From Haliotis rubra (taxonomy: Eukaryota): a stretch of 64,000 nucleotides of DNA. Shown here piece by piece: positions 1 to 64,000 of the stretch; positions within the stretch are counted from its first letter, which is position 1; the number at the start of each line of letters is the position of its first letter. Where the stretch lies: positions 62,001-126,000 of the forward strand of contig NW_025767707.1 of NCBI RefSeq assembly GCF_003918875.1, given 5' to 3'. The notes under the pieces were generated by a model. It was not told the DNA's origin. It did not search any database and was given only the letters and a program-made list of their open reading frames with translations. The position numbers and the translations under genes were made by a program.

Positions 1-2334
1 CACCGTTTGGGGGCTACTGCTTTAAACGTGTACCTTTTTGGATTACTTCTGCCCCAGAGATTTTCCAAAGGAAAATGTCTGAACTCTTGGCAGGGCATGA
101 TGGGACTGAGGCTATAATGGACGATATTCTCATGTATGGGAAAGACAAACGAGAACATGATGAGAGACTGGATAAGGTGTTAAAAACTATGCATCTTGCT
201 GGCCTCAAGTTAAACAGAGAGAAATGTAGGTTCAACCAAATAGAGATCATATACTTTGGTCACAAGATCACTAAGGATGGGATATGCGCTGACCCCAGCA
301 AGATAGAAGCGATTAAGAAATTAGCACCACCAAAAAGATGTCGCAGAACTTCGTCGAATACTGGGTATGATCAACTATCTCGGAAAGTTCTTGCCAGACC
401 TGTCCTCTACTGCAAAGCCATTAACTGATCTTTTGAAAACTGACACAGTCTGGTTTTGGGGACCAGCCCAGGACTGTGCATTCTCCAAAGTCAAAGAACT
501 GGTTACGAGTTCAAGAGTACTTGCATTCTACGACCCTTCTCTCCCGATAGTCATCAGTGCTGACGCCAGTAGTTACGGGCTAGGAGGTGCCTTGTTTCAG
601 ATCAAGGACAATAAGATGCAACCTGTTGCATTCTGTTCTAGAACACTTTCAGCATCTGAAGCCAAATATGCACAGATAGAAAAAGAGTGCCTCGCAGGAG
701 TGTGGGCATGTGAAAAGTTCAGCAGGTATCCAGTGGGACTGGAATAAGTTGCAAACTGATCACAAACCGTTGGTCCCTCTGATCAATTCATACGACCTCA
801 ATCGTACACCCATAAGATGTCAGAGACTGCTACTCAGACTGAGGAGATTCAAAGCCATTGCAGAGTACATCCCCGGCAAGTCACTGATAGTACCGGATAC
901 TCTGTCCAGAAGTCCACTTCAAAGTGAAGTCAATGACATATGTCTTGAAGGAGAAGTGAACATGTTCATAGAGAGCATAGCTTTGGATATACCAATGTCT
1001 GATGCAAGGATGGATGAAGTGAAGTCAGCCACTATGGACGACAGTGAGCTACAGAAGGCAATACAGTTCACCCAGTCAGGTTGGCCTGATCATATCCGAA
1101 GTGTACCTACAGAGCTACATGCGTATCACGCAGTTCGTGGTGAATTGTCAGTGTTTGACAATCTATTGGTATTCAGGAACCGTATAGTGATTCCTCAACA
1201 GATGAGACTCGAAGTGGTTGATATTATTCACCAGGGTCATCAGGGTTTTACGAAATGCCATGAGAGAGCAGAAACATGCGTTTGGTGGCCAACGATATCA
1301 AGTGACATTCGCGAGAAAATCAACAAGTGTCAGTATTGCACTACCAACAAGCCATCACAGAGGAAGGAACCACTCATAACCACTAGTCTACCTGCCAGGC
1401 CCTGGCAGAGAGTTGCTGCAGACATTGCTTATGTGAAAGGTGAGAATTTTCTAATAGTCGTTGATTACTACTCTCACTTTATAGAGATTGCTCATCTTGC
1501 TGACATGACTTGCAAACAAGTGATTGCGAAACTAAAGGCCATGTTTGCCCGTTGGGGTATACCCGAACAGTTCTGTTCTGATAACGCCAGCCAATTCACT
1601 TCAGCAGATTTTAGGATGTTTGCCAGAGACTATAACTTCTCACTATCAACCAGTAGTCCACAGTTTCCACAAGCGAATGGACAAGCAGAAAGTGCAGTGA
1701 AGATTGCCAAAAGAATCCTATAACAGGATGACGTCTACATGTCATTGCTAGCGTACAGATCAACGCCAGTTAGAGCCACTGGTGTATCACCGGCAGAGCT
1801 GATCATGGGACGACGCATTAGGACGAACATTCCTACGCTGCCAACAACAACGCCAACAAACCTGTCTCCTTAGTGGCCAGACTTTGAAAAGGTGAGAGAG
1901 AGAGAGATGACAGTGCGAAGAAGTCCTACGAGAAGTTCAACAATGAGAGACACTCCGTGAGACGTCTTTCACCACTAACCCCAGGAACTCAAGTCAGAGT
2001 GAAGCTAGACTCTGAGAAGCGCTGGGACACACCAGCCATCGTCACCAATGCAGCTGACGCTCCGTGCAGTTACAACGTTGCCACTTCCCAGGGGACGTTC
2101 AGACGAAACCGACGACATCTCTTAGTAGATCATTCTGGGAAAGACTCTCAGAATACCTGGTGCCGAGACAGCACAAATGACATTTCTAGCAGTGGAAAGA
2201 CGACATCTCCACCACAAGTGACTGACATTCCTACTACAACCAATATGGCACCAGAGACTGACATTCCCCTGCAAACCACTACTACCTCTGGTCGTGTCGT
2301 GAAATCACCACAAAGATATGGTGACTGGGTTTGA
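1..2334 (+). pseudogene. Gypsy/Ty3 LTR-retrotransposon pol (RT-RNaseH-integrase), disrupted and 5'-truncated by the window edge
   Basis: Consecutive ORFs carry RT motifs (RVPFGITSAPEIFQ, IMDDILMYG), RNase H ([19 protein letters not shown]), integrase HHCC (HQGHQG...CQYC) and the DDE core (VVDYYS, SDNASQF, NGQAESAVK). Frameshifts lie near 335 and 745, with a stop at 1723. Confidence 0.95.
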
Positions 2335-2615
2335 ATGACATTTAAAGTGTTGTTTGAACAAGGAATTGTTAATTTTTATCAAGTTGCATTAATTTTCTAG
2401 CTTCAGCAGTTCAAGTGTGTTAAAGTCTGATAAGGTAAATCAGCAGTAAGAAGGTGTAAAACCTTTCAGTATTATTAGTTCAGTTAGGCAAAGATTTCTC
2501 GTTGAAGTGTTGTTTAAATGCACAATTTATTGATACATTTCCATTCATACAACATCAGGTATATCCGGTTGTACATCCAGGCAATAGTACAATTGCTTAT
2601 CTCAAAGAGGGGAGG

Positions 2616-2809
2616 TGTCATAATAAAACTTAAATAATAAGCCACTCCCTAATCTCGTGTAATATCGCATACAATGAAGGCTCCCTGAGCACATGTGTTT
2701 GACGCCCGCCATGTTATGAGTCGCCAGATTGTCCTGGTCAGTGTGTACCTGCCCCAAGGGAACTATGACGAATAAACCGAATGAATTGGAAGCCTCTCAT
2801 GTTATCACA
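2616..2809 (+). mobile_element. 3' LTR (~194 bp) of the Gypsy element, preceded by a polypurine tract
   Basis: PPT AAAGAGGGGAGG at 2604-2615 is followed directly by TGTCATAA...TTATCACA (imperfect terminal inverted repeat, TG...CA). AATAAA is at 2771. Confidence 0.8.
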
Positions 2810-5116
2810 GTATATGTATGATGATTTTAATGGTTATAAAATGATAAAATGACATAGATGAACTGGTATAATTGGATAAATACCGCCATATAGCTGGAAT
2901 ATTGCTGAGTGCGGCGTAATACTAAACTCACTCACTCAGATATATTGAGCTGAGATCACATATAAACTAGTAATATATACTGCAAAAGTAGATACGTAAA
3001 CTTATAATACATGGGAATAATAAACGTAGATCTCGGTGTAGAACTGAATAGAACGAACATGATATAAGCATGCCTAATACACTTGCATGTTTTGATCTTA
3101 ATACGAAAATTAATTACATGATGAAGTTTTACTTCCAGCAGAAATATTTTCGTATATAGCCTACTCCTGACAGGGTTTTGAAAAATCACCTATTTGCCAC
3201 TAACACAAGTTATCATGAGTAGGACTCATGAAGCTCGATAAGGACGTTTAAAGTAACGTGAATATGTTTTCAGAGTTATTCACGGTTAATTATCTCTAGG
3301 CCTACATGTGATGCTTGACACTGAGGAGGAGCAATTAGTGCCCATAATGCGATGAAAAGACCCTTAAGCCCATACAAGACCACTGTTGTCACTTTGGGTA
3401 CTCACATTCAATCTGCTCATTTCCACCTTTCACGGTCCCCCTTGATGTCGGCAATGTAAACAAATAAAAAAATGGCGACCGGATAACGTCCACCGAGACT
3501 ACCTAAATCATTATAAAAACACACAGCTGACATTTTATGTGTATAGTGTATGTTTATTTTGTTGTATAACGCGGAAAGACATGGTCAAACTGTAATGTTA
3601 GATTAAGATTAAAAAACAACAACAAAGTGTTTTTCTCGTGAGTCTTTGCGAGACGCCATTTTCAAAGCACTGGAAGAGAGAATTCGCCACCTGGAAAAGA
3701 AAGATGGAAATGGCGGCAAAAACTCGCAGTACCACGACCCTGTCAGGTAAGACCAATTTATTTTGTTGTCAAATAACGTTTAATGAATTATTTTAATGAA
3801 TTATTTACGTAATGTACAGAAATCCGGATTGGTAAACAAGCTAATCTATCGAATTACAGTCACTGGCCATAGGCATTCGTCACTATGCATTATTTCTATA
3901 GGTTTACATGTTAATTTGGTGCAGCTAGAAAAATGTCTTGAATTTATTTAATATCCGTTTGATATTGTTCATATTTTGCACATGGGTCATGAATCATCTC
4001 AGCTACAAAGACATAATTACCGTTTTATTTTCAATTCAGTATTTCAAGAATGACCACACTTTGATTGATGCATGTCATGGTTATGGCAATTTTTAACATG
4101 GCGGTCTATGGGGAAAGAATACGCAGTGTTGTATATATGTTGCTCATGTAACTACAATGCGGAAAATACTTGAAGGAAATTATGTATCAGTGACCAAGAT
4201 GATTTCCTAACAACCTGCAAAATTTGAAAAACAAATATGGAAAACTGAATTATTGAAAATTACACAGCTACACTAAAACAGCCTGCAAGTCTATGAGAAT
4301 TTTGCCAACTGACGTATACTTAAGTCCCATGACTGTATAAACAGTTTTGCCCGAACTATTTTCAAAGGTTGGTGAAGTAAAATAAGTCTATCGAAAAATA
4401 TACTACAATTTTGAAAAATATAGCAAACAGATTAAATATTAATGGATTTGTTTTATTCATTTAGGCTGTTGTGAGGAAACATGTGTCACGACTACTCCTG
4501 GAGGAAAAGATCACCCTCGCATACTGAAGGTATGTGTTTATGGTACTACGAAACATAGACATAATTTCACTTTGAATATTTTATTATTATGCTTCCCTAG
4601 ATACATTTTCACAAAATGAACCAAACTAAGGTTACAGTTGCCAATGGATTTGAATAACCGGTAACTTAATCATGATTTCAAATTGGGCCAAATAAAGCTT
4701 AACTTCACACCTGTGTGAAATTACAATCAAACTGACCCCTTGATTTTACAATCCCGTAATTACTCCAAGGTTATGTCACATGAGATAACTAAACTCCATT
4801 CATCAGGATGTTTATGTCAGGCCCTTCACTTACTGATTGCATAACCTGAAGTGATAAATCTGTACGTAGTTTGCTTGTTGGTATAAATGTCGCTGCAATT
4901 GCAATTGTTTGAGGGTTTTTTAAAACTCGAATGAATGAATGGGGAAATGCAAAGAAAAGTAACGTGTTATTGTTTATTTTTTTCAGCAAAGCTGATGATG
5001 AGTCTGGAGAATAATGAATGACCAAGGATGGTCAGCAGGAACATGTGAAGGTAATTTTGACCTATCTGTAGTGACTTTCATTATAAAATAGTAAATAATT
5101 TCCAATTAATAGTGTA

Positions 5117-5265
5117 GAGACAAGGTTTATGGATGTCAACTCCTTTATTATGTGAAAACATGTTTCAGAGTGAATGTTTACCCCTTCTTCAGTTGTAAGC
5201 ATTCACTCCGTAACGTGTTATTTCATATAATAAAGACGTAGACATCCGTAAACATTCATGTCTTG
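5117..5265. repeat. Inverted pair of Penelope-like terminal fragments with a degenerate hammerhead core
   Basis: The arms TTTATGGATGTCAACTCCTTTATT and AATAAAGACGTAGACATCCGTAAA are inverted copies. The minus strand reads CTGAAGA-stem-GAAAC. Confidence 0.6.
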
Positions 5266-6309
5266 TATTATTCACGTCTATATACACCCCAAAGACTTAA
5301 TGGTTCAAACATACAGTCTCTACTGGGTGAATATACTTGTGCCTTCAACAATACAACTGACTGACTGAGTTTGGTTTTACGCCGCTTTTAGCAATATTCC
5401 AGCAACATCACGGCGGGGGACACCATAAATTGGCTCAACAATACGAATTGTAAGAGTTTGAACATAGCAATTTGATGAAAATCTATCACTAGTACCATTA
5501 TTACCATATAGAAAATGCAATAAATTTTCAGATATATATATAACGTATTACTACCTCTGGTCTGGGAAGCATGTAACTCCAGAGCAAATTTTGTATAGAT
5601 TGTGTATCCTCTTTAGAAAATAAGATATTTCATTCGGTCAATGAAGTGTGATGACTTGCATAATTTGAGTTTTGAGAAAACCAGTGCAAAGTGTGATTGT
5701 TCAATTTAGTTCTCTTTTATTCAAACTTCCTTTTGGATTACTCATTTTAAATCATCCATTGATGTTTGTGTAATTTATCAAAATAACCTAGTAATTCGTT
5801 ATTACCTGCCATTTTCAGAAACTTGCGCAATGCCTCAACAGACTTGCATCTATCGATTGGCCAACACTCACCATAGACATGACATCACCTGTCGTGAGTG
5901 ACGAAGATGATGTCAATTAGTTGCATTCCGTCCCCTTTGTCTGGGAGTCCAGCAAGCTTAGGGCATACACGACGACACTGGATTTGGAAAGAATCTACAC
6001 CTCCACTTCTCTCGTCAAGGCCAACACGAGGACGAGGCATCCAACCTAAGTAACAGGGATCTCCGCACAGGGATGCCCCTAAGTGGGCTAACTGACCAAC
6101 TCTTGCAATTTAATTGAATTTATTTTAAATTTCATAATGTAATTTTTATTTTATTTTATTTTTGTATTGCAAGCTGTATGTTGTGTTATTGTATGATGTA
6201 TATCATTTTTAAGTAAACGTCATGATAATAATAATTGCTTATATTGTTTTTAAGAAGAGTTTATGATATGAATAAAGAAGAATGTTTAAATTTGGCTCTT
6301 TGAAACGCA

Positions 6310-6615
6310 CATGAAAACCTGTGAACCTGAAACTGAAACCGGTAACTGAAACTATGCGGAAACTATGTCGGATTGTTGGTAACTGAGACTCTGCGGAAAC
6401 CTGTTGGAGTCTATATAACTGAAACCTTGCGGAAACCTGATGGATTCAAAGTTAACTGAAACTCAACGGAAACTTGTTGGAGTGTGGGTAACGGAAATCT
6501 TGCGGAAACCTGCTGGAGTGTGGGTAACGGAAACCTTGCGGAAAGCCTTAGAAATTGGGTAATTGTACGTTTCCGTTATTGCGGAAACTCAGTGTAACAG
6601 AACGGAAACTCACCG
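6310..6615. repeat. Degenerate ~39-bp tandem array of GGAAAC motifs, probably the subterminal repeats of a DNA-transposon end
   Basis: Repeats of (ACTGAAAC/CGGAAAC)...GCGGAAACCTG end exactly where homology to intron 4 of the paralogues resumes (GCTCAGTGACCTA at ~6616). Confidence 0.55.
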
Positions 6616-7011
6616 GCTCAGTGACCTATATATCCAGTGAATAATTCACGTACCAGTGTCTAAACCTACGCAGGCGACGTACGTATATTTGTGCATTTGA
6701 TTTGTAACCATTGCATGATAATTTCATTAAAAGCGTTGTAAATATTCATTTCATTTACCCTGACAGATATGCAAGTCAGTTGCATGATTTAAGAATATAA
6801 AAACGTCTAATCATTAACAGTTCAGTTATTGAAAATCTAAAATGTTTACAATATTTCATATACTTAAAAAGGCAGTTGGGTAGACTGGTAGTTAAAACGT
6901 TGGCTCGAGGCCAGGTTTCGATTCTCCACATGGTAAGCCCATATTGTGTCCCCTTCCGTGATGTTACACTCACTCACTCACTCAGCTATCGCACACCATA
7001 TTCTGTTACAG

Positions 7012-9222
7012 GTTAACGCCTATTGGCGTACTGTCCCTAATCGCTGGAAAGATCTTGAGTGTGTCTGATCTCGCTGGGATGGTTCATCACATAGGGATGT
7101 TCTTAGCCACATGCATCGCCGGTCTTTTTGTGCAAACTGTTGTAGTAATACCACTGATATACCTCATTCTGACACGGAAGAACCCTTTTAAGGTGACGTT
7201 GGGAGTAGTGCAGGCTCTTCTGACAGCTCTGGGCACCAATTCAAGGTTTGCAATCAATTATTGAATATAGCGATACGTAACGGAGTTCTATGAATAGATG
7301 AATATACAATGTATTGTGTTTACGGTCCGGTGATCAAAGTATTGTAAATATTTAAAGGCACAATTTCACACATTTTCGACAATATTTTGGCCTATAATAA
7401 ATGTATTGGGGGCATATGTACTCACTTTAGCTTCCTATTGATGCAATAAAAGACTTATTATCCCATACAACTTGGTTGAAATCGATAATTGAAACTTCGA
7501 GGCAAAGAACTTAAAACAGAGAACACTTGCCATTATAAGTTGTTCACTGGTTTCGACGGGGACATGGGCTGATGCACCTTCGATATTTGTTTATGAACAT
7601 AAAGAAACATCGAGGGTACATCAACCCATGGGCCCCGAGGGACCAGTGAACAACGTATTCATCTTCAAAGAGTTTGCAGGGAATGGTAGTGAAGGATCCT
7701 GTTTATATTTGTCAGTGCTGCAACACTTCCGGTTACCATCGACTGCTGTGAGAAGAATCTTAAGATAGACAGAACTATCAGCCGGTTTGTGCTACCTATC
7801 GGTGCTACTGTTAACATGGATGGAGCTGCCATCGTCCAAGTCGTCACTCCAGTTTATATAGCACAGATGAGTGGAGTGCACCTGTCTGTACTTGACGTCT
7901 TGGCTCTTGGGTAAATGCGTTTTTACATACAAATCGTTAGTCTGTTGTTTAACGCCACATTCAACAATATCCCAGCTATATGGCAATAGTCTGTAAATAT
8001 TCGGATCTAGAGCAGACGACCCAGTGATCAACATCACAATCATCGATCTACGCAATTGGGATACAATGACATTTGTCAACCAAGTCAGCAAGCCTAACCA
8101 CCCCATTTACGAGAGCGATTTGGGGAGGGACAGAGATAGTGACGTCACTTTCCAAACGTAGAAATGGAAGCAAATGGGTACTGGTCAATTTTATAATCAA
8201 CGATGACCGTACAACAACAGACCCAATCAGAAGTTGAATGCAGAAGCTGGAAGAAGGATAGATAAAATGGGAAACTTCGCTATCTATAGTAGCCCAAAGT
8301 AAGATCTTGCCCATTGGTTAAAGATCACCAGTGATCATGCAACACATAACAGAATTAAAATCAGATGCGAAATGCAAATTGCTGAGAAAACTATTTATGA
8401 TATCATTTCAGCGTGGCTGCCACCCTCACCAGCATTGGGACCGCTGGTATACCTAATGCTGCTATAGTAACCATCATGGTTTTTCTAGCCAATATGGGAC
8501 TGCCAACGAACGAAATCTCCATCATTTTTGCCATGGATTGGTTTCTGTGAGTATTTGCAGCTTAAAATGACACACCCATAGTCATACTGTTTGATGTTGA
8601 TTGTTTTATGTCTTCAATGTCTATTGAATACATGCCAAATATTTCTATCATACATTTATACAGTATTCGATGATTATGTTTGAAATGCTTCTCAAGATGA
8701 CTGCACATGCTTTCATTCAATATAATCTACGAACGTCGATACCTTGTGCATTCCTGTATGTGTCCAGACGTTTATTTTGTATTGGATTCCAGACTCATTC
8801 TTGTTGTAAAAATCGAACATAGATGAAATCTGACAGGTGCTATTTGTGTAATTCAAACCTTGAGTACGTTAAGCTACAAGACAATAGGTTACAATTTGTT
8901 TATGACAAACACTGTCAACTAAACACCACCTGTAAACACAAAATAGTCTGAAATATCGTATCCTTTTTTACCTGCATAATTCACTCCATAAACAAATAGC
9001 CTGTTTGTGGCCTAACGTGTTTCATTCTTGTGGACGGTGACATTTTCCATATTCTGGTGTTTCAGCGGGCGAATGAGGACTATCACTAATGTGAATGGAG
9101 ACTGTATGGGCGCCGCTATTCTCCAGCACTTCTTCCACCAGGATGGCAGCAATGGTTCGGGATATGATAATAACCCACTACCACAGGACGAGATAGAGAT
9201 GGAGGAAGCTCTGTCACTTTAA
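7012..9222 (+). CDS. SLC1A-family (EAAT/ASCT-like) transporter copy A, last four coding exons: 7012-7245, 7716-7910, 8412-8546, 9066-9222
   Basis: GT-AG exons encode [24 protein letters not shown] (HP1), [10 protein letters not shown] (TM7), SIGTAGIP (HP2) and [16 protein letters not shown] (TM8). The three internal exon sizes 234/195/135 equal those of copy C. The upstream exons lie outside the window. Confidence 0.93.
7539..7655. mobile_element. Short palindromic MITE-like hairpin
   Basis: GTTGTTCACTGGT...ACCAGTGAACAAC forms a near-perfect ~55-bp fold-back. It is absent from the matching intron of copy C. Confidence 0.65.
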
Positions 9223-9330
9223 TTGAACGTGGAAAGTTGTAAACAGTTGTATTATCCTCAGAAAGACGTTTCACCACATGACGATATGCCGTCGAAGAAC
9301 AATAAACGTTAATCTCCAGTTCAGTTGTCA

Positions 9331-9460
9331 TGGGGACGGTGGGGTAGTCTGGTGGTTAAAGCGTTTGCTCGTCACGCCTTGGATCCGGGTCGTTATGTTG
9401 CTGGAATATTGCTAAAAGCTGCGTAATCCTAAACTCACTCTCACACTTACTCACTCACGC
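9331..9460 (+). mobile_element. SINE family A (tRNA-Asp-like head, (CACT)n tail); other copies at ~6870-6985, 26600-26730, 27411-27580, 44242-44370, 44797-44910, 50153-50252, 52022-52180
   Basis: Copies share an A-box-like GTAGCCTGGTGG, then CGTCACGCCGGAGACCCGGGTTCGATTCCCC (B box, tRNA-Asp-like), and a 3' end GGAATATTGCTAAAAGCGGCGTAAAACTAAACTCACTCAC. Confidence 0.8.
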
Positions 9461-9789
9461 TTGTTCCCCGGCGTGATAACACTGACCATCAGTGATTCAC
9501 ATATTGTGTGAAAAATAGTGTTTTAATACATCTATATGGCCAATAAAAGAAATTAATTGACATACATTGAATTGTTTCGCCTTGTATTTCTCTTAGTGTT
9601 TCATATATATGCCAAACTGGCGTTAAACGTTTGAAACTATAGTTTGAAATAAGGTGTCAAAATCACTCCAAGTTGTGCGCATATGGAAATATCAACAGTT
9701 TGGCTCTGTGTTGTTGTACCGTTACACCTTACCTGCCATTATATACCCGTGAACATCCGGATTAGAATTGGTCTTGAATGAGCCTGGTA

Positions 9790-9925
9790 ATACTTCCGCT
9801 GAATGTTGCAAGCATGGTCACGGGGACAGCGGACGTTATTCTCTGGTTTGTTTAAGAACGATATTGTATACCACAGTAGTCAACGACTCACAGTCCCTGA
9901 GCTGTATTATTTTCCCTTCTTCCTA
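9790..9925 (+). pseudogene. Orphan fragment of SLC1A coding exon 1 (3' end) plus the start of intron 1
   Basis: CTTCCGCTGAATGTTGCAAGCATGGTCACG (LPLNVASMVT) and the following intron sequence match 13535-13690 and 33937-34090. The donor GT has become GG. Confidence 0.8.
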
Positions 9926-10157
9926 CAGACCCGTGAAGATCCGAGTTAGAATTGATCTTCAGTAACCCATGCTTGTCGTAAGAGGCGGCTTACGGGACCG
10001 GGTGGTCAGGCTCGCTGACTTGTTTGTCATTGTATCCCAATTGCGTAGATCGATGCTCATGCTTTTGATCACTGGATTGTCTGGTCCAGACTCGATTATG
10101 TACACACTGCCGCTGGTACATTGCTGAGTTCGGCGTTAAACAACAAACAAACAAACC
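9926..10157 (+). mobile_element. SINE-like family B (~230 bp, (CAAA)n tail); other copies at ~7938-8105(-), 13689-13880, 25720-25960, 28145-28370, 34091-34300, 43348-43590, 45330-45520(-), 45900-46126(-), 51064-51270, 58943-59152
   Basis: A recurrent sequence GACCCGTGAAGATCCGGGTTAGAATTGATCTTCAG...GACTCGATTATTTACAGACCGCCGCCATATAGCTGGAATATTGCTGAGTGCGGCGTTAAACAACAAAC occurs in both orientations. Confidence 0.85.
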
Positions 10158-10774
10158 TGCCATTATAATTCGTACTCTCTTCATTTCAAAACGTCCCCGA
10201 ACAAGGCATGCGTGTAAATAGTATCAAATGATGTGGAATACTTGAAAACGTCCGCATTTACATCAACAAGAAGTTAACACTGTTCGTAACTTCATGAAAT
10301 GGGCTGTGTGTGTGGCTTTTTGAGTTAATCCGAACTTATATTGAATCTTATAGGCTTAGCTGTGAGCATATGTATTAATGCTGTACGGCTCTCAGGATTT
10401 AACCACATTTGCATTCTCGACACGTCTCCTTATTCCTATGTGACACCATCATGCAAATTTATGCTGTCTGGGTTTAATCACTGTTCCATGTTGGGCACAT
10501 CCTCTGTTGGTAGTTATTGTAATCAGTCGATGCTGAGTTAACCAAAAGGTAAGGACATCATTAATTTTTAAAACTAAACATTTATTTTTGAATCGTGTAT
10601 ATTGTTTGAAGCATTTTTCAGTTGGAACGACAAATGCTCCCGTTCAAAATGGCCTGTTTTTTATGGTTTCCAGAGCTGAATACCATTCAGAAGATCGTTT
10701 GATGGAACTATAGTTTTATTGTTGGAGAGACACGCTGAAGTCCACATACATACAAACAGAGGTTTAACGGGATA

Positions 10775-10930
10775 CATAGAGAATATAAAACGATGTTCCG
10801 TGTAATACCATATTTATGAAACGAGTGAATGGTTAGGTCTCTAACGAGCAAAAGCGAGTTAGATACCAATACCATTCACGAGTTTCATAAATATGGTGTT
10901 ACACAGGGCATCATTTAGTATTTTATATAT
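10775..10930. mobile_element. Palindromic MITE-like hairpin; related copies at 28968-29075 (truncated) and 29805-29960
   Basis: GTGTAATACCATATTTATGAAACGAGTGAATGGT...ACCATTCACGAGTTTCATAAATATGGTGTTACAC folds back around a GAGCAAAAGCGAG loop. Confidence 0.7.
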
Positions 10931-11499
10931 TACTCACCCAACACTACCAAAATTAGATCTCAGAATTCAACTTACAGAATGAGTGCATTACGCCATCATT
11001 ACAGTGGTCAGATGTCTGAATGCCTTCATTTATGATTATCAACATTAATTTAGTCTATTTAATTTGATTTTTTTAAATAAACAAGGGTGTGTGAAAAAGG
11101 GATCTATGACTTCACCCAACTTATGTTTATTTACATATAAAGGCTATTACACGTGACAGAGCAAAGAACAGTTGAAGCTTCTTTCCTAAGAATTCAACGA
11201 GCGCTGCTGGGTCGCGACTTTGGTCAGTAGGCAATGGTTTTACAACAACCAGGTACATGCTACTGTTTCTGTGTTGCTGGAAACCTCAACGAACGCAGTT
11301 AACAATCGCAGTTGCCCTAAAGTTTTGACAAGGCAATTTGTTTGGCAATTTTTATAAATTATTGTGCAATGCTAGATTATGTATGTAAAAGTTTTGACAG
11401 CTTTCAGTTACAAATGAAAGTAATTCAAGTAGTGTATTTGAAACAAAAGTTTTGTATAAGAAAAGCAAGATATATGGATGTCAACGTCTTTATTCTGAA

Positions 11500-11546
11500 T
11501 AACACGACGTTTCGGAGTGTATGCTTGCTCCTTCATCAGGTGAATG
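11500..11546 (-). ncRNA. Penelope-type minimal hammerhead ribozyme motif
   Basis: The minus strand reads CAC-CTGATGA-A-GGAG(caagcataca)CTCC-GAA-ACGT-C-GTG. This gives an intact core, stem II, a palindromic ACGT stem III and a 3-bp stem I, followed by AATAAA. Confidence 0.7.
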
Positions 11547-12556
11547 GTAGGGAGTATCAGGATATATATATACATACATGAGGCACTACAAAGAAATCAT
11601 GTTTAATAATGTAGAGGAATGAATATGTAATACAAACACTAGGCCAGTGATACGCTAAAACAACATGATAATTGATGGGGTATGGTTCACTGGCTTTTTC
11701 GTGTTTCACATTTTAGCTGAAAATACAAATTTGATATACATGTATATGTCAACGGGAACAGGCTCATGCCTGTCTGAACACATTACTTAATTTTCATCAT
11801 TATCATGGGAAGTTGTAAATTTCACCTGTAACAAACACGCACAGCTGTTGTATATAGCATAACAACTGCAATATTGTGATCACGTTTCATACCTTTGCAT
11901 CACATGGTCACGTGTTCATCCGCTGTATATGTGGCTATCTGTCACGCTGTATATTTCTGTTATATTCTGAACATGTGTATATATCAGTTATATCCCAATA
12001 TCAGTATTGTATCAGTTAAATATAACCAGATATGACTTGTCGATTTCCGACACCAGCAGCATGAAGCTAGTCATTCCGTGTTTGACAGTTTTATGTGGAC
12101 CCCTATTATCGTACGAATTATACTATTCACTGTCATGAAATGTTTATTATGCCAGAGAATAAAGTATTGTGCAAAGAACATCCACATTTGTTGATAATGA
12201 AACTTGGTAGGACGAGGATAACCAGTGCCAGTGACTGGTCTTCTTGTTATTATGCGCAGTAACCTCAGCAAGGACCGGTTTTGCGATCGGAATCAGCAGG
12301 GACTGGCTTCCTTGTTGATACGAACAGGAAGCTAGCTCACCATGAATGGTTACAGAGGAAATGGGAATGAATGTCATAAAAGGACATTCACCTTATTTCG
12401 TGATGGTAAACTACGGCGTCTTATTCAATATGAATGACACACGATGTCATATAGATATATATAATTATTCCAACAATCTGAACATAATGTTTCGACACTA
12501 TACATAGATCAATAAAATATCGAAACACTTTTATAGTTGAAAATAGTAAAAAAAAA

Positions 12557-12678
12557 TGACTGGGGTGAAACAACTTCTAAATGGGGTGAAACTGTATGGG
12601 GTTAAACAACCCGGGTGAAATGACTTGGGGTGAAACTGTGCTGGGGTGAACGTGTTTGGGGTGAAATGACCCGTTAAC
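12557..12678. repeat. ~19-20-bp GGGGTGAAA tandem array, probably a DNA-transposon terminus
   Basis: There are six GGGTGAAA-type motifs in tandem, and they are absent from the paralogous upstream region of copy C. Confidence 0.5.
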
Positions 12679-14188
12679 CACCTAAACTATTAATATGTCC
12701 GCAGAGGTTGCAGTTTTGACTCACGTTTATAAAAAACAGACATTTGCTTGACATGCAAGATTCCTTAAAACGTATTTCTCGAAAATCAAAAATGTCAGGC
12801 TCCCCTTTTGCTGGGGAAAATGGTTGTCTTGAAGCAGAGGCCCAAAACTGTCCTTTCACTGAGAAAAACAACTTGAAATCATATAATTGTGGTTTTCTGT
12901 TCTAGATACTTGGGGCGGTTTGCAAACTTGAACACGTGAAAGGAAAATACTTTTTTATCAAATATAATTTATTCAAAATTGTGAAACGAATGAAAAGAAA
13001 GCACGAGGCGTGTGAATCTTGCAAAACGTCCATAATAGTCTTTAGTCAATGCCAGAAGATTTTTCAAAACACATCGCTCATGAATGTAAAGCTACAATGC
13101 GTTTTTGCAAGCTTGAGGTAATATTACATTTGGGATTACACTTTCTCAATCCCAAACATAGCATATGTAATACACTGCATCGTGATTAAATAGAAACAAT
13201 GAGGCCATTCGATGCATGACATCAGTAATATCCAAGACGATGATTGTATTACTATAAGTGACAAACACACACGTATAACAATATAGGAAACTCTCATAAC
13301 GATTCTTACGCAACGTTTCGATGATACTTCAACTATACCTAGGGTATTCTACTTTTCAAGATGGCGTTAAAGACCTGTTTGAAGGCCAACATCCTGCTCA
13401 TCCTAACCGTCATCTCTGCAATCATCGGCGTGACCATCGGGTTGCTATTTCGTCAGCTGCATCTCTCCCCGGAAACCATCCTTCTCATCAGTCTCCCAGG
13501 GGATACATTCATGAGGATGTGGAACATGCTTGTACTTCCGCTGATTGTTGCAAGCATGATCACAGGTAGAGTGAATTCTGTTTTACCCGGACGTTATTCT
13601 CTGGTTTGTTTTAGACCGCCATCGTATACCAGAAGTACAGTAGTCTGCCTCACAGTCCCTGAACTGCATTATTTTCCCTTGTGCTCACAGACCCGTGAAG
13701 ATCCGGGTTAGAATTGGTATTCAGCAACCAATACTTGTCGTAAGAGGCGACTAACAGGGTCGTGTGGTCAGACTCACTGACTCCGTATCCCAATGGCGTA
13801 GATCGATGCTCATGCTGTTCATCAATGGATTGTCTGGACCAGACTTGATTGCCAGACCGCTGCCATATAGCTGGAAGATAAGTAAACCAAGACTTTAAAC
13901 AATTGTGTCATACAGGAGTGTTAGAGGTGAGACCATTATTTTTGGATTCACAATTCCATCAATAATCAAATCTCGTCACGATCAAAAGCATTCATTGTAC
14001 AGTCGGTTATGTACATAACCTCATGGGGTCACTACACGTATTATATATTAGAATATTAATTCTATTTCGAGCCCTAATATTAAGTATCGTAGAACCGATA
14101 TTTATTGTAACCCGCGCATTAAATATGGGTTCTTTCCCTCGACATTTTTAAACGCTTGCTAAGATATACTGTCACTGAGATAGGCTTG

Positions 14189-14540
14189 TTCTCCATTTGA
14201 TTATTCCATCTGGAGTGACCTTATGTTTTAACAGGAATTGCTAACAAGAACAGAATGTCATCAGGAAAGATGGACCTGTTCTCCATTTGATTATTCCATT
14301 TAGAGTTAATTTATGTGTTAACAAGAATTGCTAACAAGAACAGGACGTTATCAGAAAAGATGGGCATGTTCTCCATTTGATTATTGCTTTTAGAGTAACC
14401 TTTTGATAGGAATAGCTAACATGGACAAAACGACATCAGGAAAGAAAGGCATGTTCTCCATTTAATTCGTCAGAGTTACCTTATATTGTCAGGAATTGCC
14501 AACATGGACAGCAAGTCATCAGGAAAGATGAGCTTGTTCA
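14189..14540 (+). repeat. ~90-bp tandem duplications of the intron 1/exon 2 boundary (also at 34850-35125 in copy C)
   Basis: Units of TTCTCCATTTGATTATT...TTAACAG|GAATTGCTAAC...TCATCAGGAAAGATGG repeat immediately upstream of the true acceptor. Confidence 0.9.
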
Positions 14541-15374
14541 CTATGGCCTACTATATTTCTACAACCATCATTGCAATCTGTATTGGCTTTGCTCTGGTGT
14601 TCATTATCAAGCCAGGATTACGTGACACGCTGGTGTCATCGGGTACGCAGTCTGAAGAGTTCCATGCTCCTTCGGCAGTTGACATGATTTTTGATCTCTT
14701 CAGGTGAGTGATGACAATTATAGATGTGCATTATCTGGTCTTACCTTGTTTTTGACTGACAGCCCTAATATCTAACTGAGATATATCTTTTTAATACCGT
14801 TTCCCAAACACCAAAAAGATGCCAGTGTCTTCAATGGTACATTTGTCCATTCTGCTGATTTCTCAGTTACTGACTTGCCTGTGCATGCGTTTGCGAGGAA
14901 TGCCGTCGATTGGACAGAATACAGCACAATTTGTGCCCCGAAATTGGGACTAGTTACTATCTGGCTTTGACGTTTTATATTTTGATCATGGAAATATTTT
15001 TGTCCCTTATAATACTAATAACTGGGTTAAGCGTACATCTACCCTTACAATTAAAGGAGTTAATGGAGTTTATCACAACCCGGAGTTCCCCACAGATTCG
15101 CACAGCCCTACTGTTTCCCTACTTGACACCCAAGTACAGACCCTACCATGGCTGGAAATGGCTGGAATGTTCTGGTATAAAATATACAAATACCAAATGT
15201 TTAAATATCATTAAGAGTGCACTGGACGAATAGGACTGCATCGCAGCAAATAGTTTGGGAAAAGGCGAACTTGATGAGTGTTTGGTCTTTCACACGATTA
15301 ATGACACTTCTATTTGTTAGTACAACTGCTGTAACTTCTGCTGCAAACACTGACACGTAATAATGACGCATTAA

Positions 15375-16010
15375 CACAAACTGGGTTTCACATGTTCGAA
15401 TGCTTCTATTTACTACAGGTTTCTCCTATGTCTGGTTATCCCAAGATTGTGGTGATGTAAATCACTTCATGTTTGAGATCAAACAACGCTGTATAGATAT
15501 TAATATACAACACTGGAATAGTAAAATAAAAAACTCATCATTTCTTGTAAATTATATTACATTTAACCTGAACTGTATATTTCCTGTGGCGCATTAAACA
15601 AAGATCTCATGCAAATGTTGATCAAATTTCGATGCCAATCACATAACTTGAATATACAAAAACAACGTTTTTCAAAGATAATTGACCCATATAAAGAATT
15701 AGTTTGTAACAAATGTACTTTAAACGTGCTTGAAGACGAATATCATTTGTTGCTAATATGTCCATTTTATAACCGATGCAGATCCCAATGTATTCCAGCC
15801 TATTTCTACAGCCCACCTTCAATTGTCAAATTCCGAGCCCTTATGAAGATTCAGAGTGTCACTGTTCTTAAAGGAATATGTATATTCCTGAAGCAAAACC
15901 TACGTTAAAATAATTGTTTTATGAATTATATTTCAACTCTACACACCATGACAATGTTGTATTACCTGTTGTACTCTTGGCCACATGGCCTTCAATTCTG
16001 AATAAAGCGA
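15375..16010 (+). mobile_element. 5'-truncated non-LTR retrotransposon fragment, related to the element at 30071-32894
   Basis: It encodes NWVSHVRMLLFTTGFSYVW and KFRCQSHNL...CNKC...EDEYHLLLICPFY. Its 3' end GTACTCTTGGCCACATGGCC...CTGAATAAA matches 32831-32866. Confidence 0.85.
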
Positions 16011-17298
16011 TCAACACATCGGAGATTCTATAATCGGGGATCCAGAAAGCTCCAGGAGTATGGATCATAGAAGAATCCTTGGAGGCGTAAGTATAACTAT
16101 GTGTAAAATCTGCATAACGTATAAAATCTCTAATTACGAACTCCAAATACGGTTTCAACAATATGTGACCTGGTTGTAGGTTGCAGTCGTTAATGTTATG
16201 GACTATGTTGTGTAACACATGTAACTGGTATTCTGAAGACTGTCATGTAGATGTCGTAATTCCCTGTGATGATTTCCTTTTTTCAGTAATCTGTTTCCAG
16301 ACAATATTGTTAGGGCTGCAATTCAAAGTTCACACACGGTATACGTCAAGGAAGAGTTCGTCAAGAGGGAATCTCCTGATGAATATGTGCTCCAGAATGT
16401 AACCAACTCAACGTTTCTGGTAGAATCTGATGGGAGAAATACTACAGAGGAAGAAACCCCATCTGGACAGCTAGGACTGTCACCAGACCCGGATTTAATG
16501 TTCTGGGTATGCGAAGGCTGGGAGCCTAAGTTTATCAACTGCAACTGTTTGTGTTTCTAGTAAGATTGGTTAAGAAATTATGTTGATGAAGAAGATTCGA
16601 ATTCCTGACTGTAAACAGTGTCTGAGTATAGAACTTTGAAAAAACGTGGAATCCAGCTTAGCAGCATGAACAACATATGATTCATTACATAAACGGGTTT
16701 ATTATTAGGTTCTCTGACGGTTACGCGTCATGGGATTCTTGCCAACCAGGCGATTTGGTTGCCAGTAGAACATCACATGAGAGTACATTGCAAAAAGACA
16801 CAAATGACTGTGTGTAAAGTAACAGTTACTTTCAATGTTTTTGCATTATAAGTAGTATGACACTGGGGCTCCGGCCGCAATTGCCATGGAAGGTTAATTA
16901 GAATGTAATTCTAGCCAAGCAGCTAATGAAAAAATGGTGTTAAATGTTTTATGAGCATGTTGGTTTTCCATTTGTAAGTCTTAATTTTTGTGTGGAAAAG
17001 TTAAGGCTTCCATAAGGATGAGCCCGATCTCATAAGAGATTACCATAAATTGGTTTCTAGATATTAACATATTTTAGTTCTGTGTGCAGCAGCGTGTAAA
17101 CTCACAGGTCAACCCGACCCTAAACAGCCAGGATTCAATTAGTCGTGGGGAATCGATACGAGTTGACAGCAGCCTGGCGACAGCTGCCAATCCCAAAGTC
17201 ACATGGTGTTTTGAACAAGCCATATTGTCGCCATTTGGGATCTACTGGAGAGCGCGTGTAGACCGGGAGGTAGGTGTTTGACTATTGTTTCCATAAAT

Positions 17299-17553
17299 AT
17301 GACGGATAATGGTGAACCAAGTTATTGGAATGAAGATCAGAAAGCGGTTTTACGATCTTATCGAGAATTTTACCAAGAAATGATATTATTTATTGACAAG
17401 CTTGAACAGGAGGGCCCCGATGGGAAACTTATGCCAGAAAAACCAAAGGGAGATTTAAAATCACTCCTTGAGAGTCATGAAAAAAGATTCGAAATACTAA
17501 CAGGTCAAGAACTTCATGCCTATTTAACCAAGAATTTAATTACAACGAAGTAA
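17299..17553 (+). CDS. Small hypothetical protein (84 aa from the ATG at 17299) of the element, bracketed by 50-bp inverted repeats
   Basis: The ORF MTDNGEPSYW...NLITTK is uninterrupted, charged and helical-looking. I recognise no family. Confidence 0.5.
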   Translation: MTDNGEPSYWNEDQKAVLRSYREFYQEMILFIDKLEQEGPDGKLMPEKPKGDLKSLLESHEKRFEILTGQELHAYLTKNLITTK

Positions 17554-17671
17554 GTTTGTTTAGTCTCATTATCCTACATCAACCGTTCACTCAATATCCG
17601 TCATATTTATGGAAACAATAGTCAAACACCTACCTTCTGGTCTAAACGCTATCAGGCGTTGATAGGTTGGG

Positions 17672-17878
17672 CAGCCATGTGGTTTGGCCTAGCAACGCCA
17701 AGCAGACTTGGCCCGCTGTTACTAAGCTCGGTGGCTATCTTGTTTAACTTAGCAACGGCGAGCAGACTTGGCCCGCCGTTACTAAGCTCGGTGGCCATCT
17801 TGTTTCACTTAGCAACGGCGAACAGACTTGGCTCACCGTTCCTAAGCTCGGTGGCCATCCTGTTTAACTTAGCAACAC
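17672..17878. repeat. 60-bp tandem repeat, ~3.5 copies, inside the element
   Basis: The unit is AGCAGACTTGGCCCGCCGTTACTAAGCTCGGTGGCCATCTTGTTTAACTTAGCAACGGCG. Confidence 0.9.
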
Positions 17879-17995
17879 ATTCAAGTTCAAGTCCCAATCA
17901 AACCCAATCCCCTACCTACATGCATACATATATTAAGTATACTCTTCAAATCAAGGACGCATCCCATGATGCTCACACAACCCATCCACCATTTT

Positions 17996-18278
17996 TTAAA
18001 TGTAGCCGTAATATTGAGCGATGACTTTATGGATGGGATCTGTCATAAATTCCTCGAAGTAGGCTAAGGAGTAGGGAGAGTACGGTGCTGTGCGATCTCG
18101 GGTTTTGAGGCTATAATCGACCAAAGTATCCATGAGACGTTGTAACCGTTCGGTACCCACGAGACCTAAACTATCATACAGGGTGGTGAATTTCCCTCGA
18201 CTTGTTACTCGACGTAGGGGTGAGTAAATATTGAGCCCATTGACGTCCACCTAAACACGCCTGAACAACCGTCCACAT
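17996..18278 (-). CDS. Small hypothetical protein of the element, probably frameshifted near its start
   Basis: There is an 84-aa open frame (DVNGLNIYSPLRR...QYYGYI), with an upstream ATG at 18278 preceded by TATATATC. Confidence 0.35.
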
Positions 18279-18309
18279 GATATATACATATACGAAATAT
18301 ACAAATTTT

Positions 18310-19180
18310 AAATAAGGTTGTAATACCGTGTCACAGGGAACAATTTGTAATTCCTCTCGGACGAATCCTCTCGGCGGTCCGTCTTTTAAGTAGTACAAAT
18401 TCGGTTCATCGTCTTTGATGTCCACTCGGTTGATGTAGTACGTTTTATAGACCATATTGGGTCTGTCGCACGTTTTGTGCTGCCCCCTCGAGTTCACCCG
18501 GCTGATACAAATACCTCACGCTGATCCGACTCGATAGTGTTTTTCAAAGTTTTACCCCTGGACGGTGGTGGTGCAGCCGATTCAGCCGTGACGGATTTCA
18601 TTTTAATGGCTTCAACGGGTCTCTTGTCGGGAGTCTGGTGACTTCATTGTTGATGGCCGCCACCACTCGAGGCAAGCGTTCAACCCATTCGGTCGATCGT
18701 TTTTTCGGGCGTCACCATTTCTAGGGCATACTGGTGCCCGAACAAACGCTCGGCCAAGGTGCGATTGAACCTTTCGACGATAGCTTGGCTACGGTGAGCT
18801 CCGGCCACACCTTGTCGAACTTGGACGTCGTGCTTGGCCAGCAGCTGTTACACGGCGCCCATAAACTCACGTCCGGGATCGACTTGTAATTCGGCAGGCC
18901 AGGTCAAGCGACTGCGTTTGTATATACGTTCCAGTGCCTTGACCACTTGGTTCGAATCTTTGGTCGTCAAGGGCTCGGCCTCCCTGTAGCGACTGGCGAC
19001 ATCGACGACAGTCAGAGCATACTAGTACTTGTAGGTTTTGCGTCTCACCCTGTCGTGTGGGAGAAACAGGAGGTCGGCTTGATGGAATCGATTGGGTGTT
19101 GATACATCAAATTTTCGTCTCGGGGTGTATCGGGGCGCTGGCAGGTAGATTTGCTAGAGAGCTTGTTTTTCAAGCCAATC
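18310..19180 (-). pseudogene. Retroviral-like (rve/DDE) integrase of Maverick/Polinton type, with stops and frameshifts; missed by the ORF track
   Basis: Manual minus-strand translation gives QIYLPAPRY...PNRFHQADLLFLPHD...YALTVVDVASRY...LQVDPGREFMG...SQAIVERFNRTLAERLF...PNLYYLKDGPPRGFVREELQIVP. The D-D-E spacing is typical of this family. Confidence 0.9.
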
Positions 19181-20101
19181 GATGGTCACTTCCACTTTGG
19201 TGATCTCGGGGTTCCAATATTTTTCGTTAATCCTTTCTAACGGTGAAAATTCTTCCACTGGCAGGATAAAAATGCCCTTCATCGATCGAGCGGGTAAGAT
19301 CAGATTGATATTCCACAGCGTATCGCTTTTATACGCGACGATCTTCCGATGCCGCAGTACGCGATTGTACAAGATGGCTAGCATTCCCGAATACTGCTGC
19401 AAATTTGTCGAGCCAATTCCGGATTCGTGACGTTGTCGAACTCCAACAAAATATTGTCGATGGTATAGCTGCCCTCGCCATTTTCTACGAAAACAACCTG
19501 TCTATAATCGTTTAACATCAGTTCGTATTCCAGTCTATCTCCCAGCGGCTTGGTAAAACAGCAAGTGACCCTCAAGTAGTTCGAAGTCGAGCGGAATGCA
19601 AAATCAGTTCCTGAACGCCTCTGCTATCGCCTTATGCTTCTTTGCTGTAGCGGCGAGATCAGCTTGCTCAAAATCATACCCCACGCGCAACCGAATCGAC
19701 AGACAATCAGCTGGACAAATGCCTCGGCATTTCATGCTTTCCTGTTCGCTCACAGTTCTCTAGAGGTCTGTGTAAGTGAAATACACATCGCTGTCGTCGA
19801 TGCTGAGGATTTCGTTCCCGCTGATTTTAATGATTTTTTTTTTTTTCACGATGGCTCGACCCAGGTTCGCTACGATATCTCTTTTGTCATTTTTGGATTC
19901 CAAACTGTTCTGAAAAGACAGGCGAGCCGTCCTGGGGACGATGACGTCATTGTCGCCCTGGTTGGGGAATGGCACCAACAGCGTTTGGTTTTGTCGCCGT
20001 GCTCAGGTTGTTGGTCATGGTCACGGATTGACGCGACGGCTTTCACCCCAGGGTTCTCTCAATCGTTGGAAAGGATCTAGTATTCTTCCGTATTGCGACA
20101 T
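19181..20101 (-). pseudogene. Probable major capsid protein (double jelly-roll), frameshifted and C-terminally deleted
   Basis: Fragments MSQYGRILDPF..., NDVIVPRTARLSF, NLGRAIVKK...KISGNEILSIDD, LGDRLEYEL...YTIDNILLEFDNV and NLILPARSMKGIFIL...KVEVTI show the alternating beta-strand pattern and order expected of Polinton-like MCPs. This is recognition from memory. Confidence 0.65.
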
Positions 20102-20147
20102 TATTTATATTAAAAGTATATAATATTTGTTAAATAAATATAATATA

Positions 20148-21309
20148 ATGGCCAAAGGTGGTGAAGATATTCCAATGGACGATTTGGGGGGTGAGAGTGC
20201 CCCATTGTTCGATGATGATGACGCAAGTAGAAACATAAGCGATAACCTCTTAAAACGAGCATGGACGATTATTACGTTGTCCTAGGGAAAAGGGAAACTA
20301 TCGCCCCTCTTCGCGATTAAGTTTGAAAATTGATGATCGAGGGATACTACAGCTGAAAGAGGCTTCGGACGTCGATCTCATGCATTCCCATGCGACTAAA
20401 CCTCTCGTCTTGTCCACGCTGGCTGGTCGCCAAGATGCCGGCTCTATCCACGACAAATTAAATATAACCGGCTATCGACAAATATTAGCGGGAAGTTTGG
20501 CAAGGCTTTACGAGAAGCGGACGCCGAGCTCGATGTCTTGGCAAGTGCAGCCAGTCGAGATGATTTGAGAGACGTTCCACAACGCGCTCAAGAAGCCTCG
20601 AACGACATTGAAAAAATATTGAATGCTTACTGGAACAAACCCCTGCCAGGTTTAGAATTTACCATAAGGGAACTGCGAGGCCTTGAGAACCACTTGTGGA
20701 GAACTTGTGAACAACATAGCCAAACTGAAAGAAGTCGAAGATCATATCGCTTGCAATAAAAGAAAACTAAACCAGGCACATGACGACGAAGTCCTAAAAA
20801 ACATCATCAAGAAACGATTGCACAACCTGGAAGAGGGAAGATTGAGCCGATTGGAAGTGGCGTCCTCCTTCCGAGAAACGCTTCGAACCCAAATCAGCCA
20901 CATACGTGAAACCATCGACCGAGTCCTCAACGAAGACACCACGTTAGCCGAAAGGCTTAAAACATTATTCAGAGAACAAGGCATCACCATCGCCAGCATT
21001 CTGATGGCTTTGGCCTTCATCATATCGACCCTGGTCGTCTCACTGACAGGCAGCGGTGGAGGTGGAAGCATGCCACCACCAACCCCAGGCCCATCAGGTG
21101 GCCATGGCAGCGACTTCAGAGGCTGGATCAAACAACATTTGAAATCACTCAGCCAAGCTGGGAAAACTGCCGAAGCGCTGTCTGGCATCTTGTGCAGCAT
21201 CGTTTCATGGTTGCTTGGCTTCTGGTCGAAAACGGTCACGTGGTTTGGTCAAAACCTGTGGGCATTCGTCGTGGCCATGGCCGGTCTGGTGTATGTCGCT
21301 GCTAAATAA
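20148..21309 (+). pseudogene. Coiled-coil plus transmembrane/amphipathic protein of the element (frameshifted)
   Basis: An acidic N-terminus precedes a long heptad region, a hydrophobic segment (ITIASILMALAFIISTLVVSL), a Gly/Pro hinge, Trp-rich amphipathic helices and a C-terminal hydrophobic tail. Confidence 0.7.
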
Positions 21310-22467
21310 TTTTTAAACCAAATTAGGCACAGTCCAACCGCAATTCCACCGACCATGAGCACTGTTTTACGATCGATGTGTGGCTGATTTTCGACAATGG
21401 CACGTACAGATGGGTGTGGTGCGGGTTGAACACTGGGCTCTGGTGATGTTGGTGACGTCACAATCCCCGTTTCACCGGTATTCGTGCGTGGCGCAACATG
21501 ACTCACGTTGATATCGGCCTTGACAGCCAACTTTTGATCGCTGGTCGCGCTGACGATTTCGTTATTGTAGCCCACCGCTTCGTGGATCCTCAGTTGCATG
21601 TCGCTCGGAGCCATGTACAACCCCATGCCAAACATGTAGTCGACTTTCGACCGGGGATTTTACAACGTGTCTTGGTAACGCTTGATGGCAAATCCACCGG
21701 TCTGGCAATAGCATCCTCGACGTTGGCCACGAATTGTTTCTGCGTGTCGTAAGCCGTTACCTTACCGATGATACTGGAGGAAAGCGTTTGCGCCTGCGCA
21801 CCTAGCACGGCCCACACGTACGTTCGAATCGAATCGTTCAACCATATGGTACCCGCGCGAGAAAACACCTTTGATGTTTTAGATATCATTTTCATCCAGG
21901 CAGTGGCCGCTCCAGGGTCGGTTTGTTTGATGTACGAAACATGACTATGGTCGTTCGTCGTGGGCCCCGTAAACGTGTGGTACCCGGGTATGTACTCACC
22001 ACCCATATAAGTGATTCTAAACGTTCTGTATTTATTAAAATAAGTGTAGATTTTACCAAGAACGTGGTTCACACTAGGAAGGCGAAAATCTTTATTGGTG
22101 GGAATCATAAATTCCCCGTAAATACGTTCGTACGCACGCCGATCGAACGGGTTATTGTACATGCTCCACGCTGTATCTTGGGGGAGAGGTGCACCTATTG
22201 TCTTCAAAATTCGTCTCGTCTGATAATAATCGTGAAACAAGGTGCCTGACTCAGCTTCTCCATGCCACAGTCGAGTGTCACACCCGATCCCGTCGTCGCA
22301 CACCACGCGGCGAAATTGAGTTGGTTTTGCCAAAACTGCATCGGGTTTTGCTTCCACCAACTGAGCTTTACTGACGGTCACGATATAGTTTTTAAAAATA
22401 TCGATAAAATTCGTTTTAAAACTCGTTCCATCCGCATCCACCACGATTTCCATTTTCGTTAGCACAT
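21310..22467 (-). pseudogene. Unknown ~380-aa element protein with a Pro/Thr stalk and C-terminal membrane anchor (frameshifted)
   Basis: ORFs 21590-22465 and 21249-21635 join across a frameshift. The product ends TSPTSPEPSVQPAP...TVLMVGGIAVGLCLIWF. Confidence 0.65.
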
Positions 22468-22512
22468 CACTTATATTGAAATTATTATTATTACATTATA
22501 TATATTGTCAAT

Positions 22513-23167
22513 ATGTACGCGACACTCCCGGGGAATCACGAATGGTGAATCTATTCAACTGCTGCCTTGATCGATAATACATCAGGACGACTCGATCGAA
22601 GTCGCTCTCACCTATTACCCGCGATGGTTGAATATCACTAAAGATATAGGGAACAACAGGTTATTCATCGATGGAAATCGCCACGATTTGTCTGACGGTT
22701 ATTACAGCGTTTGGATGCTGAACGATGAAATTTTCAAACCCATGGGAGCCTATCTCAAACTCATCGAGTCAAATGGCACGCTGACGTTAACTGCGGGGGA
22801 AAAACCCATCCGACTCGGTAGGCACTTGGCGAGAACTCTCGGATTGTTGTCGAACGACATATAACCCCGACAGACCGTCACAGGTTCGAAATTACCGAGC
22901 CTCGTGGTCTATTACGAACTGTTCATTTATCTCAATCGGGTAAGCACGACCGATAATATTCAAGGCGAACGCCCTTGCACACTGCTAAGAGCCATGCCAG
23001 TGTAAATGGAAAAATGCAACGATGGTCGAACGGAATCGTTTTCGACCTTGCAGTACAAAAAGTTAACTCAGGGCATGACGACAGAACGCAAGCTATAAGT
23101 TTTAGATATAAATTATAATCCCGTACATATAGGATACCTCAGCGTCATGCTGCACGTAAAGCAATGA
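22513..23167 (+). pseudogene. Probable minor capsid (penton, single jelly-roll) protein with stops and frameshifts
   Basis: Motifs EVAL, LSDGYYSV, LARTLG, LFIYLNRV, TLLRAMPV, FSTLQYKKL and a terminal SVMLHVK follow the Polinton penton pattern. Its stop overlaps the next ATG (ATGA). Confidence 0.7.
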
Positions 23168-23965
23168 CTCAAGCTTCTGGGCCAGGAACATCCATGCGTG
23201 TGAGAAAATGCACCAATATAGCGATCTCCGACCTCGGGGACACGCGCGGATTCGACGAGCCCGGAATCGACGGTAAACTGTACGCCTTGCAACTGAAAAA
23301 CCACATTTATAAACGCGTCGAAGTGCCCTCCACCGGATCCGGAGGTAGCAGCGTCTGAAGCGATGTCATCGATACCGAAGGAGCGGTCAGCAACACGCGG
23401 TTCGACCTCATCCGCAACGACAACATATGGGCGATATCCACAGCCTTCGGCGGCAAGCTATTCGACCTGAACGACGTCAAGACCACGGTCGTCGCCAGAA
23501 ACACGCAGTACACCCTCGTCTTTACCGACGACAATAAATGGATGTTCGTACCATCTCAAATCAACTGGAATCTCAACATCACGTTCCTATGTTTTTACGG
23601 AAAACAAAGACCATCTGACGACAGTCGTGAATAACAGAACGCTGCTCGTGGCTTACATCCCGACGCAAAGATGCAGTGTGATTATCAGCGCACTGTCGCG
23701 TAAAATAGCCCACACGCAGAACGTAAGTTTGCAGATGGTGTCGGAATTCGACGGCGTGGTCAACACACGACAACAACAATACCACGTTTGCTTCATTTAT
23801 GTGCTGGTGAATGTGAATGCCTACACCAGTCAGCAGGGAGTCATCGTGACCGTGGAAGACACGATATCGCTCACTAAAATCTTTCTGCCGGAAAACATAC
23901 AGCTCATGTGTTTGAAGTGCACGTCCACGAAATTATCCAAAAACCAATTAAAAACTATTTCGTAA
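23164..23965 (+). pseudogene. Spike/fibre-like protein 1 of the element (disrupted)
   Basis: An N-terminal module ISDLGDTRGFDEPGIDGKLYALQL and a G/S linker precede beta-rich sequence. It lies directly after the penton-like gene, and the function is inferred. Confidence 0.4.
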
Positions 23966-23975
23966 CATATATACA

Positions 23976-24600
23976 ATGCACCACCGACACAATGTCACAC
24001 TCAGTGATCTCGGGGATACGGAGGGATTCAATCTGCCCGGCGAGGATAATAACTTATACGTCCTACACTTACAATGCGTGTACGAGCGAGTGTCACTGAC
24101 AGATTTCAAAGAGCCCAACTGGTTGATCAACATGACCCTCAAATCACCCCACATATCTTTCAAAAATAATGGTTACGTCTGCAAACTTACGAACAACGGA
24201 ATCCTGTTTGTCTTTCCCTCCAGAGTTTGATATACAAGTTTTACGAATTCCAGGTCACACGGGCAACATGTTAGCATCAAACGACTTGGCTTCATATTTA
24301 TACGTACACGCACCCGATTACCAACGGGATTTTTTCGATTCAAATTTGGCTATCAAATTACACACCACGTTCGTAATAGAAGTCTATCTCGCAGACGCTC
24401 GTAGGAGGTCAGAACGACAACTTTTGGATGGGTTGACAATACACTGGTCCGACAGACACAATAAGGTCATAAGACCGGGATCGGCACCCTTAGTAAGTCT
24501 TAGTGTCTCGACTATTTACGTGTACGATAATCTAAACCTTATCAGCCTCAAATACAGAGATCGAATACTGACAGATAACCAATTAAATATTACTTTCTAA
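23976..24600 (+). pseudogene. Spike/fibre-like protein 2 of the element (frameshifted)
   Basis: It begins with the paralogous module LSDLGDTEGFNLPGEDNNLYVLHL and has a different, beta-rich C-terminal part. Confidence 0.4.
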
Positions 24601-24621
24601 ACTTATATACATATATTTTCA

Positions 24622-25193
24622 AGATCCGATTGTATCCGGCCGTGGACGAAGTGGCTCAAACGCTCGAAACTGTGGACGGATTGCGTTTGCACCAAATCGG
24701 TGAGATCAAAGGTTCTCTGGAACGAGAATGCGATGTGTGGATCGGATTACACAAAAAATACCATAGGGCCACCAATGCTCTGGACTTTTTGGATGCTGCC
24801 CTGATGGTAGCCAGTCTGGGACTTGGCGCGGCTGGCGTCGGCTTATTATCGACCATTATAGCCGCCCCCGTCGTCCTCGGGTTAGCAGCCGGGGTATCCG
24901 TTAAGTTCATTTCACGTCGGTTTCATTGAAGCATGACGAAATTAGAATTCTAGCCAAAGCGAAGTTAAACACGATCTCTGATCACGTGTCCAAAGCTCTT
25001 ACCGATTCTAAAATATCTGAGGAAGAGTTTCGTCTGGTGATGTCTGAAATTGCAAAGTACCACCGGACGAAAAGAGAGAGTCTAGGAAACCTCTGACATC
25101 AGCGAAGAGGAGAAAAAACAATTAATCGAAGAAGGCAGACAACAAATTATTCAAACCTTCCTTACCAAGAACAACGATCTCATCAAATATTAA
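24622..25193 (+). pseudogene. Hydrophobic-hairpin membrane protein of a type common in animal Mavericks/adintoviruses
   Basis: The sequence runs LRLHQIGEIK...KKYHR, a Gly/Ala-rich double hydrophobic segment, then across a frameshift KHDEIRILAKAKLNTISDHVSKALTDSKISEEEFRLVMSE. Confidence 0.65.
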
Positions 25194-26774
25194 CGTTAAA
25201 CTGTTTTATAGATATCAACAGAACAGATAAGCTATAACCCCCATCGGGCTCATCCTTATGGAAGCCTTCCACACACAAATTAAGACTTACAGATGGAAAA
25301 CCAACATGCGCACAAAACATTTAACACCATTTTTTCATTAGCTGCTGGGCTGGAATTACATTCTAATTAACCTTCCATGGCAATTGCGGCCGGAGCCCTA
25401 GTGTCAAACTACTTTGAAAAAAACGCGGCAATTGCCTTTCCCATAATCAGAAAAAAAATTATCTTATCAATACAATCGCACCGTTCTAACTATAGCATGA
25501 GGATCTAGCATCTGCAAATCTTTAATGGAATTGTGTTGTTCTGTTCCACAGGGATGTTGGTGTATTGTGCAGTATTTGGGGCAGTGCTTGGTAAACTAGG
25601 CCATAAAGGCCGGATCATCTTCAAGTTCTTTGAGGAACTGAATGAGATCACGATGGGCATTGTACAACTCGTTATGTGGTAAGTAATCCAGGACACCCCC
25701 TGCTGTTTCATACATAGATGAGACCCGCGAAGATCCGGGTTAGAATTGATCTTCAGTAACCCAGGCTTGTCGTAAGATACGACTAACGGGATTGGGCGGT
25801 CAGACTCGCCGACTTGGTTGACACGTGTCATAGTATCCCAGTTTCGCAGATTAATGCTCATGCTGTTAATCACTGGATTGACAGGTCCAGACTCGATTAT
25901 TTACAGACCCTTGTCACAGAGCTGAAATATTGCTGAGTGCGACGTTATACAACAAACAAACTCATACAGAAATGAATGGAGTATGTTTTAAACATATCAA
26001 GATTTTGTCTTTACTTATAATCAGCATCTCATGCATGTTCCATGAATATATTGTCATTGACCGTCAAAGTTGCGATCTATGGCTTCATGCTACAATATCC
26101 TGTTAATTATAGAATTTCAGCGAAACACTTTAAATGCTGATAAATAATGCACATGAACACTCTTTCAGCTAACTGCAGGAAACTGGTTACATTGCCCGGG
26201 TTTGAACCCTACATGGTGAAGACCTGTTAGGGTGTCCGCCGCAATGATTGTGCTGTGCATTATAAATGACTTTTGAAATTACTCGTCTACTCACGCAATA
26301 GCTGCAATAGTGCTCAGTGACCTACATATCAAGTAAATAATTCACGTACCAGTGTCTAAACTGACTCAAGCGACGTACGTATGGTTATGCATTTCACTTG
26401 TAACCATTATATATGTAACGATAATTTCATTATAGGCGTTGTAAATATACATTTCATTTACCCCGGCAAATATGTGTGTGAGCTAAATGATTCAAGAATG
26501 TAAAACAGCACTGAGCATGAACACTTCAATTATGTAATTCAATTGAACAATTCAATCATCAAAAATATGTCAAATGTTTACAATATGTTATACAGCTAAA
26601 GAGGTGGTAGGGTAGCCTTTTGGTTCAGGTGTTCGAAAGTGCCAGGGTTCAATTCTCCACATGGGAAGCCCATTTCTGATGTCCCCCGCCGTGATATTGC
26701 AGGGATATTGCTAAAGACGACATGAAGCCCAACTCGATCGATTAGAAAGTACATAGGAAGGGATGATGACAAAG

Positions 26775-26990
26775 TTAGTATGATTCATAGAATTGGCGGA
26801 AAAGATAGGTTTTGAGACTCGATTTGAATGATTCAAACGTTGAAGACAGTTCAAGGTTTTGGGGAAGAAAGTTCCACATATAGAGGGCATAATGTTCAAA
26901 AGATCTGTGACCAAAACACTTGAGTTTGTATTGTGGCACTGTCAGTAGCTTCTGGTGTTGAAATCTTAGTTCCCGTGCTGGGACATCAGC
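26775..26990 (-). mobile_element. CR1/L2-group LINE 3' fragment at the breakpoint of the exon 5-7 deletion
   Basis: LLTVP...FGHRSF...WNFLP...FKSSLKTYLF is the typical C-terminus of CR1/L2 ORF2. Confidence 0.8.
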
Positions 26991-28139
26991 TCTGAACACA
27001 AAAATAGTCTGAAATATATTTTCCGTTTATGTGCTCCCTTCATGTTTCACCTGCATAACACAATCTATAAACAAATGACATGTTCATGGCCTAACATGTT
27101 TCATTCTTTTGGACGATGAGAGCAGCTATGTCCTGGTGTTTCAGCGGGCGAATGAGGACTATCACTAATGTGAATGGAGACTGTATGGGCGCAGCTATTC
27201 TCCAGCACTTCTTCCATCAAGATGGCAGCAATCGTTCGGCATATGAAAAAAGCCCACTCTCACAGGACGAGAGAGAGATGGCGGACGTTCAGCCACTTGA
27301 ATAGGACGTGGAGTGTTGCACACGCTTTCATTATTCTCAGGAAGTCGTTTCACCGCTTGACTTTTTATCGCCGCCGAACACAACAATCGTCAACTCCATT
27401 TCATGTGTCATTGGGGCGTCTGGGTAGCCTGGTGGTTCAAGCGTTCGCTCGTCACGCCGGAGACCCGGGTTCGATTCCCCTCACGGGTACAATGTGTGAA
27501 GGCCATTTCTGGTGTCCCCCGCCTAGATATTGATGGAATATTGATAAATACTATACGAATATTGCAGAAACCTAACCTCACACATGTGTTTTAAAATCTC
27601 TGTTATTTGAAACGAAATGTGTTGTCTTTGGGTTATACTTTAAAATGCGTTTAGACATGGTAAGATCCATGTCTAGGAACCTGTTCAAACCCTACAAGTA
27701 AAACAGATCTCCACACGTTTTGGTTTACTAACAAGAAATTAATTTATCGCCTCATAGCCCTACACCACAAATACACATTCCTACCTAAACCTGTTAAACA
27801 TTGATCCTAAAGACGTATAGACCATAAAACATGGGACAAGGAACATGCTGAGCTTTGTATATGTGGGTTTCTGGCAATAAAGAATTGTAGCTCAGCTTGA
27901 TTTATTGTGGAAAGTTTCATGTAGGGATGGTCCTTGAATGAAAACTCTTGACCCAGTCATTACAGTATACGACGCTTATAAGGGACTAACAGACACAAAT
28001 AACTCTTTTGGTGTCTCGGATTCTTGGTGTATATTACAACCAACAAGGATATAACGAACCAAAATTATTTGTCCTTTTGAGTTCGTTATATACATAGTTT
28101 TTTGTTTGGGCCGTTATTGTTTGGACAGTTATTCTGTGA

Positions 28140-30070
28140 TTCTACCCGTGAAGATCCAGGTTAGAACTGGTTTTCAGCAACCCATGCTTGTCATAAGAGG
28201 CGAGTAACGGGATCGCGTGGTCAGGATCACTGACTTGGTTGGCACTCGTCATCGTATACCTATTGTGTAGATCGATGCTCATGAAGTTGATCACTGGGTT
28301 GTCTGGTCAAGACTCGATGATTTACAGACCGCCGCTGGAATATTGCGACAAACAACAAACAAACAGACAAACCTGCCATTATAATTTGTACATTCCCATC
28401 CCGAGGCATGCGTGTAAATAGTACCAAATGATGTGGAAAATGTCAGCATTTACATGAACAATAAGTTAACACTGTTCGTAACTTCATGAAATGGGCTGTG
28501 TGCCTGTGGCTCCTTGTGGTAATCCGAACTTATATCGAATATTATAGGCTTAGCTGTGAGCATATGTATTTATGCTGTACGGCTCTCAGGATTTAACCAC
28601 ATTTGCATTCTCGACACGTCTGCTTATTCCTATGTGACACCATCATGCTTATTTATGCTGTCTGGGTTCAATCACTGTTCCATGTTGGACACACCCTCTG
28701 TTGGTAGTTATTGTAATCAGTCGATGCTGAGTGAACCAAAGGCTAAGGACATCATTTTAAAACTGAACATTTATTTTTAAATCGTGTATATTGTTTGAAG
28801 CATTTTTCAGTTGGAACGACAAATGTTCCCGTTCAAAATGGCCTGTTGTTTATGGTTTCGAGAGCTGAATACCATTCAGAAGATCGTTTGATGGAACCAT
28901 ATGTTCTATTGTTGGAGAGACAGACACACTGAAGTCCACATACATACAAACAGGTGTTTTACGGGATACATAGAGAATATAAAACGATGTTCCGTGTAAT
29001 ACCATATTTATGAAACGAGTGAATGGTTAGGTCTCTAACGAGCAAAAGCGAGTTAGATACCAATACCATTCACGAAATCTTATAGCCCCAGCTGTAAACA
29101 TATATATCAATGCTGCACGGACAAACTCATCATGGTTCATGCACTCGGGATTTTATCGCTTTTGCATTCTCGGCACATCTCTTTGTTCCTCTGTAACATC
29201 ATCATACTAATTTATGCTATCCGGGTTTGACCACTGTAGCATTCTGGACACACCCGTTGTTGGTTATCATTAGAAATCAGTCCAAGCTGAGTAAACCAAA
29301 AGGTAAGGACATCTGTTTTTAGAACTGCACACTTATTTTTTAATCGCGTGTATTGTTTGAAGAATGTTTCAGTTGGAACGACAAAATACTCCCCTTAAAA
29401 ATGGCCTGTTTTGTGGTTACCAGAGAAGAAATCAAATCAAAAGATCGTTTGATGGAACTAAATGTTCCTATTGTTGGAGAGACAGACACACTGAAGACAA
29501 GTATGCACATACATACAAACAGGGTTATTTCGGGATACAAAATGGTAGCAATGCCGTGTGCTATTCATATGGATACTCCTTGTTTGGGCACACTGGTAGT
29601 GCCTAAACCACCTGAAAACTATACCATATCCGCAGAGGTTGCAATTTTGCCCCACGAAAGAAACTTTCCTAAACGATATTTTCAGTTGAAAATTGATGTC
29701 TTGAAGCAGAAACCCAAAGCTGTCCTTTCCCTGAACAAAACTACTTGAAATCATATAATTGTTGGTTTTGTTTTATTTGGCAGTTACAGCGGTTTTACGG
29801 GATACATAGAGAACACTAAACGATGTCCCATGTAATACCATATTTATGAAACGAGTGAATAGTTTGGTCTATAACGAGCGAAAGAGAGTTAGATACCAAT
29901 ATCATTCACGATTCATAAATATGGTATTACACGGGACACCGTTAGTATTTTATTTATAACTCATTCAACAATAGCAAAATAATGTCTCAGAATTCAACTT
30001 ACAAAATACTCCGTCACAACAGGGGTCACGCGTATGAGTACATTTCATTTATAATTGTCAACATTAGTCT
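28140..30070 (+). repeat. Intergenic spacer duplicated from ~9926-11060, present here as a close copy plus an older diverged copy
   Basis: 28370-29075 is near-identical to 10155-10880. 29200-29540 and 29790-30070 repeat the same blocks with more divergence. Confidence 0.85.
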
Positions 30071-32865
30071 TGTAGACTACATACTGGCTTCAACAAACTG
30101 TTTTAGTGCTATTCTAGACATGTTTGTGCATTCTCGACCAGACTCGGATCACCTACCATTATCATGCACTATAAACCTCTGTGTTGTTGCAGGGATAGAA
30201 GCCGATAGTAACGATAATGAAAGAAGCATAGAGTGTTATCAAGTTGACAAATTCAAGGCATGTAAGAGCAAGGATTATCAATTTGATCTCAACATAACGT
30301 CTGATGTAGCATCTAATATTGTTGATGACTTTCAACAATTGGTAAACGTAAATATCAATGCTGCAGCGGACAAGCTGGTAGAACTAATGCAGCATGTAGG
30401 AAGCCATCAACGTGTAACTGACGCTGCCTAAAGTAGCGAAACAAAAGCCTGTACAACCTAAGTGGTTTGACCAAGACTGTGAGCGTGCTAAGAGAAAAAG
30501 ATCTTTCACTTAAACACGTTTCGAGGTGTCGGTCCACAGAAACTCTCAATTGCTATATTGATGCAAAGAGGAATTTCAAAAGTGTATGCCGGGATAAATC
30601 TCGAAGATTAAATAACATGATTGCTGATGAAATACGTGCAGCAGCCGCAGATGGTGATTGTAAGAAGTTTTGGTCTAAGGTAAAATCCCTTACAACTGGT
30701 TCGGGAGGGAACAATTGTATTCCCATTTGTAAATGGGTTACATATTTCAAGGAATTACTTAATCCTGCAACCAATGTAAATGATGAAGGTTTTGATGAAA
30801 CCGCTCGTGAATATATATCAAGTCATGACTGTTCAGACTTTGACAACGAAGACTTCTTATCAGACCCAATAAATAAAAATGAAATAGAACAGGCTATCAA
30901 ATCCCTTAAGACCGGAAAATCCCCGGGCACTGACGGAATACCACCTGAGTTTTAATAAATGCAAATTTCCTTATTCCATACTTAGAATTACTCAGTCTGT
31001 TTAACGCTGTATTAGACACTGGTGTATTTCCAGACAACTGGAACATCGGTATGATTATACCATTGTATAAGAAAGGTAATAAGCATGACCCGAATAATTA
31101 TCGTGGCATATCATTGTTGAATGTGATGGGTAAAATTTTCACTTCCATCCTTGACTCCAGAATTCGTATCTCGATGGAATTGCATGAGATTTTACAGTGT
31201 CAAGCAGGATTTAGACCTGACTATTCAACAGTCGATAACATATTTGTCCTTCAATCTCTATGCCAAAAATATCTAAGAAAACCCAAACATCGATTTTATG
31301 CAGCTTTTATTGACTTCAGAAAAGCCTTTGATTTTGTAAATAGAAATAAGCTTTTATATGTACTCCTCACCAAAGGTGTCCATGGAATAAATTTCAAGTT
31401 GCTGAAAGATAGGTATGACAAGGTATCAGCTTGTGTTAAAGTTGGAAATAAGAGATCTGAAATCTTTAACAAATCATCTGGGGTAAAGCAAGGTTGCATG
31501 CTTAGCCCAGCTCTGTTTATACTTTTTATCAACGAGCTTGTGGATGAAATGAATAACTATGGATTAAGGGAATATTTGTCAAAGATGGTTTAAATGAAAT
31601 TCTGTTACTGCTTTTTACGATGTTACTTTACTTGATGACACTGTTATTAGTTTACAAAGAAAACTTGATACATTGTATCGTTTTTGCTCAAAATGGGGTT
31701 TAGAAGTTAATCTTGACAAATCTTGTATAGTAGTATTTAGAAATGGTGGATATCTTAAGAAATCAGAAAAATGGTTCTATAATGGAAACCAAATGAATGT
31801 TGTATCACACTTTAAATATCTAGGTGTTGTTTTTACCACAAAATTGATATGGTCGAGGACATGTGAAACACTAAGTCTTCAAGCCAAAAACGCCTCGTTC
31901 CCTATATTTAAAATGTTTAAAGATCTTCCACATATATCTTTGAAAGTTGCTTCAGCCATATTTGATAGTTAGATATCCCCAATATTATTGTACGGTAGTA
32001 AAATCTGGGGGCATTCATGTCGTCCTCACATTGAGAAAACCCAATGTTTCTTTTTCAAACGTTTTCTGAGTGTTAATAAAAATGTTTCTTCCAATGGTGT
32101 ACTTGGTGAAATTGGCAGGACCCAATTATGCGTTAAATATTACGGCAGATGTATCAAATATTGGTGCAGAATATTATAATATGGACAATAATCGACATCC
32201 CAAATTATGTTATGAAATGTTAAAGTTGCAAGACGATAGTGGCAGCTGCAACTGGGTTACGCATGTGCGTCTACTTTTATTCCGAACTGGATTTTCTTAC
32301 GTTTGGATTACACAGGAATGTGGGAATATAGAAACTTTTATAAGTGAATTTAGACAAAGATGTCAAAATATTGAAATTCAAAATTGGCACTCTAGGATAA
32401 CATCATCTTTTCTAAAAGACAATGGAGCAATCACGTCCGCCCTCGAACCTGAAAAATACATATTGGAACTTTGTCATAACAAGGACCTTATACGCATTTT
32501 ATGCAAATTCCGCTGTTTAAGCCATAAGTTAAATGTTCAACAACAACGTTATAATAATAATATAAATTTCAATGTATTGATATGTGACAAATGTGATTTT
32601 AATGTTACACAGGATGAATTTCATTCTATTCTGTACAAAGAAAACTGTACTTACCTAGTTATTACCATACGTTCCCATCAAGATTAAAATTTAAACAACT
32701 TTTAACAACAACAAATGCACATCTATTGAAGTCAATAGAATTATTTCTAAAGCGTAACTTGCCTGTATGAAATTGAACTAATTACATTGTTTTTTTCTGT
32801 CCATCCGCACAATATTGTTCTTATATGTTTGTACTCTTGGCCATGTGGCCTCAAATACTGAATAA

Positions 32866-32894
<29 letters not shown>
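30071..32894 (+). mobile_element. 5'-truncated non-LTR retrotransposon (RTE-X-like; endonuclease end plus RT), decayed
   Basis: Motifs are VDYIL...SDHLP, KSPGTDGIPPEF, NYRGISLL, FIDFRKAFD, GVKQGCMLSP and FKYLGV. It ends with AATAAA and a (TTC)n tail, with TSD TTAGTCT at 30064-30070 and 32895-32901. The clade call is tentative. Confidence 0.9.
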
Positions 32895-32897
<3 letters not shown>

Positions 32898-33763
32898 GTC
32901 TATTTAATTTGATTTTTAAAAATAGACAAATGGGTATGAAAAGGGTAGCAAATAACTTCACCCAACATAAGTTTGTTTTCATGTAAATGCTAGTACACGC
33001 AACAGAGCAAACAACATTTGAAACTTCTTTTCTAAGAATTGAACGAGTGCACACCTTTGGTCATGTGACCAAGTGCAAATAGTTCCGATAGCACGCGATG
33101 TTATTACAGAATATGTAATAACATTGTAGATTTAATATACATTGACATAATCAACGGGTGAGAAACAAAGCATGGTAACGATGTTGTGTAGTGTTCAAGT
33201 CGATGCACCTTGTTGGGGCACACAAGTAGCGCCTAAAACCACCTGAAAGTAATATATCCGCAGAGGTTGCAGTTTTGCCTGTTTTTCTGTTTTAGTTACT
33301 TGGGGGCGGTTTTTGTGGTTGGTTTGAAAACTAAAAAAGTTAAAGGAAACTCAATCTTTCATTAGATATACTTTATTCAAAATGGTGAAAGGTATCTTGC
33401 AAAACGTACACCACAGTGTTTAGTCGATACCAGTAGATTTTTCAATACACGCCAAACACGAATGTAAGTTAACAATGCATTTTTGCAAGCTTGATGTAAT
33501 ATTATATTTCGGATTACACTTTCTCAAGTAAAGTACAAATTCTTATATCTTTTATAATCCCAAATGTAGCATATGTAATACACTGCATAGCAATTAAATA
33601 GAAACAAATAGGTCATTAGATGCCTGGCATCAGAAATATCCAAGACGATGATTGTATTACTATAAGTGATAAACACTTATAACAAAATAGGAAACACTCA
33701 TAATGATTCTCACATAAAGTTTCGATGATACTTAACTATAATTAAGGTATTCTATTTTTCAAG

Positions 33764-36700
33764 ATGGCGTTAAAGACCTGTTTGAAGGCCAACATCCTGC
33801 TCATCCTTACCGTCATCTCTGCAGTCATGGGCGTGACCATCGGGTTGCTTTTTCGTCAGCTTCATCTCTCCCCGGACACCATCCTACTCATCAGTCTCCC
33901 TGGGGATATAGTCATGAGGATGTTGAACATGCTCATACTTCCGCTGATTGTTGCAAGCATGATCACAGGTACAGCAGAATCTGTTTTAACCGGACGTTAT
34001 TCTCTGCTTTGTTTAAGACCGCCATCTTAACCAGAAGTACAGTACTCTGCCTCACAGTCCCTGAACTGCATTACTTTCCCTTGTGCTTACAGACCCGTGA
34101 AAATCCGGGTTAGAATTGGTCTTCAGCAACTGTTATTGTCATCCAGGCGATCGGGTGGTCTGGCTCGCTGACTGGGTCGACATATGTCATCATGTCCCAA
34201 TTGTGTACACTGATGCTCATGCTGGATTGTCTGGTCCAGACTCGATCACAGACCGCAGACATATAGCTTGAATATTGCTGAGTGCGGCATTAAACAACAA
34301 CCATCCATGCCTTCTTCTTAGCCTTTTCTGCAATTCTAAGCTCTAAATGAGGCAAGTCCAGATTTGCTCAAGTACATGATCTTCCATCTCTCTTGGGATC
34401 CTTTTCAATTTAATAGGATTTGTTTGTTTTTATGAAAATTATATATTTTGAACGACTGGTGTCATCACTGGTGATGTTGTACTGTATTATAACATTTGGT
34501 TTTGGATACATTTATACGTTTTGGTAATTTAGGTAACTAATATACACGGAAATTACGTAAACCAAATTTTCAAGCAAATGCATCGTGCAATAGTACTGAC
34601 GGCGAGACTACTACTTTTGGATTCACAATTCCATCAATAATCAAATCTCGTCACGATTAATAGCTTTCATTAACAGTCCTTTATGTACAAAACCCCATGA
34701 AGTCACTGCACGTATTATACATTAGAATATTAATTCTAGTTCTAGCCTAAATATTAATTAACGTATTCATTACAACCCGCGCAAGTTATTGGTTCTTTAC
34801 ATCGATAGTTGTAAGAACTTGCAAAGAAACACTGTTACTGAGATAGGCCCGTTGTTCATTTTATTATTCCTTTTAGAGTTACTCTGTGTTTTAACAGGAA
34901 TTGCTATCAAGAACAGAATGTCATCAGGAAAGATGGGTCTGTTCTCCATTTGATTATTGCCTTTAGAGTTACTCTATGTTTTAACAGGAATCGCTAACAC
35001 GGGCAGCACGTCATCAGGAAAGATAGGTCTGTTCTTAGTGATTATTCCATTTGACGTTACTTTATGTTTTAACAGGAATTGCCAACATGGACAGCAACTC
35101 ATCGGGAAAGATGGGTCTGTTCACTATGGCCTACTATATTTCAACAACCGTCATTGCAATCTGTATTGGCTTTGCTCTGGTGTTCATTATCAAGCCAGGA
35201 TTACGTGACACGCCGACGTCTTCAGGCACGCAGTCTGAAGAGTTCCATGCTCCTTCGGCAGTTGACATGATTCTTGATCTCATCAAGTGAGTGATGACAG
35301 TTATAATATACGTATAAACTATCTGACCTTGCCTTGTTTTCGACTGACAGCCCTAATGTCTCCTTTGTACATTTGTCCATGCTGTTGATTTCTCAGGTAC
35401 TGATGTGCCTTTGCATGTGTTTGTGATGAGTGCCATCGATGGGACAGTATGCAGCACAATTTTGTCCCCAAACTGGAACTGATTATTCTCTAGCTTTGAC
35501 TTTCTATATTTTGATCATGGAAATATTGTCGCTTATAATACTGAAAACTGGGTTAAGCGTACATCTGCACTTGCAATGAAAGGAGTTAATTGAGTTTATC
35601 ACAGCCCGGAGTTGCACAGTCAAGGTTGTACTTTACTGAGAAAGTGTAATACCAAATATACCATATATTACATTTGACCACTTTCTAAAATGGCATTATG
35701 TATTTTCATAGCTTTCGGCCGTGGGAGCCGTGCCAATTAACACTTATCAGAGGGATACACAAAGTCCGCAGTCTATACTACCAGTTGTCCAACTTCCATT
35801 TTTGTGTAAGCCGCGGTGGCTAAGTGGTCTGGGTGTCTGACTTTCTGTGCTTGCGATTAGGTGCCTGACTCTGAGGGTGTGGGTTCGAATCCCGGATGGG
35901 ACTCAACCCCCCCAAAATACTAGAATCTGTACTTTACTGAGAAAGTGTAATCCCAAATATAACATATGTTACATTTGACCACTTTTAAAATGGCATTGTG
36001 TATTTTCAGAGCTTTCGGCCGTGGGAGCCGTGCCAAATTAACATTTATCAGAGGGGTACACAAAGTCAGCAGTCCAGACTACCAGTTGTCCAACTTCCAT
36101 TTTTGTGTAAGCCGCGGTGGCTGAGTGGTCTGGGCGTCTTAAATTCTTTGCTCGCGATTAGGTGCCTGACTCTGAGGGTGTGGGTTCGAATCCCGGATGG
36201 GACTCAACCCAAAAAGTACTAGAATCTGTACTTTACTGAGAAAGTGTAATCCCAAATATAGCATATGTTACATTTGACCACTTTGTACCCTTATGGGTTT
36301 TTTAAAAATTATCCAGGCTATCAACAGCCATTCCATGTATGGCACCCATGAAGGGCCAACTCCTCGTGGTGGGTGCTGGGTAACGCTAAGCGCCCTTCAA
36401 CCCCCCGTTGTGGACCCGGGGGTATATTTGGTCCACCAACCTGTTGGCCGTGGGTTGCGCCCCTGTGTCGGTGGAGGACGGGAGTCTGGTGGTTGAGGGC
36501 ACTGGGTCCAGGAACAGTGTTCCTTTGCCCAACACATCACTTCGCCCCTTACTTCACCTAGACGGGTGGTTGAATGGGCCCGGTTCAACCAATCGGCAGG
36601 TCACGTCATGCCCTGTGCATTGTATTTGAAATTGTACAAATTTGATTGATATTAATAATCCTGATAAAGGGCATTGTTCAACTTACTTCACTAAATTTAT

Positions 36701-39700
36701 ATTGATTTACAAATTCAACAAATGTTAAATTTGCCTAGAGTCGTATGCCCAGAAGGCGGTGGCTCATGGGCCAATCTAGTGGATTTATTATTTATAATTC
36801 TTCTGCTGGAGTATATCATCTGAGTTTCCTTGCTGCTGCAAGTCTGAGGCCCACTTGCTTTTAGCATTGTCTTGTGATACTCCGTGGTGGGTGGGGAGTT
36901 CAGATGATGAACCATACTAAACTTACTATGGCTTACACAACCCCCCTTAAAAGAAACAAACGTCAGCTTGAGAATGATGATGATGATGAACCACGACCGT
37001 CCACGTCAATCGAATATTGGCCACGATTTCTCGTGATCGAGACACTTGACAAATCAGCTATAAAATTAAACCCTTTTGCAGTATCAAAAGGTATACATGG
37101 TATCGCAGGTGAGGTAAAGAATATCAAAAGATTGCGTTCAGGCTCCCTTCTTATAGAATGTTACAGGAAACAGCAATCGGCCAACCTGTTGTCAACCGAG
37201 TTGTTTGTTGGAGTTCCGGTATCAGTTTCTCCACACACAACTCTGAACACGAGCAAAGGGCACAACCCTCTCTGGGGTGGTGTGGCCACAAACGCAAAAG
37301 GTCAAGTTTTGGAGGATTTTATTTCGAATAATAATTTATGTATATATAATGATGGTACAAATACATATTTACATCCTGGCACAGGAACATATTCAGCTCT
37401 TGATAACTGACTCCAACTTACTGAATGAATTTGAATGGTCAGTTCACGATGATCTCTGTGGAAGTGACCATTTTCCTACTTTTCTAAAACCTGTAACCCC
37501 ATCTGATGTTCCTCCATCATCAAGATGGAATTTTAGAAAGGCTAACTGGCCTCTTTATGAACTGCTGTGTGTTACGAAATTTAAACCTGAATTTTTTGTT
37601 GATGTTCCTGATGCTATCAAATGCTTTTCTGATGAACTGAACATCATAGCTGATGAGTGCATACCAAAGTCCTCTGCAATTCCACATATTCGAAAACCTT
37701 GGTTCAACGATGAATGCAAACAAGCTAGGAAGGAAAGGAAAAAAGCAGAACATTATTTCCGTCGCCACCCTATGGTGCATAATATAAATAAATTTAAAAT
37801 TTTAAATGCTAAAGCGCGGCGTACCTTTAAACAGAATAAACGCCAATCGTGGCAAACTTATGTATCCAAAATAAATTCTCGAACGCCCATGATACAGAAA
37901 ATTAAAGGTAAAGGTACTAAATCTAGCGTCCATCATCTTAAACATGGAGAACAATCAGATATTGCGAACAAACTGGGGGAAACTCTTGCTAAACATTCTT
38001 CCTCTTCTAATTATGTACCTAAATTCCAACAATATCAAAAACATCAAGAAAAGAAACCCATTGATTTCAATTCAGATAACGGGGAAGACTATAATGAACT
38101 ATTTTCTATTCATGAGCTCCATACTGCTCTTGAACAAGCTCACGATACTGCTACAAGGGCTGATAACATACATTATCAACTCTTGAAGCATTTACCAGAA
38201 TCCTGTCTAGAAACTCTTTTAAATATTTTGGATGATATTTGGACATCAGGTAACTTTCCTCCCTCATGGCGTGACGCTATAGTAGTACCTATACCTAAAC
38301 CAGGACATGATCATACGCATCCGTCAAATTATAGACCTATTTCACTAACTAGCTGTGTTTGCAAAACCATGGAACGAATGATAAATAATCGACTTGTTTG
38401 GTACTTGGAAAGAAATAACCTTATAACAGATATACAATGTGGTTTCCGTAAAAACAGGAGTACTGTCGTTCACTTAGTGCGTTTGGAATCATTTGTTAAA
38501 AACGCTCTTATTAATAAACAACACGCTGTGTCTATCTTTTTTGATCTTGAAAAGGCATATGACACTACCTGGAAATATGGCATTTTAAAAGATTTACATG
38601 GCTTTGGTTTGAGAGGCCGTTTGCCTCAATTTATAGCCAACTTTTTAAAGGACAGACAATTTCAAGTCCGCGTGGGATCTACCCTGTCTGATCATTACAA
38701 TCAGGATCAGTGTGTTCCACAAGGCAGTATTTTGTCTGTCACACTATTTAGTATAAAGATAAATAGTTTATCAAAAGTTTTAAACGATTCCATAGATGGA
38801 TCGTTATTTGTGGATGATTTTAATATTTTTTTGTCGTGGTAAAAATATGCATACCATTGAACGGCAACTGCAGTTGTGTTTAAACAAGATAAATAAATGG
38901 TGCCTTGAAAACGGCTTTAAATTTTCTAAATCCAAAACTAATTGTATACATTTTTGTAGAAAATATAAACCACATAAAGACCCGGAACTGTTTCTCACTG
39001 GCACTCCCATCAAAGTTGTAAAGGAGGCCAAGTTCTTGGGTTTAATGTTTGATTTTCATTTAACGTTTCTGCCGCATATTAAATCCCTTAAAACTAAATG
39101 CATGAAGGCACTTGACTTGTTGAAAGTTGTTTCAAATTCTAAATGGGGAGGGGATCAAGCCACTCTCCTACATCTATATCGATCATTGGTCCGCTCGAAA
39201 CTTGATTATGGCTCCATCGTATATGGTGGAGCCTGCAAAAGCAACTTTAAACTATTAGATTCTGTCCATCACCAAGGTCTATGACTTTGTCTTGGATCCC
39301 TTTAGAACTTCTCCTGTTGACAGTCTCTACGTCGAGGCAGATGAACCATCTCTTGCACAAAGCCGTATACAATTATCCTTGCAGTATATAACAAAACTGT
39401 ATTCTAACGAGTCTAACCCTGCATTCAACTGTGTCTTTAATCCTCTTTATGAGGATTTGTATAACAAAAAACCTTCTCTTGTTCCACCTCTTGGTTTAAG
39501 AATTAAACCATTCATTTCTGCTGCTGGCATTGAGCTGGAAAAATATAGCTCCTTCCCGTCTTCTTTAGTTAGGCCCCAAGTTGACCTAACATTAACAGCA
39601 TTTAAAAAATCAGAAACTAATGATTTACATTATAAACAAGAATATAATCAATTAAAAAGTAAATAGAATACATATAAATCCTTATTTACAGATGGGTCCA

Positions 39701-42700
39701 AGGATGATGGCGCGGTGGACTTGTGCCACTGTCATTGGATCCAGAACAATCTCTTCTCGTTTACCAGATAACAGCTCTATTTTTACAGCAGAAGCAAACG
39801 CCATGTTAACAGCCTTAACAGATATTAATAAACACCGTAAATATAAACAATATATCATCTTTTCAGATTCTCTTTCGTGTCTTCAGGCTATTAAAATATT
39901 TCTTGCAAACATCCACTTTTATTAGAAATTATTGAATTGTGCAATGAACTTGCTACTGGCCAATGCGACATCGTCTTTTGTTGGTTACCCAGCCACGTTG
40001 GCATTTCTGTGAACACAATGGCTGATATTGCTGCTAAGGCAGCACTCAACAAATCTGTGACACCACTTCTTATTCCTTACTCTGATTACAAAGCTTGCAT
40101 TAGAACTTACATCCGTGTTCCGATGCAGAAGAAGTGGGACACCCAAGTAGGTATCAATAAATTACATGAAATAAAACCCTATATCGGTTACACTTACTCG
40201 GGTTGTCAGTCCACAATTGAGGAGGTCATCATACGACGATGTCGTATTGGCCACACAGGATATACTCATGAGTACCTATTAAAAGGTGAGGATCCTCCGT
40301 TTTGTATCCCTTGTGATGAAAGAATCACGGTCAAGCATGTCCTGCTTGACCGTGTTGAATATTCCATCACAAGGGATATTTATTTCAAAAAATACTATGA
40401 AGGATCTTTTTAGTAATATAAGTTCTCATTTAATTATTGCCTTTTTAAAAAAATTAGACTTGCTAACTGATTTGTAAATAGATATATATTTTATTATTGG
40501 TAGTTTAGATTAGTAACTGAGATTGTTAGTGGCTGTACCCTCAAAGGGAGTTGAAGTAGTGTAAAATTATTGTCCTCCTGAGAGGGTACGTAAGTCCCAA
40601 AATGTTCAAAGTCCATTTAAACTTGCCAGGATTTTTAAACGTAGAATTTTTGTTATTTTAATTTTGGCTAACATTTCTTACAATCACAAGCAGCTGAAGG
40701 GATGGTGTAAATCCAACTAGGGTCCATGCAGGTAGCAAAGGTACTGTAAGTCCCCATGGGCCCTAGTATGGTGATGTACCTTCTGATGTTGGCGATCTAT
40801 AGCCTGATTTTATATTGTATTGTCCCAATAGTGCTATTAGTTTTAAACTTTCCACGCTAGTTTTAATTCTAATTGTGATAATCTAGTGCTTTTACTGTCC
40901 TTCGTTGACAGGGTTTTATATATTATATGTATGTATTATAAATTTAGAACTAGTTTTAGTCACGCTATGGATGAAATATTGCCGATGTGACTTTAAATCT
41001 TAACTCACTCACTCACTCACCCCATTCCATGTATACATGGGTAGAGTCAGGCCTTTAAACTACAATAAAACACAATTTCTGGCCAAATTGCCCAGCTCAT
41101 TTTCGAAGCACAGGAAGTGGAACACATCAACTCCAGTTCGGCGCCAAATGTCACCTACTGGAAAATATATGTACACACAATAAGTATAAGTCATGGTGAT
41201 AAAAATAACAGCGCTTAATACTCAAAATTGTGGTCATTTGTAATTACTTGATGGAGGTACTTTTTAAAAGCATAAACATCTTACATTATTTCATCCAATC
41301 ACAGCTCTCACAAGTCTCTCTTCAGTTGTTTACATACGGTGCTCGCCCAGGGAACATGTGGTTCTGATTAAGTGTAGTGGAACCTATTCAAGACTCCCAA
41401 GTACAGACCATTGTATGGCTGGAATGTTCTGGGTATTAAATATAAACATACAAAACGTTTTAATAATAGACTGTAACAAACCACTGTACGAGTAAGACTG
41501 CATCACAACCAAATACTCTGTGAAAAGGTGAACATTAAAAGTAAAATGACAACATAACGTCAATATTTCATCTATTCACAGAACTTCATTACATGTCGGA
41601 ATATTCAATGACTGCCTGCAATGCGAGACCTGGTGCCATCTCAGTGCTTGTAGAATTAAGTAACTTCTGTTGCAAAAACTGGCATGTAATATTTACGCCT
41701 GAACACATCAAGATGATATAATCGGGGATCCAGAAAGCGCCAGAAATATGGATCATAGAAGAATCCTTGGAGGTGTCACTATAAATAAGTGTAAAGTCTC
41801 TAATTACAAAGTCCAAACCTTTGCTGCAAAAGCCCTTTTATGAAATACGGTTTCCACAATGTGTGATTTGGTTGTAGGTTGCAGTTGGTAATGTTATGGA
41901 CTCTGTTGTGTAACACATGTAACTGGTATTCTGAAGTCTGTGATGTAGATGTCGTAATTCCCTGTGATGATTTCCTTTTTCAGAAATCTGTTTCCAGACA
42001 ATATTGTTAGTGCTGCAATTCAAAGTTCACACACAGTATACGTCAAGGAAGAGTTCGTCAAGAAGGAATCTCCTGATGAATATGTGCTCCAGAATGTAAC
42101 CAACTCAACGTTTCTGGTAGAATCTGATGGGAGAAATACTACAGAGGAAAGAAACCCCATCTGGACACCTAAAACTGTCACCAGACCCGGATTTAATGTT
42201 TTAGGCATGTGAAGGCTTGGATAATTGGTAACATAGACTGTGCTCTTCATACGTTGCTCAGAAAAAATGTGAAGCTTAGAAAAAAACAACTGGAGACAAC
42301 CTTTTCTGTCATGTCTAAATATTTGCGCTGTATTACCGTTTAATATTTTGCGAATACATGAATTCATTGACTTTCGATGATCATGATTTTACCTTTTATT
42401 CACCCTTTTTATTTGGTACTGTTGACGTGGATTTTTTTGTTGGGTGTTGTCTTTGGTTGTCTTTGGGTTTTAGTTTTCTANNNNNNNNNNNNNNNNNNNN
42501 NNNNNNNNNNNNNNNNNNNNNNNNNNNNNNNNNNNNNNNNNNNNNNNNNNNNNNNNNNNNNNNNNNNNNNNNNNNNNNNNNNNNNNNNNNNNNNNNNNNN
42601 NNNNNNNNNNNNNNNNTTTTTATATTATATGTTTTTTGTTGTTGTTATTTTGTTTTTCTTGTTTTGTTTTCTTTCTTCTTTTTTTTTGGGTGGGGGGTCT

Positions 42701-45700
42701 ATATGTTTATCAACTGTAACTGTTTTTCTAGTAAGGTTTGTTTATAAAATATATATGTTGATGAAATGGATTCCAAACCTTGACTTTAAATTTTAAACAG
42801 TGTCTAGATATAGAACAGATTTTTGAAGACCGTCGAATCCAACTTAGCAACATGACCAACATAGGATTCAATATATCAACGTGTTGATTATTAGTTTTTC
42901 TGACGCGTCATCGCTTTCTCGCTAACCAGGCCATTTTGTTACCAGTAGAACATCACATGAGAGTACACTGGAAAAAAGACATAATGACTGTGTGTAAAGT
43001 ACCAATTACTTTTAACGTTTTTCAGTCAAAATCTACTACATTATAAAAACGCGACCTTACCTTTTCCATACTCATAAAACATATCTTTTAAATGCAGGGT
43101 CAATCGCACCGTTCCAACTATAGCATGAGAATCTAGCATCTGCAAATCTGTAATGGAATTGTGTTGTTCTGTTCCACAGGGATGTTGGTGTATTGTGCAG
43201 TATTTGGGGCAGTGCTTGGTAAACTAGGAGATAAAGGTCGGGTCGTCTTCAAATTCTTCGAGGAACTGAATGAGATCACGATGGGCATTGTACACCTCGT
43301 TATGTGGTATGTAATCCAGGACATCCCCTGCAGTGTCATACATAGATGAGACCCGCGAGGATCCGGGTTAGAATTGATCTTCAGTAGCCCATGCTCGTCA
43401 TAAGAGGCGACTAACGGGATATGGTGATCAGACTCGCTGACCTGGTTGACATAAGAACATGTAATCGTATCCCTATTTGGTAGATCAATGCTGAAGCTGT
43501 TGATCACTGGATTGTCTGGTCCGGATTCGATTATTTACAGACCACACAGTTGTAATATTGCTGAGTGCGACGTTAAACAACAAACAAACTCGTACATAGA
43601 TGAATGAAGTTTGTTTAAAACAAATTAAGATTTGGTTTTTAATTATAATCAGCATCTCATGCATGTTCCGTGTATTGTCATTGACCGTCAAAGTAGCTAG
43701 ATATGGTTTCATGCGACAATGTCCTGTTAAATTATAGATTCCGGCGAAACACTTTAAATGTTGATAAATGATACACACGAACACCACGTACTATTTCAGC
43801 TACATGCAGGAAACTTACATGTTTGAAAGAAGTATATTTACTGCACATTTCTGTTGCCCGGGTTTGAACCCCACATTGCTATAAATTGTCCCACATGGTA
43901 TAAATTGTGAAGACCTGTTGTGTCCGCCGCAGTGATTGTGCTGTTTGAAATTACTCGTCTACTCACGCAATAGCAGCAATAATGCTCAGTGGCCTACCTA
44001 CCCAGTATAATATATAATCCACGCACCAGTGTCTTAAACTGACGCAAGCGACTTACGTATATTTGTGCAGTTTGACTTGTAACCATTGCGTGATAATTTA
44101 ATCGTTGTAAATATACATTTACCCTGACAGATATGCCTGAGAGCTAAATGATTCAAGATTATAAAACATCACTGAGCATGAACTCTTTACTTATTTAAAA
44201 TCTAAAATTGTGCAAATGTTTACACTATTTCATACAATTTAAGGGGCGGTAGCTTGGTGGTTAAAGCGTTCGAAAAAGCTAGGGTAAGATTCTCCACATG
44301 GGAAACCCATTTCTGGTGTCCCCCCGCCGTGATATTGCAGGGAATTCGCTCCCGCACGCCCTCAACCACTCACCCACTTAATCAACTTGCTAACAGCATA
44401 TTTTGTTACAGGATCACGCCTATTGGCGTACTGTCCCTCATCGCTGGAAAGATCTTGAGTGTGTCCGATCTCGCTGGGATGGTTCATCACATAGGGATGT
44501 TCTTGGCCACCTGCATGGCCGGTCTTTTTGTGCAAACTATTGTCGTAATACCATTGATATACCTCATTCTGACACGGAAGAACCCCTTCATGGTGACGCT
44601 GGGAATAGTGCAGGCTCTTCTGACAGCTCTGGGCACCAATTCCAGGTCTGGCATAGCAATCAATCACTTAAAAATGAGACATGTAATGACGTTCTATGAA
44701 AAGTTGAAATACTGACATTATATTGGTCCGAGAAAAGCCATTGTAGATATTTAATGGCATTTTTCTGATCTTGGTTTGGTCATTCCGTAATTTATTGGTT
44801 AGCGGTGGTTAGCCTAATGGTTAAGGCGTTCAGTCGTCACCCGGTCGTCAAGACCTTGGTTCGATACCCCACATGGATACAATGGCACTGATATACTCAC
44901 TCACTCACTCGTCCGTGTGCAAAATATGTATTATGTCGGAAAGCACTCGTAAAATCTCCAAATCATCATCGTCAATCCCTAAATATATGTTGGTGAGTTT
45001 GTAAATATCTTTATTAAAACCAAAATGTAAAGCAATTTACATTTTATGCTGAAACTTCAAACAGTTTGCAGAGAATGTTAAAGATCCTTTTTATTTTTGT
45101 CAGTGCTGCAACACTTCCGGTTACCATCGACTGCTGTGAGAAGAATCTTAAGATAGACAGGACTATCAGCCGGTTTGTGCTACCTATCGGTGCTACTGTC
45201 AACATGGATGGAGCTGCCATCGTCCTAGTCGTCACCCCGGTTTACATAGCACAGATCAGCGGAGTGCACCTATCTGTACTTGACGTCATGGCTCTTGGGT
45301 AAATGAGTTTTTACATACACACTGCAAATGTCACATTCAGAAATATTCAAGCTGTATGGCGGCGGTCTGTAAATAATCGGGTTTGGACCAGACAATCTTG
45401 TGATCATCATCACGAGCATCGATCTAAACAATTGGTGTAAAATGTGCCAACCAAATCAGAGAACCTCTTACGACCAGCATGGGTTGCTGAAGACCAGTTC
45501 TAACCCTGATCTTCACAGGTTCAGGGCAAATGATAGTTACAAAAACCTTATCAAAATTAATGAGAACATTCAATTGCATGATTTCGACGACATCACAAGT
45601 ATTGATACAGTGTGATTTTTAGTAGTGTGCTGCTATATCATTGCCTTTTTTATAAGAAAGAGTTATATTCATTATACAAATCACATTTAAGCAATAGTTG

Positions 45701-48700
45701 AATGACAGTCTTTGAAATCTTATAGAAATACTACATCGTATCTTACATGTAGTCCTGTTGTCGACCTGATGCTACTGGAACAATGTTCAAAGGGGCGTGA
45801 AACCAAACTCACTCACTCACTCTTCGATTAAGCAGGAACTGTCGATCTTCGTACTAATGTGATAAATATCCCTAATCTGTTCGCTACCATAGTTTGGTTT
45901 GGTGGTTGATTAACGCCACATCCAGCAATGTGAAAACTGTATGGCGGCGGCCTGTAAATAATCTAGTCTGGACCAGACAATCGAGTGACTAACAGCATCG
46001 ATCTACGCAAATGGGATACGATGACATGTGTCAACCAAGTCAGCGAGCCAGACCACCCGATCCCGTTAGTCGCCTCTTACGACAAGCATGGATTACTGAA
46101 GACCAATTCTAACCAGGATCTTCACCAGTCTATTTGCGAGAGAGATTTGGGAAGGGACAGAGATGGCGACGTCACATCCCGAAGAAGAACTGGAAGGAAG
46201 TGGGTACTGGTTAATGTTATAATTAAAGATGACCGTAGAACAACTGACCCAATTTTACGAAAGCCCAATGCTGCCTATTTTGTATCAAAACATATTTTTC
46301 AGCGACATTTCTCGTTGCTTCCCGGTCGAGTATTTTTCCTTATTTCAATTAATTGTCGTTGCTCCGAATATTTTCTCGTTCCTTCAACTATTTTCAAGAA
46401 TTTCAAGGGGTTTTTTTCAAAATACTCGAAGGAACGAGAAAATACTTGAAATATCAAGTTTGTGACAGAAACTTGAAATTACGAGAAAATACTCGAAGCA
46501 ACCAGGAAATAATCTAAGCAAAGAGAAAATAATCTAAGCAACGAGAAAATAATTTAAGCAACGAGAAAATATATGAAGCAGCGAATAAATAATTGAAGCA
46601 ACGAGAACTTTCGCCGAAATTTTTTTATGCTACAAAAGTGGCAGCATTAGGCTTTCATACAATTTGAATGAAGAAACTGGAAGTAGGATCGATACAATGA
46701 GAAACATCGCTATCTATTGTACCCCAAAGTAACATCTTGGCGGACGGTTGAAGATCATCTGTCATCATGCAACGCATAACAGTATTGAAATCAGGGTGTC
46801 ACCCCCATAAGTCATTCGTCCCATTAGTCAGACGACTTAAATAAACACATGTCATGGTTGATTCTTCTTACATATGAACCCTTAGTACCTCTGTAGGTAA
46901 ATGGAATGACCCATATGAAACGAAACAAAACGAATTTATAGGAACAGTTTATTTGAGTCATTCTCGTAGTTCGTGCATATTTCAAGTTTTCTGTGCTTGT
47001 TTTACATTGAAATGTTTTACGTTTGTAGTATTCTGAATATTAAGTATACAAAACATAAATAATGCAAGCTTAACGACATTTCATTTATCATATTTAACAC
47101 TTTTTATTAGAAATTTCAGGAAATTGCGCCACTACCGTTACGAAATTTGTAACGGCATTTTGAAAAGAGAAAAATCCAAAACTCTTATCATTTAATGTAC
47201 ATATTATTATATTGGAATGTATAGTTTTACATTATAACATGGCTAATCGGTTTTTGAATATCATATTCATTGCTTAAATGGGACAGACAAGCCCACAAAT
47301 TCATTCTAATTTGCATAAGCATAATTACATAAAGTAATATGTCGCAAGAAATTCAAAATGAGAATATGAATTATATTATGCTTACTTGAAGCACTACTAC
47401 CAAACATACATGCACTACTAATTCCAAACATAAACAGATAAATCAATTTTGATTAAGTAAGGAAAATGATAATGTTAGGGCATGGACTGTGGCATTAATT
47501 GTTACGGTGACACAATAACGGCAGTGACATTTTTAATAATAGCCAGTATTATATGTTTACTTTAAAAGCTGATTTAATGAAATTTGTTAGTCAGATATTT
47601 CAGAATGTTTGAAGAATATGTAACAGGCAAAGATTTACTTAGATGTCCCTGTAATGTTAAACACAGGTGAAGACTGCATCTTACGGCAGTGACATTGTGA
47701 CAATATAGAATGTCACTACCCTAACGGCCCTATCACAGCCGTTTTCTTCTTTGTCACAGCCGTTACACTACCCTGTCCTTACCGTAACAACAAATCATAC
47801 TTACATGCTTATTGATTTTATCTATTTGATACAAAAAATATTATGTTAAATAAGATTCCAAAACATTGAATATCTTCGAATTGAAACTTTAGATGCAAAC
47901 AACATTAAACTAGAAAAATCTCACTGTCGCCTCAAAATCTGTCCTTACCTACAAAACTTGTGTGCCTCGCCTTAATGTCACATACTCAACTTCTATAAAG
48001 CTGCCATAATGACGAATAAGTGATGCTTCTTCGATCTTGGGGCAATATATATGTAGTTATTCTTAAACAATCTACAACATCAGTAGACACAAAGTTTTTA
48101 AAAAATAGAGTTTCCTTAAATCTGCATAATATACTATCCCAAAAAAGAAACGCATAGGTGTTTTGTATTTCAAAAAATATATTAATTACCTATTGTGTTC
48201 AAACAAGGATTAAAGGATTGCAAGGATTAAAAAGGTATCGCCACAATGCAACAGAATTCACCTTCCAGTTGAAATTGTGCAGCAAAGAGCATGTACTATC
48301 TGGATATAAAAATCCAGATTACTTTGACGCTGCGACACGGAACATCGCCATTGAAAGAATGCACGCTGGAGATTACCAATCTTCTGTTGCCAGGCGTCTG
48401 AATGTTAGTCTGAGCACGATATCACGGCTTGCAGCTCGTTACAACCAAACAGGTATAACAAATGACCGTCCACGAACAGGCAAACCTGCAGCCCAAGATC
48501 GGTACATCCGGGTACTACATTTGCGTGATCGTACTGCCACGGGTGAGAGCACAGCAGCCAAGTTGCCTGGACTTCGGAGGATATCCGCTCAAACTGTACG
48601 CAACAGGTTCAGAGAGATTGGACTGAAAACCAGGAGACCCGACGTCGGGACCGTGCTACGTCGTCACCATCGCGCTCAACGTCTCTGTTATCTAAAATTA

Positions 48701-50029
48701 TCCATCCGTTGTATACACAGTACTTTCTTCTCAACTGACGTAAAAAAATCATGTACTAAAGTCTATTTGTGGGCGAGTTATACATGTTTGAAAATACAAC
48801 ATTTTGCAACAGATTTCTGGTCTATGCGTTTCTTTTTTTGGATAGTATAGTTTAATTCGAATCGGAAATGGAATTATATTCTTACCCCGTTTTTCTAAGA
48901 ACATATTCAAAACAATCGGTATGCAGAGTAGACGTATTGAATCATGTTTGACTATCACCTTGTATCTCGCACAATAAAAGCGGACGAGTCTATTGTATCG
49001 TAAGGAGCATGACCCTTGTTGTTTTAATTAATCCGGTCCGTTCCGTATGTAGGCTGCTTAGCAAGACAATTGTGCAAAATGTGATTAAAGCACCAAACTT
49101 GGCACAAATGTTCACTAATATGTAGTGATCATTTAAATATAAGGAGGCATTAGAAATAATCATTCTTCAGCGCATGCGCAACATCTGAATAATGCAATCA
49201 TGAACACTTCCGTATGAGAAATGGGCGTATGACTAATGGGATACAACCGAAATCGGATGTGGAATGCAAATTGTTGAGAAAACTACTTATGATATCATTT
49301 CAGCGTGGCTGGCACCCTCACTAGCATTGGGACCGCTGGTATACCTAATGCTGCCATAGTAACCATCATGGTTTTTCTAGCCAATATGGGACTACCAACA
49401 AACGAAATCTACATCATTTTTGCCATGGATTGGTTTCTGTGAGTATTTTCAGCGAGAAATGACACACTTATAGTGATACTGTTTGATTTTGATTAAATAC
49501 ATGCAAAAAATTTCTGGCACATATTTTAAAGAATATTCGACGATTATACTTGAAATGTTTTACAAAACTGCATATGCTTTCACGTAATATAATCTTTGAA
49601 CGTCGATACCTTGTACATTTCTGTATGTGTATGCTCACGTAACGACTCCTCCTTGCCAAATATACAAATATGGAATATAGATCAGGTGCTATTTGTGTAA
49701 TGCAAACATCAAGTAGATTAGCTACAAGACAATGACGAACACTGTTAACTAAACACCGCCCGTTTATGTGTTCCCTTCATGTTCCACCTGCATAACTCAA
49801 TCTATAAACGAATGACCTGTTTATGGCCTAACATGTTTCATTCTTGAGGACCATAACAGCAGCTATGTTCTGGTGTTTCAGCGGGCGAATGAGGACTATC
49901 ACTAATGTGAATGGAGACTGTATGGGCGCAGCTATTCTGCAGCATTTCTTCCACCAGGATGGCAGCAATGGTTCGGCATATGAAAATAGCCCACTCCCAC
50001 AGGACGAGAGAGAGATGGAGGAAGTTTAG
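33764..50029 (+). CDS. SLC1A-family transporter copy C, complete, 491 aa; exons 33764-33968, 35076-35286, 41984-42204, 43180-43306, 44412-44645, 45104-45298, 49304-49438, 49882-50029
   Basis: Exon lengths 205+211+221+127+234+195+135+148=1476 nt give consistent phases. The product has the full SLC1 architecture (NILLILTV, LPGDIVMRMLNML, NLFPDNIV, NVLGML, HP1, NMDG, HP2, TM8). The model needs a GC donor after exon 3. Confidence 0.9.
35628..36284 (+). repeat. ~300-bp tRNA-related repeat in head-to-tail tandem (2 units plus a partial third); a diverged single copy at ~51278-51620
   Basis: Each unit has A box TGGCT(A/G)AGTGG and B box GGTTCGAATCC. The block TACTTTACTGAGAAAGTGTAAT...TTTGACCACTTT occurs three times. 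Confidence 0.8.
36341..41021 (+). mobile_element. I-group (Nimb-like) LINE with RNase H, with an internal deletion joining ORF1 to the ORF2 endonuclease
   Basis: ORF1 starts ...IKRLRSGSLLIEC...PHTTLNTSKG and is fused to HNPLWGG (APE). Downstream motifs are GSDHFP, YRPISLTS, FFDLEKAYD, PQGSILS, LFVDD and RNase H (FTDGS, FSDSLS, WLPSHVG). It has a (CACT)n tail and a 13-bp TSD CCATTCCATGTAT at 36328-36340 and 41022-41034. Confidence 0.93.
42481..42616. other. Assembly gap (N run); a second gap at 50253-50387
   Basis: Both intervals are runs of N. Confidence 1.
46256..46659. mobile_element. Non-autonomous DNA transposon with TAY...RTA ends and a 6-bp TSD (IS3EU-like)
   Basis: TIRs are TACGAAAGCCCAATGCTGCC and GGCAGCATTAGGCTTTCATA, with TSD CAATTT on both sides. 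It contains internal 20-bp repeats (GCAACGAGAAAATAAT) and is absent from intron 6 of copy A. Confidence 0.75.
46794..49248. mobile_element. Non-autonomous DNA transposon with ~30-bp imperfect TIRs and a 7-8-bp TSD, hosting nested insertions
   Basis: The ends are GGGTGTCACCCCCATAAGTCATTCGTCCCATT and AATGGGCGTATGACTAATGGGATACAACC, flanked by GAAATCA(G) and GAAATCG(G). The empty site is visible in copy A at ~8357-8365. Confidence 0.7.
48132..48847 (+). mobile_element. Tc1-family transposon, internally deleted (HTH region kept, DDE lost)
   Basis: TIRs TACTATCCCAAAAAAGAAACGCATAG and CTATGCGTTTCTTTTTTTGGATAGTA are flanked by TA. It encodes VARRLNVSLSTISRL, DRPRTGKP and ISAQTVRNRFRE. Confidence 0.9.
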
Positions 50030-52384
50030 TCACTTGAATAGGACGTGGAGTGTTGCACACACTTTCATTATTCTCAGGAAGTCGTTTCACCTTTACCACT
50101 TTATATTGCCGCCGAAGAACAACAAGCATCAATCTGTACTGCCTGTATAGTAAGGGGCAGTGGGGTAGCCTGGTGGTTAAAGCGTTCGCTCGTCAAGCCG
50201 GAGACCTGGGTTCGATTCCCCTCACGGGTACAATGTGTGAAGGCCATTTCTGNNNNNNNNNNNNNNNNNNNNNNNNNNNNNNNNNNNNNNNNNNNNNNNN
50301 NNNNNNNNNNNNNNNNNNNNNNNNNNNNNNNNNNNNNNNNNNNNNNNNNNNNNNNNNNNNNNNNNNNNNNNNNNNNNNNNNNNNNNNAACATTTATCATC
50401 AAGCCATTATTGATTTCACGCCAGTATTTGTATAACCATGTAGGTGTGATTAGATCTTCTTTTAAACACTAAACCACTTGAGTCTATAAACTACCATTCT
50501 GAGTTTGCCACTAAATATGATTGCATTTTTGTTGTCAAATCTCTTTTTGTACAATTCTGATGTCATCATGAGCATGTATTTGTTTCAGGAGTATTACTGC
50601 TGCACAATGTTGTTTATAAACAATCGAGTCTGGACCACACAATCCAGTGATTGTCATAATGACCGAGCCTATAGTTAGGAATCACTATGAAACGTATTAC
50701 GAGTGAATGAATTGTATAAAATCCGATTTTTAAACAATATCAATGTGCATTTAAGACAGATTGGGATCATAGCTAAGATATGCTAGTTTTCTTCTTTTCA
50801 AAAATATCAACAAAAGGAAATGTAAAGGGTCACTTACTGATAGTGATGTTACTGTGAGACATGCCTGGACTCTCGAGATCAGAAGAATTCATGCCTCACG
50901 CACGCTTGCTGTCAAACAATATTGACGGACACGTATTGAATTCTTATGAATAAACATTATGTGGGTTTCTGGCAATAAGGAATTGTAACGTATCGTTGCA
51001 TAGCTACATCTATTGTAAGTGTCATGTATGGATGTTTTGTAAATAAAAACACTTTACTCAGATGAGACCCCTGGAGATCCGGATTAGAATTGATCTTCAG
51101 CAACCAATGCGTGTCGTAAGAGGCGACTAACGGGATCGGGTGGTCAGGCTCGCTGACGTGTTTGACACATGTTGTCGTATCCCATTTGCATATATCGATG
51201 CTCATGTTGTTGATCACTGGATTGTCACTGAACATTGCTGATTCCGGCGTTGAACAACAAACAACAAAAAATCTTAATGAGAAAGTGTAATCTCAAATAA
51301 GCATATGTTGTATTTGACCACTTTCTCAAAGGCATTGTGTATTCATAGCTTCGGGAATGGGAGCCGTGCTAATTTATACTTGTCAGAGGGGTACACGCGT
51401 GGTTTAGTGCTAAGACTACCAGTTGTCCGACTTCCATTTCGTGTAAGCTGCGATGGCTAGGTGGGTTAGATCGCTGACTTTGGTGCCTAGGTGCCATGAG
51501 AGTGTGGATTCGAATCCCGGATGGGACTCAACAACACAAAAGTACTAAAATCTGTATTTGTTTAATCCCAAATGCATCATATGTTGCATTTGACCACTTC
51601 TAAAAGGCATCGTGTGACTTGCGTGTGGCACTACAGTTTATTAAAGTACCCTGACAAGTATGATACTGCAACCACTCAGCCAAAACGTCAATGGTAGTAC
51701 ATTGGAAAATTTTGTCGTAACTTTGGCAACTCATTATTCGAGTGCATTCAACAGGATGGTACAAAACGAGATTTTTCCAGGGAGTGACCAATCCTGGTGT
51801 TGTCTATCACAATGGCTTTCTTCGGGCACTTCTCAATCCTCGTGGATCAAATGATGATTCATACCGAATGAAAAAGAAAAAAACAAGAAATCACACACTA
51901 GTTGTTACTATCTGACATCTAGCCCAAAGTGAAATGATTGACTTTCAAACTTGGCGTGTGCTTAATAATTCTTGGAGTCAAAGTCATTCTTCAATTCCCT
52001 TGACTTGAGATCATAAACTAGAGGGGCGAAGGGGAAGCCTAGTGCTTAAAGCGTTCGGTCGTCACGCTGAAGACCCGGGTTCGATTCCCCACATGGGTAC
52101 AATGAAGCCCATTTCTGGTGTCCCCAGCTGTGATATTACTGGACTATTGCTAAAAGCGGCGTAAAACTAAACTCACCCATCAAACCCTGCCTTCCCGAGG
52201 ATGGGTATCATTACATAATAAGCCCCAATGTTCATCGTGATTAGATGTCACTGAGCAGTGTAAACAAGAACACGATATTCTATAATCACCTACAGATGCA
52301 ATGATAAACAGTAAAACCGTAAATGAATAAATTACTGTCAATAATTTCTTTGATTGGTATTCTAGAAGTTGAGGAAATGAAGTA

Positions 52385-52517
52385 TGAGGACAATTGTTTA
52401 TGGATATACAACTTCTTTATTTTGTATGAGCACTTGGTTGACAACGACATTAGAATCTATGTCGAAACGTCGACTATACACAATATAGAAGTTGTATATC
52501 CATAAAAAATGTCCTCA
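52385..52517. repeat. Penelope-like inverted terminal fragment with a degenerate hammerhead
   Basis: The arms GAGGACA...TTTATGGATATACAACTTCT and AGAAGTTGTATATCCATAAA...TGTCCTC enclose TTGACAA-CGACAT...ATGTCG-AAACGTC. Confidence 0.55.
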
Positions 52518-53112
52518 GTCTACTGTCAATAATATTTAAAATGTGTTTGCATTACATTTAAAAACAGAGCAATCACATCCCTCGATACTCTTAAATATCC
52601 AAGACTATACAACATGCATTGTGGACCCTTTTGAGTCTCTATTTGTTTTTAAACAATGTGTCTTTGCTTAAGTATCCAACGCGTATATTTCGCTACAATA
52701 ATTAGAGGTGAACGTGTCATATGGCTACAGTTGATTCGTAAATGGACTATGAGGGGTGTTTGGGGAAGCACTTGGTTGCAAACGGGTTTTTTATCAGCGT
52801 CCAGACATTATAATGTTTCTGCATTTTGTTCACACGTATTATCATCCAAGTACTGTTTGTACTGCATTGGACGGGTTGTTTTGTCTCTAGGCTGTCCTAC
52901 TGCCCCACTGACCTCTTCCTCTACCCAATAACTACGAATAGAACCCACATGCCTGTATTTGATTCTTCGTGACCAGAGATAATGAAGACATGTTCGTTAT
53001 TATTCTTGACACGAAGGTTTATGTATGTAGCCATAGAAATATGTTTTTAAAAAATTAAATTTTAAAAAGAACATACCGTGAAAATCTGGATGAGAAGTGA
53101 TTCTCAGCAACC

Positions 53113-56100
53113 CATTTATGCAGCATTCACTATTAAGCATCACACAATTATCAGCTACTCCCCATCACATTTATGCAGCATTTACTATTAAGCATCACAC
53201 AATTATCAGCTACTCCCCAACACATTTATGCAGCATTCACTATTAAGCATCACACAATTAACACCTACTCCCCAACACATTTATGCAGTATTTACTATTA
53301 AGCATCACACAATTAACACCTACTCCCCATCACATTTATGCAGCATTTACTATTAAGCATCACACAATTAACACCTACTGCCCATCCCATTTATGCAGTT
53401 TTTACTATTAAGCATCACACAATTAACACCTACTCCCCATTACATATATGCAGTATTTACTATTAAGCATCACACAATTAACACCTACTCCCCAACACAT
53501 TTATGCAGCATTTACTATTAAGCATCACACAATTATCACCTACTCCCCAACACATTTATGCAGTATTTACTATTAAGCATCACACAATTATCACCTACTC
53601 CCCAACACATTTATGCAGCATTTACTATTAAGCATCACACAATTATCACCTACTCCCCATCCCATTTATGCAGTTTTTACTATTAAGCATCACACAATTA
53701 ACACCTACTCCCCATCACATTCATGCAGTATTCACTATTAAGCATCACACAATTAACACCTACTCCCCATTACATATATGCAGTATTTACTATTAAGCAT
53801 CACACAATTAACACCTACTCCCCATCACATTTATGCAGTATTTACTATTAAGCATCACACAATTAACACCTACTCCCCATCACATTTATGCAGTATTTAC
53901 TATTAAGCATCACACAATTAACACCTACTCCCCATCACATTTATGCAGCATTTACTATTAAGCATCACACAATTAACACCTACTCCCCATCCCATTTATG
54001 CAGTTTTTACTATTAAGCATCACACAATTAACACCTACTCCCCATCACATTCATGCAGTATTCACTATTAAGCATCACACAATTAACACCTACTCCCCAT
54101 CACATTTATGCAGCATTTACTATTAAGCATCACAAAATTAACACCTACTCCCCAACACATTTATGCAGTTTTACTATTTACATCACACAATTAACACCTA
54201 CTCCCCAACACATTTATGCAGTATTTACCATTAAGCATCACACAATTAACACCTACTCCCCATCACATTTATGCAGTATTTACTATTAAGCATCACACAA
54301 TTAACACCTACTCCCCATCCCATTTATGCAGTATTTACTATTAAGCATCACACAATTAACACCTACTCCCCATCACATTTATGCAGCATTTACTATTAAG
54401 CATCACATAATTAACACCTACTTCCTAGTTCATTTATGCAGTATTCACTATTAAGTATCACACAATTATCAACTTCTCCACAACACATTTATGCAGTATT
54501 CACTATTAAGCATCACAAAATTATCAACTACTCCCCATCCCATTTATGCAGCATTCACTATTAAGTATCACACAATTATCAACTACTCCCCAACACATTT
54601 ATGCAGCATTTACTATTAAGTATCACACAATTATCAACTACTCCCCAACACATTTATGCAGTATTCACTATTAAGTATCACACAATTATCAACTACTCCC
54701 CAACACATTTATGCAGCATTTACTATTAAGCATCACACATTTATCAACTTCTCCCCAACACATTTATGCAGCATTCACTATTAAGTATCACACAATTATC
54801 AACTACTCCCCAACACATTTATGCAGCATTCACTATTAAGTATCACACAATTATCAACTACTCCCCAACACATTTATGCAGTATTCACTATTAAGTATCA
54901 CACAATTATCAACTACTCCCCAACACATTTATGCAGCATTCACTATTAAGCATCACACAATTATCAACTACTCCCCAACACATTTATGCAGCATTCACTA
55001 TTAAGTATCACACAATTATCAACTACTCCCCAACACATTTATGCAGCATTCACTATTAAGTATCACACAATTATCAACTACTCCCCAACACATTTATGCA
55101 GTATTCACTATTAAGCATCACTCATTTATCAACTTCTCCCCAACACATTTATGCAGCATTCACTATTAAGTATCACACAATTATCAACTACTCCCCAACA
55201 CATTTATGCAGTATTCACTATTAAGTATCACACAATTATCAACTACTCCCCAACACATTTATGCAGCATTCACTATCAAGTATCACACAATTATCAACTT
55301 CTCCCCAACACATTTATGCAGTATTCACTATTAAGTATCACACAATTATCAACTACTCCCCAACACATTTATGCAGCATTCACTATTAAGCATCACACAA
55401 TTATCAACTTCTCCCCAACACATTTATGCAGCATTCACTATTAAGTATCACACAATTATCAACTACTCCCCAACACATTTATGCAGCATTCACTATTAAG
55501 TATCACACAATTATCAACTACTCCCCAACACATTTATGCAGCATTTACTATTAAGCATCACTCAATTATCAACTACTCCACAACACATTTATGCAGCATT
55601 TACTATTAAGTATCACACAATTATCAACTACTCCCCAACACATTTATGCAGCATTCACTATTAAGTATCACACAATTATCAACTACTCCCCAACACATTT
55701 ATGCAGTATTCACTATTAAGCATCACACATTTATCAACTTCTCCCCAACACATTTATGCAGCATTCACTATTAAGTATCACACAATTATCAACTACTCCC
55801 CAACACATTTATGCAGCATTCACTATTAAGCATCACACAATTATCAACTACTCCCCAACACATTTATGCAGCATTCACTATTAAGTATCACACAATTATC
55901 AACTACTCCCCAACACATTTATGCAGCATTCACTATTAAGTATCACACAATTATCAACTACTCCCCAACACATTTATGCAGTATTCACTATTAAGTATCA
56001 CGCAATTATCAACTTCTCCCCAACACATTTATGCAGCATTCACTATTAAGTATCACACAATTATCAACTACTCCCCAACACATTTATGCAGTATTCACTA

Positions 56101-56410
56101 TTACGTATCACACAATTATCAACTACTCCCCAACACATTTATGCAGCATTCACTATTAAGTATCACACAATTATCAACTACTCCCCAACACATTTATGCA
56201 GTATTCACTATTAAGCATCACACAATTATCAACTACTCCCCAACACATTTATGCAGCATTTACTATTAAGCATCAACAATTATCAACTACTCCCCAACAC
56301 ATTATGCAGCATTTACTATTAAGTATCACAAAAAGTATCAACTATTTGCCAGTTTATTTATATAACATTTACTATTAAGCATCACAAAATGATCAGCTAC
56401 TCCCCGGCTT
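53113..56410. repeat. 55-bp minisatellite/satellite array, ~60 copies
   Basis: The unit is CATTTATGCAGCATTCACTATTAAGCATCACACAATTATCAACTACTCCCCAACA. Confidence 0.98.
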
Positions 56411-56524
56411 TTTAATGACTTGTCATAAAGGATCCTTACCAGCAATGTCGGCTCCCTTCGTGTTCATTCGGATCAGATCGACACACTTTCGACACGTTCT
56501 GTGTGACACTTGGATTACACAAAG

Positions 56525-59500
56525 ATGGCCGCGTTAGACATACTAGACGACACCAGACTTGAACGGTTGTTACAGGATATCAACCATGATGAGAGGGCTA
56601 CAATGGTGAGGTTATATCTATATCATACACTAATACCACTGACCTACAACACACACTATGCATGTTTTGTGTTACATTATTTTATGTGGAGTTCTCTCCT
56701 TCTTTCTTTGAGAATACAGCTACCTATTCCCAATACACTATGACCTTGGAACACTGGGTCAACACGATTACTTATCTGTGTACTGTTATGTTTCAGGTGG
56801 CCGGTGAAATTCGATCGAAATTACAGTGCATAATGACGGACTTTGACTTTGTTGTCGACGCCTGGCCTCACTATAAAGCTTTAGTTATCCGCCGCCCTAT
56901 ACATATACGGGTATGATTGAACGTTTCCTGTAAATGATTAAATGGACATAAGGACAACGGAAATCAATTTTTGTCTTACCCGACAATGTCGCGTAATTAA
57001 CGTTTGTATAGCTTTAGACATTCCTGTATTTCCCTTGGTAAACAAATGTGGTGTAGCTGATGATGATGATTTGGAGGTTTTGCGCTTTCCGACATGATGT
57101 GTATTTCGCACACGGGCTCGCCAGTTAATTTATTGTTTGATTGTAAGAGGCGTGATTTAAGCGAAAGGTTTTGTTAATGCATGTTCATCTGACACAGTTG
57201 ACTCCCAACTTGGTTAGTTAAAGACTTTGTGAATGATGATATTTTTCTTAACACACCCATCTTAATCAGATAAAGACTTGTTGCATGTACTTTTATCTTA
57301 ACATAGATGACGCCCATCCTGGTCAGTTAAAGACTTTTCAATGCATATTTTTCTTAACACGCCCATCTTAATCAGATAAACGCTTGGTGCATGTACGTTT
57401 ATCGTCCCACAGTTGACGCCCATCCCAGACAGTTAAAGAGCAAGTCAGTGCCATTTTACAAAATTCGCAACTGTTTTTATGTCACACAACTCCGTGGTGT
57501 AGTGGTTAGAGCATCCGCCTGGAGAGCGGAAGGTCGCGGTTTCGATCCCCGAACGCGTCATAACAAAAGACGTTAAAATATGGTACTTGTTGGTCCCTGC
57601 CTGGCGCTCGGCATTAATGGGTACAACAAGGACTGGTCGGCTCGGAGTCAGTATAATGTGTCTGAGTGGGGTATTCATGATTCACTGCGGCATGGTATCT
57701 CAGTGGGCTAGCACTATAAAACCAGCTTAAATCTGGGCTAGTACAAGCAGCCGCACATACACATACACACGCATGCACGTCGTCATATGAGCGAAATATT
57801 CTCAAGTACGACGTTAAACCCAATTTCATCTCACCTCACCTCACACACAAAATTATATCGTTCCATAATTTTCAAGCCACCACACCCTCACACCATCTTC
57901 TTATCAAACCAAAACCACACCCTCGCACTTGACAGGGTGACCAATGGAGGTTTACCTACTTCTTTGCCGATTCCATGTTAGAATTGGATCGAGTGCCTCT
58001 TGCTGATTAGGAAAACCTTCTGGCAGTTTCAACTCCACTCATTTCAACGCCATACATGTAATTTCATGGAAAACTAAATCTGTTATTGGATAACTGCTGT
58101 ACTGAGACAGGCCGGTTGTTGATATTACAGGAAAGATTCTCCAGGGGTGCTATGGTATATGCTAAAGACCCAGAAGCCTTGAGGGAGCTACTTCTGAGAG
58201 ATGGAGTCACGGAGTGGTTGGACGAAGTCAGTTTTAGAGGTAATGTAGCTAACAATAGGTAACACACAACAGTGAAACGTGTAATGTGTGATTTAAATAT
58301 GTACTTGCAAACATTCTGTTCTGTTCCGTGAATAAATACAACTAGTTTTCCTCATAATATGATAATAAGGCTACTTGTTCCATCTTTTACTCCATACAAG
58401 TTATGCGTTGAGTAAAACAAATATAGACATGTACATCTTCAGTTAAACACCTGTGGAACATCTGTTTTCATGACACGCATGAACTGAAATAGTGGTGTAA
58501 CAAACTACAGACAATTTCGCAGAATGGTCAAGACAGAGCAAATTATGAGGTTCAATTTATATTGAGACCTTGATCTTACAGATATGGACAAATGTACGAA
58601 ATGCGAATATCTTAAGAGGCGAACTCACAGTTTATACTGACAGTTTACCTGAGAAACATAGGCAAATGTACGAGACACAAATATCCAAAGAGAGGAACTC
58701 ACAGTTTATACTAAAGCTTATCTGAGAGACATTTAGAAATCAATCATAGAAATGATTCCATTTGAATGTATTTTGTTGAAGGCTGTGATTCAAGAGTGAT
58801 GCCAGTTTTCTCGGCCCTGTCGGAGCATCACAACACAAAACTCACCTGTACACTGAATGGTGTGCTCCTTAGAGTCACCGAAGATTCTCTGACACTCAGG
58901 TTAGTAAAACCATACCAATATCGCCTTTTTCACATATACTTGGGGACCCGTGAAGATCCGGGTTAGAATTGGTCTTCAGCAAGACATGCTTGTCGTATGA
59001 GGCGACTAATGGGATCGGGTTGTCAGCCTCGCTGACTTGGCTGACACTTGTCATCATATCCCAGTCGATGCTCATGCTGCTGATCACTAGATTACCTGGT
59101 CCAGATTCGATTATTTCCAGACCGCCGCCATACGGCTGGACAACAAACAAACGTACCTGGTTGTAAAATTTGTAAAATTTGGCCCGACCCTAATTTATTT
59201 TTTTGTTTTTTTTAACTGGTAAATTTGCGTGTATATAGCTGGCAGACTTCCGAAATCAGTCTCAGCTTCCTGCACTCCATGTTTTCGACTAGCATTGTAT
59301 AGAAAATCAGAAGAAAATATTAAAAAATGAAAATAAAATCCGCCCTACCTGCCCAATTTTGTTTTATAAAAAGTAATGAGAAATAAAACAAATGTTTTAT
59401 GTAGCCTAAGCAGTTTCAACGTGACATCGTCAAAAGTTTGGACATTTTTTTTTCACACTACAGGAACGGATAGGATTCATTATGTAAAACAGTGACGAAT

Positions 59501-61037
59501 GTTCACATATCCCATATAAAAGCTTAAAAACACTGATGCTGAAATATGACACAGGAGACAGGTGATGTCAGTTAAATCATAGCAGCCATTTAAGCTGGTC
59601 AGTCAAAGTTAGCATCTACCGCATACAGCTGGGTATGGGACTAGCCATTCAAGACGCCACTATGTGAAGTTGCGTTACCAATATTAACAAGGTTGGAAAG
59701 CTGATATTGCAAATAGCTCGAAGGTCGTTTACTAAAAAATATTAGAGACACTCGCATACTTGAAAACGATCTTCTCTTCCCAGCTTATATTTACTCTCCT
59801 ATTTTGAAATACAGAACATGTAATCACAATCTCCCGGTAGAAACTGGTCGTTGGCATGGTATTGCAAGAAAAATAAAACATGTAAACTTTGCCAGCAATA
59901 GGTGATGAATATTTTTTTTAATGTGAAGCCCTTACAGATATTAGATTGAAATATTTACCAACTAGACATACGTACTTCCCCAGTTTGTCAACACTGAAGA
60001 AAATATTTATTTGCAGAAATTCAAAAGAAATAAGAAATCTATCCAAATATTTGCTAGTATTATATAAACTTGTTTAATCTGTACTATCTCAGTTTACTCA
60101 TTCTATATAAGCAACAAATCATTTAATAGCTCTCAATGTATGGTATTATTATGTTTAATTTTGACCTGTTCTACCTGCCATTTTGTCATTTTTGTCTATA
60201 TGTATTTATATGTGGTTATTTGAGAATAAATTGAACTTGAACTTGAAACCTATGACCGTTGATACAGATTTCTCACGCACAGTGAATATCTCTTATCCTT
60301 TAATTACTTTAAAAGTTCTTTTGTAATCATGACAATGCTCTTTTAATTTTCGACTTTTGAAGAGAAATTTACACAACAGATAAATCTTGAATAGCTGATA
60401 CAGGGAACCAGAGCATAAAGGTACTGTAAGTCCCCATGATCGCAAAAGAGGGAAAAGATTTAGGTGGTCTATGGACATTTTTTAATTGTCTATATATGTA
60501 TTTTAATTTTGATCAGATTTATTATGCTTCTGATTAACTCCCTTGCACCCTCCATCTTCAACACAACAGTGTTTGTTTGTGTTGTGTTGCAGGCCGATAC
60601 CTGACGGGTTTACAGTGACAAGTCTCAAACCAGATCAGTCGGAGATGGCCAACTCTAATTGGAAGTTCAGTAGTGAATACTCCATAAATTACATCAGAGA
60701 TATAATTGGGAAAATGCCGTCTTGTTGCCTGTACGACAACACGGGAGACGTGGTGGGCTACGCCTTCACCTACCACTACGGCTTTTTGGGGATGTTGCAC
60801 GTGAAAGAAGATTACAGGGGGAAGGGGTACGCCAAGGTGATCGTGTCCCACTTAGCACAGAAATGTCTTCAGGAACAGAAGTATGTTTCCGTGGTTGTTG
60901 AAAGCGACAACCATCTGTCGCTGAAGCTTCATACAGATTTAGGATTTGTAGAAGTGCCAGACTTGAGGCTTTCGTGGGTAGACCTGACTCCAACGTCCAA
61001 TATACCAACAGCTGAGAAGGAAGTGTTCAATAGTTAG
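56525..61037 (+). CDS. Glycine N-acyltransferase-like (GLYATL3-like) GNAT/FR47 acyltransferase, 288 aa; exons 56525-56605, 56797-56910, 58131-58239, 58782-58899, 60593-61037
   Basis: GT-AG exons of 81+114+109+118+445=867 nt stay in frame. Motifs include FVVDAWPHYKALVIR, YAKDPEALRELL, ANSNWKF and the acyl-CoA motif GMLHVKEDYRGKGYA, followed by V.SDN..S..L...LGF. AATAAA is at ~61110. Confidence 0.88.
57490..57845 (+). mobile_element. tRNA-derived SINE family C (Meta/MESC-core-like); a 5'-truncated copy at ~61189-61415
   Basis: It has A box TGGTGTAGTGG, a B-box-like GGTTTCGATCCCC, a core GGTACTTG...CCCTGCCTGGCGCTCGGCATTAATGG and a 3' end GAAATATTCT...GACGTTAAACC. Confidence 0.8.
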
Positions 61038-62509
61038 CAAACTGTCAGTGGAAATTATGATTTGACTCTGAAAATCAATATGAGAAAGATGTCCCAATTA
61101 GAAAATACCAATAAATGAATGATTTCCAACACAATTCAATCAAAATCATGTTTCACGATTTGTCAGATGAATAGCTTTTGCGTGTGTTTGTCCCTGCCTG
61201 ACGCTCGGCATTAATGGGTACAACAAGGACTGGTCGGCTCGGAGTCAGAGTTGGGTAGTCATGCTTAACTGCGACATGGTATCTCAGTGAGCTAGCACTA
61301 TAAAACCAGCTTAAGTCCGGCTAGTACAAGCAGCCACACATACACGCAAATGCACATCGTCATATGAGCGAAACATTCTTAAGTGCGACGTTAAACCCCA
61401 TTTCACCTGACGTCACCCTTTTGCGAACAAGTAGTATCACCACAAATTAATGGTGAATCTCAAACATGCTTATGACATAGTCGAAATCATATAACGGACT
61501 CTTGTAATTGTTCATCGTCTACTGTCAAATAATCGAGTTTCTGCTATTGGCGCACCCATATCTAAAGTGGAAAGACCATCGAAGGGAGTCTCATTTGTCA
61601 AAATCGAAATGTTACACCGGACTTGGATTTAAGCAGAAATTATGGTTTTGAAATTTTATTGGCTATTTCATCCCAAGCCAGTGATGGCGTCATCATACTA
61701 GCCGGCAGTCGTTCGAGAAGGCATCCTTATATGCATCTGTTATAGGTCCATCTACATCAAGTCTGAATCAGTCGTTCAACCAGTAGTTTTCGTACATTCA
61801 GTGCAGATTGAGACATCTGGCAGCAGTGACTGGATAATTTTAAGTTTTGTATTTTTAAATCGCAATGTTTTATTTAACTAATCAAGTTTATAAAGGTTTT
61901 ATTTAATATTTATTTCTTATTGCTGTTGTAAGTAGTTGCACGAGCAAACATGATGACTTACGCTGAATGTGACCATCGGAACCGGAAACCATCATACATT
62001 TCATTATAATGTATATCGCTATACAGGTTCATATAACGATACTTTGTGCTCATCTGTAGCGCGATATTATGGCTGGATGTATTGAATGTATTGCATGTAT
62101 ATTTTGTTTCAGATTTTATTAAAAGTTTTAACTCCAGTATCACTGTCTGTGATTAATAACGTAGATTTTACAAACTATGTACATGAACTCCAGAACCAGA
62201 ACAGTGGATTTAAGAGCCGAGTCGCTTCTAATTGTGATACTTTTCAATTAACATTGGAATACTGTCTTCCATAAAAGGTTTTAAGATAGATTATATACAT
62301 CCATCTACAGTCAAACCTCGATTATCCGAACAATTCATCAAATATCATCCGGATAAAGAGTTTCCAGATATCTGAAATGCATCATGGCTTTAGCTCACCT
62401 AACATGCAGGCATTTATCTGCACACACGTACAAAGAACCAATCTCACGCAAGTACAAACGTAAAAAGTAAGCGTCAACAAAATGTTTTGCAAAACACAGT
62501 TCACTGTTT

Positions 62510-63170
62510 TGCTGCCCACGGAGGATCAAGCACACAACAAAAACTGTTACTTAGATTTCTACAAGGTGTTATTTATACAAAAAGAGAATTGCTTAAAATG
62601 AAAAAAGTTGATAGCAGTCTATGTTGTTTCTGCAATGATTTAAATGAGAGCGTTTGTCATGTGTACTGGGAATGTCAGGAGGCATAAACCTTTTGGAAAA
62701 ACATACAAATTTGGCTTAACAATTTATACCATCATCCATTGCTATTATCAAAACATATGGTTTGGTTTGGTACTCTACATCATAACATACTACTAAATCC
62801 CATCATCATTGCAGCAAAAAGACACATTTACGTATGCAGTATTAAGAATACGCATCCAAACATAATTTATTTATAAAAGCTCTGAAAGAAATATTCTTTA
62901 TGGAAAACCATATATGCACAAAAAAAAAAATAGAACATTTCAATCATAAATGGGGCCATCTCTTCCCAGTACTTTGATGAATTTAAAATGTATCCATATT
63001 TACCTGATATCATATTTCTCTTTTATTGACTTATATGTGTGTAATAACATGATATTGACATAATACCTGTACATCATGTATCTGTCTGTACATCACTTTT
63101 GTACAGCTGACATTGAAATCTTGGGATCCAATAAAACAAAACTCAAAAAGAAAGTAAAGAAAAGAAAAAG
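62510..63170 (+). mobile_element. L1/Tx1-like LINE 3' fragment (zf-RVT region plus A-rich tail)
   Basis: It encodes LLKMKKVDSSLCCFCNDLNESVCHVYWEC...FWKNIQIWL and IIIAAKRHIY, with AATAAA at ~63130 and then an A-rich tail. Confidence 0.75.
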
Positions 63171-64000
63171 CTGTTACTTTCATACATGTGTCTATATCCA
63201 CATCAATATAACATACGTGATATAGAAGGTCTATTTCTGCGGATGCTGTGTGAGATCATGAACACACAATTACTAAGGTAATTACTAAGACTTCATTAAT
63301 TTAATCTGTATTTTAGATTATACAGACAGACAGACAGATAGATAATGGAATGCTGCACTTGACTAGTGGTGCTATAAACCAGATTCACCATGCACAGCGG
63401 CCTGCACATATACGGATTTCATTTGTTAAGAATAATTTGTGAAACATATTAAGTATTAGGAAATATCTGCACTGTAATTATTCCATTGATCATATAAAAT
63501 ATTGCTTTGCTAAGTAACATCATTTGCATTTGCATCGAATTGTCAAATCAAGCTTTCATAATTAACTTACCGCACCGATAACGCTACGAACCATATAACA
63601 TTATGACGTTATCATACCAACATGTGATAGACCGACGGTCCTTGACCCACTGACTCGAAATAACTACTCCATAAGAGATAACGCTATATAGGACATGCAG
63701 CCCAGCCGTGTCAACTGTCAGGTATGTAGACGCACACGATTTTTACTTAAATTAGGAGATTGTTGTGAAGGTAGTTGACCCAAGATATTGTTAGTCACGT
63801 GACCTGGGGACCGCTTTGATCTGACTGTGCACTGTAAGGCTGCATAAGGTTGCGGATACTTAGAATGTTATAACTGATTGAGTATATGTGTCATTGTACA
63901 TGTAACATAGAGGTATTCATTTATCTGTTACGGGCCACAGAGCTATTAACGTCCTTCGTGATAAAACTTGAACATTGCACACAATATCTGTACAATACCA

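Follow-up and report, generated by a model that had tools for sequence, protein, structure and literature searches.

The window analysed here, a stretch of 64,000 bp of Haliotis rubra contig NW_025767707.1 (positions 62,001 to 126,000), carries in a transporter intron an 8.6-kb virus-like element bounded by terminal inverted repeats (TIRs). The locus raises the question of whether a Maverick/Polinton-like element without a polymerase is the remnant of a larger one or a helper-dependent member with a layout of its own. The analysis indicated that the element is very probably a single decayed Maverick/Polinton insertion of ~15 kb, from which ~7 kb of the middle was lost in one deletion.

The preliminary description had reported TIRs of 178 and 171 bp with an AGTAGT start, an empty paralogous site at ~43045 and a location within a transporter intron, all of which could be confirmed. 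The ends read AGTAGT...ACTACT, and the TIR pair was 92% identical, with 8 substitutions in 171 aligned bases and one 7-bp indel. Both flanks of the element aligned at 77-79% identity with the element-free paralogous intron (left, 42702-43022; right, 43035-44079), and the host exon downstream of the insertion matched Pfam SDF (PF00375, E 1e-6). G+C content was 44-53% across 18-25 kb, compared to 33-42% in most flanking bins. A degenerate target duplication, TTATA/TTGAA, which was absent from the preliminary description, was also observed; its right copy (25414-25418) matched the left one in three of five positions, which is one of the weak points of the reconstruction.

Features of the element and of its insertion site (positions in the window)
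Feature	Position	Strand	Remarks
Likely left copy of degenerate 5-bp target duplication	16846-16850	+	TTATA; 5-bp length from target duplications of the family
Left TIR	16851-17028	+	178 bp, begins AGTAGT
Subterminal region	17029-17995		Partly common to siblings C2109, C2121 and C2370
Short ORF in subterminal region	17215-17553		
65-bp internal inverted repeat in subterminal region	17254-17317 / 17585-17649		
Three ~60-bp tandem units in subterminal region	17674-17876		
rve integrase pseudogene	18315-19177	-	Residues 42-320 of 324-aa sibling; N-terminus deleted
Deletion junction	19178-19179		Complete relatives carry 6.8-7.3 kb here
Double jelly-roll major capsid pseudogene	19181-20092	-	Residues 2-303 of 419; C-terminal ~115 aa deleted
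Pseudogene of ~384-aa coiled-coil protein	20163-21321	+	Two predicted membrane segments
Pseudogene of conserved ~416-aa soluble protein	21467-22468	-	
Penton (single jelly-roll minor capsid) pseudogene	22504-23161	+	3 stops, 3 frame breaks
One or two genes	23164-23964	+	Match sibling ORFs of 149 and 278 aa
~224-aa gene	23982-24585	+	N-terminal motif common to gene(s) at 23164-23964
Pseudogene of ~206-aa helical protein	24630-25184	+	One strong predicted membrane segment
Right TIR	25243-25413	-	171 bp, terminates ACTACT
Host exon 3' of insertion	25551-25679	+	SLC1/SDF-type dicarboxylate or amino-acid symporter
Empty site, paralogous intron of tandem gene copy	43022-43050	+	

Nine protein alignments covered 18315-25184, and the ~9 tightly packed genes on both strands noted earlier were recovered as eight or nine broken ones. 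Every alignment contained at least one lesion, giving a total of 12 stops and 26 frame breaks, including 3 stops and 5 frame breaks in the integrase and 2 stops and 5 frame breaks in the major capsid gene. Pfam analysis of 22 ORF fragments of the window revealed nothing above the cut-off because the fragments were too short. As previously stated, pPolB, packaging ATPase, and protease could not be detected within the element, and the window copy is not autonomous in the sense of possessing intact pPolB, integrase, and capsid genes. Among the other products, the ~384-aa protein had no ESM Atlas match. The ~416-aa protein had 1612 cluster representatives at E ≤ 0.001 and no Pfam assignment; its family profile matched no PDB structure, and its ESM Atlas search returned sub-threshold PolA matches only.

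The same genome contained two complete relatives with TIRs at both ends (C2625 and C2145, 15.0 kb) and a near-complete one (C163). From one TIR to the other, their genes were integrase, pPolB, small genes, ATPase, major capsid, 384-aa gene, 416-aa gene, penton, and three or four others. The sibling integrase matched rve (PF00665, E 2e-10), and the ATPase encoded directly after the capsid gene matched Pox_A32 (PF04665, E 1e-9), while the sibling pPolB had 34% identity to the PF03175-positive polymerase of a canonical element of the same genome (E ~0). Both the pPolB and the ATPase are deleted from the window copy. In a survey of 23 non-allelic loci, of which three were sources of the reference proteins and four consisted of end fragments only, at least 40% of pPolB was retained in 12 and at least 45% of the ATPase in 14. 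The siblings C1680 and C630, whose TIRs came closest (84-90%), also carried remnants of both genes in the region deleted from the window copy. The suggestion that longer copies be checked for the three missing genes was thus answered for pPolB and ATPase; no protease was detected there either. Perfect 5-bp target duplications flanked five of nine TIR-paired siblings and a 5-bp duplication with one extra terminal triplet a sixth, while two were ambiguous and the ends of one were unresolved; the family mostly makes 5-bp duplications, whereas those of the canonical Mavericks in this genome are 6 bp. Taken together, the parent family has the TIRs of Mavericks/Polintons (short-repeat ends with a 5-8 bp target duplication) along with rve integrase, pPolB, capsid, penton, and A32/FtsK ATPase.

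Folds were modelled on unbroken sibling proteins with 63-65% identity to the broken window genes. The capsid model received its best match from PBCV-1 (Z 14.1, rmsd 4.5, 294 aligned), followed by the faustovirus and ASFV capsids, and each of its first 14 PDB matches was a viral capsid or scaffold protein of the double jelly-roll type. The sequence profile of the capsid matched no solved structure, and fold comparison alone succeeded. The penton model (pLDDT 83) was closest to a PBCV-1 capsid chain (Z 10.6, rmsd 2.9, 116 aligned) and also matched the mavirus penton (Z 10.5, rmsd 10.3, 214 aligned) and a Sputnik chain; its best viral structure match was a Tetraselmis viridis virus S1 protein (E 1e-10). 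These models support a double jelly-roll capsid and a single jelly-roll penton in the parent family. The claimed Maverick/Polinton identity and the jelly-rolls predicted earlier at 19181-20101 (double) and 22513-23167 (single) are accordingly supported, the jelly-rolls for 19181-20092 and 22504-23161, respectively. The low confidence of the capsid model (pLDDT 57) and the use of siblings for the folds are further weak points.

The boundary of the loss could be placed at a single position. Sibling alignments ended at 19178 and resumed at 19179, with 6,778 bp (C2121), 7,209 bp (C163), and 7,284 bp (C2625) intervening. The missing segment comprises the capsid C-terminus, A32 ATPase, small genes, pPolB, and integrase N-terminus, and the window copy equals the full layout minus everything from integrase residue ~42 to capsid residue ~303. 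No clean microhomology was seen at the junction. The truncation of capsid and integrase and their fusion at one breakpoint had not been part of the preliminary description, which had offered a deletion derivative and a helper-dependent member as alternatives. The former is favoured by the position of the pPolB and ATPase of complete relatives exactly at the junction. The latter, a satellite family spreading as an 8.5-kb unit with its own virion and membrane genes and dependent on full-length Mavericks for polymerase, ATPase, and integrase, is very improbable, even though both TIRs are intact, potential helpers are many (at least 120 capsid matches, many without stops), other TIR-bounded short copies exist (7.2, 8.1, 10.7, and 12.1 kb), and the same genome has a canonical Maverick derivative of 3-5 kb in multiple copies. 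A 23-nt junction pattern (≤2 mismatches) occurred only twice in 1.38 Gb, in the window and in contig C46; since C46 also has the flanks of the window locus, it represents an allele or haplotig. The expected multiple ~8.5-kb copies with a common layout did not appear at any of the 23 non-allelic loci, where each short sibling was deleted differently, although diverged copies of the same layout could be missed since the genome searches scored the best 40 of 5435 candidates. Moreover, the virion module is incomplete, because the deletion runs through the capsid gene and takes ~115 residues from the second jelly-roll, and every gene is broken.

A remnant kept or transcribed by the host with a function, such as a capsid-integrase fusion or a membrane-protein gene, is more doubtful still. 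The frame is continuous from capsid to integrase across the junction (ORF 19154-19501), but one in three joins would be in frame by chance, a stop codon lies 8 codons past the junction, and frame breaks are present upstream. Between the alleles (window and C46, 2.3% diverged within the element), the integrase and capsid stretches had 0 non-synonymous and 6 synonymous differences, a small-number hint of constraint; the overall pN/pS of 0.79 (72 non-synonymous, 26 synonymous) was, however, not different from 1 (Fisher p = 0.33 against neutrality). Least probable of all is an assembly artefact behind the deletion or the entire insertion: indels differ between the assembly and public-run contigs and none of the contig pieces listed bridges the junction, but C46 has the same junction and boundaries despite its divergence, and, in a public run that may be the source of the assembly, one contig spans the right boundary (25369-25552) and another extends 30 bases beyond the left one, both without mismatch. 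Loose ends at 19179, compatible with undeleted siblings, were seen among the public-run pieces listed. Several one- or two-base indels of the window differed from both C46 and the public-run contigs, and part of the frame-break count may therefore be assembly error.

By sequence comparison, the lack of a protease is shared by the whole family and does not stem from the deletion. The tblastn and HMM searches with four canonical proteases of the same genome detected none in the window and none in 13 of 14 family loci, while a protease was found in three of four canonical loci, two of them being query sources. The match in C630 was rejected as a counter-example, as it was traced to a fragment of another family. 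Remaining gaps of the complete copies held small unrelated ORFs only. A genome-wide PF00770 search was silent, which was not counted as evidence because the control and the canonical proteases, scoring below the model cut-off here, were also missed. A very divergent protease may be present among the accessory genes of the family.

For the decayed insertion, the ancestor would have been integrated by the rve integrase of the family, leaving a 5-bp duplication. As the paralogous intron lacks the element and has diverged by ~22%, this insertion would postdate the duplication of the host transporter gene, and it would precede the split of the two assembled alleles. The deletion may have occurred during replication of a parental copy, the short product being integrated in trans, or in place after insertion; the data fit either route. 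Stops and frame breaks would then have gathered at a rate not distinguishable from neutral, and the element is now likely an inert fossil. Contigs under a second organism label matched parts of the element at 93-97%, with none shown bridging a boundary, hinting at an older shared insertion.

The locus itself is an ordinary genomic fossil, degradation and internal deletion being usual among the Mavericks of animal genomes; what interest there is attaches to the parent family, which is abundant and has uncharacterised genes. We tentatively propose, as a possibility somewhat short of even, that the family is a large animal clade of hybrids between polintons and Polinton-like viruses (PLVs), with pPolB-rve replication, a protease-free PLV-type capsid module, a 5-bp integration signature, and ~eight unannotated genes of its own, four of them with predicted membrane segments. 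On this view, the clade would have reached well over a hundred copies in this genome alongside canonical Mavericks, would count more than 1,700 capsid relatives in public data, and may assemble virions that contain a membrane but need no maturation protease; so far it would be known from a small number of cnidarian elements and from bivalve ATPases mentioned in passing. According to published papers, polinton virions have not been observed, and transcripts or particles could reasonably be sought in a protease-free lineage that has many open capsid frames in a single genome. The family could also serve to test whether Polintoviricetes is a class defined by its replicase or by its capsid.

Compared to known systems, the parent family likely belongs, on capsid sequence, to a Polinton-3_NV-type lineage with a polinton replication module and a PLV-like capsid module. 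The element from Nematostella vectensis was published as protease-less with a PLV-like capsid, and Table S1 of that source lists it (16.6 kb) with major capsid protein and ATPase, without protease and with no penton found, and Polinton-N1/N1A/N1B_NV (14-15 kb) with major capsid protein, penton, and ATPase and without protease (PMC4028283). The assignment was made by eye and not by a computed score: the Polinton-3_NV and sibling capsids (412 and 419 aa) have the colinear motifs REP-x-G-x-KA, IVPG, NVGR, QGIS, RSM-x-GIL, RDSEKF-x-NP, and ALW-x-D-x-R (PMC4028283). A penton is present by fold in the parent family, whereas none is given for Polinton-3_NV in Table S1, and the window copy differs from the Nematostella elements in being a deletion remnant, their likeness being known from the capsid motifs and Table S1. 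The view of a poorly characterised invertebrate lineage with unannotated genes was thus fair, but the lineage appears already known from Nematostella. No detailed account of it in molluscs was found in the literature, though Repbase reports, subscription journals, or bioRxiv supplements may contain one.

With canonical Mavericks, Polintons, and adintoviruses (Polintoviricetes), the family has in common pPolB and rve, short-repeat TIR ends, a size of ~15 kb, intronless genes, jelly-roll capsids, and the A32 ATPase (PMC8097293, PMC8502044, bioRxiv 2023.08.22.554363); vertebrate Maverick copies are reported as 96% degraded (PMC8097293). Unlike them, and unlike canonical Group 1/2 Mavericks in particular, it has no detected adenain/Ulp1 protease; its target duplications are mostly 5 bp instead of 6 bp. 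The family capsid matched none of four canonical capsids of the same genome by BLASTP or HMM (best E 0.88), whereas these matched each other at E 1e-18 to 1e-121; by this measure it stands apart from the main Maverick-Polinton sequence cluster, and none of the accessory genes matched canonical ORFs at E<0.01. Among viral contigs, 27 pattern matches to the capsid yielded no confirmed relative. A three-gene morphogenetic module without protease is common to the family and the PLVs (Aquintoviricetes; PgVV/Gezel, Tetraselmis virus), and the literature on PLVs also places capsids of cnidarians, together with ATPases of octocorals, hydrozoans, and bivalves, outside the main Maverick cluster and nearest to PLVs (PMC4642659, PMC10120064, bioRxiv 2026.06.19.733378, 2026.10.13.758929). 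PLVs, however, mostly lack an rve integrase, whereas the parent family has both pPolB and rve and sits in an animal genome.

The element in the transporter intron is very probably a single-locus deletion derivative of a longer Maverick/Polinton family; its Maverick identity, as recognised in the preliminary description, was real and correct. The 1.38-Gb assembly containing the window (G000) yielded 18 matches to the TIR query, at least 108 to the element interior (identity mostly 65–89%), at least 120 to the capsid, many of them stop-free among those listed, and at least 150 to the family ATPase, which among those listed often lay directly after the capsid gene. A total of 24 family loci were fetched. 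One of these, on contig C46, had flanks in common with the window copy and 97% identity over 13 kb, and is an allele or haplotig of the window locus. The 23 non-allelic loci include three sources of reference proteins and four end fragments. The fetched loci included two 15.0-kb elements with TIRs at both ends and a further element that is nearly complete, and the gene order of complete relatives was rve integrase, pPolB, small genes, A32 ATPase, capsid, a 384-aa gene, a 416-aa gene, penton, and three to four further genes. Pfam analysis of the window ORF fragments alone gave no match; therefore, the genes were identified via these relatives. Family products of 384, 416, 278, 224, and 206 aa had no database assignment. 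The membrane module claimed earlier stands at the level of hydrophobicity only, as segments predicted in two window-copy genes and two deleted genes; membrane-active accessory genes are described for adintoviruses (Starrett et al. 2021, PMC8502044). A 5.9-kb element with family TIRs and a perfect 5-bp duplication carried an inverted duplication of an unrelated, unassigned gene as a palindrome-like passenger.

Comparison with relatives revealed that integrase residues 42–320 abut capsid residues 2–303 at 19178/19179 in the window copy. At this point, complete relatives hold 6,778, 7,209, and 7,284 bp, including pPolB and ATPase, as expected of the deletion derivative proposed in the preliminary description. 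Two partly deleted relatives hold 4.2 and 4.4 kb, and the copies on contigs C1680 and C630, which have the closest TIRs, hold polymerase and ATPase remnants. At least 40% of pPolB was kept in 12 of the 23 non-allelic loci and at least 45% of the ATPase in 14. The other proposal, a helper-dependent member with multiple copies of the same layout of about 8.5 kb, found no counterpart, as the window layout occurred at none of the 23 loci. The junction sequence was found at two places only, the window locus and C46, and the other short TIR-bounded copies (1.0, 5.9, 7.2, 8.1, 10.7, and 12.1 kb) each showed a different loss; thus, a spreading satellite was rejected in favor of a one-off deletion. The family is prone to deletions of this sort.

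The element TIRs (178 and 171 bp, 92% mutual identity) start with AGTAGT. The intron is duplicated near 42.7–44.1 kb, and this copy, which lacks the element, aligned to both flanks with 77–79% identity; the exon immediately 3' of the element was an SDF/SLC1 symporter exon. The flanking bases, TTATA and TTGAA, plausibly represent a decayed 5-bp target duplication. The exon near 16273–16560 and its paralog differed in frame; an extra base at 16450 in four of four public runs suggests an assembly indel. Each of the nine gene alignments, of which two overlap each other, contained at least one lesion; stops totaled 12 and frame breaks 26. Some small indels disagreed with C46 and with contigs from public runs, and could be errors of the assembly. 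Divergence of the element between the window and C46 alleles was 2.3%, with a pN/pS of 0.79 (p = 0.33), not distinguishable from neutral; the integrase and capsid stretches showed six synonymous and no non-synonymous differences, too few for a reading. The insertion would postdate the transporter gene duplication (intron divergence approximately 22%) and predate the allele split; the TIR divergence of 4.7% falls between the two.

Folds were predicted from sibling proteins of the same family. The unbroken capsid, which shares 65% identity with the remnant in the window and was modelled at pLDDT 57, gave viral double jelly-roll proteins as its first 14 PDB matches, with PBCV-1 at the top (Z 14.1, rmsd 4.5, 294 aligned), and major capsids at 8–14% identity in the viral library. 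The penton (63% identical to the window gene; pLDDT 83) matched a PBCV-1 capsid chain (Z 10.6, rmsd 2.9, 116 aligned), the mavirus penton (Z 10.5, rmsd 10.3, 214 aligned), and Sputnik and adenovirus chains, with a Tetraselmis virus S1 protein as its best viral-library match. The virus assignment thus survives in these models, which predict double and single jelly-roll folds.

Canonical Mavericks with adenain-like proteases occur in the same genome (six fetched via pPolB matches), and accessory ORFs without annotation, about 120 and 270 aa long, lie beside the integrase in canonical elements here. Searches with the canonical proteases, both by tblastn and with a profile built from them, gave no match in the window and matched one of 14 family loci, and the unannotated gaps of three complete copies held small ORFs only, none with protease features. 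The lone match, a 330-bp piece in C630, was rejected as a family gene, as it is part of a canonical Maverick derivative that is present in multiple copies; the family copy joined to it forms a chimera of two Maverick lineages. This TIR-bounded 3–5 kb derivative (TGTTGT ends, 6-bp duplication; about 18 long matches, 84–91% identity) retains a protease gene, flanked by short fragments of capsid and penton, with 0–3 stops in the protease frames of 10 loci examined. It is the amplified non-autonomous family sought in the preliminary description, from another lineage.

Locations of the element and other features in the window and assembly G000
Feature	Location	Remarks
Element	16851–25413	Bounded by inverted repeats
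SLC1/SDF transporter gene	16000–26700; 41700–44350	Tandemly duplicated
Large tandem array	52950–56300	55-bp unit, ~58 copies, strong GC skew
Interspersed repeat, ~240 bp	7936–8106, 9927–10152, 13689–13879, 25721–25961, 28144–28364, 34091–34303, 43349–43589, 45897–46131, 51060–51227, 58925–59140	Very high copy, at least 10 in window; SINE-like by size and dispersal
Canonical derivative, 3–5 kb	C1301:38539–43483, C868, C2161, C2313, C302, others (L079–L098)	
Canonical Mavericks with accessory ORFs	C855, C366, C2283, C108 (L064–L078)	
Element with passenger, 5.9 kb	C2163 (L003:1873–7800)	
Chimera	C630:53900–54220 (L018–L019)	

Degraded loci make up 96% of vertebrate Mavericks in the survey of Barreat and Katzourakis (2021, PMC8097293), and it is the parent family, not the window copy, that carries the interest. 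The family capsid had no sequence similarity to canonical Maverick capsids of the same genome, and the family pPolB was 34% identical to one canonical polymerase. The target duplication was 5 bp in the family where readable, compared to 6 bp in five of six canonical Mavericks; a range of 5–8 bp is given for Mavericks (bioRxiv 2023.08.22.554363). Database relatives numbered 1,752 for the capsid and 1,089 for the ATPase. Among the few with names, the sources were a sea slug and bacterial bins of bivalve symbionts, suggesting that marine molluscs are among the hosts. PLVs are described as lacking a protease (Yutin et al. 2015, PMC4642659), and Nematostella Polinton-3 and three N1 elements are listed as protease-negative by Krupovic et al. 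(2014, PMC4028283). Compared by eye, the Polinton-3 capsid printed there and the family capsid have a colinear motif run in common. Cnidarian capsids and octocoral, hydrozoan, and bivalve ATPases are placed near PLVs, outside the main Maverick cluster, in the accounts of Bellas et al. (2023, PMC10120064), Bellas and Sommaruga (2026, bioRxiv), and Barth et al. (2026, bioRxiv). Based on the Polinton-3 likeness and this placement, the lineage of the family is likely one already known in outline and thinly described.

What the first reader, a model, noticed from the sequence alone, without database searches (positions are those of the whole stretch)
45104..49990. SLC1 paralogues with a rewired substrate site: TM8 Asp to Gly, NMDGA, Arg kept
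Seen: TM8 reads [18 protein letters not shown], against EAAT AVDWFLDRLRTTTNVLGD. The Gly is present in the last exon of all three copies, so it is not an error. TM7 reads NMDGAAIV(Q/L), against NMDGTALYE. Established: this Asp (GltPh D394, EAAC1 D444) binds the substrate alpha-amino group and is replaced in bacterial DctA dicarboxylate carriers. The retained Arg (R397) binds the distal carboxylate, NMDGA is ASCT-like, and the Na+ ligands (NMD, TM8 N/D, TM3 YY.STT) are intact. Inference: this expanded animal SLC1 subfamily is probably not a glutamate transporter. It may carry dicarboxylates or N-substituted compounds such as succinate, malate or opines, or act mainly as a ligand-gated anion channel.
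Basis: partly seen in the sequence, partly recalled or inferred. Interest (0 to 1): 0.8.

Follow-up and report, generated by a model that had tools for sequence, protein, structure and literature searches.

The report
Abalone SLC1 transporters lacking amino-binding aspartate
Blacklip abalone has a tandem set of intact glutamate-transporter-family genes in which the aspartate that holds a substrate's amino group is a conserved glycine, so they probably carry something other than glutamate, as one mosquito relative is known to do.

Summary
The window is Haliotis rubra contig C2817. My eight-exon model of copy C (33764-50029, 491 aa) is identical to the NCBI protein "excitatory amino acid transporter 1-like [H. 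rubra]" (P0152).

The first full codon of the last exon is GGG (Gly) in copies A, B and C. It aligns without gaps to EAAT1 D476, EAAT3 D444 and ASCT2 D464. R447, T448, N451, D455, NMD and the TM3 YY..TT motif are kept. T370 is Ala, the Y373-E374 pair is V-L or V-Q, and HP1 S331 is Asn.

Copy B on this contig is a broken allele. It has a 2.6 kb deletion of exons 5-7 and a 1-bp frameshift. Its allele on haplotig C46 is intact.

Gly444 occurs at 11 further last exons on five other contigs (two on the haplotig, one with a stop), with three synonymous Gly codons, and in four Haliotis species. It falls in one abalone-only clade that also holds A/Q, S/Q, M/V and G/I variants at positions 444/447. dN/dS among the tandem copies is 0.21-0.35.

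The closest precedent is the mosquito dicarboxylate carrier CuqDCT (D444N + T448A). Abalone keeps T448, so dicarboxylate transport is plausible but unproven. I found no RNA evidence. The scan flagged similar SLC1 pockets elsewhere in this genome (s1-339742, s1-345026). Verdict: new variant of a known kind.

The parts
33764..33968 (+). Copy C exon 1 (start codon, TM1-TM2)
   Evidence: Splice model. Identical to RefSeq protein P0152.
35076..35286 (+). Copy C exon 2 (TM3, AYYISTT Na3-site motif)
   Evidence: Pfam SDF hit on C2817:97057-97341.
41984..42204 (+). Copy C exon 3 (extracellular glycosylated loop). The donor is GC rather than GT.
   Evidence: Copies A, B and B' have GT at the same place. 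The RefSeq model uses the same junction.
43180..43306 (+). Copy C exon 4 (TM4)
44412..44645 (+). Copy C exon 5 (TM5-TM6 and the start of HP1, ...ALGTNS)
45104..45298 (+). Copy C exon 6 (HP1 SAATLP, TM7 NMDGAAIVL: A370, V373, L374)
49304..49438 (+). Copy C exon 7 (HP2 GTAGIPNAA and the start of TM8, AMDWFL)
49882..50029 (+). Copy C exon 8. Gly444 codon GGG at 49883-49885, then [12 protein letters not shown], the tail and the stop.
7012..7245 (+). Copy A exon 5. Exons 1-4 lie 6-12 kb upstream of the window.
7716..7910 (+). Copy A exon 6 (NMDGAAIVQ)
8412..8546 (+). Copy A exon 7
9066..9222 (+). Copy A exon 8 (Gly codon at 9067-9069)
13361..13565 (+). Copy B exon 1
14493..14703 (+). Copy B exon 2
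16287..16506 (+). Copy B exon 3 with a 1-bp deletion (frameshift) relative to its allele on C46 and to copy C
25552..25678 (+). Copy B exon 4
26735..26745 (.). Junction of a roughly 2.6 kb deletion that removed exons 5-7 of copy B on this haplotype
   Evidence: blastn of B against the C46 allele: B 1-1440 maps to 39-1473 and B 1441-2031 maps to 4088-4675.
27145..27304 (+). Copy B exon 8 (Gly codon at 27146-27148)

Best explanation
Shown: the window holds a tandem array of abalone-specific SLC1 (EAAT/ASCT family) genes. Copies A and C are intact, copy B is a deletion allele, and the copies evolve under purifying selection.

Shown: the fold, the elevator hairpins, the three Na+ sites and two substrate-carboxylate ligands (R447, N451) are kept. 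The Asp that salt-bridges the substrate alpha-amino group is Gly444. The carboxylate-contacting Thr370 is Ala. HP1 Ser331 is Asn. The Y373-E374 pair tied to K+/H+ coupling is V-L or V-Q.

Inferred: these proteins are Na+-coupled, K+-independent carriers (net symport or exchange). Their substrates would be di-acidic compounds without a free protonated alpha-amino group. The best guesses are C4/C5 dicarboxylates such as succinate, malate or 2-oxoglutarate, or N-substituted (imino) diacids that use the space left by Gly. They are not classical high-affinity Glu/Asp transporters.
For: Gene reality:
- The model is identical to RefSeq P0152.
- Pfam SDF matches full length, 352.6 bits, positions 2-386 of 387.
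- The AF2 model has mean pLDDT 78.8, with TM8 helical through Gly444 and the TM7 break at NMD.
- Foldseek target-normalised TM-scores to EAAT3 and ASCT2 reach 0.93.

Site mapping: ungapped alignments to EAAT1, EAAT2 and ASCT2 and the residue table.

Selection:
- dN/dS is 0.21-0.35 among A, C and B'.
- The Gly codon is GGG, GGC or GGT in different paralogues.
- Gly444 is present in H. rubra, H. rufescens, H. cracherodii and H. asinina proteins.
- Position 444 (G, A or S) marks one 16-member clade with SH-aLRT support of 93.

Function of the residue:
- Neutral D444 mutants of EAAC1 lose Glu/Asp transport and gain succinate binding (PMC2151622).
- The mosquito SLC1 carrier CuqDCT (N444, A448) transports succinate, malate and 2-oxoglutarate with Km of 10-50 uM, against about 1.1 mM for Glu. 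It shows no K+ counter-transport current. N428D reverses its selectivity (PMC3737229).
- The E373Q and Y403F equivalents lock EAATs in exchange mode (as summarised in PMC11297037).
Against: - Thr448 is kept. In EAAT3, D444S or D444N alone gave no dicarboxylate transport, and only D444S/T448A did.
- D444G itself has not been tested.
- Neutral D444 mutants still bind acidic amino acids at 0.1-1 mM, so low-affinity amino acid handling is not excluded.
- Sister subclades carry Asp or Glu at HP1 position 331. This could relocate the amino-binding charge.
- No transcript, tissue or transport data were obtainable.
Confidence: 0.45

Rival explanations
1. The proteins are ASCT-like, low-affinity amino acid exchangers. 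The substrate amino group is held by HP1/HP2 backbone carbonyls and Asn331 alone. The proteins exchange acidic or other amino acids, with Na+ but without K+ coupling.
For: - TM7 is ASCT-like: NMDGA, with an F/V-Q/L pair instead of Y-E.
- Neutral D444 mutants of EAAC1 still bind L-Asp and L-Glu (IC50 12-1220 uM across the neutral mutants).
- Position 331 co-varies with Gly444, taking N, D, E or A.
- T448 is retained.
Against: - All characterised amino-acid-carrying SLC1 members, ASCTs included, keep D444 (PMC3737229).
- D444 mutants do not translocate amino acids.
- Arg447 is kept, unlike in ASCTs.
- The clade is not sister to the one vertebrate ASCT sampled (shark ASCT1) in the tree.
Confidence: 0.25
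2. The proteins are mainly a substrate-gated anion channel or sensor. They bind a ligand and open the SLC1 anion pathway but translocate little.
For: - D444 mutants bind ligands without transport.
- The EAAT3 D444S/T448A mutant showed a relatively larger Cl- conductance.
Against: - All three Na+ sites and both hairpins are conserved.
- Nothing in the sequence specifically marks a channel-only member.
- This could not be tested with these tools.
Confidence: 0.12
3. The genes are young tandem duplicates drifting towards loss, and Gly444 is a tolerated inactivating change.
For: - Copy B on this contig is broken.
- One C336 copy has an in-frame stop.
- dN/dS of 0.2-0.35 is relaxed compared with typical transporters.
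- No transcript fragments were found in the protein database.
Against: - ORFs are intact in A, C, B' and in orthologues from four species.
- Gly is kept with synonymous codon changes across subclades whose tree branch lengths are several tenths of a substitution per site.
- Pocket and Na+-site residues are invariant.
- dN/dS is well below 1.
Confidence: 0.1
4. It is a splice or annotation artefact, and the true mRNA restores Asp.
For: No RNA reads could be laid on the junction.
Against: - The junction has canonical GTGAGT and tttcag sites at a phase shared by every paralogue examined.
- No nearby acceptor gives a GAY codon.
- Independent RefSeq models in four species all read DW(F/C)(L/M/Q)G-R.
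Confidence: 0.03

Closest known systems
CuqDCT / AeaDCT, the mosquito SLC1 dicarboxylate transporters (Wang et al. 2013, PMC3737229)
   Same: Both are animal EAAT-derived SLC1 carriers in which D444 is neutralised while R447 and N451 are kept. CuqDCT shows no K+ counter-transport current. Both arose by lineage-specific change of a glutamate-transporter-like ancestor.
   Different: The mosquito proteins have Asn444 plus Ala448. Abalone has Gly444 with Thr448 kept, plus T370A, S331N and loss of the Y-E pair. The mosquito case is one gene per species, while abalone has a multi-clade radiation. The origins are independent (mollusc versus dipteran). Abalone function is untested.
Bacterial DctA C4-dicarboxylate transporters
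   Same: Same fold and family (PF00375). Both have a neutral residue at the 444-equivalent position and keep the Arg.
   Different: DctA has Ser and Ala at the 444 and 448 equivalents. P0152 scores 149 bits against a DctA cut-off of 513. The higher DctA than GltP score is not diagnostic, because the shark ASCT1 shows it too and canonical EAATs score the two models about equally. The protein is an animal EAAT relative at about 40% identity, not a DctA.
Vertebrate ASCT1/ASCT2 (SLC1A4/5)
   Same: TM7 reads NMDGA and has a Q-type residue in place of the proton-acceptor Glu. By analogy, both would lack K+ coupling.
   Different: ASCTs keep D444 and replace R447 with Cys, Ser or Thr. Abalone does the reverse. 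The abalone clade does not group with the one vertebrate ASCT sampled (shark ASCT1) in the tree.
EAAT1-5 and canonical mollusc EAATs
   Same: About 40% identity, the same architecture, Na+ sites, R447, T448, N451, D455 and a glycosylated TM3-4 loop. H. rubra also has canonical NMDGTALYE genes on C2297 and C102.
   Different: D444G, T370A, S331N, Y373V and E374L/Q, and GDC instead of GD(S/A).
EAAC1/EAAT3 D444 point mutants (Teichman and Kanner 2007, PMC2151622)
   Same: Both have a neutral residue at 444 with R447 and T448 intact.
   Different: The laboratory mutants do not transport. The natural proteins have been maintained by selection and carry further pocket changes. D444G was not among the mutants tested.

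Membership tests
SLC1 / sodium:dicarboxylate symporter family (PF00375) | Full-length match to the family profile above its cut-off | tested here: met
   352.6 bits against a cut-off of 27.9, profile positions 2-386 of 387.
SLC1 / sodium:dicarboxylate symporter family (PF00375) | SLC1 fold with HP1, an unwound TM7 NMD and HP2 | tested here: met
   AF2 model with pLDDT 78.8. There is a helix break at 366-367 and loops at 331-336 and 405-413. Target-normalised TM-scores to EAAT3 and ASCT2 reach 0.93.
SLC1 / sodium:dicarboxylate symporter family (PF00375) | Na+ site residues (TM3 T92/T93, N366, M367, D368, N451, D455) | tested here: met
   All are present in P0152 and in copies A and B'.
EAAT-type glutamate/aspartate transporter | Asp444 (EAAT3 numbering) binding the alpha-amino group | tested here: not met
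   Gly444 in copies A, B and C and in the rest of the G/R subclades.
EAAT-type glutamate/aspartate transporter | Arg447 binding the distal carboxylate | tested here: met
   R447 is present.
EAAT-type glutamate/aspartate transporter | Y373-E374 pair linked to K+ and H+ coupling | tested here: not met
   V373-L374 in copy C and V373-Q374 in copy A.
EAAT-type glutamate/aspartate transporter | High-affinity Na+/K+-coupled Glu/Asp uptake | not testable with these tools
   This needs expression and transport assays.
ASCT-type neutral amino acid exchanger | Asp444 kept and Arg447 replaced by Cys, Ser or Thr | tested here: not met
   Abalone has G444 and R447. The shark ASCT1 control shows D and C.
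ASCT-type neutral amino acid exchanger | Grouping with vertebrate ASCT (one shark ASCT1 sampled) | tested here: not met
   The abalone proteins form their own clade with 99 support, separate from the shark ASCT1/EAAT group.
DctA C4-dicarboxylate transporter | Score above the NCBIfam DctA subfamily cut-off | tested here: not met
   149.4 bits against a cut-off of 513.
DctA C4-dicarboxylate transporter | Ser and Ala at the 444 and 448 equivalents | tested here: not met
   Abalone has Gly and Thr. The DctA residues are taken from PMC3737229.
CuqDCT-type animal SLC1 dicarboxylate carrier | Neutral residue at 444 with R447 and N451 kept | tested here: met
   G444, R447 and N451.
CuqDCT-type animal SLC1 dicarboxylate carrier | Ala at 448 | tested here: not met
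   T448 in all G/R subclades.
CuqDCT-type animal SLC1 dicarboxylate carrier | Preferential dicarboxylate transport | not testable with these tools

The most novel reading that the evidence does not exclude
Abalone evolved a lineage-specific radiation of SLC1 carriers. It has at least five subclades and six different residue pairs at positions 444/447 (G/R, A/Q, S/Q, M/V, G/I, D/R). Their pockets have been repurposed for non-amino-acid organic anions. Candidates are dicarboxylates from the algal diet or gut microbes, or the imino-diacid opines (tauropine, strombine, alanopine) that abalone make in anaerobiosis. If so, this would be the largest natural re-engineering of the SLC1 substrate site known in animals. 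It would also be a route to dicarboxylate-type selectivity that does not need the T448A change.
Probability: 0.3. Interest if true: 0.75.

Novelty: new variant of a known kind. Interest (0 to 1): 0.6.

Why it matters
Asp444 was reported as strictly conserved in eukaryotic SLC1 proteins except for one mosquito dicarboxylate carrier (PMC3737229). The abalone clade is a second, independent and much larger exception, with a different residue solution: Gly444 with Thr448 kept, plus changes in HP1 and TM7.

It offers natural test cases for what sets amino acid versus dicarboxylate selectivity and K+ coupling in the glutamate transporter fold. It also means that the "excitatory amino acid transporter-like" labels on these abalone genes are probably misleading. 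This matters for transcriptomic and selection studies in a farmed and virus-affected species.

Tried and rejected
- RNA evidence. The look-up of sequencing runs returned two runs whose kind is not on record, and no run on record as RNA. Laid on 44300-50100, their contigs cover the introns as well as the exons, with most laid records 90-95% alike, so they are genomic DNA and not transcripts. No splice junction could be read.
- Transcript-derived protein fragments. A search with P0152:372-491 found only one short NCBI model from the same contig and no Logan fragments.
- Gly-type TM8 outside Haliotis. A search restricted to residues 396-468 found only Haliotis proteins plus two canonical outliers. 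The exon-6 HMMER search and the full-length search gave the same picture. No other vetigastropod proteins appeared, so the age of the clade is open.
- NCBIfam DctA versus GltP scores as a functional hint. I rejected this. P0152 favours DctA by 27 bits, but so does the shark ASCT1, and the other G/R subclades do not.
- Full census of TM8 residues in all 40 or more NMDG exons of the genome. The census therefore rests on loci already held.
- Alternative acceptor restoring Asp. There is none in the sequence.
- Taurine as substrate. I judged this unlikely because taurine needs an amino-group ligand.
- Ligand docking. The tools give no model coordinates or suitable ligands, so it was not done.
Full report
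**What is in the sequence**

The window is eukaryotic DNA at about 38-40% GC. It corresponds to G000:C2817:62001-126000 of a 1.38 Gb assembly. Motif scans of six-frame translations found SLC1 exons for three tandem + strand genes. A self-blastn showed the three gene regions are colinear at about 70-88% nucleotide identity.

For copy C I derived an eight-exon model with exons at these coordinates:
- 33764-33968
- 35076-35286
- 41984-42204
- 43180-43306
- 44412-44645
- 45104-45298
- 49304-49438
- 49882-50029

All introns are GT-AG except intron 3, which is GC-AG. The ORF is 491 aa. This protein is identical to P0152, NCBI "excitatory amino acid transporter 1-like [Haliotis rubra]". P0152 is encoded on a 363,495-bp contig, which is the length of C2817. 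The organism is therefore blacklip abalone, and an independent annotation uses the same splice sites, including the GC donor.

**The observation**

Exon 7 ends ...AMDWFL with the Leu codon split CT|C. Exon 8 begins tttcag|C GGG CGA ATG AGG ACT, giving [13 protein letters not shown]. The DNA here is identical in copies A (9067), B (27146) and C (49883).

phmmer alignments to solved human EAAT1, EAAT2 and ASCT2 are ungapped through HP2 and TM8. They place the Gly on the conserved Asp (iiavdwflDrlrtttnvlgd against [21 protein letters not shown]) and the second Arg on the EAAT Arg.

P0152's own numbering happens to match EAAT3 numbering in this region.
- Changed: N331, A370, V373, L374, G444.
- Kept: Y88, Y89, T92, T93, N366, M367, D368, D440, R445, R447, T448, N451, D455.

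TM7 reads NMDGAAIVQ in copy A and NMDGAAIVL in copy C. I found no AG acceptor near 49882 that would yield an Asp codon.

**State of the three copies**

Copy A is intact. Exons 1-4 lie 6-12 kb upstream of the window and exons 5-8 are at 7012-9222.

Copy B in the window has exons 1-4 and 8 only, with a 1-bp deletion in exon 3. Contig C46 carries the same locus at 97-99% identity and is the other haplotype. There, B' is intact with all eight exons. The alignment shows a clean deletion of about 2.6 kb in C2817 at about 26740 that removed exons 5-7. The statement "all three copies" therefore holds for the last exon only.

Pairwise dN/dS by the Nei-Gojobori method is 0.21 (A-C), 0.34 (C-B') and 0.35 (A-B'). 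This indicates purifying, somewhat relaxed selection. The TM7, HP2 and TM8 core is unchanged apart from HP2 in B'.

**Family and fold**

Pfam SDF matches full length at 352.6 bits. The best solved relatives are EAAT1, EAAT3 and EAAT2 (E about 1e-115 to 1e-120), then ASCT2 and ASCT1, then the archaeal homologues.

An AlphaFold2 model built on a 38-sequence alignment has mean pLDDT 78.8 and pTM 0.77. TM8 is one continuous helix (431-466) through Gly444. The expected TM7 break at NMD and the HP1 and HP2 loop tips are present. Foldseek gives target-normalised TM-scores of up to 0.93 to outward and intermediate states of EAAT3 and ASCT2. The protein is a complete SLC1 transporter.

**How widespread the change is**

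A Pfam search of the whole assembly found more than 40 NMDG-type exons. Some of these are haplotig duplicates, as with C46. Searching with the last exon found G-R-M-R-T or G-R-V-R-T at these places:

| Contig | Last exons with Gly444 |
|---|---|
| C2817 | 3 |
| C46 (haplotig) | 2 |
| C2201 | 2 |
| C1635 | 1 |
| C336 | 5, one with a stop |
| C357 | 1 |

The Gly codon is GGG, GGC or GGT in different paralogues. Two other types appeared: S-R-M-Q-C on C2461 and A-R-M-Q-G on C217. Canonical NMDGTALYE exons also exist on C2297 and C102.

Database searches returned relatives above about 50% identity only from H. rubra, H. rufescens, H. cracherodii and H. asinina. The searches were HMMER over 1.84 billion representatives with exon 6, and word-based searches with a full-length relative and with the TM8 region. 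The next hits are canonical EAATs of other gastropods at 43-46% identity.

In a maximum-likelihood tree of 40 proteins, all non-canonical Haliotis sequences form one clade (SH-aLRT 99). It is separate from the canonical mollusc EAAT clade. The order within it is:
- a basal D/R pair;
- then an M/V protein;
- then a 16-member clade (support 93) carrying G, A or S at 444.

Four state changes explain position 444. The G/R state occurs in three subclades. An A/Q plus S/Q subclade and a G/I protein are nested among them. The radiation is abalone-specific as far as the databases show, but no other vetigastropod proteins were seen, so its age is open.

**What it most likely does**

Teichman and Kanner showed that EAAC1 D444S, D444C, D444A, D444N and D444E lose Glu/Asp transport. 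The small neutral mutants (S, C, A) gain succinate binding at about 0.8-1.3 mM, but D444N showed no succinate inhibition even at 10 mM. All still bind acidic amino acids. D444G was not tested (PMC2151622).

Wang et al. characterised CuqDCT, a mosquito SLC1 protein with N444 and A448 (PMC3737229).
- It prefers succinate, malate and 2-oxoglutarate (Km 10-50 uM) over glutamate (Km about 1.1 mM).
- It shows no K+ counter-transport current.
- The N-to-D mutation switches it back to glutamate preference.
- In EAAT3, only D444S/T448A transported succinate. D444S or D444N alone did not.
- The paper states that D444 and T448 are otherwise strictly conserved in eukaryotic SLC1 proteins.

The Y-E pair of TM7 is tied to K+/H+ coupling, and E373Q and Y403F give exchange-only behaviour (summarised in PMC11297037).

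From these facts I infer the following for the abalone G/R proteins:
- They bind Na+, because all the Na+ ligands are intact.
- They are not K+-coupled, because Y373, E374 and D444 are all changed.
- They keep ligands for two acid groups (R447 and N451).
- They lack the counter-charge for an alpha-ammonium group.

The most economical reading is a carrier or exchanger for di-acids without a free amine. Gly leaves room for a substituent, so N-substituted or imino diacids are also possible. My own knowledge, not tested here: abalone accumulate opines such as tauropine in anaerobiosis. These are di-acids of suitable length, but this remains speculation.

The caveats are listed in the evidence-against field: Thr448 is kept, Thr370 is lost, and sister subclades have Asp or Glu at HP1 position 331, next to position 444 in the fold, so the amino-binding charge may have moved in them. 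I put the di-acid carrier reading at about 0.45, and the narrower claim "not a classical Glu/Asp/K+ transporter" at about 0.75.

**Comparison and novelty**

The protein is a member of SLC1. It fails the defining site tests for EAAT (D444, Y-E), ASCT (D444 kept, R447 replaced) and DctA (cut-off score, Ser/Ala). It only partly matches the CuqDCT signature (neutral 444 yes, Ala448 no).

Full-text searches of the paper library for abalone SLC1 expansion, for Haliotis with excitatory amino acid transporter, and for CuqDCT found no description of this clade. I rate it a new variant of a known kind. It is an independent and much larger natural loss of Asp444 in animal SLC1, with a different residue solution.

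**What could not be done**

No RNA evidence was obtainable. No coordinates or ligands were available for docking. Other first-reader notes in this scan flagged "rewired" SLC1 pockets on other pieces of this genome. My census shows these are probably members of the same radiation.

Noticed in passing
window 53108-56405: A 55-bp satellite of about 60 copies at 93% match. It explains the extreme negative GC skew at 52-57 kb.
   Followed up: partly
window 34856-35122 and 14187-14467: A 90-bp tandem triplication straddles the intron 1 acceptor and the first roughly 46 nt of exon 2, in both copy C and copy B. Only the last repeat is in frame with the exon, because the upstream copies are separated from it by a stop.
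   Followed up: partly
window 42205-42206: Intron 3 of copy C has a GC donor. Copies A, B and the C46 allele of B have GT at the same position. The RefSeq model uses the GC site.
   Followed up: yes
window 16842-25408: A GC-rich insertion of about 8.5 kb (up to 49% GC) sits in intron 3 of copy B and has no counterpart in copy C. The same intron is about 9.1 kb in the C46 allele. It overlaps another first-reader note (s1-349538, a capsid-encoding element). The two large ORFs I scanned had no Pfam hit.
   Followed up: partly
window 710-1723; 31051-31593; 36874-40413; 48158-48850: Transposon ORFs lie in and between the genes: a retroviral-type integrase (rve + H2C2) in intron 4 of copy A, reverse-transcriptase ORFs between copies B and C and in intron 2 of copy C, and a Tc3/mariner-type HTH transposase fragment in intron 6 of copy C.
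   Followed up: partly
window, for example 9927-10152, 13689-13879, 25721-25958, 28144-28364, 34091-34303, 43349-43589, 45327-45520, 45897-46131, 51060-51226, 58945-59140: A dispersed repeat of about 190-240 bp, SINE-like, occurs in both orientations at 70-85% identity. The DNA runs laid on the window show enormous depth over it.
   Followed up: no
G000:C46:7768-34776 (loci L048, L049, L051, L052): Contig C46 is the alternative haplotype of this locus. Copy B is intact there and intron 4 of copy A is about 1.2 kb instead of about 13 kb. The array is therefore structurally polymorphic between haplotypes, and haplotigs inflate SLC1 copy counts in this assembly. C217/C2461 look like another such pair.
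   Followed up: partly
Proteins P0161-P0164, P0171, P0232, P0218, P0011; loci L045, L046: Sister abalone SLC1 subclades carry other 444/447 pairs: A/Q and S/Q (with 448 as A, G or C), G/I, M/V, and a basal D/R type with GD replaced by SD. HP1 position 331 co-varies, taking N, D, E or A.
   Followed up: partly
Literature, PMC9327721: A resequencing study of H. rubra after the abalone herpesvirus outbreak lists 17 candidate SNPs in a gene annotated SLC1A2. Which of the many paralogues this is was not determined.
   Followed up: no
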